Source: Neophaeotheca triangularis
Taxonomy: Eukaryota
Direction of reading: 5' to 3'
Length of the DNA stretch: 64,000 nt
Assembly: GCA_054600435.1 (NCBI GenBank)
Contig: BAAIJX010000023.1
Coordinates: 248,001-312,000, forward strand
The translations under genes and the position numbers were made by a program. Numbering within the stretch: the first letter of the stretch is position 1; each line of letters starts with the position of its first letter. The notes beneath the pieces are model-generated. The model saw nothing but the letters and a program-made list of their open reading frames with translations, was not told the DNA's origin and made no database searches. Shown here one piece after another: positions 1-64,000 of this stretch.

Positions 1-1509
1 AGATTCGTTCCAATTTCGACTTCAATGACAATAGAGCTAGATTTGGGTGATACGCCGCTAAAAAGTTGATTGGGTTCATTCAGGGATTCGCAATCATCTG
101 CCCTGGCACCTTCGAGGGAGTCGATTAAGACTACTCGGCAAGAGTGACGTAGAAAGGGAAGACTGATGGAGGCTGATGATGCTGCTGCGGTGTTTTGCCT
201 TGAATAAGACGGCTTTATCCGTACAGGGGGTGAGTGTACGAGAAGCTTTGCCGGACGATGAGAGAGCATCAGTTCACGCCTACCTATCCCTTCCGTGGCC
301 CTTACTACACGAATACGCAGCCACACGCCGAGACGTAAATTCAATGGCGAAAAAGATATTATGCAATACCGACCTCATGCATTGCTGAAGCTAGCGACCG
401 GTAGCTTTGGTAGCGCAAATAAGCATAATCAACATTAAGCTTATTAAGCACCCCTTACTCAACTCCTTCGAGACCTAAGCCACTTGACAACCCAGCCAAC
501 CGAAAAAACAGTAAAAATCCACGATCTACTCGAAGCTGAGTACTCGGACCTAGTGCTCTGAATGACATGGTACTTGCAAAAGTTGCGACAATGCTGTTGG
601 TGTTTAGTTAGCTCTTGAGGTGAGGTCTTTGCGGGTCTAGGTCTTAGTGCAGCTGTCAACATCATCTAGCCTCGAAGAGCTGGGAAGAGAAAGTAAGGAC
701 ATCTAGGGGCGTGATATGGTACGAGGACATCGCCGACTCGGGTTAATGCTGTTTCCACAGCCTTGTAAGGAGATGTCCTCTTAAAAGTAGCAACGTCCTC
801 ACCCTCCAAGCAATGTCCTCCCAAAAAGCAACAAGTACAAGTACTCCCCACCCCTCTCCCATCGATCTTCCAATCCTCCAAACCCTACCCATCACACATC
901 CCAACCCACCAACCACACACACCACCCACCAAACCACCGCATACAACCCCACCGAAACCACAACCCAAACCCACCGCACCCAAGCCCCCGCCCCCGCACG
1001 CCCAAAACCACCCCCCCTCGCTCCCACAACAAACAAACCATGCCCTGCACCCGCCCAACCACCCGCGCCAAAACCGCCACGAGCTCCGCAACCCACACCA
1101 CGGCCCTGCTGAACCTCAGCCTCCGCCGCGCCCGCAAGATCTCCCAGCTCCTCACCACCACCACCGCCGCTGGGCCCAAGAGTCGCGGCAACCTCGCGAC
1201 CAGCAGTTCCAGCACGCCTGGGCCGCTACTGCCCCTTCGCGCGAGACGGCCGATTGTTCTTAGGCTTGGTAGGGGCTTGGAGCGGCCGCTGAATGGAATG
1301 GGGGGGCGGGAGTGAGGGAGGGTTGGGGGAGTTGGTGGCGAGTTGGCGCCCCGGGCGGGAAGGGAGGGGGCTGGGCTGGTTTTAGGGGGCTGGGGTGCTA
1401 AAGGGAGGGGGTTTTGTTTTGGCGGTGGTTAAGGGTGTCGAGGGCCCTAGGTCGGTTTTTGACGTTGGGGTTGCCGGTTTGTGCTGAGGTTTGGGCGGTT
1501 TTTTTGAAT

Positions 1510-1535
1510 GGGGGGGGGGGGGGGGGGGGGGGGGG
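1510..1535 (+). repeat. G26 homopolymer within a G/T-rich tract
   Basis: 26 consecutive G at 1510-1535, inside the G/T-rich stretch ~1300-1740. Confidence 0.95.
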
Positions 1536-1849
1536 TTTTGATTGAAGGGGTTTTGGCGGGGGTGGTGGAGTTGGGGTGTTTTGAGGAGGTTTGATTGGGG
1601 GTTTTTGATTTGATGGGTTCTTTGGGCGGTTTCGAGCGGGTTTCGGGGTTAGTGGTGTCGAGGATGCGGTTCAGGGGGGAGTTGTTGGGTTGAGGGGAGG
1701 GGACGAGCGACGACGCATGGATTGGGTGTGGGTGCTCTATCGGCTGGATTGTGGAACTTTTGCGAATTCAATTTGCTTTATACCGTAGGTACATAGATGC
1801 TTACTTCTTTACTCTCTCTCGTCGTTGCTGCTCACCATGGAGCTGAAAT

Positions 1850-2230
1850 TATACATAGTTGGACTAGGTCTTTAGTTAGGGTCTTTGCTTTCTGGGGTAG
1901 ACTCGATCGATGTAGTTGATCTATCGGAATTGAAAAAGTATCAAAGCCTCGAGTCGGAGTTTTCTGAGCTGGAGTAGCTTTTGGGAAGACCCAAGTCCAC
2001 GTGGCTTTTGAGGGAGTCCCTAGTAGGTCTCACTACTTCGGGATTCAAAGTAGTAAGTACGAAATAACTCTCGATTAGGTGTCGAGTTTTAGTTTTGAGT
2101 TTGAGTATCTTTCGATTAGCATCTAAGCAGCTCTCGAGTAAGCAGCTTCCAGTAGCTTTCGAGTAGCTTAGGGATGTCGAGCTGTTGCCAGTATGACTTG
2201 CGTAGGCTTCGAAGTGCTTTCGAGCAAACG
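1850..2230. mobile_element. Degenerate repeat-derived DNA, possibly RIP-affected (unclassifiable)
   Basis: Many TAG/TA and TCGA words and no ORF; same composition as 46730-47860. No recognisable TE protein. Confidence 0.35.
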
Positions 2231-2403
2231 CCGACGACGGACTGGTACGTTTTCACTGTAGCGGCGGGGAACGGATAGGATGTTCAACGTTGATGATCGT
2301 TTCATATGCATATGTACTGATGTATGTACAGCCGAGCACTCAGGCTCTCCAGCTCCGTCGCTTCGGATACCATCCGGTTCCCTCTCTAGAACCCATCAAC
2401 CGC

Positions 2404-3594
2404 TTATTGCGGCTTGGTGGGGTTAGTGCAGCCCTCAGGCTGATCGGCACCGGCCGTGCCGTTGCTGAAGGAGTACGAGTAGTCAATCGTGTAGTGGTCG
2501 TTACCGGAGTAGTAACCCCTGTTGACGGCGAAAGATCTCGGCCACGATTGCGAGTACAGCGAGCAGTACTGAGCAACGCTCTTGCCGTTCTTGTAGAGCA
2601 GGTAGGTGTTGAAGAATTGGCAAGTCTTGGGCTCGCCGTCCTTGGGCGGGTGAGCGCGCGCGTAGTCCGACTCGGCCGTGCAGGCTGCGGCGCACTTGGC
2701 GGCGTCGAAGGGGCCCGTGGTGAAGGTCTTGAAGGTCAGGTAGGTGTCGTCGTTGTTGCAGTCGAGGGGCGCGTTGATGGCGGCTTGGCCGAGAGCGGTC
2801 GGGCCCTCGTAGCCGCTCGGCGTGTCGATCCAGTTGTTGGTGTAGCCGTTGCTGCCGGCGATCACGACGTGGAATTGGCGGCGCCATTGGCCGACGTTCG
2901 TGGCGGAACTTTCTTTCATGAACCCGCCGTAATACACGCATTTGATCACGGTCTCGGAGGCGGGGTTGGGGCAGGCGGCGGTGGGGTCTGTGACGGGGTC
3001 ACGCTCGTAGTCTGGGCGTTTTGTTAGTTGGTGGCGTTTCTTGGGAGTGAGAGGGACTCTGGCTTACAGAGGTTGAAAGAGGAGCAGCCCTTGACGTTGT
3101 CGCAGCGGCTGGCGCACTTCGCAGTGTCGTAAGTGTCGAGGGTAGAGTATCCCATGTAACCGAAGATGCCCTGCAAAAAAAAGTATTGTTAGTGGATTGT
3201 TCGACATCAAGAACGAGATCAAGACATCACCTACCTCACTCGCCCCATTCTTGTTCTGGTAGGCGCGGGTGTATCCTTGCGGTGTAGGGGCAGAGGTGGC
3301 AGCCTGGCTGATGTCCTCTCTACCTAAAAAAGTATCGACATCGTCGTCCTCGGCGGGGGCGGAGCAGTCACGGCGCTTGAGGTCGCTGTTGTCGGGGTCC
3401 GCGCTGACGGCGGCATGGATGGAAGCGGCAGCGGCAGCAGACTCGTAAGTAGCAGTAGTGGCTACGGCAGAAGCCTTGACGACTGGAATGTCAGGGGTGG
3501 GAACCTCGCCCAGAGCAGCGACGGCGGCCTTGTCAATGGCCTGGGGGAAGGCTACGGCGGAGGCCACAAGGGCTGCGAATGCAAAGGACTTCAT
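2404..3594 (-). CDS. Secreted Cys-rich protein with pro-peptide and two PAN/Apple-like modules (carbohydrate-binding-like family)
   Basis: ATG 3594 gives signal peptide MKSFAFAALVASAVA and a Kex2-like LKRR site. Introns 3234-3171 and 3067-3012 (GT..AG) join frames into GYMGYSTLDTYDTAKCASRCDNVKGCSSFNLYYERDP...IKCVYYGG...GQWRRQFHVVIAGSNGY. A second module follows: FDAAKCAAAC...CQFFNTY...QYCSLY. Confidence 0.88.
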
Positions 3595-6275
3595 GGTGAT
3601 CGAGGTTTGAGGTTGTCTAGCAATAGAGCTGATCGTTTGGTATGAATTGACGAGGGTTTGTGGAGATTCCAGGAACAAGAATGCCAGGGTTCGACGTGGA
3701 CCTATATACCCGTCCGAGTTGTCCCCTCGCCTGCCGTTGTTCGAACGGCCGCAATGGTATCTCTTCGCGAGTCGGCAAGCATGAAGATGGCCTACTACTC
3801 GAAGCAGCTCAGCCCTTGGACGTTTGGGAACTCTGACTCCGCACCTACAGCTTCGGCCAGTCCAGTTGGTGAACCGTGACGAGACCGAGAAGGCTTCAAA
3901 GCCCCAGAATAGCCCATTTTAGTACAATCAGGCCCACTTGCCAGGGGTCGCATCGCAACTACAGACGGCCTGGACGATGCGGCGAGTAAGTCCGTGGTCT
4001 TTCATAGATCGTGGCCGCGGATTGGTCGACCAGCTCCAAGATGTTGTTGGCCGGATTCCATTTTTGGTTTCTTCCCTATCCGTCGCAGCTCACGGGTCAC
4101 GGCCCAGGGGCAGCGCCGGCAGCAACACCGACGTGACAACTCGCTTGCCAGCCCATATCCACTATCTGCTGAACGTTTACTAGTTCGGGACGGTCAAGTG
4201 ACTTGGTAGCACAGCCGGCACAGGACGTCTTCTTTGAGTATCAATAGCGCCCTGTCGAGTGATGCGGGAAGTGACGCCACACACGACGTTCACGGACCTA
4301 CAAGACCGGATTGGGAGCAACATTGAAGGTTACCACTGCCCGGGTGTTGTCTGCTCAATGGAGCGGATGCAGCTGTTGTGGCTGCAGGTGCAGGATCAAG
4401 TCTTCCGCGTCTCCTCAGCGGGAAAGCAAAGTAGGCGCGGCTACACATCGTGAGCCAAGATTTATGTTTGGCGACGATGACTCGCCGGCAAACTCAAAGA
4501 CCCAGCTCGTCGTCGGGTATCGAACGTGTCCGAGGGCAACTCGACAAAACCGAGCCGCCCCCCAGGTCATCCGGAGTAAGTCTTGCCGCGAGGTGGAAAT
4601 TTTTGGCAAGTTTTCTGTACGGCGTGTCGCTCAAAGCCATTGCGAATTCATAGCTTATGTAGTTGCGAAGGGATGGAGTTGAGAGTGTCGAAGATACGCA
4701 CGCTGATCTTTCGGGTGATCAACCACCTTAAACGGGAAAAGCTCAAAGGCTAAGCAGCTGACACGAGCTCGAGTAACTACATAGTACTACTTCTCCACGT
4801 GCTGGGCCCGGAAGAAACGTGTTTTGCCGGGTTTGTTCGTTTACACTGCTAAAAGGTACCTCCCCCACCTGACACCTCCTCCTAGCTCCGCGATAACTTG
4901 TAGCAAGGAGCTCGATAGCCTACCTAGGCTTCACGAACAGGCTTCGCATCTCCGGCCATTAGCTGTGGCGTTTGAAGGCGGGTGAAGGGGTGTCGCTAAA
5001 ACTCCGCAGCGGCCAACAGACACGTGGGCAAACATGTCGAGTAATGATGATGATAATAATAATAATACAACTCTCGCCCAGCTGCCGGTGCTGGACGGGA
5101 GGCCATGGCTTTGCGTGCCGAGCGATAGAAGAAGAAAGACAGGAGGCTGAAAGCTGCGATTTGCAAGCTACCTAAGCTAGCTCGGCCTGCATCCTCTCCA
5201 CCATTCGGGAGCATAAACTCAGCCCATGCACGCAGTAGTAAATAGCACAAGTAGATCTTCACACCAACTCTGCATAGTCCTCGTATCTTCACTCCAGCTG
5301 CTGCACCGCATTTACCGTACGCAAGGAAGAGAAAGCTCGCAGCTCAAACGAGCTTCCCCGAAGCGCAATGCTGTGTCAGGACTTTGTGAGCTTCTATAAT
5401 AATCGTCGGTATAGCGCGACACAAACTCAACAATAATGATATGACGATTCAAGAGTGCCCAGGTGTTGTTGACCGCTATCTTCGTGGCATCATCCCTACT
5501 GGTCATGTCGACGACGGCAGTAGTAGTAGTGACTCGTGCACAAGGTTAGCGAGGCTCGCCGCCCTGTCGGTACACTGGCTCGAAAGTCAAAACATTGCTT
5601 GAATTTCCGAGACGTCTCTTCCAGATGGGGGAATGGCCAGTAAGTTAAAAACGAAACTCGAGGGTATCCATGTATAGTGCTAAATACGGGTCGACGTATT
5701 GAGCAAACCAACCTTGAAAGGAGATGACCGGTCATAGACGACAAACCAAAGCTACGATGTTGTCCTTGATGAAGCGGAATGGAAGCGCTGAGCCGTCGGT
5801 TGTGAAGAAGTGGTTTCCGCCAAGACCGGCTGTTTTGGAGAACCCGTTTTCTTCACACTTCTGCAGTCTGAACCATGGTACGGTAGATCTCAAAATCCAA
5901 GCGCTTGGACTTGGTTGAGAACCGTTTCAACCGAGTCAGGAATTCTCAAAGCGGTAGCAGCTCCCAGACTCTGAGCGTCTCGATTGAGTGCTACAGAAAC
6001 TGCGGCCATCATTACTTTGTCAACAATGCGTATTGGGAGTATGGAGATTGAGACAGCAGGGTTAGTGTTAGTGTGCTAGTAGGGAAGCGTTGATGTGCAT
6101 GGTCCGAGGCATCTAGTGGGCAACGGCGTTGTCGAGCTATAGATCCAAGGAGAGTGTGCAGTATGTGATTCTCTCCCCTGTCATTGGCAGCATCACCCGC
6201 GGAACGTGCCGAGACCACCCAGTCGAGTTGTTCAGGATTCCAAATTCCGCTTCCCTTTTACCCCTGAACAACATA

Positions 6276-7259
6276 TCATCGAGTCTCCCACTCTGCATCG
6301 TCCGCATCACTATCATCGCCGGTCCTTCCTAAAGCCAAGTCCTCAACATCCTCCACTATGTTGTCCACGGCTCTAGCGTCGGATTGTCGAGCATACTGCA
6401 TCGCTCTCTGTCGCAGTGTCGTGAAAAGTATCTCCAGCCTTGAGATGCGTAGATGCATGTCTGCTGGCAGCCGAGGAGAGTGACGCTGAATGGTGCTTTC
6501 CCGAGATGTTGCGAAGGGTGGAGGAGTCGGAGGTCTGGAAGAGAAGGGGCTGAGTTGTTGGATTGAAGGGTGACGCGGGCTTTGGGGGCTGTGAGTGCAG
6601 GAAGCGTGAGGAGGTGAGTCTTGTTGGGTCTGTGCTGGGCCGAACGGATCACTTTGCTGAGTTGTTTGAGGAGGGACCTGGAATGTTGTACCCGAGCTTG
6701 ACGGTGCTTCCATGGGTTGGGCATTGCTTAGGCGGTTTGGGGCCACACCGTGAAGCTGCTGTTGCTGCCACTGAAGCAAGCCCATCTCTCGAGTAGAGTC
6801 CGCGACGTCCCCCATGCTGAAAGGAAGAAAATGTGGTGCTTGAGGATCAAGCTGAGCCTTGTTTCCTCCGAGGGTGAATTGTGCAAAAAGCTGCGCTCGT
6901 TTACTACTGCTTACGTAGGCGGTTGTCGTCAAGAATCGATGGTTCCCTCTGGTGTACTCTTCGAGGGTGCAGCCTTGTTCGGAGTTCATGCTTGCTTCGA
7001 CGACATCTTCGTACTCAATCGTGCTGCGATCGGAACCAACCGAGCTGTGGTAGCTCGCGACATCTCCGGGACCGTCTTGCTGTGTGTTCTTATCCGATGA
7101 GCCGGGCGAATGGTCAAGAACGACTCCCTGGCGGGGAACAGGTTTTACCTCATGGAACCCATCAATACCAGCTTGCTCGAAGGTGTGGTTGGCTTCAGCG
7201 GGCGATGTTGAGCTCCACTGGAAATCAGCTTCGTTGTCTGGCGCCGTGGTAGTGCTCAT
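6276..7259 (-). CDS. Hypothetical, largely disordered S/P/Q-rich protein with a PAM2-like motif
   Basis: Long ORF 6276-7514; likely ATG 7259 (MSTTTAPDNE). Contains QLDPQAPHFLP and a helical-looking C-terminus. No family recognised. Confidence 0.5.
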   Translation of the reverse strand: MSTTTAPDNEADFQWSSTSPAEANHTFEQAGIDGFHEVKPVPRQGVVLDHSPGSSDKNTQQDGPGDVASYHSSVGSDRSTIEYEDVVEASMNSEQGCTLEEYTRGNHRFLTTTAYVSSSKRAQLFAQFTLGGNKAQLDPQAPHFLPFSMGDVADSTREMGLLQWQQQQLHGVAPNRLSNAQPMEAPSSSGTTFQVPPQTTQQSDPFGPAQTQQDSPPHASCTHSPQSPRHPSIQQLSPFSSRPPTPPPFATSRESTIQRHSPRLPADMHLRISRLEILFTTLRQRAMQYARQSDARAVDNIVEDVEDLALGRTGDDSDADDAEWETR

Positions 7260-8525
7260 TTCTGGCTTTGGAATGTCAGGCTCAGAGAGTAAGGGCTGTA
7301 CTTGTCTTATAATGCGTAAACCAGAGCTTTTGAGGTGCTGGACGACAAGCCGTAACACACGACAACAACGAATGTGTCGTCTTGATGTGCTCCTGAATGT
7401 CAAAGCCCCGTGAAAGGTGTAGACGTTTGCTACAACACGTCTCTCTCTCGAGGATTCCTGTCGTAGCTTGCTGCCTTGCTGGAAGTTCCTGGGAACCAGT
7501 AGAACAGCGTGCAATTGGCCGGGAAGAGATTTGCAGCATGTTGAATTGCTACTATATCACCCCGTATCATCTTGCTCCAGTCTTTGCGAGGATGCTGCAG
7601 AAAGTCCATGAACTTCCTGGAAGCCACGCGGAGAGCCGTAGGCCTCTAGTGGAAGATGTGGTGCTTCAGACCTACCTAGTGCAGATGGCAAGGACCTGTA
7701 GCCGAAGTTTCTTCTTATTGAATGATAAGACGACCCAGCACAAAGGGCCGGACTTTTTCAAGGTTTCTTCGTTGCCCGAAAGCGCTAGATAAGAATCACC
7801 GGTCGTTGAAGATGCCAGATGTCCTCGAGATTCGCAGCTATTCTTTATTCCAGACAAAGTGCCCGATTTTGCTTTCCCATAGAAAGAAGTGCGGTAAGCC
7901 TTTCGGTCATGATCGAGGGCGAAAGAAGGAGGTGGGTGCGCCCTCAAGGCTTCTTGAATATCGTGCCGCAAAATCGCTGAGCTGACTTCGTGCCATCACC
8001 GCATCTCGATCTCCAGCCGCAGACGGCATTGGCCTCGAGTTTCGAGGCTTTGATCCTGCTCCAACTCAACTAGCGGTGACTGACTCCAATTGCTCACGTA
8101 CCCTCACCTTCGTCAAGTGGGTAAAGGAAGGTAGGTAGTGGGTAGAAACGTGAAGGAAGAAGTGCAAAGGTCGGCATGAGGTCGGGTAACGGGACGAGCC
8201 AAGCCAATGCTTGGCACCTGACTTCTCAGGCAAGGTGTATAAAGTCGACAACCTCTGCCTTTGAATAATGGCTTCCAACACGACAGACGCATAGGACCCA
8301 TCACAACCACCACTATTCCGGCTAAATGCTCGAGAATAGGAGATGTCTCGCGAGAATCGGCAACGTGTGCGATATAAATTCTCAGCAATGCTCGTCAGAC
8401 AAAGCTTGGAACGATTGAGCTCAACAACCAATGGCAACAATATTACGGCTAGGCTATCGCAAAAGGAGCGTGTCGGTCCAAACCAGCTATCCTACTGTCA
8501 TCCCCCCGCCGGAATCTGCTGTCTT

Positions 8526-10558
8526 TCAAGCGTTCTCAGACGCCAAAACTGTTCCATCGTGGCCAACAGCAAGTCGGTGTGGGACGAGGGAGGCCTTCAC
8601 AGGGTTCTTCGCCTCGAAGACTAGATCCAACTCTTCGAGAGTGCGCTGAGAGTTGCGTCAGTATTTTTCGGCTGGTTTCTGAAAACGGAAGGAATCTCAC
8701 TCTTCTCGTCTCTGGCATCAGGAAATAGAACACAACGAACTGCACGGCATCCCACACGACAAAAACGATGTACGTCCTCCAGCCGATCTCCGCCAAAGAA
8801 ATTGGCCAAGCGAATTGGTTGAGCAGGCCGCCGATGGCGACTGCGAAACCTGAGAACGCCATACCCTTGGCACGCATCTCGAAGGACAATACTTCCACCG
8901 GGTAGAGAGCCTGCAGAGGCGTGATACCGAAGGAGTACACGCCCCCAAAGACAAAAATCATTGCCAGTGTTGCGCGTGCCGCAGCATCGTTGGTATCGTT
9001 TGACTGGGCGAATTGCGCAGAAGCAATAGTCATGCCGATCCACACGATGCAGCAACCTCCCATGGAGCCCAACTATATCAAATTCTTAGCGTACGTCATG
9101 AAAGGGTACAGGCTATTGGGGTACGAACCATCATCTTTCTTCTCCCCAAACGATCCACAAACCCTGCTCCGGCAAGAGCAAATGCGAACTGGAAGCAAGC
9201 GTAGCCGAGATTGATGTTTGCCTGCGTAGTGTCGCCTTCGTAGCCAGCTACTTCCAGCACGGCCGGGAGGAAATAGGTCAGCACGCCTATCAAACCATGC
9301 GTTAGTTCATAGAGCTCTACGCCTCAAAGGTCGGGCCCCACACATACCGTTGCCAGCCCACTGTGCAAAGATCGAAAAAGTTACGTTGACCAAAATGCGG
9401 TATCGGCTGGCGCGGGTTTTAAAAAGAGCACTGTAATCCCAGAACTTTTTATCGGCGCCATTCAGATTGAGGAACTCCTCATATTCGGAAACCTGCAGTC
9501 TGACCCAGGCGCTGTTTGGATTGTCGTACCCGTGCCATTTGGTAAGCACAGCAATAGCTTTCTCTCGTTTGTTGTTTACGAACAGCCACCTTGGAGACTC
9601 CGGAATGGCCCAGGCTGCGCACGCAATCAAGACTGGGAAGAACATCTGAAGCCAGACTGGAACTTGCCAGCTAGCGTTACCTCCTAGGTTGAGCGAGCCT
9701 CGCACAGCACCAGCGGACAGAATCGAGCCCGTGAACCAGAAGGTGTTGCAGTAAGCAGTACTTTGGTATCTCGTTAGCCAAGGGACCTTGCGTATCGCAA
9801 GAACGTTTCGACCTACACAATGCCTCGCCACGAAGGGTGCGCAGTCTAGAGCAGAAAGGTGTTCAGTAACTATTGCAGCGCAGTCATCGTGTGCAAGACA
9901 CTCACCTCGACCACGTAAATGGGACCTGCAGCGCTAACAATGTTGACTCCAAAGCCAAGGAAGAATCGACCAGCCTGAAGTTGACCGAGAGATTCGCTAC
10001 TCAGGGTCGTACCGTTCAATATGGTTCCAACGATAATAATCCAGGCTCCAATTTGCATACCCACCTGCGTTCAACGATTAATTAGTTGAAGGTTCAGCTA
10101 CACAGTCGAGAAAGGATGACGTACCTTTCTACCCCATGTGTCTACTGTCGGTCCTACGAAAGGCAGAGCGGTCACACTACCGATCTGGTACATAGCCGAG
10201 TTGAGAGCCGCCCATGGGCCGTCAACGGTGCCGTCGAAGAAGTCGAGGAAATTCGAGTTTGCCGTCAGTCCGCCAAAGAGAGATCCATCGTATCCGTTCA
10301 TGGTTTGGCAAAAGCATCCCAGCAGGAGACAACAGACAAGCAGCCAGGTCCTTGGGCTTCCGGGTCGAGTGGGCTCAGCAATGAGAGCTTCATTGTAGGC
10401 TTCGCTGCCACGGACTACTCTGACTTCGGCGATGACGCCCTGCGACGTTGTTAGCCACGCAGTTGGGTGAAAAGACTGCTGTTGTACCGGGTGAGTCGCA
10501 CCGAGTCTTTGATATCGTCAATTTTCTCTGCTATGTCCTTGCTCTCGTGTACCGACAT
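8526..10558 (-). CDS. MFS sugar porter, lactose permease/cellodextrin transporter-like
   Basis: Multi-exon gene from ATG 10558 (MSVHESKD). Motifs NGYDGS, DTWGRK, GRFFLGFG, PESPRWL, QWAGNG, VDRLGRR, YPVEVL, PET..TLEEL. TGA at 8528-8526. About 7 GT-AG introns including a ~30-nt micro-exon near 9817-9846. Confidence 0.93.
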
Positions 10559-13419
10559 GTTGGCGATGGATATTGGGTGGACTTGCGATTGAGCTAGGCT
10601 AGCTTGTTCCAGTTGCGAGTTGGGGACGAAACCGAACCATGAGGGTAAGGATACACTTCATATATACTCATTCCTCTCTCTCCCGCCTGATACACTGACC
10701 CCCTCTCGGATCGCAGTCCAGAACGTATGTTTTGCGGTTTACAAAGGTACCATACCCCATGGGGCCGGGCTGGATGTGGAGGTAAGCCGCATCCGCTACG
10801 GAGTCGCATCCTCCGCGACGCTCGGCCCTGATTGCCTGCCCATCAACCAGCAACCTTTGCCAATCCTCGACACCATTTTATGATCGCGGTAATTCTCTAG
10901 TCGTCTTCGTAACAAGCCACCACATTATACCGCACCTTAGCTAGCATGCATTTTCACTCACGGGTTCCAAGATCTCCCCTCAATTTAAACCAGAAGCCTA
11001 GGTACTCTAGGCAAATCGGCACGACCTCTCCGGCTTCCGCCAAGCTCAAACAAGGAAGGACTACCACCTGGACAATATGGTGCCCGGGAGATGCAGGTCT
11101 CCCGTTACTAATTAATCTATGCAGTGCGACTCCCCCTCCAAAGGAGACAAGCGATGGAACCCGGCTGTCAGTCTCGCTTTGCGCCCTACCCACATCTCGC
11201 ATCCTGTTTCATTTCGTTCGTTAATAAGCGAGAGGCTGCTGCTCAAACAAAGGTCAGCGCTTCCAAGGATGGGAACTGGACTAGATTTGATCGCCATCTG
11301 AATTTCATACAAGTCGTATACGGCTTCTACCAGGCGTTGTCGTAAAGCGATGTTCGCGAACATCGCTCCCACTTTAGCGCAATGTACACAGCCATTCAGC
11401 GACGCCTGGGGTCAGAGCTGTTCTGCTAACGACTCTAGCATCGGCGGCAGTCCCCGCCGTAGACAGCAAGCCCTCACGTTTCTTGGATTGAGCTTGGGGC
11501 TCGTATCAAAGCTTATGCCCGGACAGGCTCGACTGGCCGCGTTCCCGCAATCCAAGACGAAAGTTGGGCGCGGTGCTCAAAGACCACACGAAGATCCTCG
11601 CTACACCACCCACGGTCCATGTCTCCGAGACGAGGCGACGTCTGTGCTTCCATGTGTGATGAACGAGTCTTTCGATATTCTCCTTTACACTCTGAATGGG
11701 CGGTGGACACCATGGCAAGACCTGTCATGTTGTTCCAGTGATGCTTCAACTTCCTCATTCGATGGCGAGCTACGCAACTCAGCTGTTCCGGGCGACCAAG
11801 GCCTTGACAGCATCGGGGTTTGCGGGTCACGGCATTTATCGCCCTCCAGTCCACATCTACATTGCCCGGAGGCCGGAACACCTTCACCGTTTGAATGGAT
11901 CAACTAATACTTCCACAAGGCATGCAATATTCGAGTGATGCGCTTGGGATACTTGACCGTCCCTGCTTTTCGACACCTGGGACCGAACTCTGCTACCCGC
12001 CGAACCGTCTGTATAATATGCTTATTCAATGATCCGCCGAAGGCTACCACCCTCTTCTTCCAGGGTCGAAACACATGCACCGCAATGGGTAGGCCGCTCG
12101 CCCTACTCGGCACACTCGGCAAGTGAACATCTACTGAAGAGGCCTGATCTCATACAATCCAGCTGGACGTGGCGTCTCGATCCTTCAGCGACATGCGGCT
12201 GACCGCTTTCCCGAGCAAGTCCCCTGTATACCTGCATGTTCTCATCGCGGGCCGGTTGAAAAGTATTGGTAGGTCACCCAGCAACTTTCTCTAGTCGAAA
12301 CTGGCGTGATTGGAGCAACAACATCTAGGTTCGCGTCGTTGCAGGCACTAAGAGGAGCAATTGGTTGAGCTTTTAGCTTACTGCGGCCCATCTTGAGAAG
12401 GTAGGTCTCTTCAAATTTTCCGAGCCGGCCCAACAGATGAATGGTCCGAAATCGATCATGCGACGACTACAGGAGACGCAGGAGCACAAACCTTATTCTC
12501 GAGGCCAAGTAGTGATCATTACTCTTAGACCACCAGTTCAAGAGTCCCAAGAGCCTAGATGTAGACTTCTATCCCGCGGAGTTGCTACAACTATCGACCG
12601 GGTGATGCCCCGATGATCCCAGCGCCTCCTTTTATAAGTCGCCACTACTTCGTGACGACTCCATCGTCGCCCAAACCACCCTACCAGTTCACCATCGACC
12701 CTTCATGTTGCTGTTGAGCGCTGATGCTGACGGGTTGAAAGACAAAAGATCGACTGTTGATTTCGACAGCAAATAGCATGACTTCAAACGCCTCAACAAG
12801 CCGCTTGTCCAATATTTACTTCTGTGAGTCCCCCTTCGCTCCTTCAAAAGTCCACGGAATTATATCTGGCGGAGATGTACTGGATACGTTCCATTGATGC
12901 AGGCTCCGATCAACCCAGCATAACACTTCTCAGGCTTTCGCGACACTTATGCATTTCCGCAAACATCGAGGCAGATGCATCGTCCTCAAGAATTAACCTC
13001 TCCGCTCTCTTTCACGCCTTCGCCATCCCCCTATTGATACTCAAAAGGAATTGCCCCAGCCGGACATGAAAAACGGTTCCGCCGAGAAGAGAGAAGAGAT
13101 TTTGCGCGAAAAGGTTGAGCTTAGCGAAGGCGACACTGTCCGCGAGACCCCCATTATCATATCCCTCGAATCTGAGGAGAAGCGAGTCTTTGATAAGGCG
13201 ATCGGCCAGCTCGTGTCAAGCAGCCTTCCATGAGTTCCAACATCTGCTCAACTTCAAACCGCACCTAAAACCTCGCCTAGACGAACAAAAAGTCCCCGCT
13301 GCGGACGGCAATAGCAGAAATCAAGGCCAGGTTCCCAGCGTCGGCGGTCGCCAAAGGCAGCTCTTACGCTATCCGTCGTGCCAGAAACCTCAACCGACAG
13401 GATACCAAAAGGGTCGATT

Positions 13420-13800
13420 GAACTATTACTATTATTACTATTGTTACGTTCCGCCTTCGCTATACCGTAATACCGACCGAGTCATAGTCTCGCTATAATA
13501 CTAACCAAGTTATAGTCTCGGTCTTATAGGTATATTAATTCATCATGTGTATATCTATCTAGTCTAAGGTATAGGTACTAGTATAGGGGAAAGGTATATA
13601 TAAAGATAGTAATAATACAGTAAGGACTCCTATAACTCTACTAGGTCGCCAAGAGGTTTCCTAGCTATAGAGTAGTTGTAAATCCGTAGGCGAGAATAGA
13701 CGCGATTTACGGCTTCTACCTAGTTTGGAAACTTATATAGCCTACGTAATCCCTCTATTATTCGTACGGAACTAGTACTCCCAGTTCTATACGTCTCGGC
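13420..13800. mobile_element. AT/TpA-rich degenerate tract (RIP-like relic), left border of the MPE/NTase island
   Basis: Abrupt AT-rich sequence dense in TA dinucleotides (tatagtctcggtcttataggtatatt, ataggtactagtatagg); no ORF. Confidence 0.55.
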
Positions 13801-14080
13801 GCGTCGGTATCACAACGCGACAGCAGGTCGGACACGGATAACAAGACATGGTCTGTCTTCCCTCCCGGGAATCTATCCTAGGCGGCCTCTAAGTATATGC
13901 CCAGAATGCTACCTCCTACAGCTCGCACAAGCTGCATGCACAGCCGGGAAGTCGAGCCTTTGTCCTACATGACTTCATCCTTCTTTTCCTTTCTTCTCCT
14001 TTCCTTTCCGTGGGCCAATTACCAGCAAAACATGTTCTTTGCAGTCTCGTTCAAACCGTCCAGCGTCTAGACAGACAAAT

Positions 14081-14983
14081 ATGTTCCTACTCCATCAGTG
14101 TTTTGGTCGAAGAAAACCGGCGTCGCTTCCAGAAATCTCTCCGCCTTTACAAAGGCATTCGCCAGTACCGATCGAAGATGCACTCAACGCGACCAATCAG
14201 CACCCCAAAGAAGTGGTAGATGGCCGCATCCAGTACATGTCGGACCTCCATCTCGAGAAGTTCCGCGAATACAGCAAAGCAGTGATTCCGGTTGCCGCGC
14301 CCTGCCTCATACTTGTGGGGGATATCGGCAGGCTCTGCGATGCGGATATGCTCGAATTCTTGCGAGCTACATGCACGATGAATGGACGCCGGAGAGTTTT
14401 GTTCATTCCTGGCAACCATGAGTATTTCCGCACGTCGCGCTCACATGCGATACGGGCTGCTACCAAGCTCCAGCTTGAACTTGGTCCACTAGGTTTTGAG
14501 TGGATGGACCGGAAGAGGGTTCATCTAGATGGGGGCAACATCATTGTTCTGGGTTGCACATTACATTCGCACATTCCTGAGAGCGCGTCTGAGCATGTCG
14601 GGTTGCACGTGATGGATTTCCAGCTGATCGGCGACTGGGATGTCGAAGACCACAACCTGGAACACAAGAAAGACTGCACATGGCTACAACAACAAGTTGC
14701 TGAGATCTCTACCTCAATGACAAACGCCCGGATCGTGATTGCTACACACTTCCCTCCTATGTGCCACGATGCCTCGGAGGCTGACAACAAGAAATTCTTC
14801 TACGGCAGGCATACTATAGACGCTTTTCTCGAGTGGGAAGGCAACGACAAGGTCACGCACTGGATTTCTGGCCATACGCATGAAAATCACGACTTCTTAC
14901 GCGGATCTACGAGGTTCATTAGCAACCACAGGATGTTGCGAGACGACGGGTACAGCTTTGACCCCATGGCAACGATATTGTAG
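14081..14983 (+). CDS. Calcineurin-like metallophosphoesterase (fungal 'Ser/Thr protein phosphatase superfamily' type), intronless
   Basis: All five MPE motifs in order: SDLHLE, GDIG, GNHE, THFPP, GHTH. First ATG at 14081. Confidence 0.92.
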   Translation: MFLLHQCFGRRKPASLPEISPPLQRHSPVPIEDALNATNQHPKEVVDGRIQYMSDLHLEKFREYSKAVIPVAAPCLILVGDIGRLCDADMLEFLRATCTMNGRRRVLFIPGNHEYFRTSRSHAIRAATKLQLELGPLGFEWMDRKRVHLDGGNIIVLGCTLHSHIPESASEHVGLHVMDFQLIGDWDVEDHNLEHKKDCTWLQQQVAEISTSMTNARIVIATHFPPMCHDASEADNKKFFYGRHTIDAFLEWEGNDKVTHWISGHTHENHDFLRGSTRFISNHRMLRDDGYSFDPMATIL

Positions 14984-15099
14984 GATACTAGAGCCTAGAA
15001 TATGTCAGACCTCGGTACTACATCACGTTCAAGATCCCCAAACTCCGTCACGACACCCAATGCCACGCTTTCAAAACCGCGCCCCCTCCCGCAGACTAC

Positions 15100-16177
15100 T
15101 CAAGCGCCTATACCGAAACGCTTCTCAATGTCGCGGAAAAAGGACTTTCGTTTCGCAGCGTCCTTCTCCAAGGTCTTACGCTGTTTATCCTTGATCGCTT
15201 CGTACCCTACAGGTGCTTCGACACCTTGCTTCTCTAATCCCTTCCATTCCCAGTAGGTTCGAAGCAGACCGAGGTACTCTTGGATGCAGGAATAGTGGAC
15301 GGCACCGTCCGCATTGATCTCCGCTCGAACCTGAGGAATGGACTGGAGCATCGCGGCGTTAGCCTGCTGCTTTATCCGCTGTAGCCCATCTTGCACTGTC
15401 TGTCCTGTCGGAACTGGTTCACGCGTAGAGTTCAGGCCTTGCCTCCCCGCCGTGGCCATACGATCGATGAGATTCAACCCATTGATGTGCTCGGCTTCAG
15501 AAACGTTGGGCGCACCTTCTCTTTTCGCTTGCGCTTCCTTGCGGCACGTACTGACGTCAAAGCCCAGTCTCAGGAAGTATTGTTCCAAGATCGGGAATCG
15601 CAATATGGCTTCACCAGCCATGACAGACGTGAGTTGTTGTTTCAAACCGGTTAAACGCGACCCATGAGCATGCATGAGCCAGAGAACGTCATCTTTGTCC
15701 TTGGTATAGCCCCTTGACGTGATGGCATTCATCTTCAACTTCAAGATCTGGAGCGGAGTTGGTATCGGGATGTAGAGTCCATTGCTCGTGCTGTTGATGA
15801 TTACGATTCCGTCCATGCTCACCGAAAGAATTGTTAGCGATACCGTGGTTCATCAATCACGGCAGCGGAGTTCGAAACATACGCGGAAACACGTCGACTT
15901 GAATGTGGCTTGCATTCTTGGGTTGTTTCAAAGAGAACTTGATGAAGCCTCCTGTCGGGTCGGTGGTGAGGTGTGTAAACAAAGTCTTCTGGCTGGCGAA
16001 GATATCCAAGATGCGTACGGCTGGGGCACCCGCCCACACGTCAATATCCCCGGGCGTACGCTCTTGGTGGCCCAGCTGGACAAGTGCGATAGAGCCGCCA
16101 AAGTAGTGAGCCACTTCACCCTTCAAGAGCTGGTGTACCAATAATACAGCGCGGCTGAGTTCCGTAGACAGGGGCAT
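15100..16177 (-). CDS. AbiEii/DUF1814/MenT-like nucleotidyltransferase with ~190-aa C-terminal extension; splice acceptor anomalous (possible pseudogene)
   Basis: Exon 1 from ATG 16177 encodes YFGGSIALVQLGHQERTPGDIDV...IQVDVF (GG-x-A...R...D-I-D plus third acidic). Exon 2 encodes PLQILKLKMNAITSRGYTKDKDDVLWL (K..A...R...KD..D). Intron signals: GTATGT donor at 15882 and CTAAC branch at ~15837. Confidence 0.72.
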
Positions 16178-16729
16178 GACTGCGCCTCTAGTTGCGAACC
16201 AGAACGAAGTAATAACAGAATGTATCGACACAAGTCGACGAAGCGGCCCTTTGTAATGGATGGTTGGATGTCAGATTGTGGACTCTCCGGGTAAAAAGGC
16301 AAGAAAGGCAAGGAGGTGATGCAGTCCCTCATAGCTGCGGCTCTTTGCTATCTGAGATTAGACAGAATCAAGACCGAGGACTACGCAGTCTCTGCATTCC
16401 TCGCTAAGGCGGCTCCAACCTAGCTCTTGGGACTGGTATTACTGAAAAAGCGAGGAGGACAAGGCCAGGGGACCCGGAAGCGAAGTGTGTAGCCCCGTGC
16501 CGTGCTGATTGCGTTGAAAGAGGAGTATCAGAGTCCGCGAATGGCCCGTGGGTCTGAGTCCAGTGTGGTCTGTAATCACAAGCAATTTACGGCGCTCGAG
16601 TCCTGTAGTCCCTGCTCCGCGCCTAGAGCGCCCAAGAAAGACTAGCTTCCACCTTGCATCTTTTGATGAACGTACGGATATCGTGGTATTATCATTAGGG
16701 GCTCGGCTACAGCAAGGCTGAGCAAGCAA

Positions 16730-17035
16730 TTAGTTAGCTTAGACCACATAGGAGGTCACTCGTAGTGTAATATGGAGGAGTCATAAAGCTATACCGGTTA
16801 CCTGCCTCCTCCCTGTCTACTCGCGTCCTGTAGTCGATGAATAGATAGTAAAGTTGAGCTTTTAGCCTATTAAGCTAATAAAAAGCAAGTCAGAATTATA
16901 CTAGCTAAGAATAGGAGACAGCCTATAAGTATATATAGGGAGTTACATATGCGTAGATGATCTACAAAGTCCCCAAGAAGCTTTATGTCAGGTAGTTAGG
17001 AGGGCGAAGGGTGACGTGCTAGTACGTCAATTTAG
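16730..17035. mobile_element. AT/TpA-rich degenerate tract (RIP-like), right border of the island
   Basis: TA-rich sequence (tttagcctattaagctaata, cctataagtatatatagg); no ORF. Confidence 0.5.
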
Positions 17036-17039
17036 TTTT

Positions 17040-17195
17040 AGGTGCAGGTGTAGGTATAGGTAGAGTTGTAGGTAGAGGCGTAGGTATTGGTTTAGGCGTG
17101 GGTAAAGGTATAGATATAAGTATAGGTATAGGTACAGGTATAGGGATAGGTACAGGTACAGGTATAGATATAGATATAAGCATAGGCATAGATAA
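17040..17195 (+). repeat. Degenerate hexamer tandem repeat, consensus ~(AGGTAT)n
   Basis: About 25 imperfect 6-mers: aggtgt, aggtat, aggtag, aggtac, agatat, aggcat. Confidence 0.9.
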
Positions 17196-18359
17196 ACAAT
17201 AACAAGGACGCAAAAAAAGAAAAAAAAAGTGGTATAATACAACAACACAAAGCTCTGTCGCTCTCCTCTCCACCCTCTCCATTCCAACCCATCCGCCCCC
17301 AACCCCGCCCAAACTACCCAGTTCCGCCCGTCCTCTAATCCCCTCCCCAACCTCCAAGCCCCGAGCAAGTCCAAAATCCGGATCAGCGTCCCCGTTCTAC
17401 ATCACTCCCACGCCACCCGCTCGAAGCCAACCCACCACTCTCACACCCGCCCCCCATTCCAAAAAGCGCCCCACCCAGGACTCGCATCAAACCCGCCCAG
17501 ATGCCAAACTCCCAGCTGCAAAGAAAGCCACAGCTCCCCCGGTGTTGGAACAGTGTCCCTCTCCAGACACTTGCCCGACGGAGCTTGGGTCCGCTTAACC
17601 CTCCGGTGGGGGTTTAGTGGTCCGAGGGCGAGGTTTTGGAAGACGAGGGATAGGACCAGTTGGATGAGGAGAGGGCGGGAGTCGGCGAGAGTCGGAAAGG
17701 CTGGGGGTGAGGGGTGAGGGTGCAGTATGTAGATGTGGAATCGGAAAAAAGGGGAGGGGCTCGAGGAGGAGCGAAGTAATGAGGACAAGAATGACGAGTA
17801 GGGGGGGCAGGCGGGGGGAAGGGTTAACAGTTAGTTTTAACCCTCTTCTTCCTAGCCCAGCCCTCCTTTTTCTAAGTCCAGCTGAACGGAGTCCAACCAT
17901 ATCCCAATGAATCCAATCCAAATTCAAACCCAGATGGATATTCCTGGACTGCCTCAAACACCGCCAAACACCCTGCCGTGATTTTTAAAAAGAACCACCC
18001 CCCCGGAAATCTCGACAAATGCCCGCAATTGCCTGCTTCGCTTGCGAGAAATAGAGCAACAGCGGAATGCAACAGCTGCCGCCGCCGTGATGAGGGTATT
18101 TTATGCAATAAAAAAGAGTGACCTGGCTCTTCCTCCCTGTCAATAAGCCCCTCAAATGTAGTATCCAAGCTCTTCCTGCTTTTTCCAGACGAACCGTCCA
18201 CGGCCGAGCGCATCGGCTCTGTTCTGTTCTCTTAGCACCTACCGGCTACCTCGTCGAGAATGTATTCCAACGCGCCGGGCGAAAGTGTCTCCAAAGCTTC
18301 GAAAAAACCATTCGCAACCCACCCCTTTTCCCGTCTCCTCTTCTTCCCCTCTCCTAATT

Positions 18360-19547
18360 TCACTTCTCCCTCCCAGGCTTAACACACCGTCCCCTCCTAC
18401 CCACATTCTCCCTCAACCACTCAAACCTCCTCAGATCCCCACTTTCAAACCAAAATTCCCCACTCCAAAACCCACAACCCACATTACTCGTCTCCCTACG
18501 CCAAGCAACCTGCTCCAGCCCCGCCTGATCGACAGGAGGGCGATGAACTTCGTGCCCACTGGCGACCTCGACACCCGCAATCATGCTCTCGCCTTCCATA
18601 TGGTGGAATAGTTCGGGTTGGAGAGTGAAGCATTTGGGAAGCACGGCGTCGCGGCAGCCGGAGAGTATGGCGGCGTCGTAGGCGATGAGGCCGATTGAGG
18701 GGTCTTCGTGGGGTGGGGCGACGGTTGTCAGGAGTGCTTGCGCGGTCCGGCGGGTTATGGCGTAGCCGAAGGAGCAGAGGGGGAATCTCGATTTGTGGAG
18801 GACGCGGTTGTGAGGGGGGACGTCGAGGGCGGTTAGGAGGGAGGCGGTGAAGGGGTGGAGATCTGTACGGTCGGGGAGGGAGGGGTCCGGGAATAGGGCG
18901 TGCGGGATGCTGGTTAAGTTGTTCGGGTGGTGATGGCCGACGCCGACGCCTTCGGCTAGTGGGTTGAGGTAGTCGCCGCAGTGGCCGAGGTAGAGGAGGT
19001 CCCAGTCGATGGTGGGGGTACCCCAGGGGTATTTGGATTTGTCGAGGAGGTGCGAGGTGGTTGCGAGAGAGCGGGCGGCTTTTTGCGCGAGTGGGATGGA
19101 GAGGGTGCGCAGGCGAATGTCCCAGTCGACGTCGTCTTCGAAGATGAGGGCGGTTTCGAGGCCGGATTCGAGGAAGGCGCGGAGGACGAGGTGGTGGGAG
19201 AGCCAGGCTTTGACGCTGCCGGCGCCGATGACGGATTGATATGTCTCGTTATGGTATTGGAACTCGCGCACATGCTCGTCGTTCCATTCTACTTGTTGCG
19301 GGATTGTTAGTTGTAATTCTGTGATGGCCGCCGCTTGTTGGAGATGTGTGCGCCGTGGTGAAGCGGGTGCGGACACGACAAAGAGCCCGCCGAAGCCTAG
19401 GGTTGCGTTTGCGGCGGATATGCCGTGTAGTTTGCTGATGCTGGGTATGTCATCGTGCCAGCGGTATATGAGGAATACGCAGAATACGATTGCGGCTATT
19501 GTTATCCATATTGGGCGGAAATTGGGGTAGGATGTGAGGGTAAGCAT
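18360..19547 (-). CDS. Glycosyltransferase family 25 protein (type II membrane)
   Basis: N-terminal TM helix, NATLGFG, AWLSH, ALIFEDDVDWD, WDLLYLGHC, PLCSFGYAIT. Confidence 0.9.
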   Translation of the reverse strand: MLTLTSYPNFRPIWITIAAIVFCVFLIYRWHDDIPSISKLHGISAANATLGFGGLFVVSAPASPRRTHLQQAAAITELQLTIPQQVEWNDEHVREFQYHNETYQSVIGAGSVKAWLSHHLVLRAFLESGLETALIFEDDVDWDIRLRTLSIPLAQKAARSLATTSHLLDKSKYPWGTPTIDWDLLYLGHCGDYLNPLAEGVGVGHHHPNNLTSIPHALFPDPSLPDRTDLHPFTASLLTALDVPPHNRVLHKSRFPLCSFGYAITRRTAQALLTTVAPPHEDPSIGLIAYDAAILSGCRDAVLPKCFTLQPELFHHMEGESMIAGVEVASGHEVHRPPVDQAGLEQVAWRRETSNVGCGFWSGEFWFESGDLRRFEWLRENVGRRGRCVKPGREK

Positions 19548-20670
19548 GGTAATTGCTGCTATCGGGAGGAGAGGTGGTGGTGCGGAGCGGAGGACATGCG
19601 CGCGGGCGCGGGCGGCGGTGGGTGTATGGATGGGTGGTTTGGCGGATGGACGAAGGACGAGCGGGTTTTAGAGCGGCATCAGATGATAGGGATGGCTCGG
19701 CGCGAAGCACCAAGAGGTAAGGTAAGGGTGGTTGTCGATATCTGTTGTAAACAGTGTGGATTGATGGAGGCGGTAGTAGTACCTATGCCTATATAGTGTG
19801 CGACAGGGCGAAGACTGCGCCAAGTGGGAGGTGTTGGGTGATAGTAGATTTGTAGAAAGTAGAAAGGAGGCCTGCCGCCTGCTTAAGAGACGAGGATGAG
19901 GTGGGGCTGGGGGGACGAGGTGGTGTACCTTGGCTAATTCGAAGCCAGTCGTTTGTTACCGAATAGTATTGTATACCTGATATGTGTAGTTGGTAGTTGG
20001 TAGTGGTAGTTGTATATGATTGCTAGATACTGATCAAGTACTCTATGTCTAGAATGAATGCCCGGTTTGCTTAGAATAGTAACTACCACCTTCTTCTTCA
20101 AGTACCTTACCTTCTTAACGTGTGGATTATTGGGTTGAAGCCGACCGGCTGTCCGCATGGTCGGGTTGCCAACCCTAATAGCCTCCGTCCTTAACCTTCA
20201 CCACTTTATTAGTTAATATCTATCCATCGTTTATTACTACTTTGTATGATGAAAGATTGAAATATCACGCGTGGGACAACTGACTGCGAATGAACTGGTG
20301 CAAGCAATCAAATCTTTACTTGATTACCCAGACAAGTCACACCTCTCCTCTTCAGATTCGCATCGAGCATCTCGGCAGTCAAGCGCGTCATTGAGGACAG
20401 ACGAAACAAAAAGGTCTGTAAATATTCAAACACAAGGCGAAAAATCTACTGTGGTTTCCTGACGGACAAAAACTTCTGCGATAAACCGACGCAACGACAG
20501 CAACGCCACGCCAACCCTGCTTCCCTTACTCACTCCCGCCCCAGACTGCCCAAACACACAAATCCGCTCTACAGCAGCAAATAGTCGGACGTCACACCTC
20601 CCCCACGAATCGAGTCCCTCCCAAACACCCCCAACACTCTCTCCTTCTCAACCACCTCCCCCCAACACCC

Positions 20671-22633
20671 TCACTTCCCCACCGCCCACCCAGCAAGCAC
20701 ATCCACCAACCCCGTATCCCACTCCGGCTGACGATCCACCCCCTCCCCATCCAAAGAACCCAAATAATCCGTAACATCCCTCCCATCCGTCTCCCTAGTA
20801 TCAAACCCATTGCCCAAAAAAGCAAACCGATTGCCATCCCAATACTCAATCTCATAATCCTCATACCTGACCGTACTCAGCAAATGCAAGAAACTGAGCC
20901 GACTGCCGGGATAAACCGCCGCTTGGCCGTCGGCTTTGCCCTGTTTGAACCAACTCCTGCAGGGCGATGTCCACGCCGTGCGTTTGAGGAAGAGGTCCGC
21001 GTGTTGCCGGAATTGCTTGCTGATGTCTAGACGCGGGCTTAGGGCTTTGATGTTTTCTTCCTGGCATTTGCAAATCGCTGACAGCATGTACCGTGTCCAT
21101 TGCTCGATCAGGGGCATGAAACTGCCGTGGCCGAGGGGCCCGTAGGGGCCGCAGAAGGAGAAGTGGTTCGGGAAGGTTGGGATGCCAATGGAGAGGTACG
21201 AGGTTACGTTTGTGGTGGAGTGGTCGGGGGAGGACCAGAAGTCGCGCAAGTCGGTGCTGGCGCCGTTGAGGAAGGGGAACCGTGGTTGCCAGGTTGTGTC
21301 GAAGCCGGTGGCGCAGATGATGGCGTCGACGGGGTGTTCGGTGCCTTCGTGGTCGAGGAAGCCGGCGGGTGTGATGCGGTTTATTGGGTCGGTGAAGATG
21401 GTGGTATTGGGGGCGACGAGGGCTTGGAGGTAGCCCGGGGCTGGTGTCGGGCGGCGGCAGCCTGGGTTGAAGGTTTTTGGGATGATTTTGTCGCAGAGCC
21501 GCGAATCGTGGTTGAGAGCCTCGGCCATTTGCTTGTGGCTGAATTCCCGTGCGGTTTGGGCTTCTTGGGAGCCTTTGATGATGAAGCGGAAGCGTTGATT
21601 GAGTTCGTTTTCGATTTGTTTGCGGTATTCGAGGTGCTTTTTGGGGTTATCTTTGAGGAATTGGAGTTGAGAAGGGGTGTAGGCGAAGTTGGCGCCGTTT
21701 TTCCCGGCCCAGGATTGTGCGAAGCCCGCAGTGATCCAGATGGGGCTGCGGACCCAGTGGTAGAGCTGTTCGACTTTCGGTTGGATATTGGCGACTATTT
21801 GAACGCCACTGGATCCCGCCCCAATCACAGCGACGCGCTTTCCTTCGACAGAGTAGCTCGTGTCGTAGTTTGCTGAGTGCATGAGCTTTCCTTCGTAGGT
21901 ATCTAAACCGGGAAGTTCAGGCCATTTCCAGTTGTTGAGGACGCCACCCGCATTAATAAAGAACTCGGCTGCATCGTCAACTACTTGTCCAGTCGTCAAG
22001 TCTTTTACTTTGAACCGCCACTGCCCTGATTCGGTGTCCCAATGAACTCGCTCGATTTGGTGGCGTAGCTTGATGTACTTTTCAATGAAATTGTGCTCTT
22101 TCTCGATTTCTTTGAGATACTCCAGAATCTCAGGGGAGAACGAGTAGTAATGGCTCCAAAGTTTGGTCTTCCAGGAGAATTCATAGCAAACGGAGGGAAT
22201 ATCGCAAGCGCAGCCTCGTGGAAAGTTAGTATTGCTGCATGCTCTCATCCCCGTCTAGTCTTGCCCTACCTGGGTATCGATTTTCGAGCCTGCATCTACG
22301 TTAGCAATCTCTTCTACATACGACTCGGGCAAATCCAACTTACCAAGTCCCACCCACATCGGCATTCTTCTCGTACACAACAATCTTCACCTCCTGCAAC
22401 TGCTCCTCGGCTTGTTTCAGAAAGTTGAGCGTACTTGCCCCGGCTCCCATCAAGATGACTTTGATAGGCCGTTTCGTGCCATAGGGTTGCTCTCGAATTT
22501 TGTAGCCGAAGTCATCCTCGATCGGAACGAAAGCGCCGTCCCTCTCTGCGGTAGGGACGTTTGATTCGATGTCGTTGGATGCGTTTGAGGCATAGATGTT
22601 AGAGGGTTGTTCTGCGTCGTGCTTGATGACCAT
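20671..22633 (-). CDS. FAD/NADPH Baeyer-Villiger-type flavin monooxygenase (StcW-like)
   Basis: ATG 22633. Motifs GAGAS, [24 protein letters not shown] (via the 20-nt micro-exon 22289-22270), YEGKLMHSANY, VAVIGAGSSG, CATGF. Confidence 0.93.
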
Positions 22634-23770
22634 AGTGCTGTAGAAGGCAAAGTGTTGCCACCGCGCCTTTAATAGGTGATGAGAGAAGAGAAACAAGGAG
22701 AGTGGTAGGGGATGAAATGAATAGAGAAGATAGTGATCAAAAGGCGATGCAGATAGTTAAATCCGGTGACTTACCTTCTTACATTGTGCTGTTTCTTGTC
22801 CGTTAATAGGGAGAGAGAGTGGGGTTTAATAGCTCTTACAGCCTCGGGCCATGTGGTGGAGACAAAGTGGATGTACCCAGTGCCCATCTGAGTGAATCTA
22901 CAGGTGCTGCTATCCATGGTTCCTGCTAACACGGTGTCACCAGGCTGCTGTGATGATGAGAGATGGCCTTAGTTAGAGCCGCCTGGTACAGTGTGCTGTG
23001 GGTGTAGGTACTGTATGGCTAGGGCTGTGGCAGCGGCCGTGGCAGTGGCCGTTTGGCTGTGCAGGTTTGGCTTTCGAGCTGCGAAGTCAGGCCGTGGGAG
23101 AGAGCAACTGAGGTGTCGACGGCTGCTTGCATTGCAGATCGATGAAAGTGGGCGTGTAATTGCTCCTCGGCATAACTCTTCGTACGAGAGGGAGAGAGAT
23201 GAGATCTATAGGCAAAGGAGAGGAGGAGTCTGATGTTACATAAGGTACCTCCTTGTAACTTATGCATAGATATATAGGCTCTAGCTGGTATGTAGGAGGC
23301 GCACGCTGTGGCGCACGAAGACCATATCACTAACAGCCTTGTGCTGAGGAGTCGGGTGTGTATTGTCAATGCAAGGCCCAAGTGTCATCGACTTAAAACT
23401 ATCACACATTGAAGATGTTCTGTCCATATCAGTGTACAGCCTTGTCTTCTCCATAATACCTTATCCCCTTCTCCATGTCCGTCTCCAGCTGAGGAAAGCT
23501 TGCTCCCACCTCTCCCGTCCCCGCGACTCAATCACCCACCCAGCTGTCTGGAGTCTGGAGTCTGGACATTCAGCTACGGTACCCAGCCAGCATACTTTAC
23601 CGCGCATGCCGTCGCCGATTCTTATTGGCAAAGAGTTGGATGCGATTCACTGCTATTGAAAAACTTGACGGGACCTTGAAAGACAACTCCTATGCAAAGC
23701 GCGCGCGCCGGGCTGGCACAATTGCCTGCTGGCAAGACCAAGCACGACAAACCTCAGGGTAGACTTCGAC

Positions 23771-26700
23771 ATGTCTTACTCTCAGCGCCGCCAGAACAAC
23801 AGCCATCCTCAACCTCCCCTGCCACCGCGACATGCCAGTCTGGCGAACCATACCAACCCGTACCGACAGCAAGGGCAGAATGGTGGATATCAAGACACGC
23901 AGTATGCGCAAGCTGCATATCCCGGCCAGCAAGCGCCATATGACTACCAACAAGCAGGAGGCGGGATAGTGCAACAATCGCAAGGTGGATATCAGGACGA
24001 GTACCAGGATATGGTTGCTTCGCCCACGGCTTCCTCGTTTGGATCGTACCAGCAACCACAGTACTCGCCCCAGCCTGGAGGTCAGCCAGCATACAACCCA
24101 GCCCGGTATGCGTCGCGGTCTCAGAGCATGAGCCAGAGCCCGCAGGTACCTGCTTATAACCCGCAACATTATGCGCCGCAGTATACTGCCTCGTACGGGC
24201 AGCAGCAGCAGCAGCACGAACCAGCATATCAAGCACGAAGCACTAGTGGGCCGATTGATGCTTATGGCTATTCACCGAGCGACTACTCTTCCAACTCCAC
24301 GTTCATACAACCTCAGCAGGTACATGTGCAGCAATCCTATGCAGGACAACAATTGATGAGCCCGACACAACAGCACCATTACAGCCCGCAACCCCCGCAA
24401 CATCAATATGGTTTCTCTCCACAGCAGAATCCTCCACCACCGCCTCCTCCAGCAGGCTATGGATATCAACCCCCTCCAGTACCTGAAGATGTACCACTTC
24501 AAATGCCATATCACGCCAACCCGCCTCCTCTCCCCCCTCGGCGTCAAACCACCTCCCACGCGGCTGCGAGCCCGCAGCCGAACATCTCGCCAGCTTTACC
24601 GGGTTTACACGACGGCTCGTGGCTACCTTCTCCGCCAATGTATTCGTCTCGAAGTGGCGAGCGACAATCTCCATATTATGGATCTACTGGAGCACCCTCG
24701 CCTCCAAGTTCGACCCCTGGTCCCACACCTCCCGCACATAGCTATCCATCGAGATCAAACACGCTCGATCGCCATCCACAGTCAAGACCTCTACCCGGAC
24801 CGCCAGAGCCTGACGTCGAGCCAGATTACTTCCGACACCATTCGCAACGTCAGCGAACACGGGAAGAAGAGGAGGCTATATCACAAGAGGACCTTTTCAC
24901 ACAGGTCGAGGATGCAGTTATGAACGCAGGTAGAGGGTCTATATCCGGCCGCAGTCCCTCGATATCAGTGAGTCGACCGGGGGACCAACACAGTCCTCAG
25001 CCCTTGTTCAGCCCGCGCCAGCAGGGTGTACAAAGGCATCAAAGTAATGGCAGTGCTGTGAATGGACACCTTTCCCCTGTGCTGGCCGAGCAACAGGATA
25101 ACGATGGGTATGAAAGCGATCCCGAAGCAGCGGCAGGGGTAGCTGCGATGCAGATGGCCGAGGCATACGAGCAGGAAGGCGCATCAATGCACTTTGGTGG
25201 TCGTGACTCTGTAAGAAGCTCGGCACGCATTCAGCCCAACAATCGGAATCAGGCCGATGACGACAACGATGATTTTGTCGGCACGGATCTGGGTAGTATG
25301 GCTGGTGGCTATCCAGCCGACTTCGAATACAATGGTAATCCCAATGTACTAACGAGCAATGCAGAGATGAATGGCACAAGTTACAGTCAGCCCGTGTCGA
25401 GTCAGCACAGCTCGATGAGGCGATCACATGCCTCAGCGCATTCGAGTCGGGGAGAGTATGATTATTTCATGGACAACATACACCCTTTCCCGCCATTTAA
25501 CCCAGCGGCGCGAGTGGACGCGGGGGGCACGGGCGGACTGGCCGAACCCAATGCACACGGCCGACGACCAAGTTATGATGAAGGGGACGAGGAAGTTTTC
25601 ATGGATGGACAGACGCCTCCAGGCTTGTTCCCTGGCGAGCCCCCGGATCTCTTCTACCATCCCTCGACCTCGCCGTACAGACCGCTCCCACCCCCACCCG
25701 AAGGAGAAATGCCGCCATTGGATACAAATTCGCGAGGAGCCAGTGCGACATTCGCTCAACCAAGCACCCCGGGCGCCTTTGATCGCAACTCAGCTGGTCA
25801 GTTTGTGCCGAGATCGATATCCATGATCAGCCACAGCAATACTCCACAACCAGTCCAACCAATACGATCAAGGACGGACGCTGAAGAGAGAAGGATACGG
25901 CAACAGCAGTTCAGAGTCTCCACCTACAACAACTTCGACAGCACTCCGGCCAGTTCAAGTACCGTCGCCATAGACCTGCCATCTCTGCCTACTAGGCGAT
26001 TTGTCCCGTCCAAGCTCGGCGCACAGGACTTCAAGAGATGCGAGGAGCCGTGGGCTTTGAGCTCGATTGTGGAATGGTTGCGTACAGTGACAAGCCCAGA
26101 CCAGACTGCAGAGCTGAAAGAGGCGATTATAGATGAGGCTCTAGTAGCCTTATTCACGCACAAGGTACCGACCATGAACATCGCTGATGCCGAAGTCTTG
26201 AGCAACCACGTCATCAAGGAGATGTACACGGCCGGCACCCTCGTCACCACCGAGGAATGGGTCAAACTCGCGCCCGGCAAAATGTCCGGCGTCATCTTCC
26301 AACTGACAGGAACAGGCTGCTACTCGCCATCGCTCCACGGCCATGTCGTCCCTGGCCGCTGCTACGCCCACCACTGCCAGCGTACACTTAAGAAAGTCGA
26401 CTTGCAAGCCCAGCCCCTCGACGGTCGTCCAGCGCTGAGTTGGGACAAGTTCTTCGGCTTGACGAAAGAGCAGGCCTTGTCTAAAGGCTCCAAGGAGTTG
26501 GAGAGGCAGAACAATCTCCATGAAATTGTCACCACAGAAGAAGATTACATGAAACAACTGAAAGTGCTGCGGGAACTCTACCGCGACCCTCTATTGTCTC
26601 GTCAACCGTCCATCATCACTCCCAACCGGCAGAAGAAGTTTGTCAAGGAAGTTTTCGGTAAAGTCGATGCGGTCAAACAAGCAAACGAGGACCATCTTTT

Positions 26701-29081
26701 ACCGCAATTGAAGTATCGTCAGCAGGAACAGGGGCCATGGGTGGTCGGCTTCTCGGATATCTTCCGGCAATGGATCCGCAAGGCCAGAACAAGTTACATC
26801 GACTATGCCACTGGTTTCCCGCAGGCGACGTTCTTGGTTCGCCAGGAGCTGGAGCGGAATCTGACGTTCAGGGAATTCGTTGCCGAGGTGAGGAGCAAGC
26901 CCGAGTCTAATCGTCTGGGGTGGGATACTTATCTCAAAGTCCCCATCACCCGTCTGCAGAGGTATTCGCTTCTTTTAGGGACAGTTTTGCGAAATATGAA
27001 GGAGGATTCGGAGGAGCGGCGGAATTTGCAAACGGCTTACGATGAAGTCAAGAACGTAACGCTCGAATGCGACGCCCGTGTGGCTGAAATGCAGAGGCAG
27101 GTGGATTTGTCAGATTTGGGAACAAAGTTGGTGCTTAGGCCTTCGATGCAGGACCAGGTCAGCCTCAACCTTAATCACTTAGGAAGAGAGCTGATTCATC
27201 GTGGTGATTTGCAACGCATGGGTGGGAACAGATTCACGTGGCTTGATGCCCATGCGCTGTTGTTCGATCACTACATGGTGCTGGCGAAGACGTTGGTCAA
27301 CCCAGATAAAGCTGGGGGCACACTGGAGAAGTACGATGTCTCCCGTCTGCCGATACCGATGGACTTGCTGGTACTGGAGAGCACCAAGGACGATCCCGTG
27401 CAAAAATCGAGTTACGTCAAGGGTATTACCTCCGTCACGACCGTCACCCCACGCGGCGTTCCTGTGCCAACCGACCCTTCCGGCATGGGTAGGCCGAACT
27501 CGAACCAAGGCGGTGCGCCAGCACTGCAGCACACCAGCACCGGCGCTTCGGCCCACTCCCTCCACGCCGTCACTAGTCTCGGCGACAAAGACTCGGACCG
27601 TATCATGTACCCGTTTAGGATTAAGCACCTAGGCCGCGAAACCTATACGCTCTTCGCGCCTACCGAAAACGCCCGACGCGACTGGTGCACCAAGATCATC
27701 GAAGCGAAAACCAAACACGCCGCCGCCCTTCACGCGCAAAATGCCGAGCCTTTCCGCTTGCGTGTCATGGCGGACTCGGCTTTCCGCTACGAGACTGTCG
27801 GGGATAAGCCTTCGCGGAGTGTCTTGATCCCCGGCACGCCGGTGCATCGCGCCATCAAGGAGGTGGAGCAGCGGTTTAAGAATACTGGGAGGCCTGAGCC
27901 GATTTGCAGGGCGAGGGTTAATTGCGCGACGAGTTTTACTACGCCGTATCCTGGGAAGCATATGGTGGCAGTCGGGACAGATTTCGGTGTTTTCGTCAGC
28001 GAGGCGGATAATCCACGTGGGTGGACTAGAGTGAGTTCTTACCAACACCTGGAGAGTATTCCCATCGTGTTGCGACCTTTACTAACAGACAACCTACCAG
28101 ACCATCAGCATGCGGGGCGTAACGCAAATCGCTGTCCTCGAAGACTTCAACCTCTTCCTCCTCATCTCGGAGAAATCTCTGATATCCTACCACCTCGACG
28201 CGCTCAACATCTCCTCGACTCAACCCAACGGCGCCTCCTCCTCAAACTCGCTTGACAACACCCGCAAAGCACCTCAAAAACTCTCCGGCAGCAAAGATGT
28301 AGGCTTCTTCGTGCACGGGCGCATGAAAGACCGCGTACTTGTCTTCTACAAAAAGCGCGAAAACCTCTCCAGCACCTTCAAGGTCCTCGAGCCCATCTAC
28401 CAAAAAGCGACGGAGAAAAAAAAACACGCCAACCCCTCCCCCTCCTCCCCATCTGCTTTCACCTCCCTCTTCCGCCGCGGCACCACCGACTTCTTCCGCG
28501 ACTTTGACGACTTCTACATCCCGACAGAAAGCTGGGGCATCAACCTCTTCAACTCGTCGCTCGCCGTCGCCACCACGCGCGGTTTCGAAACCATGACCCT
28601 CGACAAAAAACACCCGCACTCCGTCCCGGACCTCAAACCGTCGCACACAGCCGACATCGCTTCCCACATCCGCGACCAGCGCGCCCTCTCCATGCTCCGC
28701 CTGTCGGAACAGGAATTCCTCCTCGTCTACGCGAATTGCGCCGTCTACGTCAACAAGCACGCCGAAGTCAGCAGAAGCGTGGTCATGGCTTTTGTCGGCC
28801 AAGCGACGGGATGCGCGTTGGTCGGCGGCTTTTTGCTGCTTTTCGATAGCGATTTCGTCGAGGTGCGGAATGCGCAGAATGGGAGGTTGAAGCAGATTAT
28901 TGCCGGTCGGGAGGTGAAGATGCTGGATGATGGCGGTGGCGCGGGCAGTGCTGGGGTCGTTGGGGCTGGGGTTGGCGGTGAGGGTAAGAGTGTCAAGGTT
29001 GTTATGCAGCATCCTGAGATGGAGAAGATGCAGATTGTTGTTGAGTTGGTTTTGAATGGAGATATGAGGGAGGGAGATTGA
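23771..29081 (+). CDS. RGF3: Rho1 guanine nucleotide exchange factor (DH-PH-CNH), Rgf3/Tus1-like
   Basis: P/Q-rich N-terminus; DH domain (ERQNNLHEIVTTEEDY...PITRLQRYSLLL); PH region; CNH domain after intron 28031-28100 (VTQIAVLEDFNLFLLI). Confidence 0.9.
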
Positions 29082-30430
29082 GTGGAGGGGGGTTTTGGAT
29101 GAGGAGATTTGGGGAGGAGAGCGCTATGGGGGTTGCTTGGCTTGGGCTTTTCATGTTTCTCGCGGACGAGGCTTTGTTTTGGATACGATACCACTTGTTT
29201 TGCTGTCTGCTACTTTAGTCTTTACATGGGCAAGGCAGCGGCTGAGGCGTCAATTATTTCGAGTGCTTCCCCCTCCGGGCTTTTATACCGTACTACCAGC
29301 CCTGATAGTGTCACATCGAAACAATCAACATAAAGGGGTTTATCCTCCGCCTACTACCTAGGTAGGCAGCTACGGACGTCAACCTATGAGTTACCGCCGG
29401 GAGAAATTGAGAGGTTACAGTACTCTGAGGTAATGAGGATAAGTACAAGAGTCACGGGCAAATTTCGAAACTGAATCCCTCAAGACTCGCGGTGATTGCT
29501 TAGGGCGGTCGCTAGGAGATGACAAGGCATTTATGTAGCCGAGAGGCTGGAATGGCACCGGTTGGTGGGAGGTAAATTATTAAGGTTGTAGTAATGCGCC
29601 TTAGGTACTACCACCTCTATCAGGGCTGAAGTGTCGCTCTTCACGTGGCTCTTGAACGCAAAAAAGTGGGCCCCAGCTGAGCTGTATCTCAACTTCAGCC
29701 TCACAAGCAAACGTCCTTAGGCGCCTACCTCAATGAATAATGACCTTTGAGCAAGGGAGATGACAGATCGAAACATCGTCGAGTCTGCACTCTACTAACC
29801 AGCATTTCTTCCAACGCCTTGCAGCAACACAGCACCTCCGAGGCTGTCAGCACGACTTCTAGACCTTTGAGCAATGAAGATGCCGCTGGAAGTAGTTTTG
29901 CGCGTATCTACAGGGGCTTGAATCCTTCAGGCCCGCCAAGGCGCAGATACTACCTGGACCTACATGAGTATCGAGAGAGCTTGTCCAATGGACGCGATTG
30001 TGGCGGGTCTTCTTCTTCACCGGTCGGGATGCGACGTCTTCTTCCAGTCGAGTTGATCTCGGCCTTTACGCGGTGGAGTGTGGCTGCTTACTGTCAATTC
30101 TGCCCGTTGCTGGTCACTGGTCGGTCACTGGGTGTTGGGCATTGCTTGTACGCCTCCGGCGGCTACCCAATGTCTGCTATTTCGATGCATCATGCGTGCT
30201 GCATGGCCGTGACACCGCAGGTTGGCTGGATTTGGAACTGCGGCATGGCAGCTGCGAGAACTACCTACTGAGGCTGAGCAGTACTAGCTGGCTCGCACGC
30301 TTTCTCTTTCCTCTAGAGATGCGAGTTGTGTATTAAGAGTAAGTCCGGAGATCGAGCTGTTTCTCAGTCGCAGCTCTGTTCTTTTCTTCTTCTTTTTCCC
30401 CCTTGCTCTCAGGCTCTAAAGTTGTACATC

Positions 30431-33400
30431 ATGAACTTGTTGTTTCTTTCTGCCGTTCTTGTGGAGTTCGCGGTCGCTGCGACTCGCTATACCAATGGCA
30501 CTCTGGCTACCAACACCACATCTTCCGCCGGGAATTCGATCGCAAGCGCATCGGCCAGCGACTCATCTTTCACTTCTTCGTTGACGAGCTGGACAACTCT
30601 ATCAGCCTCTCTCTCCTCCTCCTCTTCCGATGACCTGGCAAAATGGATTTTGAACGGCCTCGGCGAAGTTGAAAGCAGCACTCCCGACAGCTTGCTACAG
30701 TCCACGAGCAGCCCTGTCTTTTCGCGTTCAGCAAGCAACAGCAATACTAATACGGGCCAACTCGCATCAGCTTCTCAGTCATTGTCGTTGGCTGTCATCA
30801 ACAGCACCTCCGTCACTTCCACCTCGGCGAGTGATGCTACCACGCTTTCTCACGCGTCCGCATCGATACTTCGACCGCTGCCTTTGGCCGCGAGTAGCAG
30901 CAATGTCAGCGCTGCGAGGGATACACGTGAATCGACTACGCCTGATTCATCGGTGGCCTCGGAATCCGCATCCTCGGCCACGGATAGCGGGGACCCTCTC
31001 GCGAAATGGATAATCAGCGGGATCGGTGGTGGCGACGAGAGCAGTACGTCGGTGCAAAGCATCGACATTGTGAACTCTGCGAGCGGAGAAACAGTGCCTT
31101 CTAGGGGGTCCAGCCTTTCTCTACCTACGCACTTGAGCTTCAGCAACAATACAACGAGCGCGGTTTCGCTGGCTACAGGATCTCCCGAACTCTCCACTTC
31201 TGCGAGCGTAGCTTCCAACGGGTCGATTTCCACGTTGTCGACCTCAAAGCTGAGCACCAGGAGTGGTGATACCACTCAAACCAAAACTACCGTAGCCATG
31301 CGCCCTACTGTTACAGTTGGCCCTACGTCCTCGGTATTGCATGCCAACCATTCTGTGCAGTATAACAGGACAGTCACCACTCGCACAGGTTACCAGAACT
31401 ACAGCAGCTTTTCGTCGGACTTTATGTTTTTCGGCAATCGTACCTTCATTGCCAACTGCACTGTAACCGAAAGTACAGCCTATGAATCTTGCAACGACAT
31501 GTGCATGGAATACTCGAGCTTGTGCAGTAGTGCATTATCAGATTGGACTCTAGGAGCCACGAACAGTGTCTCCAAGGACCATGTTTACACCAGCACAGTG
31601 ACCCAGACGATGACGACTTACCCGTTGACTGCGAGCGTGACGACGATACATTATGAGGACACCACACTTCGAAGCTATACGTACGAGTCAATGATCTACA
31701 GCCACGTCACCGATTCAGATGGCAGCGTCTACAGAACTGCTTTCTCAACTACTTATGCACCTGGCACTCATCCAGTGACTTCAACGTACACCCTTGTTGA
31801 TGCTGAGCCACTCGTTATCATACAGACTGTGACACGATCATGTAAGTAACAGTTTTACTTCCGAACACAGTTGGTCAATGCCGAGTAAAGAAAGCGGTGC
31901 GCTAAGGCTTGTTTTAGATACTCGGCTGTCGTATTCCTATCAGAACCCAACTGCTCCGGAGCCACCATGCGAACTAAAGGAATGCACCGCTTGCTGGGCG
32001 GATCATTGCACCATCCAAGGGGGTGAGGTGGAACTTCTCTACTGGCCCGCAGTCACACAGACCGTCAAAACACATACACACGACAATGGGACCGAGTCGA
32101 CCTTCGTCCAAATATCAGAGATCTCGTACACAGAGCCTCTAACCGTACCTTTCGAGGACACCACGCTAGTCTATCCGACAGTCTACGTCTCCTTCGAGAC
32201 CGCATATGCAACTAATGACTGTGGCAATACTGTGGGAGAGGCTCATGCTGGCGCTATTGTCGCCGTGGCCCCCGAAAACCTCTCCAGCATCAGAGACAAC
32301 CAGGGCTTCAAGAATCGTAACAACCCCATCAGCGCCTCAACCAGACCAATTGGTTTCTATCCTGTCTGGGAGCCCGCACCCTTCAACTTTACCCACTTGG
32401 ATATCGAGCCTGTACCAGTCAGTGTATACCTCGATCAACCCAACTGCTGGGATCATTTCTGTGGAAACATCTACAAGCAATATCGGCCTTACCTCAGCGT
32501 CCCTCAGGAGGTATATGACTTGGACACTGCGTGGAGTACCTGCGACACGTTCTGGAGCGGTCTGATTGATCCACCGCTCGCTTTGCAACAAACAGACAAG
32601 ATTGCTGGTGTCACTACGCCGGCAGGGAACGACGAACCTTCAGCAACTCCCAAGGCATCTCTTGTCGAGCACACGCAGCCCGCCGAGCCGTCACCGACAA
32701 GTGCAATGCCATCGAACACTCAGGCACCCACTGACGGTACCGAGCACACGGTCAGCCCGGGTGGCAACAATATCCCGAGTACGCCGAGTACGCCACAGCA
32801 AACCGGCAGTACCGCGACAGACAACCCCTCTAATGGAGTATTGCCCGATAATGGGCAGGATGCAACTCAAAAGACGACGCTAGGGGCCGGAAAGGACGAG
32901 AGTGGCCACGAGCCAGATCCTGGCAGCAACGACAACAGTGTTGCTCAAGATACACCAGCTGCGACACCGGACGATGATAGCGAGGATGGAGATACAACAC
33001 CGTCTGGAGGCAGCGATGCTTCTAGAAACGGTGGCAATGTCAACGAGCCGGTCACTATCCCTACGACTGGGCGGAATGAAGGCGACAGCGGCAACGAGAA
33101 CAGTCCGACGCCATCAAACGCTGCAGATGTCTTAAACGAAGCGCAAGATCAGCTCACTGCCCCAAGCCCCGTACAAAATACCGAAGGCAGACCGCAGAAT
33201 GTACCCCCACCCGCTGCTATCTTTACGGGCGATGACGGCCGAGAGCATACCGCCGTACCCGCTGCGGCAGGCGGCGGTATTGTCATTGATGACACTACGA
33301 CAGCTGTTCCCGGTGCCACTGTAGCTGTGCCAGGCAACGATCCGATCGTCGTGGAGCCTGAAGGAATCCGACAAGGCAGTCAAGGTAGCCTACTTCCCTT

Positions 33401-35519
33401 TACTAGACCTAACGAGCAAGATTCTCAAGAGACAAGGGTCGTTGTTTCCGAGGGGACTACTTTCACCACAGCTGTACCCACCCCTCCTGCAGGTTCTGCG
33501 CCGCTTTCAAACGTTCCAGCGAACGGGCCCTCGCAAGGAAGCCAACAGAATGCACCGCCTTTCGTACCTGGTTCCGAACAGGCTGCATCAACCAGGCGCA
33601 CCATCACCTTCGACGAACAAACTTACACAGTCGATGTACCTGGAGCTGTAGCAGTCGCTACGCCTTCTTCAAATGGGGCGCCGAATCCCGTGGTCGATCT
33701 CAATGGTAACGTCTATACTGTCCGCACATCCGGCGCCTCTGGGGCTGTACTAGAAGGAGCATCCACGACGGTCAGACTCGCTCCTGGCGAGACTGCTCTG
33801 CTTGGGGGTCAGACTGTCGAGCTTGGTCAGTCTGAGAACCTGATTGTCAACGGCGACTCCTTGGATCTTCCTGCCGGCAGTGATGATAGCAATGCGGTTC
33901 CACAGCAGGCTATGGTCACTGCCGGATCTTCGGTCTTCACTGCGCAACAGGCCGCGAATGCAGCAGTTGTTGAGTTCGGCCAGGGAAGTTTGAGTGTAGG
34001 AGGCCCTGCAACGAGTATCGATGGAAGAGTGTTTTCTCTGGCACAAGGCGGTTTGGTCGTGTCTGGTGGCCAAGCTCCCGCTACTACGGTCCCTTTCTCT
34101 CCTCCCGCCGATGAAGATGCCCCTCGGCAAGCTGTCGTTACACTTGGGTCATCTACAATGACGGCTCAAATGGCAGATGAAGCGAATCTTGTGGCGTTCG
34201 ATCAGGGTAGCTTGAGTGTTGGAGGAGCTGCAACGACGATCGACGGAGCTGTGGTGTCTTTGGCGCCGGAAGGCCTCATGGTCTCTAGTCAAGGAGCTGC
34301 AGCCACGGTCACTCCATTTGCTCCCAACCCTGCGAAAGACGACACGTCCGCAAGACAGGCCGTCTTCACAATTGGCTCATCGGCTTTGACGGCTCAGATG
34401 GCAGACCACCCGAACGTTGTGGCGCTGGGCCAAGGTAGCTTGAGTGTTGGAGGTTCTGCAACAACAATCAATGGGGCCGTGGTTTCGTTAGCGCCAAAAG
34501 GCCTCGTGATCTCTAGCAAAGGAGCTGCAGCTACGGTCATCCCGTTCGCCCCCAGACCTGCAGAAGCTGATACCTCTGCACCACAAGCTGTCGTTACGAT
34601 CGGCTCTACAACATTCACAGCGGAGGCAGAAAACAACCCCAGCATCGTCAAATTCGGCTCTGGTAGCCTAAGCATTGGAGGCCCCGCAACAACCATCGAC
34701 AATGTCGTCGTATCTCTCGCGCAAAACGGCCTCGCAGTGTCAACCAACGGCCAATCCTCCGCCACAACCATCCCCCTCTCCTCCGCCGCCACCCCCTCAG
34801 AAGCCGTCCAAGCAATCCTCACCTTCGGCACCTCAACCCTAACCGCCTACCAAGTCGCCAACTCCCCCGGTCTCGTTGTCCTCGACGGCACAACCCTCAC
34901 AGCCGACGGCCACGAAGTCACGATCTCCGGAACAGTCGTCAGCCTCGCCAGCACAGGTATTGTCGTAGACAGCAGTTCCACAATCGCTTTCGAAACCATC
35001 ACCCTCGACCCCACTGACACACGAGCTTCTGGTCTCCGGGCCTCGGGTTTGGGGGCATGGACCGCAACACCTGAGTCTCTGACGCAGGTTGCCGCGACGC
35101 TTACGTTGGCCTCGGAGATTGTGACTGCGTTCCAGGTGGCAGGATCACCGGGAATGGTTGTTGTGGACGGTACTACGCTCTCAGTCGGCGGCGAAGAAGT
35201 CACCATTAATGGCGTAGCGGTGAGTGCCGAGTCAGATGGCGTTTCCATCGAAGGGAGCCTGGTTGCGTGGTCGACTGCCACGGTCGATGGGAGCGCTAGC
35301 GAGGCTTCTGGACTCTGGGCTTCGAGTTTGGGAGCTTGGGGTTCGGGAGTTAGTGCTACGGTGTCACAAACGGCGGGAGAGGCATCTTCGGATTCTGATA
35401 TGCCGGAGGAAACGGGGGTGGAGGCGGTTGATTCGGGGGCTGTTGGGGGTTTTGAGTGGAGCCTTCTCGTTTCTGGAGGTGCTGCTTTCTTTGCGGTGGC
35501 GAGTCTGGGCTGGCTTTGA
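30431..35519 (+). CDS. Large secreted Ser/Thr-rich, probably GPI-anchored cell-wall/adhesin-like protein with ~75-aa repeats
   Basis: Signal peptide MNLLFLSAVLVEFAVA. Intron 31842-31917 joins the two long ORFs in frame. Cys-rich core (CTIQGGEVELLYWP...YPTVYVSF...C..DPPLAL), GSLSVGG repeats and a hydrophobic C-terminus. Confidence 0.85.
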
Positions 35520-37312
35520 AGGTAGTGGGTCAAGGCTACGCCAGGACTTGTCCAGCTTCTGCAAACAGTCTGTCAGAATTTTGGTGAGTTACGTTCGACG
35601 CGGACAGGGCTGGGAGAGCGGGGCGAGAAGCTAGACATTGTAGAGATGGCCTGGAGCTGCTCGGCCTCACACCAGGACGCCCATGTGTAGTTGCATACGA
35701 GGCCCTCGGGTGCTGTCGGCTTGGCCTCGAACGGCCAAAGACGAAGCTGGGCATGCTACCGGCTGGCGTGGTACGGACTTTGCAAGTGGGAGACGGAAGG
35801 AGAAACCGAACCCGGATCTGGGCCAGCTAGAGCGCAACACTACGGACGACCCCATTAATGTAATGGGAGGGGCTGAGGATTAAAATCGGCATCAAGTCGT
35901 TCATTACTCCTGCAGGTCGAAACTACATCATCGCTCTGCCCACGCCCTCAACCTTTTCCCAAAATCTTCAAGTCCGCCGAGCGTCTTCGGGAGGCTGGGC
36001 ACGTCAATTCATGAGAGTTGAAATCTCTAGTCCTGGGGCTTCCCCGAATCTGGAATGTCTTGCAGTGAGATCCAGAAGAGTGCGCCTTCGGGGTACAGGT
36101 ATATGTAGAAGATGGGGCTGAGTTGGTGGAGGGAGCGGGATGAGCAGATTGTGCTGTTGGTGCTTATGATTGAGTCTGCCGGGTTTGAGGCTGGTTGGAC
36201 AGCTGCTTTGGCGTTGTCGTTGAAGAGAATGTGACGCACGCGGGACCTGGGGGTGGAGTCGGAGTGTTTTGTATCGTAAGGGGAATACATTGTTACCTGC
36301 ACATCAACACGTTAGGTGCAGAATGCTCGCATCTTAATTCAGTTTAGTCGCTTGTGTCGCGGCTCTGGTATAGCGTTCATTTGCTCATCTGTGGTAGCGT
36401 CGTAGATTCGCAGATACTCGACTTCTGGATCTGGATACAACGGGTCGGTCTGCGCCTCGTAGATCCGCTACCACAAGTCTTCCGGTTGGACCTTCTTGGA
36501 AAGGAGCACCGACCAATCACACCTCGATCACCCTGACGAGCAGCCAGTGCGGATTGGGGTCCTGTGGCTTACCCGCTCCTGCTATCAACACGTGAAAGTC
36601 TTCCATGATTCTGTTCGTAGCGCTCGCTCTGTAGCTATCGTCCAGTAGAGAGATTCGTGCCAAGCCCAAGGCCGTGCCTTTGAAATTATCTTATGTTGTT
36701 CATGGACTCCTGGCGTTCGGACGTGGTGATCGTACAGCAAACCCGGAAGTGAATGCGAAGCACCGCCGCTGACTTTTGTGACGAGCGAGAGCGGAGTGAA
36801 GGTGGAGGTAGGGCAAGATTTCTTCTCCATGGTATTGCGAGATGGCAAGGGCATGATGAAAAAGGCGTGTTCGCGTCAGCTGGAGGTAGTGCGATACCAG
36901 CGACACGGTGACGGTGAGCATGCGCAAGCACAAAAGCTCACCATCGGGTATCAAAAATAAGAATAATCTTGAAGGTCCCGTAGGACCGTTTCAGAGATTA
37001 AACTGAAACTAAAGAGGAAGGAGTCAGTCTCTGCATCGTGGGTCGTTCTTTCCTAAATAGGCAACTTACAGAACAGATACTACACTTGATCTAAGCCAAA
37101 AGGCAAAGAGAGCTGGAGAAGAAGAGAAAGGAAGAGCGAGAGAATTGGAAGAGCAGCTCAGTTTTGTCACTGCGGCGGGGGGCCGTGCGCCCTCTCGATG
37201 ACTAATTCTGGTGCCTCAGGCGCAAATCAAACAACAGCAGTTCAAACAGCACACTCCGGCGCAGTGATAGACAACAATCTTCCCTCAAAAGGAGTCCTTT
37301 GCGCGAACAAAG

Positions 37313-37897
37313 ATGGCGCAAGTAAGCCGACCCCGCCCCCAACCCTGCACAAACAGCTCTTAACACCACCACCCCCAGAAAGCTCTCAAAACCCTCGCGG
37401 CGCGCAACACAGCCATCCTCAACCGCACGCACCTGATCGCGCTAGCCCTCCACAGCACCTACTGGCTGCTCCGCTTCACGCTGACAACGCGCCGCTCCCT
37501 CCCATACACCCTCCTCACCCTCCCCTCGGCAATAATCGAAATCTGGTTCGAGCGCATCGGCCGCCCCATCCTCGGCGACAACGGCGAAGTCAAACGCTCC
37601 GGCGAGGATCTCGAAGCCAAAGGCCTGACCGAGTGGATGTGGGATTGCGTGTATTGGACTTGGGGATGCTTGGGCTTGGTGGCTGTGGTTGGGGATTGGG
37701 CTTGGTGGCTTTGGCTCGCTGTGCCGGTTTACTCGGCGTATTTGGGTTTTAGCACTTTTCAGGGGGCGAGGCAGGGGTTGGGTGGCTTGGGGGGTGGGGA
37801 TGGAGCAGGTGCTGAGGGGGAGAAGCAGGCGGCGCAGAGTAAGCGGAGTCAGAAGATGGAGCAGAGGGGTGGGAGGCAGAAGGTGCAGTATCGGTGA
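37313..37897 (+). CDS. SND2: SRP-independent targeting protein 2 (DUF788/TMEM208 family)
   Basis: ATG GCG CAA, intron 37322-37378, then KALKTLAARN...SGEDLEAKGLTEWMWDCVYWTW...SKRSQKMEQRG. Confidence 0.9.
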
Positions 37898-37940
37898 GTT
37901 TTTGTGGGGGAGTGGATGCATGGGTTGTCTGTTTAGTTGT

Positions 37941-38927
37941 CTATAGCGACGATACCATGCCTGTGATGCCGGACTTTTGCGCTTCGCTCAGCTGGACCCC
38001 CAGCCAGCGGTCTAGTCCTTGTATACGCTCTTCTTCGGTTTCGAAGGTTGCCAGTGCTTCCTTGTCTCCTCGAACTCTGCGGTGGCAGTCCTTGCCGTTC
38101 AACGTCACGTCACCGACGATATGCTGCCCATCCTCGCTCAGCAAAAACTTGGAGCATATCACTGTGTAAGTGAAGAAGCTCGTGCGGCTGGTGCTGGTGA
38201 AGTGATTCATGACATTAAAGTCCGCCGGCAGAGTCTCCAACCCATCCGGGAAACAGTACCCAGGCACCCAAGCATTCTCCTCACCGATCCTACGCTCATA
38301 AACCCACAGCTTGAGACTCTGATTCTCGTTCTCCGGAATACTGTCCCATCGCAACCGGACTTCCTGCTTAGGCTCACTCTGCATATTGACGCTGGGCTCC
38401 CGATCGATAAGGCTAAGAGGATGTGTGGGCCCGCCAGTCCCAAAGCCAACATCGACCATGTACCTCCCGTCGCCGACGACAACGACATTCACCATGTGCG
38501 TCCAGCCGGTGTACCTCTCCCTCTCCTCGGGCGTTGCGCTGGGTGGCAAAGCGGCCGCATTCACGGAATTGACTCGTGCTCCTACCGAGTAGATACTGAA
38601 ACCCAGCGAGCGTAGCAGAGTTGCAAAGAAGGCGTTGTTCTCCATGCAATAGCCACCGCGGCCTGTGCCCTGGGTTACGGTTTTGTGGTACAGCGCATCC
38701 GGATCTATGGAGATGGTGTGTGTAGGGCTGTAGTGGAGCTCAAGGTTCTCGAACGGCACCGAAGTTAACATTGATCGTTGGAGAGTTGCCAGATATTGTA
38801 ATCGAGAGGCCTCGTCGAGTTTGGTGGCGTCATGATGCCGCAGTTCTTGGGGGAGATGGATGCGGTCGAATATGTGGCCAATTTGGTCTTGTGAGTAGGT
38901 TGGCTTCCTTATTGGGTTCGCAGGCAT
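37941..38927 (-). CDS. Arylamine N-acetyltransferase
   Basis: VPFENL, GRGGYCMENN (catalytic Cys), THMVN (His), VDVGFG (Asp). Intronless. Confidence 0.95.
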   Translation of the reverse strand: MPANPIRKPTYSQDQIGHIFDRIHLPQELRHHDATKLDEASRLQYLATLQRSMLTSVPFENLELHYSPTHTISIDPDALYHKTVTQGTGRGGYCMENNAFFATLLRSLGFSIYSVGARVNSVNAAALPPSATPEERERYTGWTHMVNVVVVGDGRYMVDVGFGTGGPTHPLSLIDREPSVNMQSEPKQEVRLRWDSIPENENQSLKLWVYERRIGEENAWVPGYCFPDGLETLPADFNVMNHFTSTSRTSFFTYTVICSKFLLSEDGQHIVGDVTLNGKDCHRRVRGDKEALATFETEEERIQGLDRWLGVQLSEAQKSGITGMVSSL

Positions 38928-39393
38928 CTTTGCAAAGTATCCAGGTAACGAGATGTCAAGGCAGGCGGCCGGATAGTTTCAAGTACGCAGTCCAGAGGGA
39001 GAACAACGCGTGGCCTGGACGTTTGAAATGGCCACTGCAAGGACGACGCTTTAGAATCGGGTAGATACAGAGGTTCACACTGCTCACACTGCTCACACTA
39101 TTCTCCTCTCTAGTCTTTGTCGTAAATATCAAAGTGGAGATTACCACATTGATGCATCAAATTTGATTGGTGAGGTAGGTACTTGTGTATGCACTCGGGA
39201 AAATCGTAGTCGACCAAGTCCACGATGCCCGATTAGGCAGGCACGCAACAGGCGAGATCCGACATCACCTCATTGACGTCTATCTTCTATAAATCCATAT
39301 ATCGCTTGACAGTCATTTTCTCGACTTTTGGTGTTACTGTCATTTCTAGTGACAAAGGCTTGCTTCAATACGCAAGTCTTCTTTTCGTTCAAT

Positions 39394-40535
39394 ATGGCCA
39401 ACGAGCACCATCCCAACACTGTTACGGTGAGCTTGGAAGACCTACAGAACGGAACAGTGTCGCTCGAGACCCTCGAAGAAGCCTTTGGACCCGACTCACT
39501 AGGCATCGTCATCGTCAGTGGACTGCCGGAAAAGTTCAAAGAGCTACGGACGAATCTTTTGAGCCTCTCAAGCTATTTGGCCAACTTGCCTGATCACGAA
39601 CTCGGTAGCGCACCCTGATATCCGTCCAAACGACAACATCCCACTAACACAAACCAGCCAAAGTAGAAAAGCCCGAAACCGGGTACAATGTAGGCTGGTC
39701 CTGCGGCAAAGAAACCCTAGCCAACGGCCGCTACGACACCTTCAAAGGCTCCTACTACGCGCAACCCATCCATAACACGGCCCTGGAAAGCAAAGCGCGC
39801 CAGCTCTACCCCAACGTCCCCGCCCTAACCACCCCGAACGTCTGGCCCGACCCTGCCATCCTCCCAGACTTCGCCGAAACCTTTGAAGACCTCTGCGGCC
39901 TCATAGTCGATACTGCGGCCCTGGTGGCTCGCAACTGCGACCGCTACGGCGTCGCGAAACTCGAGGGCTACGCCGAAAAAACCCTGGAAAACATCGTCCG
40001 CAGCAGCGTCTCCACCAAAGCCCGGCTACTGCACTACTTCCCCCCGCCCCCGCAACCCGAAACCCCCAACCCCGACTCGGCCCCCTCTCTCGACCACGAC
40101 GACTGGTGCGCCACGCACACCGACCTCGGCGCCCTAACAGGCCTCACGTCGCAAATGTTCATCGACGAAGCCGAGCACCCACCCACTCTCCCCGAGTCCA
40201 CTCTGCCCTCCCTTCCCCTCCCTCCCCTCCCCGAACTCCAGCACCACCCAGACCCGCAAGCAGGCTTATACATCAAATCCCGCAGCGGACGCATCACCCA
40301 AGTCGACATCCCGCGCGATTGCCTGGCGTTTCAGACGGGAGAGGCGCTGCAATGCATCACGCGGGGCAGGTTCCGAGCGGTTCCACATTTTGTGCGGGGC
40401 GCCAGAGCCGGGAAAGCTGGGAGGATTGCGCGGAATACGCTGGCGGTTTTTACGCAGCCGAATTTGTGGGAGTTGGTGGATGGGGAGCGGGATTTTGCTG
40501 CTTTTGGGAAGGTGGCGTTGGAGGGGACGTTGTGA
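39394..40535 (+). CDS. 2-oxoglutarate/Fe(II) dioxygenase (IPNS/clavaminate synthase-like fold)
   Basis: ATG 39394, intron 39605-39657. AFGPDSLGIV, GWSCGKE, RLLHYFP, HTD (HxD), VPHFV, RNTLAVF. Confidence 0.88.
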
Positions 40536-40548
40536 AGGGGGGTTCGTT

Positions 40549-42393
40549 TTACTTTTGGGGAGGGGGGAGGGGGGTGGGTTTTGTGGGGGACGTTTTTTGT
40601 TTCTTGTTCTCGAGAATCTGGATGCGGTCGGCGTAAGGGTTGGTGTAGGGGTTGTGGAGTTCGGCGATGGTGCTCATGCAAGCGGCTGCTGGGTCGCCGC
40701 TGGCCGTCAGGCTGCCGTTCCAGTACTCGTTGCCGGGAAACGAGTTGCCATCCCATGCATAGCTGAGGACTAGCAGTTGATCCGTGTTGATTTTTTCCGC
40801 TGGATTGCGCTTGCTGAACACGGCCTTGATGCCCTGGGTCTTGGCTGCCAGGGTGACCGCGTCGATGGTCGCTTTGGCGACGCTGATGTAAGCGAACTCC
40901 AACGTCCCGATGCGAGGGAGACTTAGTTCTTCCAGCGCTTGCGTGAAAGCCTCGATGTAGTATTGCGGCTGCTGAGCGCTACGCTGCCAGACTCCCAACC
41001 CAAGACCTACGACATACGTATACGCTTGCCGGCCATCTCCAGCGGCGCGACGATCGGCCTCCATCAGCAATATATCGATGGTGATGCGCATACGAGCCTT
41101 GTACATGTCGACGTCCAAACCAGGCTTCTCACTTTTCACGAGACCAGGACCGAGCCACTGTTGGAAGATCTCGCTCAGACAAGAGTCTTGCTTTGGATTC
41201 TTGACCGTGGGAAGCATGTGCACCGAATCCATACGGTCAGGTCTCTCGAAACGCGCGCCCACCAACCCAACGATGACGCCCCTCGTCTCGAACGTCCCGG
41301 GCTTACCTGGCTTCCCGCTGTTGTTGCGGTTACCATCGTTGATGAAATGACTCGGCCCACTGACCCCCACCAGAGACGCCAGCATGATTTCATCATAACT
41401 CAGATACTCCTCCAACGTCAATGTGGCGTTCTGATCTTGCTCCATGGTGCCGTTGCGGTCCCACTCGGCTTTCGAATTCTTGAGCTTGCTGCCGTCGCGG
41501 AGAACCGTGAAGTCGTTTCCGCCCATGAAGACGAGAGGGCGCTTAGTGACGAGGCGGGTCACGAGATCCTGCCAGGTGAAACCATTCGGACGGCCGTAGA
41601 AGGCTTGTTCGTACGTTGAGCCCATGGTACGCTTATGGGCGAGGAAGCTTTCGAGTAGTTTTGGGAAGCGCGAGTGGATGATGATGGTTGTGGCTTTGGC
41701 GTCGGCGGCGATGGTGGCTGGGTCGAATTTTTTGATGGTGTTCGTGGTGATTGAAGGGTTGATGTTGAGGCGGTTGGGCGTGAGGAAGGACAATGGGTCG
41801 CCTTTGGATGGCGAGGTTTTGCTGGTGTTGGTCATTGAGCCACCTTTTGCCTTTTTGGGTGAAGTAGGCTTGCTGTCGACCTTCGATACATCGCTTTTCT
41901 TGTCGGGAGACGTAGACTTCGTTCTAGCTGTAGAGCTAGCTTTTGACTTTTGTTTGATGGCAGCTGCGGTTTCAATCTTCCCCTCTGCCTTCAACTTGGA
42001 GGCCCCCTTGCTTGCAGCGCGAGACCTCTTGCTGGCCGCAACATCCTTAGGTTTGGCGGCTGAAGCTGCTTTTGGAATGTCCTGCTTCTCAGCCTTTGGC
42101 TTGGATACCTTGCTACCGGCATCTTTGGACTTGACAGTCTTCCCCTCAGCAGCTTTCTTCGTCGCAATGGAGGAGTTCCTCGCAGCCGCTGTATTGGCCC
42201 CGGCGGAAACGTTTTTAGCAGCACGTGGAAGCCTTGCCCTCATAGCCGCAGTCTTCGAAGCCGCCTTTACGAATGACTTTTTAGTGGCAGTAGCAGTAAC
42301 AATCCTTCCAGTGGTTTCGTCAGCGTCATCGTTATGTTGAGCCTTCTTCTCAATCGCGCCGACCCCCTTGACAGCTTTGCGCTTAGGAGACAT
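40549..42393 (-). CDS. DUF4804/MavL-like macrodomain protein with ~200-aa Lys/Ala-rich N-terminus
   Basis: C-terminal motifs EEYLSYDEIMLASL, FINDGNRNN, GLVGARFE, VGLGLGVW, YAWDGNSFPGNEYW, SGDPAAAC...ELHNP recalled as DUF4804-like. ATG 42393 (MSPKRK). Confidence 0.8.
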   Translation of the reverse strand: MSPKRKAVKGVGAIEKKAQHNDDADETTGRIVTATATKKSFVKAASKTAAMRARLPRAAKNVSAGANTAAARNSSIATKKAAEGKTVKSKDAGSKVSKPKAEKQDIPKAASAAKPKDVAASKRSRAASKGASKLKAEGKIETAAAIKQKSKASSTARTKSTSPDKKSDVSKVDSKPTSPKKAKGGSMTNTSKTSPSKGDPLSFLTPNRLNINPSITTNTIKKFDPATIAADAKATTIIIHSRFPKLLESFLAHKRTMGSTYEQAFYGRPNGFTWQDLVTRLVTKRPLVFMGGNDFTVLRDGSKLKNSKAEWDRNGTMEQDQNATLTLEEYLSYDEIMLASLVGVSGPSHFINDGNRNNSGKPGKPGTFETRGVIVGLVGARFERPDRMDSVHMLPTVKNPKQDSCLSEIFQQWLGPGLVKSEKPGLDVDMYKARMRITIDILLMEADRRAAGDGRQAYTYVVGLGLGVWQRSAQQPQYYIEAFTQALEELSLPRIGTLEFAYISVAKATIDAVTLAAKTQGIKAVFSKRNPAEKINTDQLLVLSYAWDGNSFPGNEYWNGSLTASGDPAAACMSTIAELHNPYTNPYADRIQILENKKQKTSPTKPTPLPPPQK

Positions 42394-44519
42394 GATTGCA
42401 CAACAGGTTCCCAAGTAGCAGACCCATCCTGAGCGGCGTAGCTAAGAGTGTATTAAGAAAATCGAAAAGAGAAAGCAGAAACCTACGTGTGTATGTCTGT
42501 CGAGTGTGGAATGCAAATGTAATGCGTGGCATGCGTTGCTATATCCGCTCGTAATACCTCCCTGCGGCGATGCATGTCTTGCATTAGGTCTTGGAGAGAC
42601 ATATTGCGGTAGTCCGTGTCAAAAAAGAAACAAAACACGAGTTCCAACTGTCGAGGGCTGGTCTCATGTATTAAATGTATGGTACCTTCTTGCTGCGCCT
42701 CAACGCTGGCTGTGCAATCCCTCGCCTCCACGGGGTATGCTGACAGCGGTCGGAAGTTGTCACCCTTTACCATTCCCTCTCGCTAAAAGCCACAAACGTC
42801 TACGCCTATCTTTTAGACACCTTGACGCCTGGAGGTAAGTTTGAGAGCGCACTATTCCTGTGATGGAGGGACAAACCAAGGAGCGTAGTAAAATCTACAT
42901 TTTATCTGGCAATTTCAGCCCAATTCCTATATCATCTGGCCGGTGCTCCTCGAAACGGCAATGATGACCAAGGTCGCAGTTGACTTGTGGCAATCCCGAT
43001 CAATGAAGATAAGTAACAAGGCAGCTGTTCGAACAATAAAGAAGTGAAAAGAATCAAGCTGGGGCATCACAGACCTGAGCCCCAACAGACCAGAACCACC
43101 CTATGGCCTGTGGTCGCAGACTGCTTAGCCGTTGCTCCTCCCTCCTCACGCTCCTCCTACAGGTGTCGATTAAACTGTCCCAAGCACTTCTGAGTCTTCT
43201 ACCCATCTTGACGCTTTGGGTCTCCCGCCCGCTTCGGAAGGTATTGATGGAGGAGCTAGGCAGCGTCTTAACGAATGATCAAGCGCTGACCTAGAATTGT
43301 AGCCGTACCGTGTTGCTTGTCAACTCGGGTCGAGGTCCGGTCTAACAATCGCTCTTGGAGCTCGTTGGAGAGAACGCTATGGGTCGCAGCATCATAAAAA
43401 ACCTCTGCATCCTCATTGCCTCTACCATAGCGCGGCGCGGAGCCGGTCCACCTTGCCAAAATTACCCAAGCTAGAGCCCCTTCCAAAACCCCATGCGTTA
43501 GACATGTTCCGCGTCGCCTTCAGTGCTAAGGCACGGGAGAGCGGACTCGAGCTCTTCGGAAGAAATGCTTTTGCCCGCGAGTTGTTGAAACGTGGCCACT
43601 TTCTTTGACAAGAAGCTTCCATAGAGCGGCGGTGTAGTGTAGAAATACAGAGAAAAGTGAGAGAAAATCCCTCGAGATCGATACGAGGGTGGAGAGACTT
43701 ATCCTTGGCGCATGGGAAACGGGGGACCTGGTGTGGATGAAAGAGAGGCGGATTGCGGACGCAAATGAGGGGTAAGGGAGGTGGGGAGTGGGAGAACAAG
43801 AGGGGAAGGAGAAGCTGCCTGCTGTATTGTTAAGGCAACGTTGCAATCGTGTGAGAGGGGGCGGGGCGTGGCCTGGGAACAACAAATTCCAAGGAAAAGT
43901 CGTGGCCGGGAGAGCTGATATCGATCATACCGGGCAATGCAGCATAGTGAATTCGCATGAACAACTATAAGGATGGGTACGTCTTGGTGAGGCTAGTTAT
44001 CTCCCCAGCTGCCTGGCCACAAGGTAGTGTAGTCTTCAGTTGGTTGGTAGAAGATAGCAGAGTGGGTACGTAGTATACCTTGTAGTGTCAAGTGAAGTTG
44101 AAAGAGACACTTCCGCGGCGAAAGGGAGAAGCAGCCCAGCCTTACCTTATCGAAGCATTTTATCTTATCTTTTAGCCTTGCGAGATCGGCGGCATCGCGT
44201 GCTGAACTTTCGCAAGACTCTGAGTGGCGCCGAGTCTCGGGCTTATCTTATCGTAGGTATCATTTTGCGATAACGATGCCCTGGCGGCCGGACGTTTTTT
44301 TGTTGATGTCGTTCGTTCGCTCGGTTCGGAAATAGTCGAGAGGAAAGATTCACTGCATGTCGTGATTATCGTAGATATACTACTCGTAATCACTCAATCC
44401 CTTTCTTTGTTGGGGCGTCTGGAGTCACCGTCTCCCCATTTCTTCCGCCCTTTCGCTCGTCTTCGGCTGTCACAATCCAAACTACCTATCGCCTCGACTC
44501 ATCCCACTTCGACCTAGCC

Positions 44520-46346
44520 ATGAGTACGACTACAACGACAACCACAACGGCCACCCCCCCGCCAGCCCTCCTGACCGCCGTCGACTCTACCTCTCACATC
44601 CACCTGATCGTCGGCTCCAACCCCCTTGCCGGCGCAAGATGTAACAAATCCATCCAAGTCGGCGCTAAACCCATCCTCATCGCCCCCGAAGACGCAACCG
44701 TCCACTATGGCTTGGCGAAACGGATAGAAGAAGGCAAAGTGCAATGGATAAAAGAGGTTTTCAACGATGACCATGTCAGGACGCTGGGTAGAGAAGAAAT
44801 CGACGGCTACGTCGATGCCGTCTTTGTGACTTCGGGCAGCTCTTCGCAGACGACCGCGCACATTTCGAGTCTCTGCAGGCGACTGCGCATACCAATCAAT
44901 GTTGCGGATGCGCCGAATCTCTGCACCTTCACATTACTGTCCACACACACTTCAGGTCCGCTGCAAGTTGGTGTGACGACTTCAGGCAAAGGGTGTAAAC
45001 TGGCATCGCGCATTCGGCGAGAGATTGCATCCGCTCTACCACAAGATCTAGGGCACGCCATAGAACGACTCGGCACAGTCAGGAGACGGATATGGGAGGA
45101 AGACCACGCGGCAGAACTATCCATGGAAGGGTTGGAAGCCGAAGACGACGAATCCGGGCAAACAGCAGCGTTCAACAAACTCATCACTCCAACCGACGCC
45201 GAAGCAGCCAAAGCCCGCCGAATGCGCTGGCTAGCCCAGATTTGCGAGTACTGGCCCCTCCGTCGTCTCGCGGCCATTACCGACGCAGACGTCGACACCA
45301 TCCTGGCCTCATATAAATCCGACACTTCGACAACCACCACTTCCGACAGCAAACCTCCCCTCACCCCTTCCACCCTCGACACGCGTCACCACCCTCAACG
45401 CGGCCACATGATCCTCGCAGGCTCCGGCCCAGGCCACCCCGACCTCCTCACAACCGCCACCCACAAAGCTATCCTCCGCGCCGACCTAATCCTAGCCGAC
45501 AAACTCGTTCCCTCGGGCGTCCTCGACCTAATCCCCCGCCGCACCCCCTTACACATCGCGCGAAAATTTCCGGGCAACGCCGAAGCCGCACAACAAGAAC
45601 TCCTCTCCCTTGGCCTCAGCGCTCTGCAAAAAGGCCAAACCGTACTCCGTCTCAAACAAGGCGACCCCTACCTCTACGGCCGCGGCGCCGAAGAATACGC
45701 CTTTTTCCACACCCAACACGCCTACTCAATAACAGTCCTACCGGGCCTCACATCCGCCTTCACCGCCCCGTTATTCGCCCAAATCCCCCTCACCCACCGC
45801 GCAGTAAGCGACCAAGTCCTGGTCTGCACAGGCACGGGCCGCAAAGGCGCTTCCCCGGCTCCCCCACCCTATCTACCCAACCAAACAGTCGTGTTCCTCA
45901 TGTCTCTCCACCGCCTAAGCGACCTCATAACCTCCCTGACCGTGCCCACCTCCTTCACTACGACGCCGCCAACAGTCCTGGATGAAAAATCCCTCTACCC
46001 CGCCACCACCCCTTGCGCAGTCATCGAACGCGCCTCGTGCCCTGACCAACGCGTCATTCGCTCGAGCCTTCAGGACATCGCCGCCGCTATAGAGGAAGAG
46101 GGGTCGCGGCCGCCGGGGTTGTTGGTCGTCGGCGCCGCTTGTGAGGTTGTGGCTCAGTGCGGGAGGGGCAGGAAGTGGGTTGTGGAAGAGGGGTGTGAGG
46201 GGCTTGGATGGCTGGAGCGGGAGGAGGGTGGGATGGGGTTGGAGGGGTTGAAGAGGCAGCTCGAGACGCCTGGGTTGGCGGGGATGGAGAGGGATCCTAT
46301 GGAGAGGGTTGGGAAGGGGGTGGGGGCTGTGGCTGTGGATGGGTGA
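44520..46346 (+). CDS. MET1: Siroheme synthase / uroporphyrinogen-III C-methyltransferase
   Basis: INVADAPNLCTFT, GKGCKLASRIRR, GSGPGHPDLLT, RLKQGDPYLYGRG, VLPGLTSA. Confidence 0.95.
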   Translation: MSTTTTTTTTATPPPALLTAVDSTSHIHLIVGSNPLAGARCNKSIQVGAKPILIAPEDATVHYGLAKRIEEGKVQWIKEVFNDDHVRTLGREEIDGYVDAVFVTSGSSSQTTAHISSLCRRLRIPINVADAPNLCTFTLLSTHTSGPLQVGVTTSGKGCKLASRIRREIASALPQDLGHAIERLGTVRRRIWEEDHAAELSMEGLEAEDDESGQTAAFNKLITPTDAEAAKARRMRWLAQICEYWPLRRLAAITDADVDTILASYKSDTSTTTTSDSKPPLTPSTLDTRHHPQRGHMILAGSGPGHPDLLTTATHKAILRADLILADKLVPSGVLDLIPRRTPLHIARKFPGNAEAAQQELLSLGLSALQKGQTVLRLKQGDPYLYGRGAEEYAFFHTQHAYSITVLPGLTSAFTAPLFAQIPLTHRAVSDQVLVCTGTGRKGASPAPPPYLPNQTVVFLMSLHRLSDLITSLTVPTSFTTTPPTVLDEKSLYPATTPCAVIERASCPDQRVIRSSLQDIAAAIEEEGSRPPGLLVVGAACEVVAQCGRGRKWVVEEGCEGLGWLEREEGGMGLEGLKRQLETPGLAGMERDPMERVGKGVGAVAVDG

Positions 46347-46584
46347 GTTGGGTTGAGTTGAGTTGGGTCACCGGCAGGCGGACACGACATGGCTCAGCTA
46401 GGATAGACTAACCGCCACGTTGATAATTTCTCGGTTGACTCGATGGTTGTTGGATCGTTGAAATTCAATGCCCGCCACGCAATGGGTGCGTATCGATAGA
46501 TGGATACCAAGGTACTTTTATAGAAGATCGCCCATGAATCGAGAAATTCTCTTTCTTTTTTCTTCTATTCCTTTTTCTTCGCTT

Positions 46585-46645
46585 TCCTCTTCTTCTTCTT
46601 CTTCTTCTTCTTCTTCTTCTCCTCCCCCTTCTTCCCCTTCTTCCC
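46585..46645 (+). repeat. (TCT)n microsatellite / pyrimidine tract
   Basis: About 11 TCT units followed by cccctt ct repeats. Confidence 0.9.
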
Positions 46646-46729
46646 CTTATTACTAGCATAGCATAGCTATGCTCCGCTCCGCTCCGCTATCCCACTCAGT
46701 CATCCCTGGTCGCAATGCATGAAAACCTC

Positions 46730-47860
46730 CCTCACCGGATTACCAGCAGCTCGAAGCCTTTTTTTCTCCTTTTGTTAAAATGAGTAGGTTTCCAGCGAAA
46801 TTCTTGGGATTTGTTGTTCGAGTAACTGGGTGATTTTACTCGACCGACTCGAGAGATTTGTCGTTCGAGTAACTCGTTACCTTTTAGAGTGATGGTGACT
46901 CGAGATATTCTGCAGTACCTTGGTAGCTTCCATGGGGTCGATTCAGGCAAGTCGCGCGAGGTGTGTGAAGTTTTTGGGTACGGTAGCTTGTATAAGAGTC
47001 GAGGCTGTTAGGAGGGGCGGGGTTTTTAATCGGGTGACTTGGGGTTTTTGTTTTGGGGAGCTCGAATTGTTTGTTTGAGTTGGCTCGAGAGGTTTGAGAC
47101 TCTTTGGATACCTAGCTCGAGAGGTCTGGTTAACACAGGATCCCAAGAGTAAGGGACCTTGAGTACTAAGGTAAAGGCGAGATTCTAGGTAGAGTAACTC
47201 GCGGAGATGTAAGGTACAAGTAATCCATCCATCCATTCATTCGAGTGATTTGGAGACTTTCTTCACAACCTCACTTGCACGCACTCGAAGGGTCGGGTCT
47301 TTTCCAAGTCGTGCACGAAAGATTACGGTAGGTCGAGCAACTCGAGGTTGGTTCGTTTCGAGTAATCTAGGTAACTCGGGATTAGTTGTTCGAGTGAGTA
47401 CCTCTACATCTCTCTCTTCTCTCGAGAGAGTAATAAGATGAGATAGTAGTGTAGACTCGAGGTACATACACACACACACACTTACTTGAGTAAGTCGGAT
47501 TCCAAGCAACACAAGAGCGTCTCGTCGCTTCTCGAGTAGGCAAGGTAGCCAAGGTATATATATACCTATAGCTCCAACAGGCAACTCGAAAAGCAGCCTC
47601 TCGAATACACCACCTTCCCCTTTCCTAATTACCATGTACCTCGCAAGAGCTTGCTTTCCCACCTCTTGACTTTGGAGTCTACAACTTTCCGAGCAGGGCT
47701 CTGAGTTGACTTTACTCTAGGTACCTAGCTACTCGAAAATCGCTGGGCGCCTTTTGTTTGATGAGTTGGTGTTCGAAGTCGCTAGGCCTACATCTTTTGC
47801 TCGAGTTGGTACTCAAAAGTCACCGCGCATGTATCTTCTGCTCGAATTATAGTACTCAAA
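46730..47860. mobile_element. Degenerate repeat/TE relic, TCGA- and TpA-rich
   Basis: About 26 TCGA counted by eye in ~1.1 kb; stop-rich; no recognisable TE domain. Confidence 0.45.
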
Positions 47861-47874
47861 GTCACCAGGCATCT

Positions 47875-47932
47875 CTACTCTACCCACCTACTCTACCCAC
47901 CCACTCTACCCACCTACTCTACCCACCTACCC
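47875..47932 (+). repeat. 13-bp tandem repeat (CTACTCTACCCAC) x~4
   Basis: ctactctacccac ctactctacccac ccactctacccac ctactctacccac ctaccc. Confidence 0.9.
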
Positions 47933-48040
47933 AAAGCCACTTGGCATACATGATTCATCTTCCGTTGAAGTTACAAACTCTCTTGAGTAACTTGGCTAGG
48001 TATTGAAATAGGCTTTCTTTCGAACTTGCTCCGGATTGTC

Positions 48041-48067
48041 TTTTTTTTTTTTTTTTTTTTTTTTTTT
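48041..48067 (+). repeat. T27 homopolymer (a second T24 run lies at 48384-48407)
   Basis: Directly visible. Confidence 0.95.
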
Positions 48068-48377
48068 GGTATTCTATGTAGTTTGCTACGTTTCTGGGGT
48101 AGTAGTTGGGAACTAACTAGCTTTGAGGGGGTTTGATTTCTGGACCGAGATTGGTTGTTGTTACTTGGTAGGTCGGGGTGCTGGGTAAGGGGGTTTTGAG
48201 TCTTTCGAGTGAAGAAGGGTAGTTTTTTGAATCTCGGATGGAGATGGTGGGGTTGGTTGAAGCGAAGAGGATAAGGGGATAAGGTATACGAGGTCTTAGT
48301 GTAATGGCGCGTTGTTTAAGAAGCAGATAGTCACGAGGATGAGGCAAGGCAAGGCAAGGCAAAAGGTCGTGTACTGC

Positions 48378-48408
<31 letters not shown>

Positions 48409-48495
48409 CCAGCTATACACTTCTACCGACCCTCATCTCCCCGCCTCTACGGCTTAATTGACGAGCACCTCCTTCCTTCCTACTCTGAAGACAGC

Positions 48496-49480
48496 TTACT
48501 GCGCAATACCGATGACACCGCAAGCGGGCCTGCCCCCAGCATTGCCAGTCTTCTTGCTCTCTTCGTTGCCGCCCTTGCCCAAGTCGTCAGTACCGGCGTG
48601 CACGACGACGGTGCGGCCGAGCACGCTCTCAGGGCCGATCAGCTTGATGAACTTGTCGGACACGGAGCCGGTCGCGTTGCCCTGGCCGTCAGTCTTGAAG
48701 TTTCCCAAGTCGCCTACGTGGCGCTCGCTGTCGGACGGCGCGCCGTGGGTTTTGCTGTGGGGGTTGACTGAGGGTGGGGGAGAGGAGGGCGTTAGCGAGC
48801 GCGGCCTTTATTGTGCTGTGTTCACCTGGGAGGGGATGTGGTGGGGTTGTTTCTTACAGTGAGGACCGGCGCTGGTGCAGCCGTTGGTGTTGTCGCCAAA
48901 GGCGTGGACGTGCATGCCACGCTCGGCGTTGGCATCGTGGCCGGAGATGTTCCAGCTGACGGTGGTGTCGGCGCCTTCGGAGGCTTGCTCGAATTGGACG
49001 GTGCCCTTGATGTTGGAGTCACCACGGAGGACGGCAACTGTGGGAGGGGGAGAGGAGGTTAGTCATTTTGGCTGTGTATTGCTGAGGGAGCTGGGCGGAG
49101 CGGAGGCAGGCAGCATTGCGACAGAGCAGTATGCATGAGGTAGGCTTAGCATCCCCCCCTATAACTGGCGAGAGGGATGAAGAGGTCATGTCGACATGCT
49201 TCGCCATCACGGTGTCTCCATGTCACAGTCCGTCCATAGCTGGCGTGTGGCACACCTAGCCTAGCCAATGGCTCAGACGTGCGAACAACCTTGATGGCAT
49301 GCCAGGCGGTACATGACCCCTTTAAGACAGTGTATTACCCCCCTTTCCTTTCCTTTCCGTCTCTTCCTCATACCGAAACCTGCTCAAAAGCCCTCTCGCT
49401 GCTCGCTACCACCCAATGACAAGGCCGGAAGCGCTGGAGACGGCTTGAAAGGGGAGGTGGAACATACCAGCTTTGACCAT
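48496..49480 (-). CDS. SOD1: Cu/Zn superoxide dismutase
   Basis: Exons 49480-49468, 49037-48858 and 48767-48496 encode MVKAVAVLRG...[23 protein letters not shown]...RHVGDLGN...[10 protein letters not shown]...[13 protein letters not shown]. Confidence 0.98.
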
Positions 49481-50292
49481 ATTGACGGTATTGAACGTTT
49501 AGTGTTGGTGTGAAAGTGTGTGTGGGTGGGTTTTAGTATCTGAAGATGGAGTTGTGGTTTGGAAGATGATGATGAGTTCCTTCTCTCGCCCTCTCTCTTC
49601 TGTTGTCGTCTATGGTTCTAAGGGAGGGTCGGCGGGGGTCTTCTCTCATGCTGACGCTAGCAAGAGGGGCAATGCAACCGAGGGGCTTTTGATGTCATTC
49701 AAGTGGGACCTCGTCACCTACAGCCTATAGCCTACCCACGGCTATCCCGTCGCTCTCGCAACCCGACGACAAGACTGGGCGGGAGGTTTCTAGCGACCTC
49801 GGAGGTGAGGTAAGGTAGGGAGGGAGTAAACGGAGAAACAATGACAAAGTCACGTCCACACAGGTACGAGCGGATTCAATTACCTTCAATACATAAACAA
49901 GGTAGGTAGGCAAGACAGAACGCCAAAACAAGAAGTGAGACACAAAAGCATGCAACAAGATATGTAGCTCCAAAACCAATACCACCATCTACCACGGCTG
50001 CTTCTTCCCAATCAATTGCGGGAAGCCAAGGGGACATAAAAAGACTCACGATAGGTACCGTGTACATGGAATTCTGCCCATCATCTCACTCTTCTACACA
50101 CATGGCAACGCAGACACTTACAAAGATTGCCACCTAAAAGTGCCTCTCTCCGAAGACCACAAAAAGAAAGACAAAAAGACAAAAACAAGACTCCACCCCA
50201 TCCCTCCAAACCATCCCGTCCACTTCCAAAACCCAGATACAACCCCATTTCCCACCCCCCTCCCCCCCAAAATAAACCCCCCTCAAGTCTAA

Positions 50293-50907
50293 CTAAACAA
50301 CCCCCACCCGCCGCCAATGCACTCCCCCAACCCTAACCCACTTCCTCACCCTCAACGGCCTGGGAACGCAATCCAGCAGCGATTGCCTAGGCCGCTCGCT
50401 CGACGCCGATGCCGATGCCGATGGCTCTAGCGGGAGCGGGGCGTAAGCGGTATAGACGGGTGAAATCAGGTGGGGGGTGGGAGAGGACGGGGGTGAGGTT
50501 GCGAGCGATAGGAGGGCTTGGTCGATGTAGGCTTCGATTGGGCCGTTGTTGGCGGTTATGGAGGTGAGGAGGGCGGTTAGTTGGGTTGGGGTTAGGGGGG
50601 TTTGTTGGGGAGTTGGTGCTGTGGGTTTGGGGTTGGTGGGGGTGGGGGTGGGGTGGTTTTTTGTTTGGGTTTCTTCTTCTTTTTCTCTTTCTCCTTTGTG
50701 GTAGTTTTTGGGCTGAGGGGTTTGCTTCCCCTCGAGCTGGTTCAGCGTTGGAAGGTGTAGGGACGGAAGTTTAGCGGGTAGACGTTGAGGTCGTGGGAGA
50801 GAGGGAGAAGGGAGGTTGCATAGCGGACGCTCGGCTGGGAGACAAAGGCCAGTGCTCGTGCAACGTGTGCTGGTAGGAGGGATGTAGACGGTTCGCGGAC
50901 GGGGCAT
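50293..50907 (-). CDS. Hypothetical Pro/Thr-rich protein
   Basis: ATG 50907 within a 304-codon ORF; ends in PRPLRVRK and a G-rich 3' end like neighbouring genes. No family recognised. Confidence 0.4.
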   Translation of the reverse strand: MPRPRTVYIPPTSTRCTSTGLCLPAERPLCNLPSPSLPRPQRLPAKLPSLHLPTLNQLEGKQTPQPKNYHKGEREKEEETQTKNHPTPTPTNPKPTAPTPQQTPLTPTQLTALLTSITANNGPIEAYIDQALLSLATSPPSSPTPHLISPVYTAYAPLPLEPSASASASSERPRQSLLDCVPRPLRVRKWVRVGGVHWRRVGVV

Positions 50908-52608
50908 GGTCGCTGCTTTGATGGTGTTAGTTGATCTGCGAGGGAGAGTGCGGGAACCGGTGTGGCAATGTTGTGGCTGTTGGTGATTTGTGATGGGGGT
51001 GGGGGGTTGAGTTCTCTCGTTGCTAGACACGATTGTCTTGTAGATGGTAAGAGTCCGGCTCTTTGGGTTGACCGTGTCCTGTTTGAGTATGCGGCCTGCT
51101 AAACTTCGAAATGATCTAGTGAGGGAAAAGATGCTCCAGAATGTGAAACTGAGGTCGCTTATATCTGATGTCGAAGACAAAACTATTGTGATTGGGCTCT
51201 TTGTCATCTTGAGTAGTTATTGTGATTCTTTGCTTGGTCAAAGAGTTTATTCTTTGTGGACGAGGCAATTGTGTTGGTTTCTTTCATCCGCTTGCGTTCT
51301 TTTTTTCTTTTCGTTCGTTAGATTCAAGTCGGCACTGCATTTTGTTCTCCTTAGAGCAAAAGTGTACTTCTAGAGCCCATGACTTTCGAATTCGGACTTC
51401 TGAGACCCGTGGCATTAATACCCACCTCTTTGAAAGCATCATCCGCCGCCTTAGAATTATTAAATATATGTGTTAGACCCTCGAACCATACGAAGAGGGG
51501 TCCTGTCTGATCAAAAGCCTCGGAAAGAAACAAGCGAAATCAAAGTCAAAGAAAAAGGATGTTCGATGAACATCCTACGAACCTAGCCATGTTGCCTTAT
51601 ATACTCTCCTACTCAAATAGATGGCGGAGTCAGCGAATGGTGGAAAATGCGGTGTCAAGTCTTGAGCCGTCAGGATGGCATTTCTCTACCAACGCGCGAT
51701 TGAGCATTCTCTTAGTTCACCAGGCCATTGTACCCAAAAGAACGAGATCCTTATCCATTCTTTTGCCGGCTGAGGTATACTGGCACTGTCAGATCAGCGT
51801 AGCATTCGTTGGGCTAAGAAGTGCCTGGGCAGTGGTAGTATCGATATCCTACGAGTCGCGACAGGCGCCGTCAAAACAAAGAGAAGGGCATAATGGAAAG
51901 CTGGCACCGTTGGCTCCCAGCTGAATATTAATAATAATACCTCAGACCGGTCACGAGGAGATGGTATTGGCTGAAAAGCAATCATCTCGTAGCGCAATGC
52001 GGTTGGGGCCAGGCTAGATAATTTTAAAGTCCGTTGCCGGCGACGGCGGATTTTTCAAAAGTCAGCCCCCAAAAACCCTGGCCTGGCAATTATCAGGTTA
52101 AAGTATTGAGGCGGTAGCCGACATTGCTGAGTCGGAGTCGGGCACAAATGCCGACGCATGAGGCATCAGGATTCAGAATGAGCTTATAACAACAATTGCG
52201 ACAAAGGAGACGGGAGTGGCGAAAAGCATCGAGATGGCCTGTTGGTATTACTAGGTATAGTCTAGTCTCACTACCTACAGTCGGGTATGTACAGGTACTC
52301 TGTCAACTTTGCACGTGATTAGTGGGGCCATCCTTGGCGTCGGAAGTGGAACCCTGCCCGGGCTGCAAGTCGGCGGGCGGGACGAGGGGCAATTGGCAAT
52401 TGAATGAGGCAACATCCGTCAACGTGGGCGGCAGTGACGAAAGATTAAAACTTCCTCAACAACCGACCTGACTCTGCCTCTCACAACTTATCTTACTGAT
52501 ACTACTACTACTGATACCCCTTCTCTTCTCCAACACAAACTACCAATCTTCCAACAACAACAACAAGTCCTCCATTCAACCACTAATACTACCATAACAA
52601 CCACAATC

Positions 52609-53720
52609 ATGACTTCCTCCCTCGAGCAGCTCAAGCAAACCGGCACCGTAAGTCGCACCTTCATGCAAACAGCCAGCCAGCCATCTCCCAAAACAATGCT
52701 AATGACAACTTTCCTTTTATACAGACCGTCGTCTGCGACTCTGGTGACTTTGCCACCATTGGCAAGTACAAGCCGCAAGACGCCACCACCAACCCTTCCC
52801 TCATCCTCGCCGCCTCCAAGAAGCCCGAATACGCCAAACTCATCGATGAGGCGGTCGCGTACGGCAAGAAGCATGGCAAGAATGTCGAGGAGCAGGTCGA
52901 CTCCACCCTCGACAACCTGCTCGTCCAGTTCGGCAAGGAGATCTTGAACATAGTACCGGGCAAGGTCTCTACCGAAGTTGACGCTCGCTTCTCTTTCGAC
53001 AAGGAGGGCTCCATCGAGAAGGCTCTGCACATTATTGAGGTAAATCTTGCATAGAATACAGTATGCCACAGTACGCTGGCTGACTTTGTGATTACACAGC
53101 TCTACAAGGAGATTGGCATCGACAAGTCGCGCGTTCTCATCAAGCTCGCCGCGACCTGGGAGGGTATCCAGGCCGCCTACGTCCTGCAGAACAAGCACGG
53201 CGTCAACTGCAACCTGACACTCATGTTCTCCCTCGTCCAAGCAATTGCCGCCGCCGAAGCCGGCGCTTTCCTCATCTCCCCCTTCGTCGGCCGCATTCTC
53301 GACTGGTACAAGGCCAACACCAAGAAGGAGTACTCGGCCGAAGAAGACCCTGGCGTCAAGTCGGTCGTCCAGATCTTCAACTACTACAAGAAATACAACT
53401 ACAACACCATCGTCATGGGCGCCTCGTTCCGCAACGTTGGTGAAATCACCGAGCTCGCCGGCTGCGACTACCTCACCATTGCCCCCAACTTGCTCGAGCA
53501 ACTCTACAACAGCACCGACTCTGTCCCCGCCAAGCTCAAGGCCGAGAACGCTTCTGGCCTCGACATCCCCAAGAAGGCCTACCTCAACGATGAGTCCCAG
53601 TTCCGTTTCGACTTCAACGAGGAGCCCATGGCTGTCCACAAGCTGAGCGAGGGTATCAGCAAGTTCGCCGCTGACGCTGTCACTCTGAAGGACATCCTCA
53701 GGGAAAAGGTTCAAGCTTAG
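52609..53720 (+). CDS. TAL1: Transaldolase
   Basis: Introns 52648-52724 and 53040-53099. [45 protein letters not shown]. Confidence 0.98.
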
Positions 53721-54394
53721 ATTGAGTCAGTCTGAGTGTGAAGGGAAAGAGGAAATGATAGAGGATTGAGTGATCCAGACTGCTTGATAGGAAGGATAGC
53801 TGGAGTTGAATCTTTTGCTCTCGAGGTGATGGAAACACACCCATGGTTTTTAGTAGCATACGAAGATATGAAAAAGAAAGCCGTTTTTTATTTCGAGCAT
53901 GAAACTACTACGTTGTCGGTCGGTCTCGACCATGTTATCAGTGCCTCGATTCTCACCGCCCGCGTCTCTACAACCACGCCTGGGAGGTGGTGCGTACCTT
54001 ATGCGTGCAGCTTCAACCGTATGTAAGTGGAGCTCTCGGGCAGTTACCACCGCACTCCCAAGGTAATAATAAGGTAGTCACATGAATGAGAACTCCACAA
54101 CACCCCATCCCAATCCCATTTATTGCTCTTCCTCTACTACCAAACTCCATTATACCACTTCGACTGCACAAGTGAAGCGACGACTAACAAAAGTCTCTCT
54201 CCTGTTGGTAGATAGGTACCTAGGGTCTGATCGGTCGGTCTTTTGGAAATGGCTGTTGAAGACTTGGGAAGGACTAGGGAAGGAAGGACTAGGGAAAGAC
54301 TACTAGGGAAAGACTAGGGAAAGGTATATGTTGTAGAACTACTATAGCCATCTATCTCATATAAATACTTGTAAGACCGTGCGTACATTGAATC

Positions 54395-54531
54395 ATCTAT
54401 CTATCCACTTGTGGGACCTTAGGTACATGGCCATGGATATCTATCTGTCCACTTGTAGAACTTTACATACATGGCCATGGAAATCTATCTATCCACTTGT
54501 AGGACCTTGCGTACATGGCCATGGCAATCTA
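54395..54531 (+). repeat. 44-bp tandem repeat x3 containing the palindrome CATGGCCATG
   Basis: Units start at 54395, 54439 and 54483 (atctatctatccacttgt..gacctt..gtacatggccatgg..). ACTAGGGAA x4 lies upstream at 54273-54322. Confidence 0.9.
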
Positions 54532-55965
54532 CACTACTAGAGCTAGGACCCTCCCTTAGAACCTGGAAAGGGGGGACGTGGTAAAGAACTAAGCTGGGTA
54601 TATACTACTTGTAACTTAGGGTCTTACGTGCTTAGCTTAGCTCAGGTCGACCATTAAGTTATCAGAACTACAGTATCGTTCGGTCGTCTATCTGTGTGAC
54701 AAACCGATTACCTGACTACCTAATTGACCTCGAAAGCGACGAAGAGAGCTCACCTCCAAAACCACTTAGTCGCAAAGATGGCGTGGATGGGATATTAGAC
54801 CTCCGCGAGCTCCCCTATGGAGTTTACGAGGTACTTTCTTTTTTTTTTTTTTTCACAAGGGGAGGTTATGGCGATGTGTGTCTATCTAGCTAGATGAGGG
54901 GTATCTGCTTCAGCAGCGTAGCCTAGTATGAACGATTATATGAACGATTGGGAGTGCAGGTGGTTGGGAGGTTGGGGCCAGGGGTTCGGAAACGGCATCG
55001 GTACGGTGGTACTTCTCTGCTGACTATCTACTGACTGTGAGAGTCGGCTTTCACGACGGGTGTCTAGGTCTCGCGCTCCGTTCGTTGCTTTGTCTGATTG
55101 AGAGGAGCTGCTCTGGACGCGTGACAGGGAGGGAGAGAGAGAGATTTCGCCGCCGCACTGGTCGGTCTGTGTCGCGGTGTGTTGTGGCTGTGTGCTGTGG
55201 CCACGGCTATGGCTGGAGACGAGGGTTGGGGGAAACCGTGGGTACCTGACTTGTTCTTTTTCTTTTACTTTTCTTTTCACTCACCTACTTGACGGACTAC
55301 CTAGGCACCTGCTGGACCCCTTTTCCGTGACTGCCTACCTACCTGTTTGCTTGCTTGCTCCACCCGGTGGACTTGCACGGTTAGACTTAAGTTCTGCTGG
55401 GGGGCTCGGGGTTAGCCTGGCGCGAGTAGGTATGCTCACTCGCGTCCCACCGCTATGGAGAAAAGGCTGGGACTACTGTAGGGTGGGTCATGTCTTGCGG
55501 GAACATCAGTCGCAGTTGCTAGGCGGGAACTTTGGGGAAACCCCCAGGTTTGGTAGATGGGCGGGCTAGTAGGATGCGGATCGAAGAGAAAGGAAAGGGT
55601 TGACGGAGTTGATGGCGGGATCATCGAACTACAGTTTTCAACGTGGTGCCGAGGTTGGCAAATAATCGTATTGTCCCTGTACGATTGGGAACGACGCGGG
55701 AGTTTGCGAGGATTCCATTGGGACGGGTGCGCTGCTGAGGATGATCAGAATGCTTTTTTTTTAATCGGCAAACCAGGCGCTGCTACGCATCTTCCTTCTT
55801 CTCCACATGATTCTTCGAGGACTTTTATCGACCTCGCTCTCGCCATCGCTCTTTGCACTCCTTTCCTCGACGTGATTTGCGCAATGAGAAGAAAATCTGG
55901 CGCCTCTTTGACCAGAACCCTCTCCAATCCCGCCCCGACCACACTACCCAAGACTTCCCCAACCT

Positions 55966-58320
55966 TTACATCGCCTCCACGGGCGTCAACCCCAGAACCT
56001 CCATCCCATTCCTAAGCACCTGCCTCGCGGCATCATAAAGCGCCAGCACTGCACGTCTCTTCTCCTCCGTCTCGGCATACATCACGGACATAATCTTGGC
56101 ATTCCCTTTGCCCTCGCGCGTATCTTTGGCCTCGTAGACAGAACTGACCTGATGTGTGAGCTTGAAAAGATAAGTGAGAACAGTCACGGGCTCGAGAGTC
56201 TTGAGCGTGTTGTTGAAGACATCCGGCCACTGGGCGAGCAAGCGAATAAGCTCGATGGCTTCCTTGGATTGCAGGAGGAGAGAGAGGTCGGCGGTGAGGA
56301 GGGCGTCGCTGTCGGAGGTGAGGGAGAATTTGGCAGCGGCTTCGCGCTTGATGCTGCAGAGACGAGCGTGGGCGTATTGCAAGTAGGGGCCTGTGTCGCC
56401 TTCGTACGATGTCATCTTCTCCTTGTTGAAAGCGTAGCCGTTGATGCGCTTGCCCGTGAAGTCTTGGATCATGATTGACGAAATTCCCAAGACGTCGGCG
56501 GTCCAGTCTTTGTTTGGGACTTTTTCGTACTTTTCCGGCGTCTTCTTCATCACGCCGTGCATGTAGTCTTTGATGTCGTCGAGGGCGTCTGCAAGGGAGA
56601 CGACGGTGCCTTTGCGCGTGGACATTGTTTGCCCATCAGCCGCCTTGACCATGCCGAAGGTGACATGTTTGCATTTGGCCGCCGCGTCGGCGTAGCTGCC
56701 ACCCATCAGCTCGAGGATTTTGAAGAATTGCTGCACGTGGGTGTTTTGCTGGTCGGCGATTACGTAGAGCATTTCGTCGAAGCCGTATTTTTGGTGACGT
56801 TCTTGGTTGGCGGCGATGTCGCGGGTGAGGTAGAGGGAGGTGCCGTCGCGCTTTTGGACCAACGCGGTGCCGAGTTTGGGGGCTTTGTGCTTTTCAAAGT
56901 TGACCATGATGGCTCCTTCGCTTTCTTCCGAGATGCCCTTTTCGCGTAAAATGTCCGAGGCTGTTTGCATGTCTGCTTCGGCGACTTGAGACTCGCCGCT
57001 GTAGTCGTCAAAGTGGATGTTGAGCCGGCCGTACATGCCTTCGTAACGGTCAATGGAAAGGTCACGGAAGCGCTGCCAGTTTTTGATTGCGTCGGGATCA
57101 CCGTCGGTCATGCGTTTGAAGAATTGTCGGGCCTTTTCATCAATGCTGGGCTTTTCGGTCAACTGCTGCTGGAGGTCCAGCATCTGCTTGATCGTTTCTT
57201 GAAGCTCTGCCTCCTGCGCTTCAGTCCAGGTGTGCTCCGGTGGCGGTGGTGCGGGCTGGCCTTTGGCAGCCTTCTTTGGCTTCGGCGGCTCCTTTTGCTT
57301 CTTCATCTCCACGACCCGATTCTTCAATTCCGACAACGGCTTTTGCTCAGCGTGATTGTCCTGGTTGATTCGCACATAAACATCATTCAAATGCTTGATT
57401 GGATCCTTTTGGAGCTCCTCCTCACTGCCGTACTTGTCGAAACCCTGCGAAAGCACACCATACTGCTTCCCCCAATCACCCAAATAGTTCATGGAAACAA
57501 CCTCCCACCCAGCACGCTCGTAAAGCTTGACCAAAAACCCACCAATAATGGTACTGCGCAGATGCCCCGTGTGAAACTCCTTGGCGATGTTAGGGGAAGA
57601 GTACTCAACGATGACGCGCTTCTTCCTGCTATCCAAGTTCTTAGGGTCCTCGCGGCCAAACCGCGGGTTGAAACCAAATCTCTCCTTACGCTTCAGCACG
57701 GTGGGGAGAACAAATTGAACAAGAGCGTCGGGCTTGAAGAAGAAACGCACAAACGTCTTCTCAGCGGAGACCTTGGCCAGCAAAGGAGAGTCGAATCCAG
57801 CCTCGATCTCCTTGGCCAGCTCGTCGGGTTTCTTGCCTTTGAGACGGAGAGCCGGCACGGGCAGCATGAGATCGCCGTTGTCGAGCGTTTGCGTCCATTG
57901 CAAGGCGCTGTTGATGACGGCCGGCTCGGCCTGCGTGATTTGCTGGATTTTGGAGATGATGTGTGCGCGGTAGATATCGACGGGGTTGCTTTCCGGGTAC
58001 AGGCCTAGGTCTGCCGTGGATGGGAGGCTGGAGACGCCGAGTTTGTCCAATTGTGTAGTGATGTGGTCCATGGTGTTGTCGGTTTGGCCGTTTGCCACCG
58101 CCATGTTGGGAATTGCCTTGTATGAGTGGATATGCCTGGTAGGTTGGACAAGTCCTGCGGTTTTGCTTTTGCTGGTTTTGGAGTGGGTATCGTTCAGTCC
58201 TCCAAAGGTAGTATTCTGGGTCAGGGTTCGGAAAAGCCTTGCGTGACGAGTGTGAAGCCGGCGGCAAATAAGAAAAGGGTCGAGAAGTGAAGGTCGAAAG
58301 GGTCGTGTAGCGGAGAACAT
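55966..58320 (-). CDS. Arginyl-tRNA synthetase with N-terminal mitochondrial-presequence-like extension
   Basis: VEYSSPNIAKEFHTGHLRSTIIG (HIGH), NYLGDWG, LYLTRD, MSTRKG (KMSKS), GPYLQYAHARL. Confidence 0.97.
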   Translation of the reverse strand: MFSATRPFRPSLLDPFLICRRLHTRHARLFRTLTQNTTFGGLNDTHSKTSKSKTAGLVQPTRHIHSYKAIPNMAVANGQTDNTMDHITTQLDKLGVSSLPSTADLGLYPESNPVDIYRAHIISKIQQITQAEPAVINSALQWTQTLDNGDLMLPVPALRLKGKKPDELAKEIEAGFDSPLLAKVSAEKTFVRFFFKPDALVQFVLPTVLKRKERFGFNPRFGREDPKNLDSRKKRVIVEYSSPNIAKEFHTGHLRSTIIGGFLVKLYERAGWEVVSMNYLGDWGKQYGVLSQGFDKYGSEEELQKDPIKHLNDVYVRINQDNHAEQKPLSELKNRVVEMKKQKEPPKPKKAAKGQPAPPPPEHTWTEAQEAELQETIKQMLDLQQQLTEKPSIDEKARQFFKRMTDGDPDAIKNWQRFRDLSIDRYEGMYGRLNIHFDDYSGESQVAEADMQTASDILREKGISEESEGAIMVNFEKHKAPKLGTALVQKRDGTSLYLTRDIAANQERHQKYGFDEMLYVIADQQNTHVQQFFKILELMGGSYADAAAKCKHVTFGMVKAADGQTMSTRKGTVVSLADALDDIKDYMHGVMKKTPEKYEKVPNKDWTADVLGISSIMIQDFTGKRINGYAFNKEKMTSYEGDTGPYLQYAHARLCSIKREAAAKFSLTSDSDALLTADLSLLLQSKEAIELIRLLAQWPDVFNNTLKTLEPVTVLTYLFKLTHQVSSVYEAKDTREGKGNAKIMSVMYAETEEKRRAVLALYDAARQVLRNGMEVLGLTPVEAM

Positions 58321-58551
58321 ACAATGTAGTGTGTGGGAAGAAAAGATTGTACGCCTTCACTGCCGACTCATCAAGTCCAGTCTTCTTCTAGTCTAGAAAG
58401 TTTGAAGTTCCTTGCATACAAAGCGGCAAAAATCGTGCACGGTCCATATAGTCTCATCACGTGCAACATGGGAAAAAAAGGAGAGACACCCTAACGTATT
58501 GAACCTATTCACAAATCGCTCATATTGGTATCTACAAAAACATACATCCCA

Positions 58552-60456
58552 TCACGTCCTCACATCCTCTCCCCCACTTTCCCCCTTCAAATCCCCAGCC
58601 CATCCAAGAAACTCCCTTTCATCATCACAAAGCCGCGCATACTCCAACAACAACCTATAAGAAAAAACCATCATGTCCTCGCGTCTCAGTACCCTCTCCG
58701 CCCAAGCCTTACCATCCATCGCAATCCTCTCAGCCATCGCATCCCTCCCGCCTAACCCCTCCGCCTCATCACCAAGAAAATACTCCATAACGCCCCAAAA
58801 GTCCGCAAAAGTATTGTCCATGGGCACAAAATGCTTCCACGGCACCAGACGGCTGTCGTGCCACTCGTCGTAGATGGTGGCTTTGAGAGGTAGGGAAGTG
58901 GAACCGAGAAAGCCCCTGTAGCGGCCGGAAAAGCTGTTGCCGTCGATGTCTGGCAGGTACTTGTACGCGTATTGCTCTTTCATGGGCATGGCCGGGGCGA
59001 CGGCGTAGTAGGAGTCGGTGTAGGGGCAGTGGGTTTTGCCGCTGCCCGGGAAACAGAGGAGGTGCACGATGGCCGCGTCGGACCAGGAAGCTATCCAGGC
59101 GCCCAGACGGTTTGTGGCGAGGGAGACGAGGTTGTAGGGGTTGTGGGTGGGGAGGCGGAAGTTGGGAGGCGGGGAGGGTAGAGTTTGCGAGTCAGAGGTT
59201 TGGTTCTGGCGTTCGGCGAGAGAGACGGAAGTGCCGTTAGCCATGCTCACGAAGCGGTGGCGTTGGAAGCGCGTCCAGTTTTCTTCCCTGTTGCGGCCGC
59301 CGCTCGCCGCGCCTCGCCAGATGAGGCCGTCCTTTTTGCCCTCCCACTCCCCACCGTGTTCGTTTCCGCCGCTGTAGAAGGGATCCTTGGTCCAGTACAT
59401 AGCCGGCGGGAGAAGGATCTCATTATTCATAGGCAGCTTGCTCCCTCCAAAGAGCGGGAAGAACGTCTTCGTAGTCGAGATAGAGATCGGCTCAACAAAC
59501 GTCCCATGCAAACCCTGCAATTGCGGATTCTCACATGGCGACTTCGCCAACGTCCAATTCTGCACATAGCCCTCATAACTATGCTCGGGGAACCCCTCAG
59601 GCAGCGGCGGCGGGCTCGTAAACTCATTCTCAATATACGCCTTCCTGGCCGGACTCTCCGGCGGACACCCGACAACCGCCAAACCCCAATACGGCCCACG
59701 CCCCTCAAACCCGGGCTCAAACTTGGGCGGCGGCGTTTTCTCCAAACCGCGAAGACTCCTAAACCCCCTCTTCTTCAACTCCCCCACCGGCACCACCTTC
59801 CTCCCCTCCCTCTCCTTACGCATGTACCCATCAATCTCCTCCCAAGGCACCACAACCCGACTCTCATCCATCTCATTAATCGCCAAATCCACATCCGGCA
59901 CGGCGCCCTCGGTCCCCTCGACTACACTCTTGACCAAATCCTCCCACAAATCCAACCACGGCCTACTATCCACATCCGTGCGCTGCGTCACCACGCCATC
60001 GCGCACGGAAATGCGGTGGATGAAGTCGTTGGCCTGTTCGCGGATCTGTTGCGCCGGAACGCCCCAGAAGGGCGCCAGGTCATGGTAGATTTGGTCGAAG
60101 AAGCTTTCAATGATCAGGGCGGAACTATTCTGTGCGAAAGCGTGCCAGGCGTCGAAACCGGGGGGTGGGTGGCGGCCGCGGCGCTGGCGGTAGCTCTCAG
60201 CCGCGTCGTGGAGGGTGTGGGTTTCCTGCGCGAGGAGCTGGTCATACTCGGTGTTTGCGGTTGCGATGAGGTCGTCGATGGGGTGGTGGGTTGTTGGCGG
60301 TGGGAGTTTGGGTTTCGAGAGGATGTTGGGGGCGCGGATGCGGTGAGGCACGTAAAGCGTGGTTAGCATGAACCATGCTGAGATCGTGAGGATGCCGGCG
60401 ACGGCTACGAGGTAAAGGAGGCGCGAGTTCAGGGAGAGGGCTGGGATGAGAAGCAT
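58552..60456 (-). CDS. Glycosyltransferase family 90 (CAP10/Cxt1-like xylosyltransferase)
   Basis: TM anchor, HPID, YRQRRGRHPPPGFDAW, INEMDESR, WRGAASGG, YKYLPDIDGNSFSGR, PWKHFVP, YRLLLEYARL. Confidence 0.93.
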   Translation of the reverse strand: MLLIPALSLNSRLLYLVAVAGILTISAWFMLTTLYVPHRIRAPNILSKPKLPPPTTHHPIDDLIATANTEYDQLLAQETHTLHDAAESYRQRRGRHPPPGFDAWHAFAQNSSALIIESFFDQIYHDLAPFWGVPAQQIREQANDFIHRISVRDGVVTQRTDVDSRPWLDLWEDLVKSVVEGTEGAVPDVDLAINEMDESRVVVPWEEIDGYMRKEREGRKVVPVGELKKRGFRSLRGLEKTPPPKFEPGFEGRGPYWGLAVVGCPPESPARKAYIENEFTSPPPLPEGFPEHSYEGYVQNWTLAKSPCENPQLQGLHGTFVEPISISTTKTFFPLFGGSKLPMNNEILLPPAMYWTKDPFYSGGNEHGGEWEGKKDGLIWRGAASGGRNREENWTRFQRHRFVSMANGTSVSLAERQNQTSDSQTLPSPPPNFRLPTHNPYNLVSLATNRLGAWIASWSDAAIVHLLCFPGSGKTHCPYTDSYYAVAPAMPMKEQYAYKYLPDIDGNSFSGRYRGFLGSTSLPLKATIYDEWHDSRLVPWKHFVPMDNTFADFWGVMEYFLGDEAEGLGGRDAMAERIAMDGKAWAERVLRREDMMVFSYRLLLEYARLCDDEREFLGWAGDLKGESGGEDVRT

Positions 60457-60760
60457 CTTTTTGAGCTGTTGGGTTGTGTGGTGTTGAGGATTATCTGTTC
60501 ATTTTTGGGTGCGTTTATATCGCGACGACCGCCTGGATCGCTGCTAGATCGATCTGTGAAGTAATCGAGAGGTCTGTCGCGATGGTGTTGTTGTGCATGG
60601 CGAAGGAGTACTTAACTTAGCGTTAATACAATGCTGATTGAGCTGCGAGTCGAGACCCAGCTTGGTCGGTGTTTAGAGGCCGAAGCTCCGATGGTGAGAT
60701 AAAGGGGTCACAGATGATGGTTAGGTTGCCCAAGAGTCTAGTAATTTAGTAGTCTATCTT

Positions 60761-62518
60761 CTATCTGTATTTACAGTACTCTCTGAGCACTTGAATGAGC
60801 TTTCCCTTCGTCTGCGGCGTATCAAAGACTTGCGCATGATCGAAGTTATCAAACCAAAGCACCTCAAGCCCCCGACCCTTCCACTGCCTCTCCTTCCAGG
60901 CCTCCTTTCCATTCTCCCGCTTGCGCTCAGTACTATCACCGACACGACGCTTTCTCAGCCCATTCGCCTTATCCTCTTCCGATTTCTGGTGACCATTCCC
61001 ATTCCCATTCCGGTACTCATTCCCGCTCCCACTCCCACTTCCATCCTCATCTTTCTCCCCCCCAACCAAATACCTCCCCACAGCCCCACTATCAACAATC
61101 AAATCCCTACCAGCCAGACTGACCGTAACCCTCCCACCCCTACCTACAAACCGCTCCAGATCCTCCCTCCATAGACAATTCTCGCTCCAAAAAAAGTGCC
61201 TCCCAAGCGTCCACGCAACACCGAAATCTTTACTGGCGAAAAACCACAATTGCCATTCATTCGCAGTCGTCGGCGGACGGGCGGTGAAATTGTACGCAAC
61301 GTGTGGTAAGTGGAGAAGGATGGAAACCGGGTCGATGAGGAGGAGGCCGCTGAGGCGGGCGGCTAGAGGGGGGTGCGCGAGGATGTGTGTGCTGAGGATT
61401 GAGCCGTAGGAGTGCGAGGCTAGGATGAAGGAGTCGAAGGCTGGGGAGTGGGCGTCGAGGAGCTCGGTTAGTTGGGTGAGGAAGGCGGCACGACGCAGGA
61501 CGGGGGATGTGATGCGGGAGGAGATGGGGAGGATTTCCAAGGCCAGGATGCCCACTTGGCCGTCGTCGTCGTCGTCGTCTTCTGCGTCGTTGCTCAGGTG
61601 ATCCTGCGTCTTCTTGCTGCTCTTCCCATTCAGAGCCTTATCCAGCTCCCCAAAAAAATCAACGTGCGGATGCAACCCCACCCCAATCCCATGCAAGAAA
61701 AGCACCGGCGCCCTCCTCGTACTCGTATGCGGCCGATACCAATACCCAAACCCCTCAACCGCACTTTCCCCACCACCCCTGACCACCCCGGGCAGTAGCG
61801 TCCACATCCTCAAGGGCCAAACCCTCGGCACCCACCCGGCCCACCCCTCCCTCCTCTTCCTCCTCCAAAACCCAAAACCCACCCACCTCATCCTAACAGC
61901 GGTAACCACATCCAGCGCCCCCAGTATCCCCCACCAAAGCAAACACCTTCCCCCCCACACCCCCCCAACCAGCACCGGATCAATCGTCAGCCTCAATCCC
62001 TGGACCCCTCTCCCTCCCTCCCGAAACCTAAAACCCCTTCCCAACCTCGCTTCCACAACCCTCACGTACCCCTCCAGCTCCTCCTTCTCCTCCCGCCCAT
62101 CCCCAACCCTGCCCTCAAAAATCGCCCAAGCGATAAACTCCCCCACCCCTTCACGACTAACCTCATCCAAGCTCTCCGGAAACTTAAACCAACCCAGTAT
62201 ATACCCTTCCAAATCCTCAACCTCGGCCGTCACTTTGTTGAAAAGCTCTTGTCGTTGCTGTCGCGAGCGTAAGGGGGGGTGGGAGGCGGGTTTTTGGATT
62301 AGAGGGAGGTAGAGGGTGGTTAGGAGGAGTTGGTGGAGGGTCTCGAGGGAGGTGTAGATTTGGAAGCTGAGGGGGAGAGGCAGGCGGGGGAGGTGGGTGG
62401 GGAGGAGGTGGGTTAGGAGGGCGTAGGTCGTGGTTAGGATGCTGAGGATGGGGATTGCTTGGAAGGTGTGGATGACGAGGCGGATTTGGAGGAGTTGGGG
62501 GAGGGTTGGGTCGATCAT
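60761..62518 (-). CDS. Alpha/beta-hydrolase fold membrane-associated protein
   Basis: LFLHGIGVGL, SHSYGS nucleophile elbow, LIDPV, GRDLIV, FDHAQVF. Likely ATG 62518. Confidence 0.85.
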   Translation of the reverse strand: MIDPTLPQLLQIRLVIHTFQAIPILSILTTTYALLTHLLPTHLPRLPLPLSFQIYTSLETLHQLLLTTLYLPLIQKPASHPPLRSRQQRQELFNKVTAEVEDLEGYILGWFKFPESLDEVSREGVGEFIAWAIFEGRVGDGREEKEELEGYVRVVEARLGRGFRFREGGRGVQGLRLTIDPVLVGGVWGGRCLLWWGILGALDVVTAVRMRWVGFGFWRRKRREGWAGWVPRVWPLRMWTLLPGVVRGGGESAVEGFGYWYRPHTSTRRAPVLFLHGIGVGLHPHVDFFGELDKALNGKSSKKTQDHLSNDAEDDDDDDGQVGILALEILPISSRITSPVLRRAAFLTQLTELLDAHSPAFDSFILASHSYGSILSTHILAHPPLAARLSGLLLIDPVSILLHLPHVAYNFTARPPTTANEWQLWFFASKDFGVAWTLGRHFFWSENCLWREDLERFVGRGGRVTVSLAGRDLIVDSGAVGRYLVGGEKDEDGSGSGSGNEYRNGNGNGHQKSEEDKANGLRKRRVGDSTERKRENGKEAWKERQWKGRGLEVLWFDNFDHAQVFDTPQTKGKLIQVLREYCKYR

Positions 62519-63287
62519 TTGTTGTGGTGAGGGTGTTCGGTGGTTAGTGGTTGGCGGTTCGTTGTTTGGTGGTGGATAGACTGGTTGGTGGTCTTGCTCG
62601 TTGAGATGCAGTACAGGTTGTGAGTGTGCGTGAGTACTAACAGCGGGCTGCGGCAAGTAGTTTCTTTAACCCTCTTCTCGCATCAGGTCGTCACCATCAC
62701 TTTTATATAAACCCTGCAAAAGCGGCTGTCGACTCGGCCGTAAGAGTATCTATGGAATATGTCTGGATGTGGAACGTTGGTGGGAAAAGCAAGGAGAGTC
62801 GGGTCGTCTCTTTTCTTTCTCTCGTCCGTTAATCTTCACATGCACCTCCCAACTGCTATGTCATTGGTCCGTGTGAGGAGGTGTTTGGCGGGTACCTGCA
62901 TGTGAAGATATCACCGTCTTTTGTTAATGTCAAAATTTGGCTTGTCTTGCAATGGTTGGCTGGGTTTTCTAGTAGGCAGAAGCATGTTGGGTAGTAAGGA
63001 TACTAAAAGAGCAATGATGTTGTCTTGTGGGCCGTGAGAATGAGCTAGAGCTTGCCACTGAACTGGACGTTTGTAGTATCTCATTCGAACGGCGCTACTA
63101 AACCACTCCCGACTACCGCCTGCTTTACACAGATACCTGTGCGATGCCGATATACCTCCAAATCTAGACCTAGACCCATACATCATCCCCTCCGACTGGA
63201 ACGCCCGCAAACATGCCAAAAGGGTATCTCTTAAAAAGCACAAAACCACCACTCGCTCTATCCCGTCTCGCCCCGAGCCCTTCCCCT

Positions 63288-64000
63288 CTATCCCCCTCCC
63301 CCCACAACGCCAATCTCATACCCAAGCAATACTTCCGTCCCCACGCCTTCCCAACCCCGGTTTCCCGCCGCGGATAACATAAAATTACATGCTGGATCAA
63401 TATGCAGCGCGCTAATAACCCCACCCCGATGTCCGGGGACGATAGTGAAGGGGATGGTGGAGCGAGGGGCTTTGTTCGGTAAAGCGCTGGCGGTCAGGGG
63501 AGCGTTGAAATTGTTATTAGTGGGGAGCACGCTGTTATTGTGGAGGTCGTAGATGCGCAGAATGTCTTGGGAAGCACTGGATGGGCAAACATGTTAGTGG
63601 TGATTCCATTATGTTTTGTTCGGCATTAGTGGGAAGTAATCTCCCGTCCGTTGCGGCTGGAGGGACTAGAGAGAAAAATGGTTTCGCGAAACTCACCACA
63701 CTAAATGCCTCCCATTCGGCATCCCCCTAACAGCATAAACGGGCCCACTGCCCGCCTGAAACTTGAAAGTCCGATTCGGCTCCACTCCACCAAGCTTGCT
63801 CGCTTTTGTCCCGCTACTCCCCAATTTATGTATCGAGTACTCGTCGACGCCGCAGTTCCGCCTTCCAGCATAAAACCAATTGCCATCAGGACTCCAGCAA
63901 GCTCCAGTGCAGAAAGGTCCCGTGCCGGGGTGGACAGGGATTGTCGCGACTGGGTTGGGGATGCGGCGGTCCCAAAGGCGGAGGACGCCGTCGATGCTTG
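63288..64000 (-). CDS. SPT8: SAGA complex WD40 subunit Spt8, 3' part (5' end outside window)
   Basis: SIDGVLRLWDRR...ACWSPDGNWFYAGRRN...GSGPVYAVRGMPNGRHLVC, intron 63696-63577, then ASQDILRIYDL...PFTIVPGHRGGVIS...GNRGWEG...VLLGYEI. Confidence 0.93.

Follow-up and report, generated by a model that had tools for sequence, protein, structure and literature searches.

What brings a metallophosphoesterase gene and a gene resembling bacterial toxin nucleotidyltransferases end to end in the genome of a fungus, and do the two products act on the same chemistry? The question is raised by a small segment of a 64,000-nucleotide window, the whole stretch of Neophaeotheca triangularis DNA analysed here (assembly GCA_054600435.1, contig BAAIJX010000023.1, positions 248,001 to 312,000). 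An earlier note on this DNA had described an intronless metallophosphoesterase (MPE) and a nucleotidyltransferase (NTase) that converge and end 116 bp apart. This description is accurate: the two stop codons are separated by 116 nt (14984..15099), and the MPE motifs and all NTase motifs are present. Given this convergent spacing, the 3' UTRs are expected to abut or overlap.

The two genes

The MPE gene (14081..14983, forward strand) is one intact, intronless ORF that opens with the ATG at 14081 and encodes 300 amino acids followed by a TAG stop (14981-14983). Its translation contains SDLHLE, GDIGR, GNHEY, LGCTLHSH, THFPP and GHTHEN, and all di-metal site motifs (DxH, GD, GNH[ED], H and GHxH) are found. 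Pfam Metallophos (PF00149) is matched at E 1.9e-6 (28.9 bits, above the cut-off of 21.5). Residues 48-293 are colinear with the homologues, the named ones coming from Dothideomycetes, Lecanora and Fonsecaea, and all invariant metal-site columns of the family alignment A4 (n=25 sequences) are kept. Judged by its sequence, the MPE gene is intact in the N. triangularis genome. The protein is PptH/Dbr1-like by fold. Its AlphaFold model (pLDDT 83.2, above 90 in the beta-sandwich core) has PptH as its top Foldseek match (6unc, E 6e-11, TM ~0.55-0.59, 17% identity), and Dbr1 constitutes a second group of matches (E 8e-8, TM 0.35-0.44), followed by purple acid phosphatases, SMPDL3A, Rv0805, GpdQ and Mre11. 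PptH is also the best sequence-profile match, weak and limited to the N-terminal 70 residues (E 0.0028).

The NTase gene (16177-15100, reverse strand) comprises two exons. Enzymes of the AbiEii/MenT type are defined by four motifs, hG[GS], [DE]x[DE], h[DE]h and K..A..R....D..D, and all four can be recognised here. Exon 1 (15883..16177, reverse strand) starts with the ATG at 16177 and encodes a helix and then motifs I (FGGS), II (DIDV) and III (VDVF), embedded in YFGGSIAL, GDIDVW and IQVDVF; it ends in phase 1 at a conserved intron. Exon 2 (15100..15817, reverse strand, TGA stop included) contributes motif IV (KLKMNAITSR..KDKDD) and a C-terminal tail of ~140 amino acids, and its translation carries KLKMNAITSRGYTKDKDDVLWL. 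The resulting catalytic set, FGGS, DIDV, VDVF and KLKMNAITSRGYTKDKDD, occupies columns that are invariant in A3, the alignment of a Pezizomycotina NTase family (~230 aa).

The intron between the exons, defined by consensus, spans 65 nt (15818..15882, reverse strand), with a GTATGT donor (15882), a CTAAC branch-like site and a sole AG (15818). Its position and phase are common to the window, three related fungal loci (L001, L009 and L010) and one of the three best models of a fourth (L004). Splicing at GTATGT 15882 shifts the frame and leads to a stop at codon 104, and a full-length product (338 or 344 aa) is obtained only via the weak donors GTTTCG (15878, giving a 61-nt intron) or GTGATT (15860, giving a 43-nt intron). 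The earlier note had spoken of a 'repaired' NTase, and the word is justified because the two exons sit in different frames. The disruption is no assembly slip: the source run (depth 125) and an unrelated air-metagenome run, where the junction lies on a contig of 1102 nt, show the same DNA at this place. As the canonical donor of a conserved intron leaves exon 2 out of frame, the window NTase may be a recent pseudogene; the putative writer enzyme may thus already be disabled in N. triangularis, because its full-length protein would need a weak 5' splice site.

The surroundings of the pair in the window

TpA-rich DNA had been described on both sides of the pair and is indeed present, in short stretches. 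Upstream of the MPE gene (13501..14000) the TpA/ApT ratio is 1.60 and the GC content is lower (0.44); upstream of the NTase gene (16501..17500) the ratio is 1.46-1.52, a 6/12/18-nt tandem array at 17019-17192 being part of this stretch. The term 'gene-poor island' applies only modestly: as nearest neighbours Pfam recognises sugar-transporter exons on one side (8539-9933, reverse strand) and a weakly matching GT25-like ORF on the other (18363-19667, reverse strand). Two sets of ORFs were scanned against Pfam, namely 19 picked from those of at least 130 aa in 1-35.5 kb, and 16 made up of 10 of at least 170 aa from 35.5-64 kb and 6 earlier blanks at a looser threshold; smaller or intron-split genes could escape such a scan. 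Neither captain tyrosine recombinase nor transposase families were found among the window ORFs scanned, no terminal repeats surround the pair, and neither TpA-rich flank recurs elsewhere in the window or repeats the other, in direct or inverted orientation. Unique flanks and the lack of terminal repeats, recombinase and transposase in the DNA scanned speak against the mobile-element reading, which we set aside, and with it the suggestion that the pair is Starship or other mobile-element cargo.

A fungal family with the fold of AbiEii and MenT toxins

By sequence, the window NTase exons gave no usable match in Pfam, NCBIfam, PADLOC or the PDB. Neither exon product matches Pfam at E <= 1 or reaches the PF08843 gathering cut-off of 22.5 bits, and scanning each exon singly lowers the score. 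In a word-indexed search, exon 2 found nothing but itself. Phmmer with exon 2 recovered P0071 and P0072 (E 3e-11) and P0073 (E 1.5e-4), exon 2 matches the A3 family with hhalign (95.9%, E 5e-9, residues 19-98), and exon 1 gives a colinear, weak match to A3 residues 1-63 (E 0.0025, prob 11.9%). On the exon 2 match, the colinearity of exon 1 and the shared intron, we assign the window NTase to the A3 family. Its named homologues (DUF1814/AbiEii-like) come from Aspergillus, Blastomyces, Trichophyton, Fusarium, Cordyceps and others.

Of the 25 A3 members, 21 have AbiEii as their best Pfam family, all at E <= 1 (best E 1.9e-6), and 3 match Aminoglyc_resit (ANT(2'')-like). The PF08843 cut-off is narrowly missed by P0073 (19.4 bits) and by the NTase of L012 (21.3 bits), and at E <= 1e-3 the fungal members match none of the PADLOC models for AbiEii. 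A fold model was built with A3 for the family representative P0073, not for the split protein of the window. It is confident (pLDDT 90.7) and displays a Pol-beta-type NTase fold with a MenT-like helical C-terminal half. The best PDB matches in Foldseek are 5uvd (4e-7), MenT3/TglT (5e-6), MenT1 (5.5e-6), JHP933 and MenT4, with prob 1.0 for the three MenT toxins and JHP933; CCA-adding enzymes, CD-NTases and LnuA follow more weakly. The A3 profile likewise has 5uvd as its best PDB match (E 0.0028), and MenT1 (8an4) is found at E 0.006. The family is therefore predicted to possess the AbiEii/MenT (DUF1814) fold with intact catalytic motifs. The earlier assignment of the window NTase to this fold is borne out through its family, which exon 2 matches, which models confidently and which superposes on MenT toxins.

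Recurrent adjacency in fungi

With the MPE as sole query, 80 loci were retrieved, 13 of which fall in the fungal MPE clade. The NTase adjoins the MPE in 5/13 of these, in a convergent (L001, L004 and L009), divergent (L010) or tandem arrangement (L012, where the pair is intronless). A sixth locus, L007, retains an NTase pseudogene whose exon 2 is frameshifted and contains stops and whose exon 1 is lost; since L007 and L009 are 94% identical, they are not independent. In the convergent pairs the spacers, measured from ORF ends, are ~54 nt (L001), 15 nt (L004) and 69 nt (L009). In the MPE tree the linked loci occupy different deep branches, the MPEs of L001, L004, L009/L007, L010 and L012 being only 30-40% identical to that of the window. 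Apart from a third, unnamed ORF common to L004 and L010, no other flanking gene is shared among the linked loci or with the window. Recurring linkage of the two genes, anticipated for this pair, is thus observed in 6/13 fungal-clade loci from an MPE-only search, the L007 remnant included, in varied orientation and among unrelated flanks. Because several unrelated fungal DNA fragments carry the two genes as neighbours, the genes probably work together, and we hold it very probable that MPE and NTase are functionally coupled.

The linkage is patchy. The locus DNA examined holds no NTase in 7/13 fungal-clade loci, among which L002, L006, L011 and L015 span 1.2-10 kb of 3' flank, and the 11 NTase-less loci among L001-L017 contain no NTase remnant at E <= 0.05. 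In addition, many NTases may occur without an MPE, since the named homologues of the two proteins have no assembly in common. A complex prediction on the L012 pair returned a score of 0.00 and no answer, and counts neither for nor against an interaction. No AbiEi-family match was found in the 19 + 16 window ORFs scanned against Pfam or in 28 ORFs scanned from L001, L004, L009, L010 and L012; the control locus L073 does match AbiEi_4 in the same kind of scan.

The bacterial relatives of the metallophosphoesterase

In bacteria, the wider MPE family keeps company with RNA-end and conflict proteins. HAD_SAK_2 adjoins the MPE in 3/3 members of one subclade (L016, L051 and L058), a DSP/PTP-SAK phosphatase lies beside an MPE relative in L063, and a bona fide AbiEii adjoins the MPE in 2/2 members of another subclade (L023 and L073). 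The L023 MPE is part of a fusion with a TOTE primase-helicase-PLD protein and lies in a defence island. L073 and L081-L083 (Alistipes/Bacteroides) have an MPE-AbiEi-AbiEii operon with gaps of 3-4 nt, in which PADLOC recognises AbiEii (2.5e-95) and AbiEi (2.8e-60), and L132 has the gene order AbiEi-AbiEii-MPE. The surroundings of the MPE-AbiE operon are prophage-like (DUF2586, Dam), so that it may reflect co-location only. AbiE stands next to the MPE in 4/80 bacterial genome loci, and in 2/68 when loci L013-L080 are considered (105 neighbouring ORFs scanned); most often, in 57/80 loci, the MPE belongs to a three-gene operon of prophage-like character whose other genes are unnamed. Because the bacterial adjacency is rare and found in prophage-like operon or defence-island contexts, it is not taken as strong support for coupling. 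For the same rarity and the usual prophage-like context, we rejected an ancestral bacterial pair as the source of the fungal one.

A putative writer and a putative eraser

Several activities could be proposed for the pair. MenT toxins put nucleotides on the 3' ends of tRNA, as reported in PMC7450476, PMC10435456 and PMC11162799, and 3' ribonucleases are presented in PMC11375011 as a recognised route for reversing such NTases. The two-gene conflict system suggested in the earlier note is supported in part: the two folds, their motifs and the recurrent adjacency are observed, whereas the substrate, the direction of antagonism and any toxicity, antidote action or 'conflict' are inferred. In the reading that we tentatively prefer, the pair would be a conserved fungal two-enzyme module of writer and eraser. 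By analogy with MenT, the NTase would transfer nucleotides to a hydroxyl group, most likely one at a 3' end of tRNA or of some other RNA; the MPE would cut the phosphodiester so made and reset the substrate, acting as an enzymatic eraser or antidote in place of the bacterial DNA-binding AbiEi/MenA antitoxin. The MPE is proposed as the eraser because its closest folds, PptH and Dbr1, cut phosphodiesters on macromolecules.

A bolder version, which we consider doubtful, is that Pezizomycotina hold an old, patchily retained toxin module derived from MenT/AbiEii, in which a phosphoesterase replaces the DNA-binding antitoxin. The MPE might then either strip toxin-added nucleotides from tRNA or remove a silencing phosphate from the toxin active site, and the repeated decay of the NTase next to an MPE that stays intact (in L007, perhaps also in L009 and the window) would be a trace left by toxin-antidote dynamics in a eukaryote. 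If the second option were true, the MPE would be the phosphatase postulated by the MenT field. The pair would also bear on an open bacterial question, the reversal or re-arming of NTase toxins (PMC7205606).

Phosphate removal can also be considered in its own right. The MPE would take an inhibitory phosphate off the NTase Ser/Thr located two residues before DxD and re-arm the enzyme, as its activator or regulator and not its antidote; we judge this rather unlikely. According to PMC11375011, a phosphate on S78 (S78-K79-D80-x-D82) silences MenT3/TglT, and MenT1 is silenced when it phosphorylates itself on T39 (T39-R40-D41-x-D43). A Ser/Thr is found at -2 in 23/25 A3 members (S-K-D-x-D, a count from the alignment) and is aligned by HMMER with the MenT1 Thr, and the tightly spaced bacterial MPE-AbiEi-AbiEii operon is consistent with such regulation. 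However, PMC11375011 also counts the -2 Ser among the conserved catalytic residues, and for this reason its conservation by itself says little. In the window NTase, moreover, position -2 is Pro and the Thr is at -3, whereas MenT3 and MenT1 have Ser/Thr at -2, and no AbiEi/MenA-like inducer of auto-phosphorylation lies near the fungal pairs among the ORFs scanned. Protein phosphatases of the PPP type bear the signatures GDxHG and GDxVDRG, but the MPE shows SDLHLE and GDIGR, and its 46 listed Foldseek matches, mostly phosphodiesterases, include no PPP phosphatase.

Repair of RNA ends is improbable. Here the MPE would heal a 3' end on which a ribotoxin has left a 2',3'-cyclic phosphate or a 3'-phosphate, and the NTase would then rebuild missing 3' nucleotides, such as the CCA of tRNA. 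The bacterial neighbours of the MPE argue for it, HAD_SAK_2 being named in Pfam 'HAD domain in Swiss Army Knife RNA repair proteins' and the L063 phosphatase being of the SAK type, as do the CCA-adding enzymes among the weaker NTase fold matches and the tRNA 3' ends on which MenT-family enzymes are reported to work. Yet toxins outrank the CCA-adding enzymes among the NTase fold matches, the fungal loci contain neither a ligase nor a kinase partner, and loss of the NTase beside a kept MPE in L007, and possibly in L009 and the window, better suits a dispensable or harmful writer.

There is only a small chance that the genes are uncoupled and act on unrelated substrates, their adjacency being inherited microsynteny or the product of a shared variable genome compartment. 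The absence of the NTase from over half of the MPE loci, the non-independence of L007 and L009, and the rare bacterial adjacency in defence-island or prophage settings would agree with this. On the other side stand six divergent lineages (window, L001, L004, L009/L007, L010 and L012), three relative orientations with no common gene besides the L004/L010 ORF, and the low odds, ~1e-3 or lower for each locus, that two small families would be neighbours by chance, a figure estimated, not computed on genomes.

Small-molecule chemistry is the least probable reading: an NTase that produces a signalling nucleotide or attaches a nucleotide to a xenobiotic (cf. antibiotic NTases), with an MPE that breaks down the signal or acts on the adduct, would fit the CD-NTase, LnuA and ANT(2'')-like matches (Aminoglyc_resit) and the nucleotide/small-molecule phosphodiesterases SMPDL3A, Rv0805 and GpdQ, but these are weaker than the matches to MenT and PptH/Dbr1, and no effector or sensor gene lies beside the pair.

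Comparison with known systems

According to the earlier note, no such pair had been described in fungi. As far as the pairing is concerned this seems correct, since no paper on an AbiEii/MenT/DUF1814 and metallophosphoesterase pair was found in a search of literature outside the subscription journals; the fungal DUF1814/AbiEii proteins themselves, on the other hand, are already in print (PMC7205606, PMC11375011, PMC13468701). Their function is called unclear in recent genome papers, as stated in PMC13468701, and a recurring enzymatic partner offers the first testable functional context for this family in a eukaryote.

The bacterial MenT/AbiEii (DUF1814, COG2253) toxins resemble the fungal family in fold and in the four motifs, including S/T-K-D-x-D and K..A..R....D..D. 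However, the fungal gene is eukaryotic, with a conserved spliceosomal intron, and the sequences are remote: the window protein misses Pfam, the fungal members miss the PADLOC AbiEii models, and the window NTase has its long C-terminal tail. Unlike MenAT and AbiE, the fungal NTase has no AbiEi/MenA (COG5340) partner in the ORFs scanned, its recurring partner being the MPE. The closest structure, 5uvd, is reportedly the antigenic nucleotidyltransferase-like protein of Paracoccidioides brasiliensis described by Coitinho et al. in 2019. It is thus also a fungal NTase-like protein, and the best structural and PDB profile match of A3, but the identity is only 16% and it belongs to a different family.

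On the MPE side, the Alistipes/Bacteroides operon and L132 place an MPE of the same family directly beside a bona fide AbiE pair; they differ in keeping the AbiEi antitoxin, in their restriction to 4/80 loci and in their prophage-like setting. The RNA lariat debranching enzyme Dbr1 is likewise an MPE that cuts an RNA phosphodiester (a 2'-5' bond), whereas the window MPE is without the Dbr1 C-terminal domain (300 aa vs ~350 aa) and has no evident link to splicing. The nearest parallel in fold and profile is PptH (Rv2795c) of M. tuberculosis, a phosphopantetheinyl hydrolase that opposes the transferase PptT and erases a macromolecule-attached phosphodiester, protein Ser-O-phosphopantetheine, as reported in PMC8557913. 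Its identity to the window MPE is low, and in the fungal pair an NTase would take the place of the phosphopantetheinyl transferase as the opposing writer.

The gene pair and its setting

The metallophosphoesterase (MPE) gene is one open reading frame (ORF) of 300 aa on the forward strand (14081-14983). The nucleotidyltransferase (NTase) gene lies on the reverse strand in two exons: exon 1 starts at an ATG at 16177 and encodes FGGS, DIDV and VDVF, and exon 2 (15817-15100), in another frame, holds KLKMNAITSRGYTKDKDD. The two stop codons are separated by 116 nt. ORF translations showed the motifs, coordinates and spacing described for this pair in the earlier note to be correct throughout, and the observation itself is confirmed; its interpretation as a conflict module is partly supported.

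The window is fungal DNA with spliceosomal introns, and its other genes include those for a RhoGEF with a CNH domain, an arginyl-tRNA synthetase, sirohaem synthase, a sugar transporter and an FMO. Around the pair, Pfam identified a transporter and a GT25-like ORF. The TpA-rich flanks said to bound the pair are real but short; they are single-copy within the window, and left and right are not repeats of each other. A mobile-element setting had been suggested as one possibility, and none was found among the ORFs scanned. Part of the 'degenerate' appearance of the flank upstream of the NTase is explained by AGGTAT-like units arrayed in tandem at 12/18-nt spacing (17019-17192) within that TpA-rich DNA. 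Elsewhere, a 630-aa ORF on the reverse strand (40552-42441) strongly matches the Pfam MavL-like ADP-ribosylhydrolase family (PF16062, E 3.3e-87), named by Pfam after the macrodomain effector MavL; the window copy sits in a fungal chromosome.

Identity of the nucleotidyltransferase

Neither exon product of the window NTase matched Pfam, NCBIfam, PADLOC or PDB sequences, and when 5.8 billion proteins were searched by word index the query ORF matched only itself. Exhaustive phmmer with exon 2 recovered four relatives (P0071-P0074), three of them ORF fragments (P0071 and P0072, E 3e-11; P0074, 9e-4) and the other, P0073 (1.5e-4), a complete protein (229 aa) from Elasticomyces elasticus. Using these relatives to seed a profile search yielded 27 proteins, mostly hypothetical proteins of ~230 aa from many Pezizomycotina, some of which are labelled nucleotidyltransferases by their sources. 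When 25 of the relatives were aligned, Pfam AbiEii was matched by 21 members (best E 1.9e-6), DUF6036 by eight and Aminoglyc_resit by three. Against PDB, the family profile matched 5uvd (E 0.0028), an NTase-like antigen of Paracoccidioides, and MenT1 (8an4, E 0.006). The AlphaFold model of P0073 built with this alignment is confident (pLDDT 90.7, pTM 0.88), and its Foldseek neighbours are 5uvd, MenT3/TglT, MenT1, JHP933 and MenT4 (E 4e-7 to 1e-3, prob 1.0). Exon 2 of the window aligns with columns 127-206 of the family (95.9% probability, E 5e-9); exon 1 is colinear but weak over columns 1-63 (E 0.0025, prob 11.9%). The proposal of an AbiEii/MenT-like NTase is thus upheld through its fungal relatives, and we conclude that the window NTase, which lies below Pfam's own AbiEii threshold, belongs, as a divergent member, to a fungal family of AbiEii/MenT fold.

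The window's copy is probably compromised. NTases linked to MPEs on three metagenome contigs (L001, L009 and L010) carry, immediately past the motif III strand, a phase-1 intron whose donors are consensus-like (GTATGC, GTATAT and GTGAGA), and splicing there gives unbroken proteins of 225-244 aa. For a fourth, L004, the phase-1 model (donor GTAAGC) is within the three best, scoring a little below a phase-2 GTTCTG model. At the matching position the window reads CCG C|GTATGT (15882), followed by a CTAAC site and only one AG (15818), which together mark an intron of the same phase; its removal shifts exon 2 by one base and gives a stop at codon 104; a full-length protein (338 or 344 aa) is obtained only via the donors GTTTCG (15878) or GTGATT (15860), the latter giving a 43-nt intron. 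Contigs of the source run (depth 125) and a 1102-nt contig of an unrelated air-metagenome run have the same junction DNA, so the frame shift is not an assembly error. Since exon 2 is still an open frame of 249 codons whose motifs are intact, either splicing uses a poor site or the gene was disabled very recently.

Fold and relatives of the metallophosphoesterase

The MPE scores above the Pfam Metallophos cut-off (28.9 vs 21.5 bits) and keeps all invariant columns of a 25-member family alignment. Its nearest named relatives are from Dothideomycetes (Meristemomyces, Elasticomyces, Phyllosticta) and Lecanora. The predicted model (pLDDT 83.2) has a confident core, with residues 1-43 disordered. 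Its top Foldseek match is PptH of M. tuberculosis (E 6e-11), followed by Dbr1 (E 8e-8) and by purple acid phosphatases, SMPDL3A, Rv0805, GpdQ, LpxH and Mre11; the 46 matches listed include no PPP-type protein phosphatase. PptH is described in PMC8557913 as stripping phosphopantetheine off carrier proteins, opposing PptT. The N-terminal ~45 residues of the MPE, predicted to be disordered (pLDDT below 50; residues 1-50 correspond to 14081-14230), are basic and Ser/Pro-rich, and the first acidic residue is at position 18. The MPE of contig L012 has a similar leader devoid of acidic residues. This leader may be an organelle-targeting peptide.

Recurrence of the pair

Metagenome contigs were searched with the MPE family only, and the NTase was then looked for in the recovered loci. 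The matched stretches encoded relatives in 381 of 597 cases, and the best 80 were retained. A maximum-likelihood tree was built from 51 MPE sequences: 27 of the 67 database homologues of the MPE (P0001, 24 of P0005-P0029 excluding P0027, P0033 and P0038) and 24 of the 80 loci (L001-L020, L023, L051, L058 and L073). The fungal clade contains 13 loci (L001-L012 and L015), drawn from the best 80 of 381, and in six of these an NTase or its remnant adjoins the MPE, which bears out the recurring linkage. The genes are convergent in L001, L004 and L009 (about 54, 15 and 69 nt between stops), divergent with another ORF between them in L010, and tandem in L012, where an intronless NTase precedes the MPE at a distance of about 1 kb. 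L007 and L009 are 94% identical in DNA across the MPE and exon 2 of the NTase (L007:886-1396 vs L009:1610-2121), but exon 2 of L007 is broken by a frameshift and an in-frame stop, and its exon 1 is missing because the sequence diverges from L009 inside the intron; L007 thus carries an NTase pseudogene next to an apparently intact MPE.

Two observations count against the linkage. No NTase was found in the remaining seven loci, where the 3' flank measures <400 nt (L003, L005, L008) or 1.2-10 kb (L002, L006, L011, L015); a search for NTase remnants in the latter four found none. The assemblies of named NTase homologues and of named MPE homologues have none in common.

The linked loci and the window occupy separate deep branches of the MPE tree, and the MPEs of these loci share only 30-40% identity with that of the window. 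When the linked loci were compared with each other and with window 10-20 kb by all-against-all tblastx, only the MPE, the NTase and, between L004 and L010, one further ORF proved to be shared, and Pfam identified different neighbours at each locus (TsaD/Kae1 and a Myb protein in L012). Even so, adjacency in six divergent lineages, in three orientations and with unshared flanks, is far beyond chance, and inherited synteny by itself hardly accounts for it. The NTase-MPE module is real, and its two members are very probably functionally coupled.

The ORF common to L010:1378-1977 (reverse) and L004:3320-4030 (forward) encodes ~200 aa and matches no Pfam family; its two versions are 35% identical over 97 aa (E 1e-15), and window 10-20 kb lacks it. 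In L010 it forms a gene of its own between NTase and MPE, and in L004 it is located 5' of the MPE domain and in frame with it. The sister of L004 in the tree, P0038 of Fonsecaea monophora, measures 479 aa vs 224-327 aa for most of the MPE family.

Possible mechanisms

Our preferred reading, a tentative one based on analogy, is that the NTase would add a nucleotide to the 3' end of an RNA, a reaction that MenT toxins are described to carry out on tRNA (PMC7450476, PMC10435456, PMC11162799), and that the PptH/Dbr1-like MPE would cleave the phosphodiester so made, removing the nucleotide as an enzymatic antidote. The labels 'toxin-antidote' and 'conflict' are what we infer. NTase decay beside an intact MPE (L007; L009, with Leu at the third carboxylate position; possibly the window) fits a dispensable or harmful writer and is not proof of it.

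The main rival, which we consider doubtful, makes the MPE a phosphatase undoing a silencing phosphorylation of the NTase. MenT3 and MenT1 are silenced by phosphorylation of a Ser/Thr two residues before DxD, according to PMC11375011; a phosphatase reversing the silencing is postulated, and left unidentified, in PMC7205606; and S/T-K-D-x-D is kept in 23 of the 25 aligned fungal NTases. However, the window NTase has Pro at -2, and the MPE has no PPP signatures.

The genes beside bacterial relatives of the MPE are informative. An HAD_SAK_2 ('RNA repair') domain adjoins all three members of one subclade (L016, L051, L058), and bona fide AbiEii both members of another (L023, L073), with the operon order MPE-AbiEi-AbiEii in L073. 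This company is tempered by prokaryote genomes (L081-L160, Bacteroidales), where AbiEi-AbiEii adjoins the MPE in only 4/80 loci (L081-L083, L132) and the MPE stands last in a conserved, prophage-like operon of three same-strand genes in 57/80. The trio partners are an HTH-containing protein of ~355 aa and an unnamed one of ~264 aa; with Dam methylase and DUF2586 frequently close by, the trio looks prophage-borne. In L063, a bacterial MPE relative lies beside a DSP/PTP-SAK phosphatase, which, like HAD_SAK_2, is per Pfam part of 'Swiss Army Knife' RNA-repair proteins. Immediately 3' of AbiEii in L023, a gene (7035-10754, forward) encodes a 1239-aa fusion of MPE, AEP-TOTE primase, ResIII/DEAD helicase and PLD nuclease domains.

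Sequential repair of RNA ends by the two enzymes is unlikely. That the fungal MPE and NTase act without coupling is quite improbable given their adjacency, and a role in small-molecule chemistry is slightly more so.

Comparison with known systems

Both folds are already known, as is the presence of the NTase family in fungi: DUF1814 proteins are mentioned there in PMC7205606 and PMC11375011, and fungal AbiEii proteins are listed in two 2026 genome papers (PMC13468701, PMC13448219), the former of which explicitly calls what they do in fungi unclear. No description of a recurrent NTase-MPE pairing came up in the literature searched. In the preferred reading, an enzymatic antidote would replace AbiEi/MenA; what appears to be new here is a MenT/AbiEii-type NTase with an enzymatic partner, in a eukaryote.
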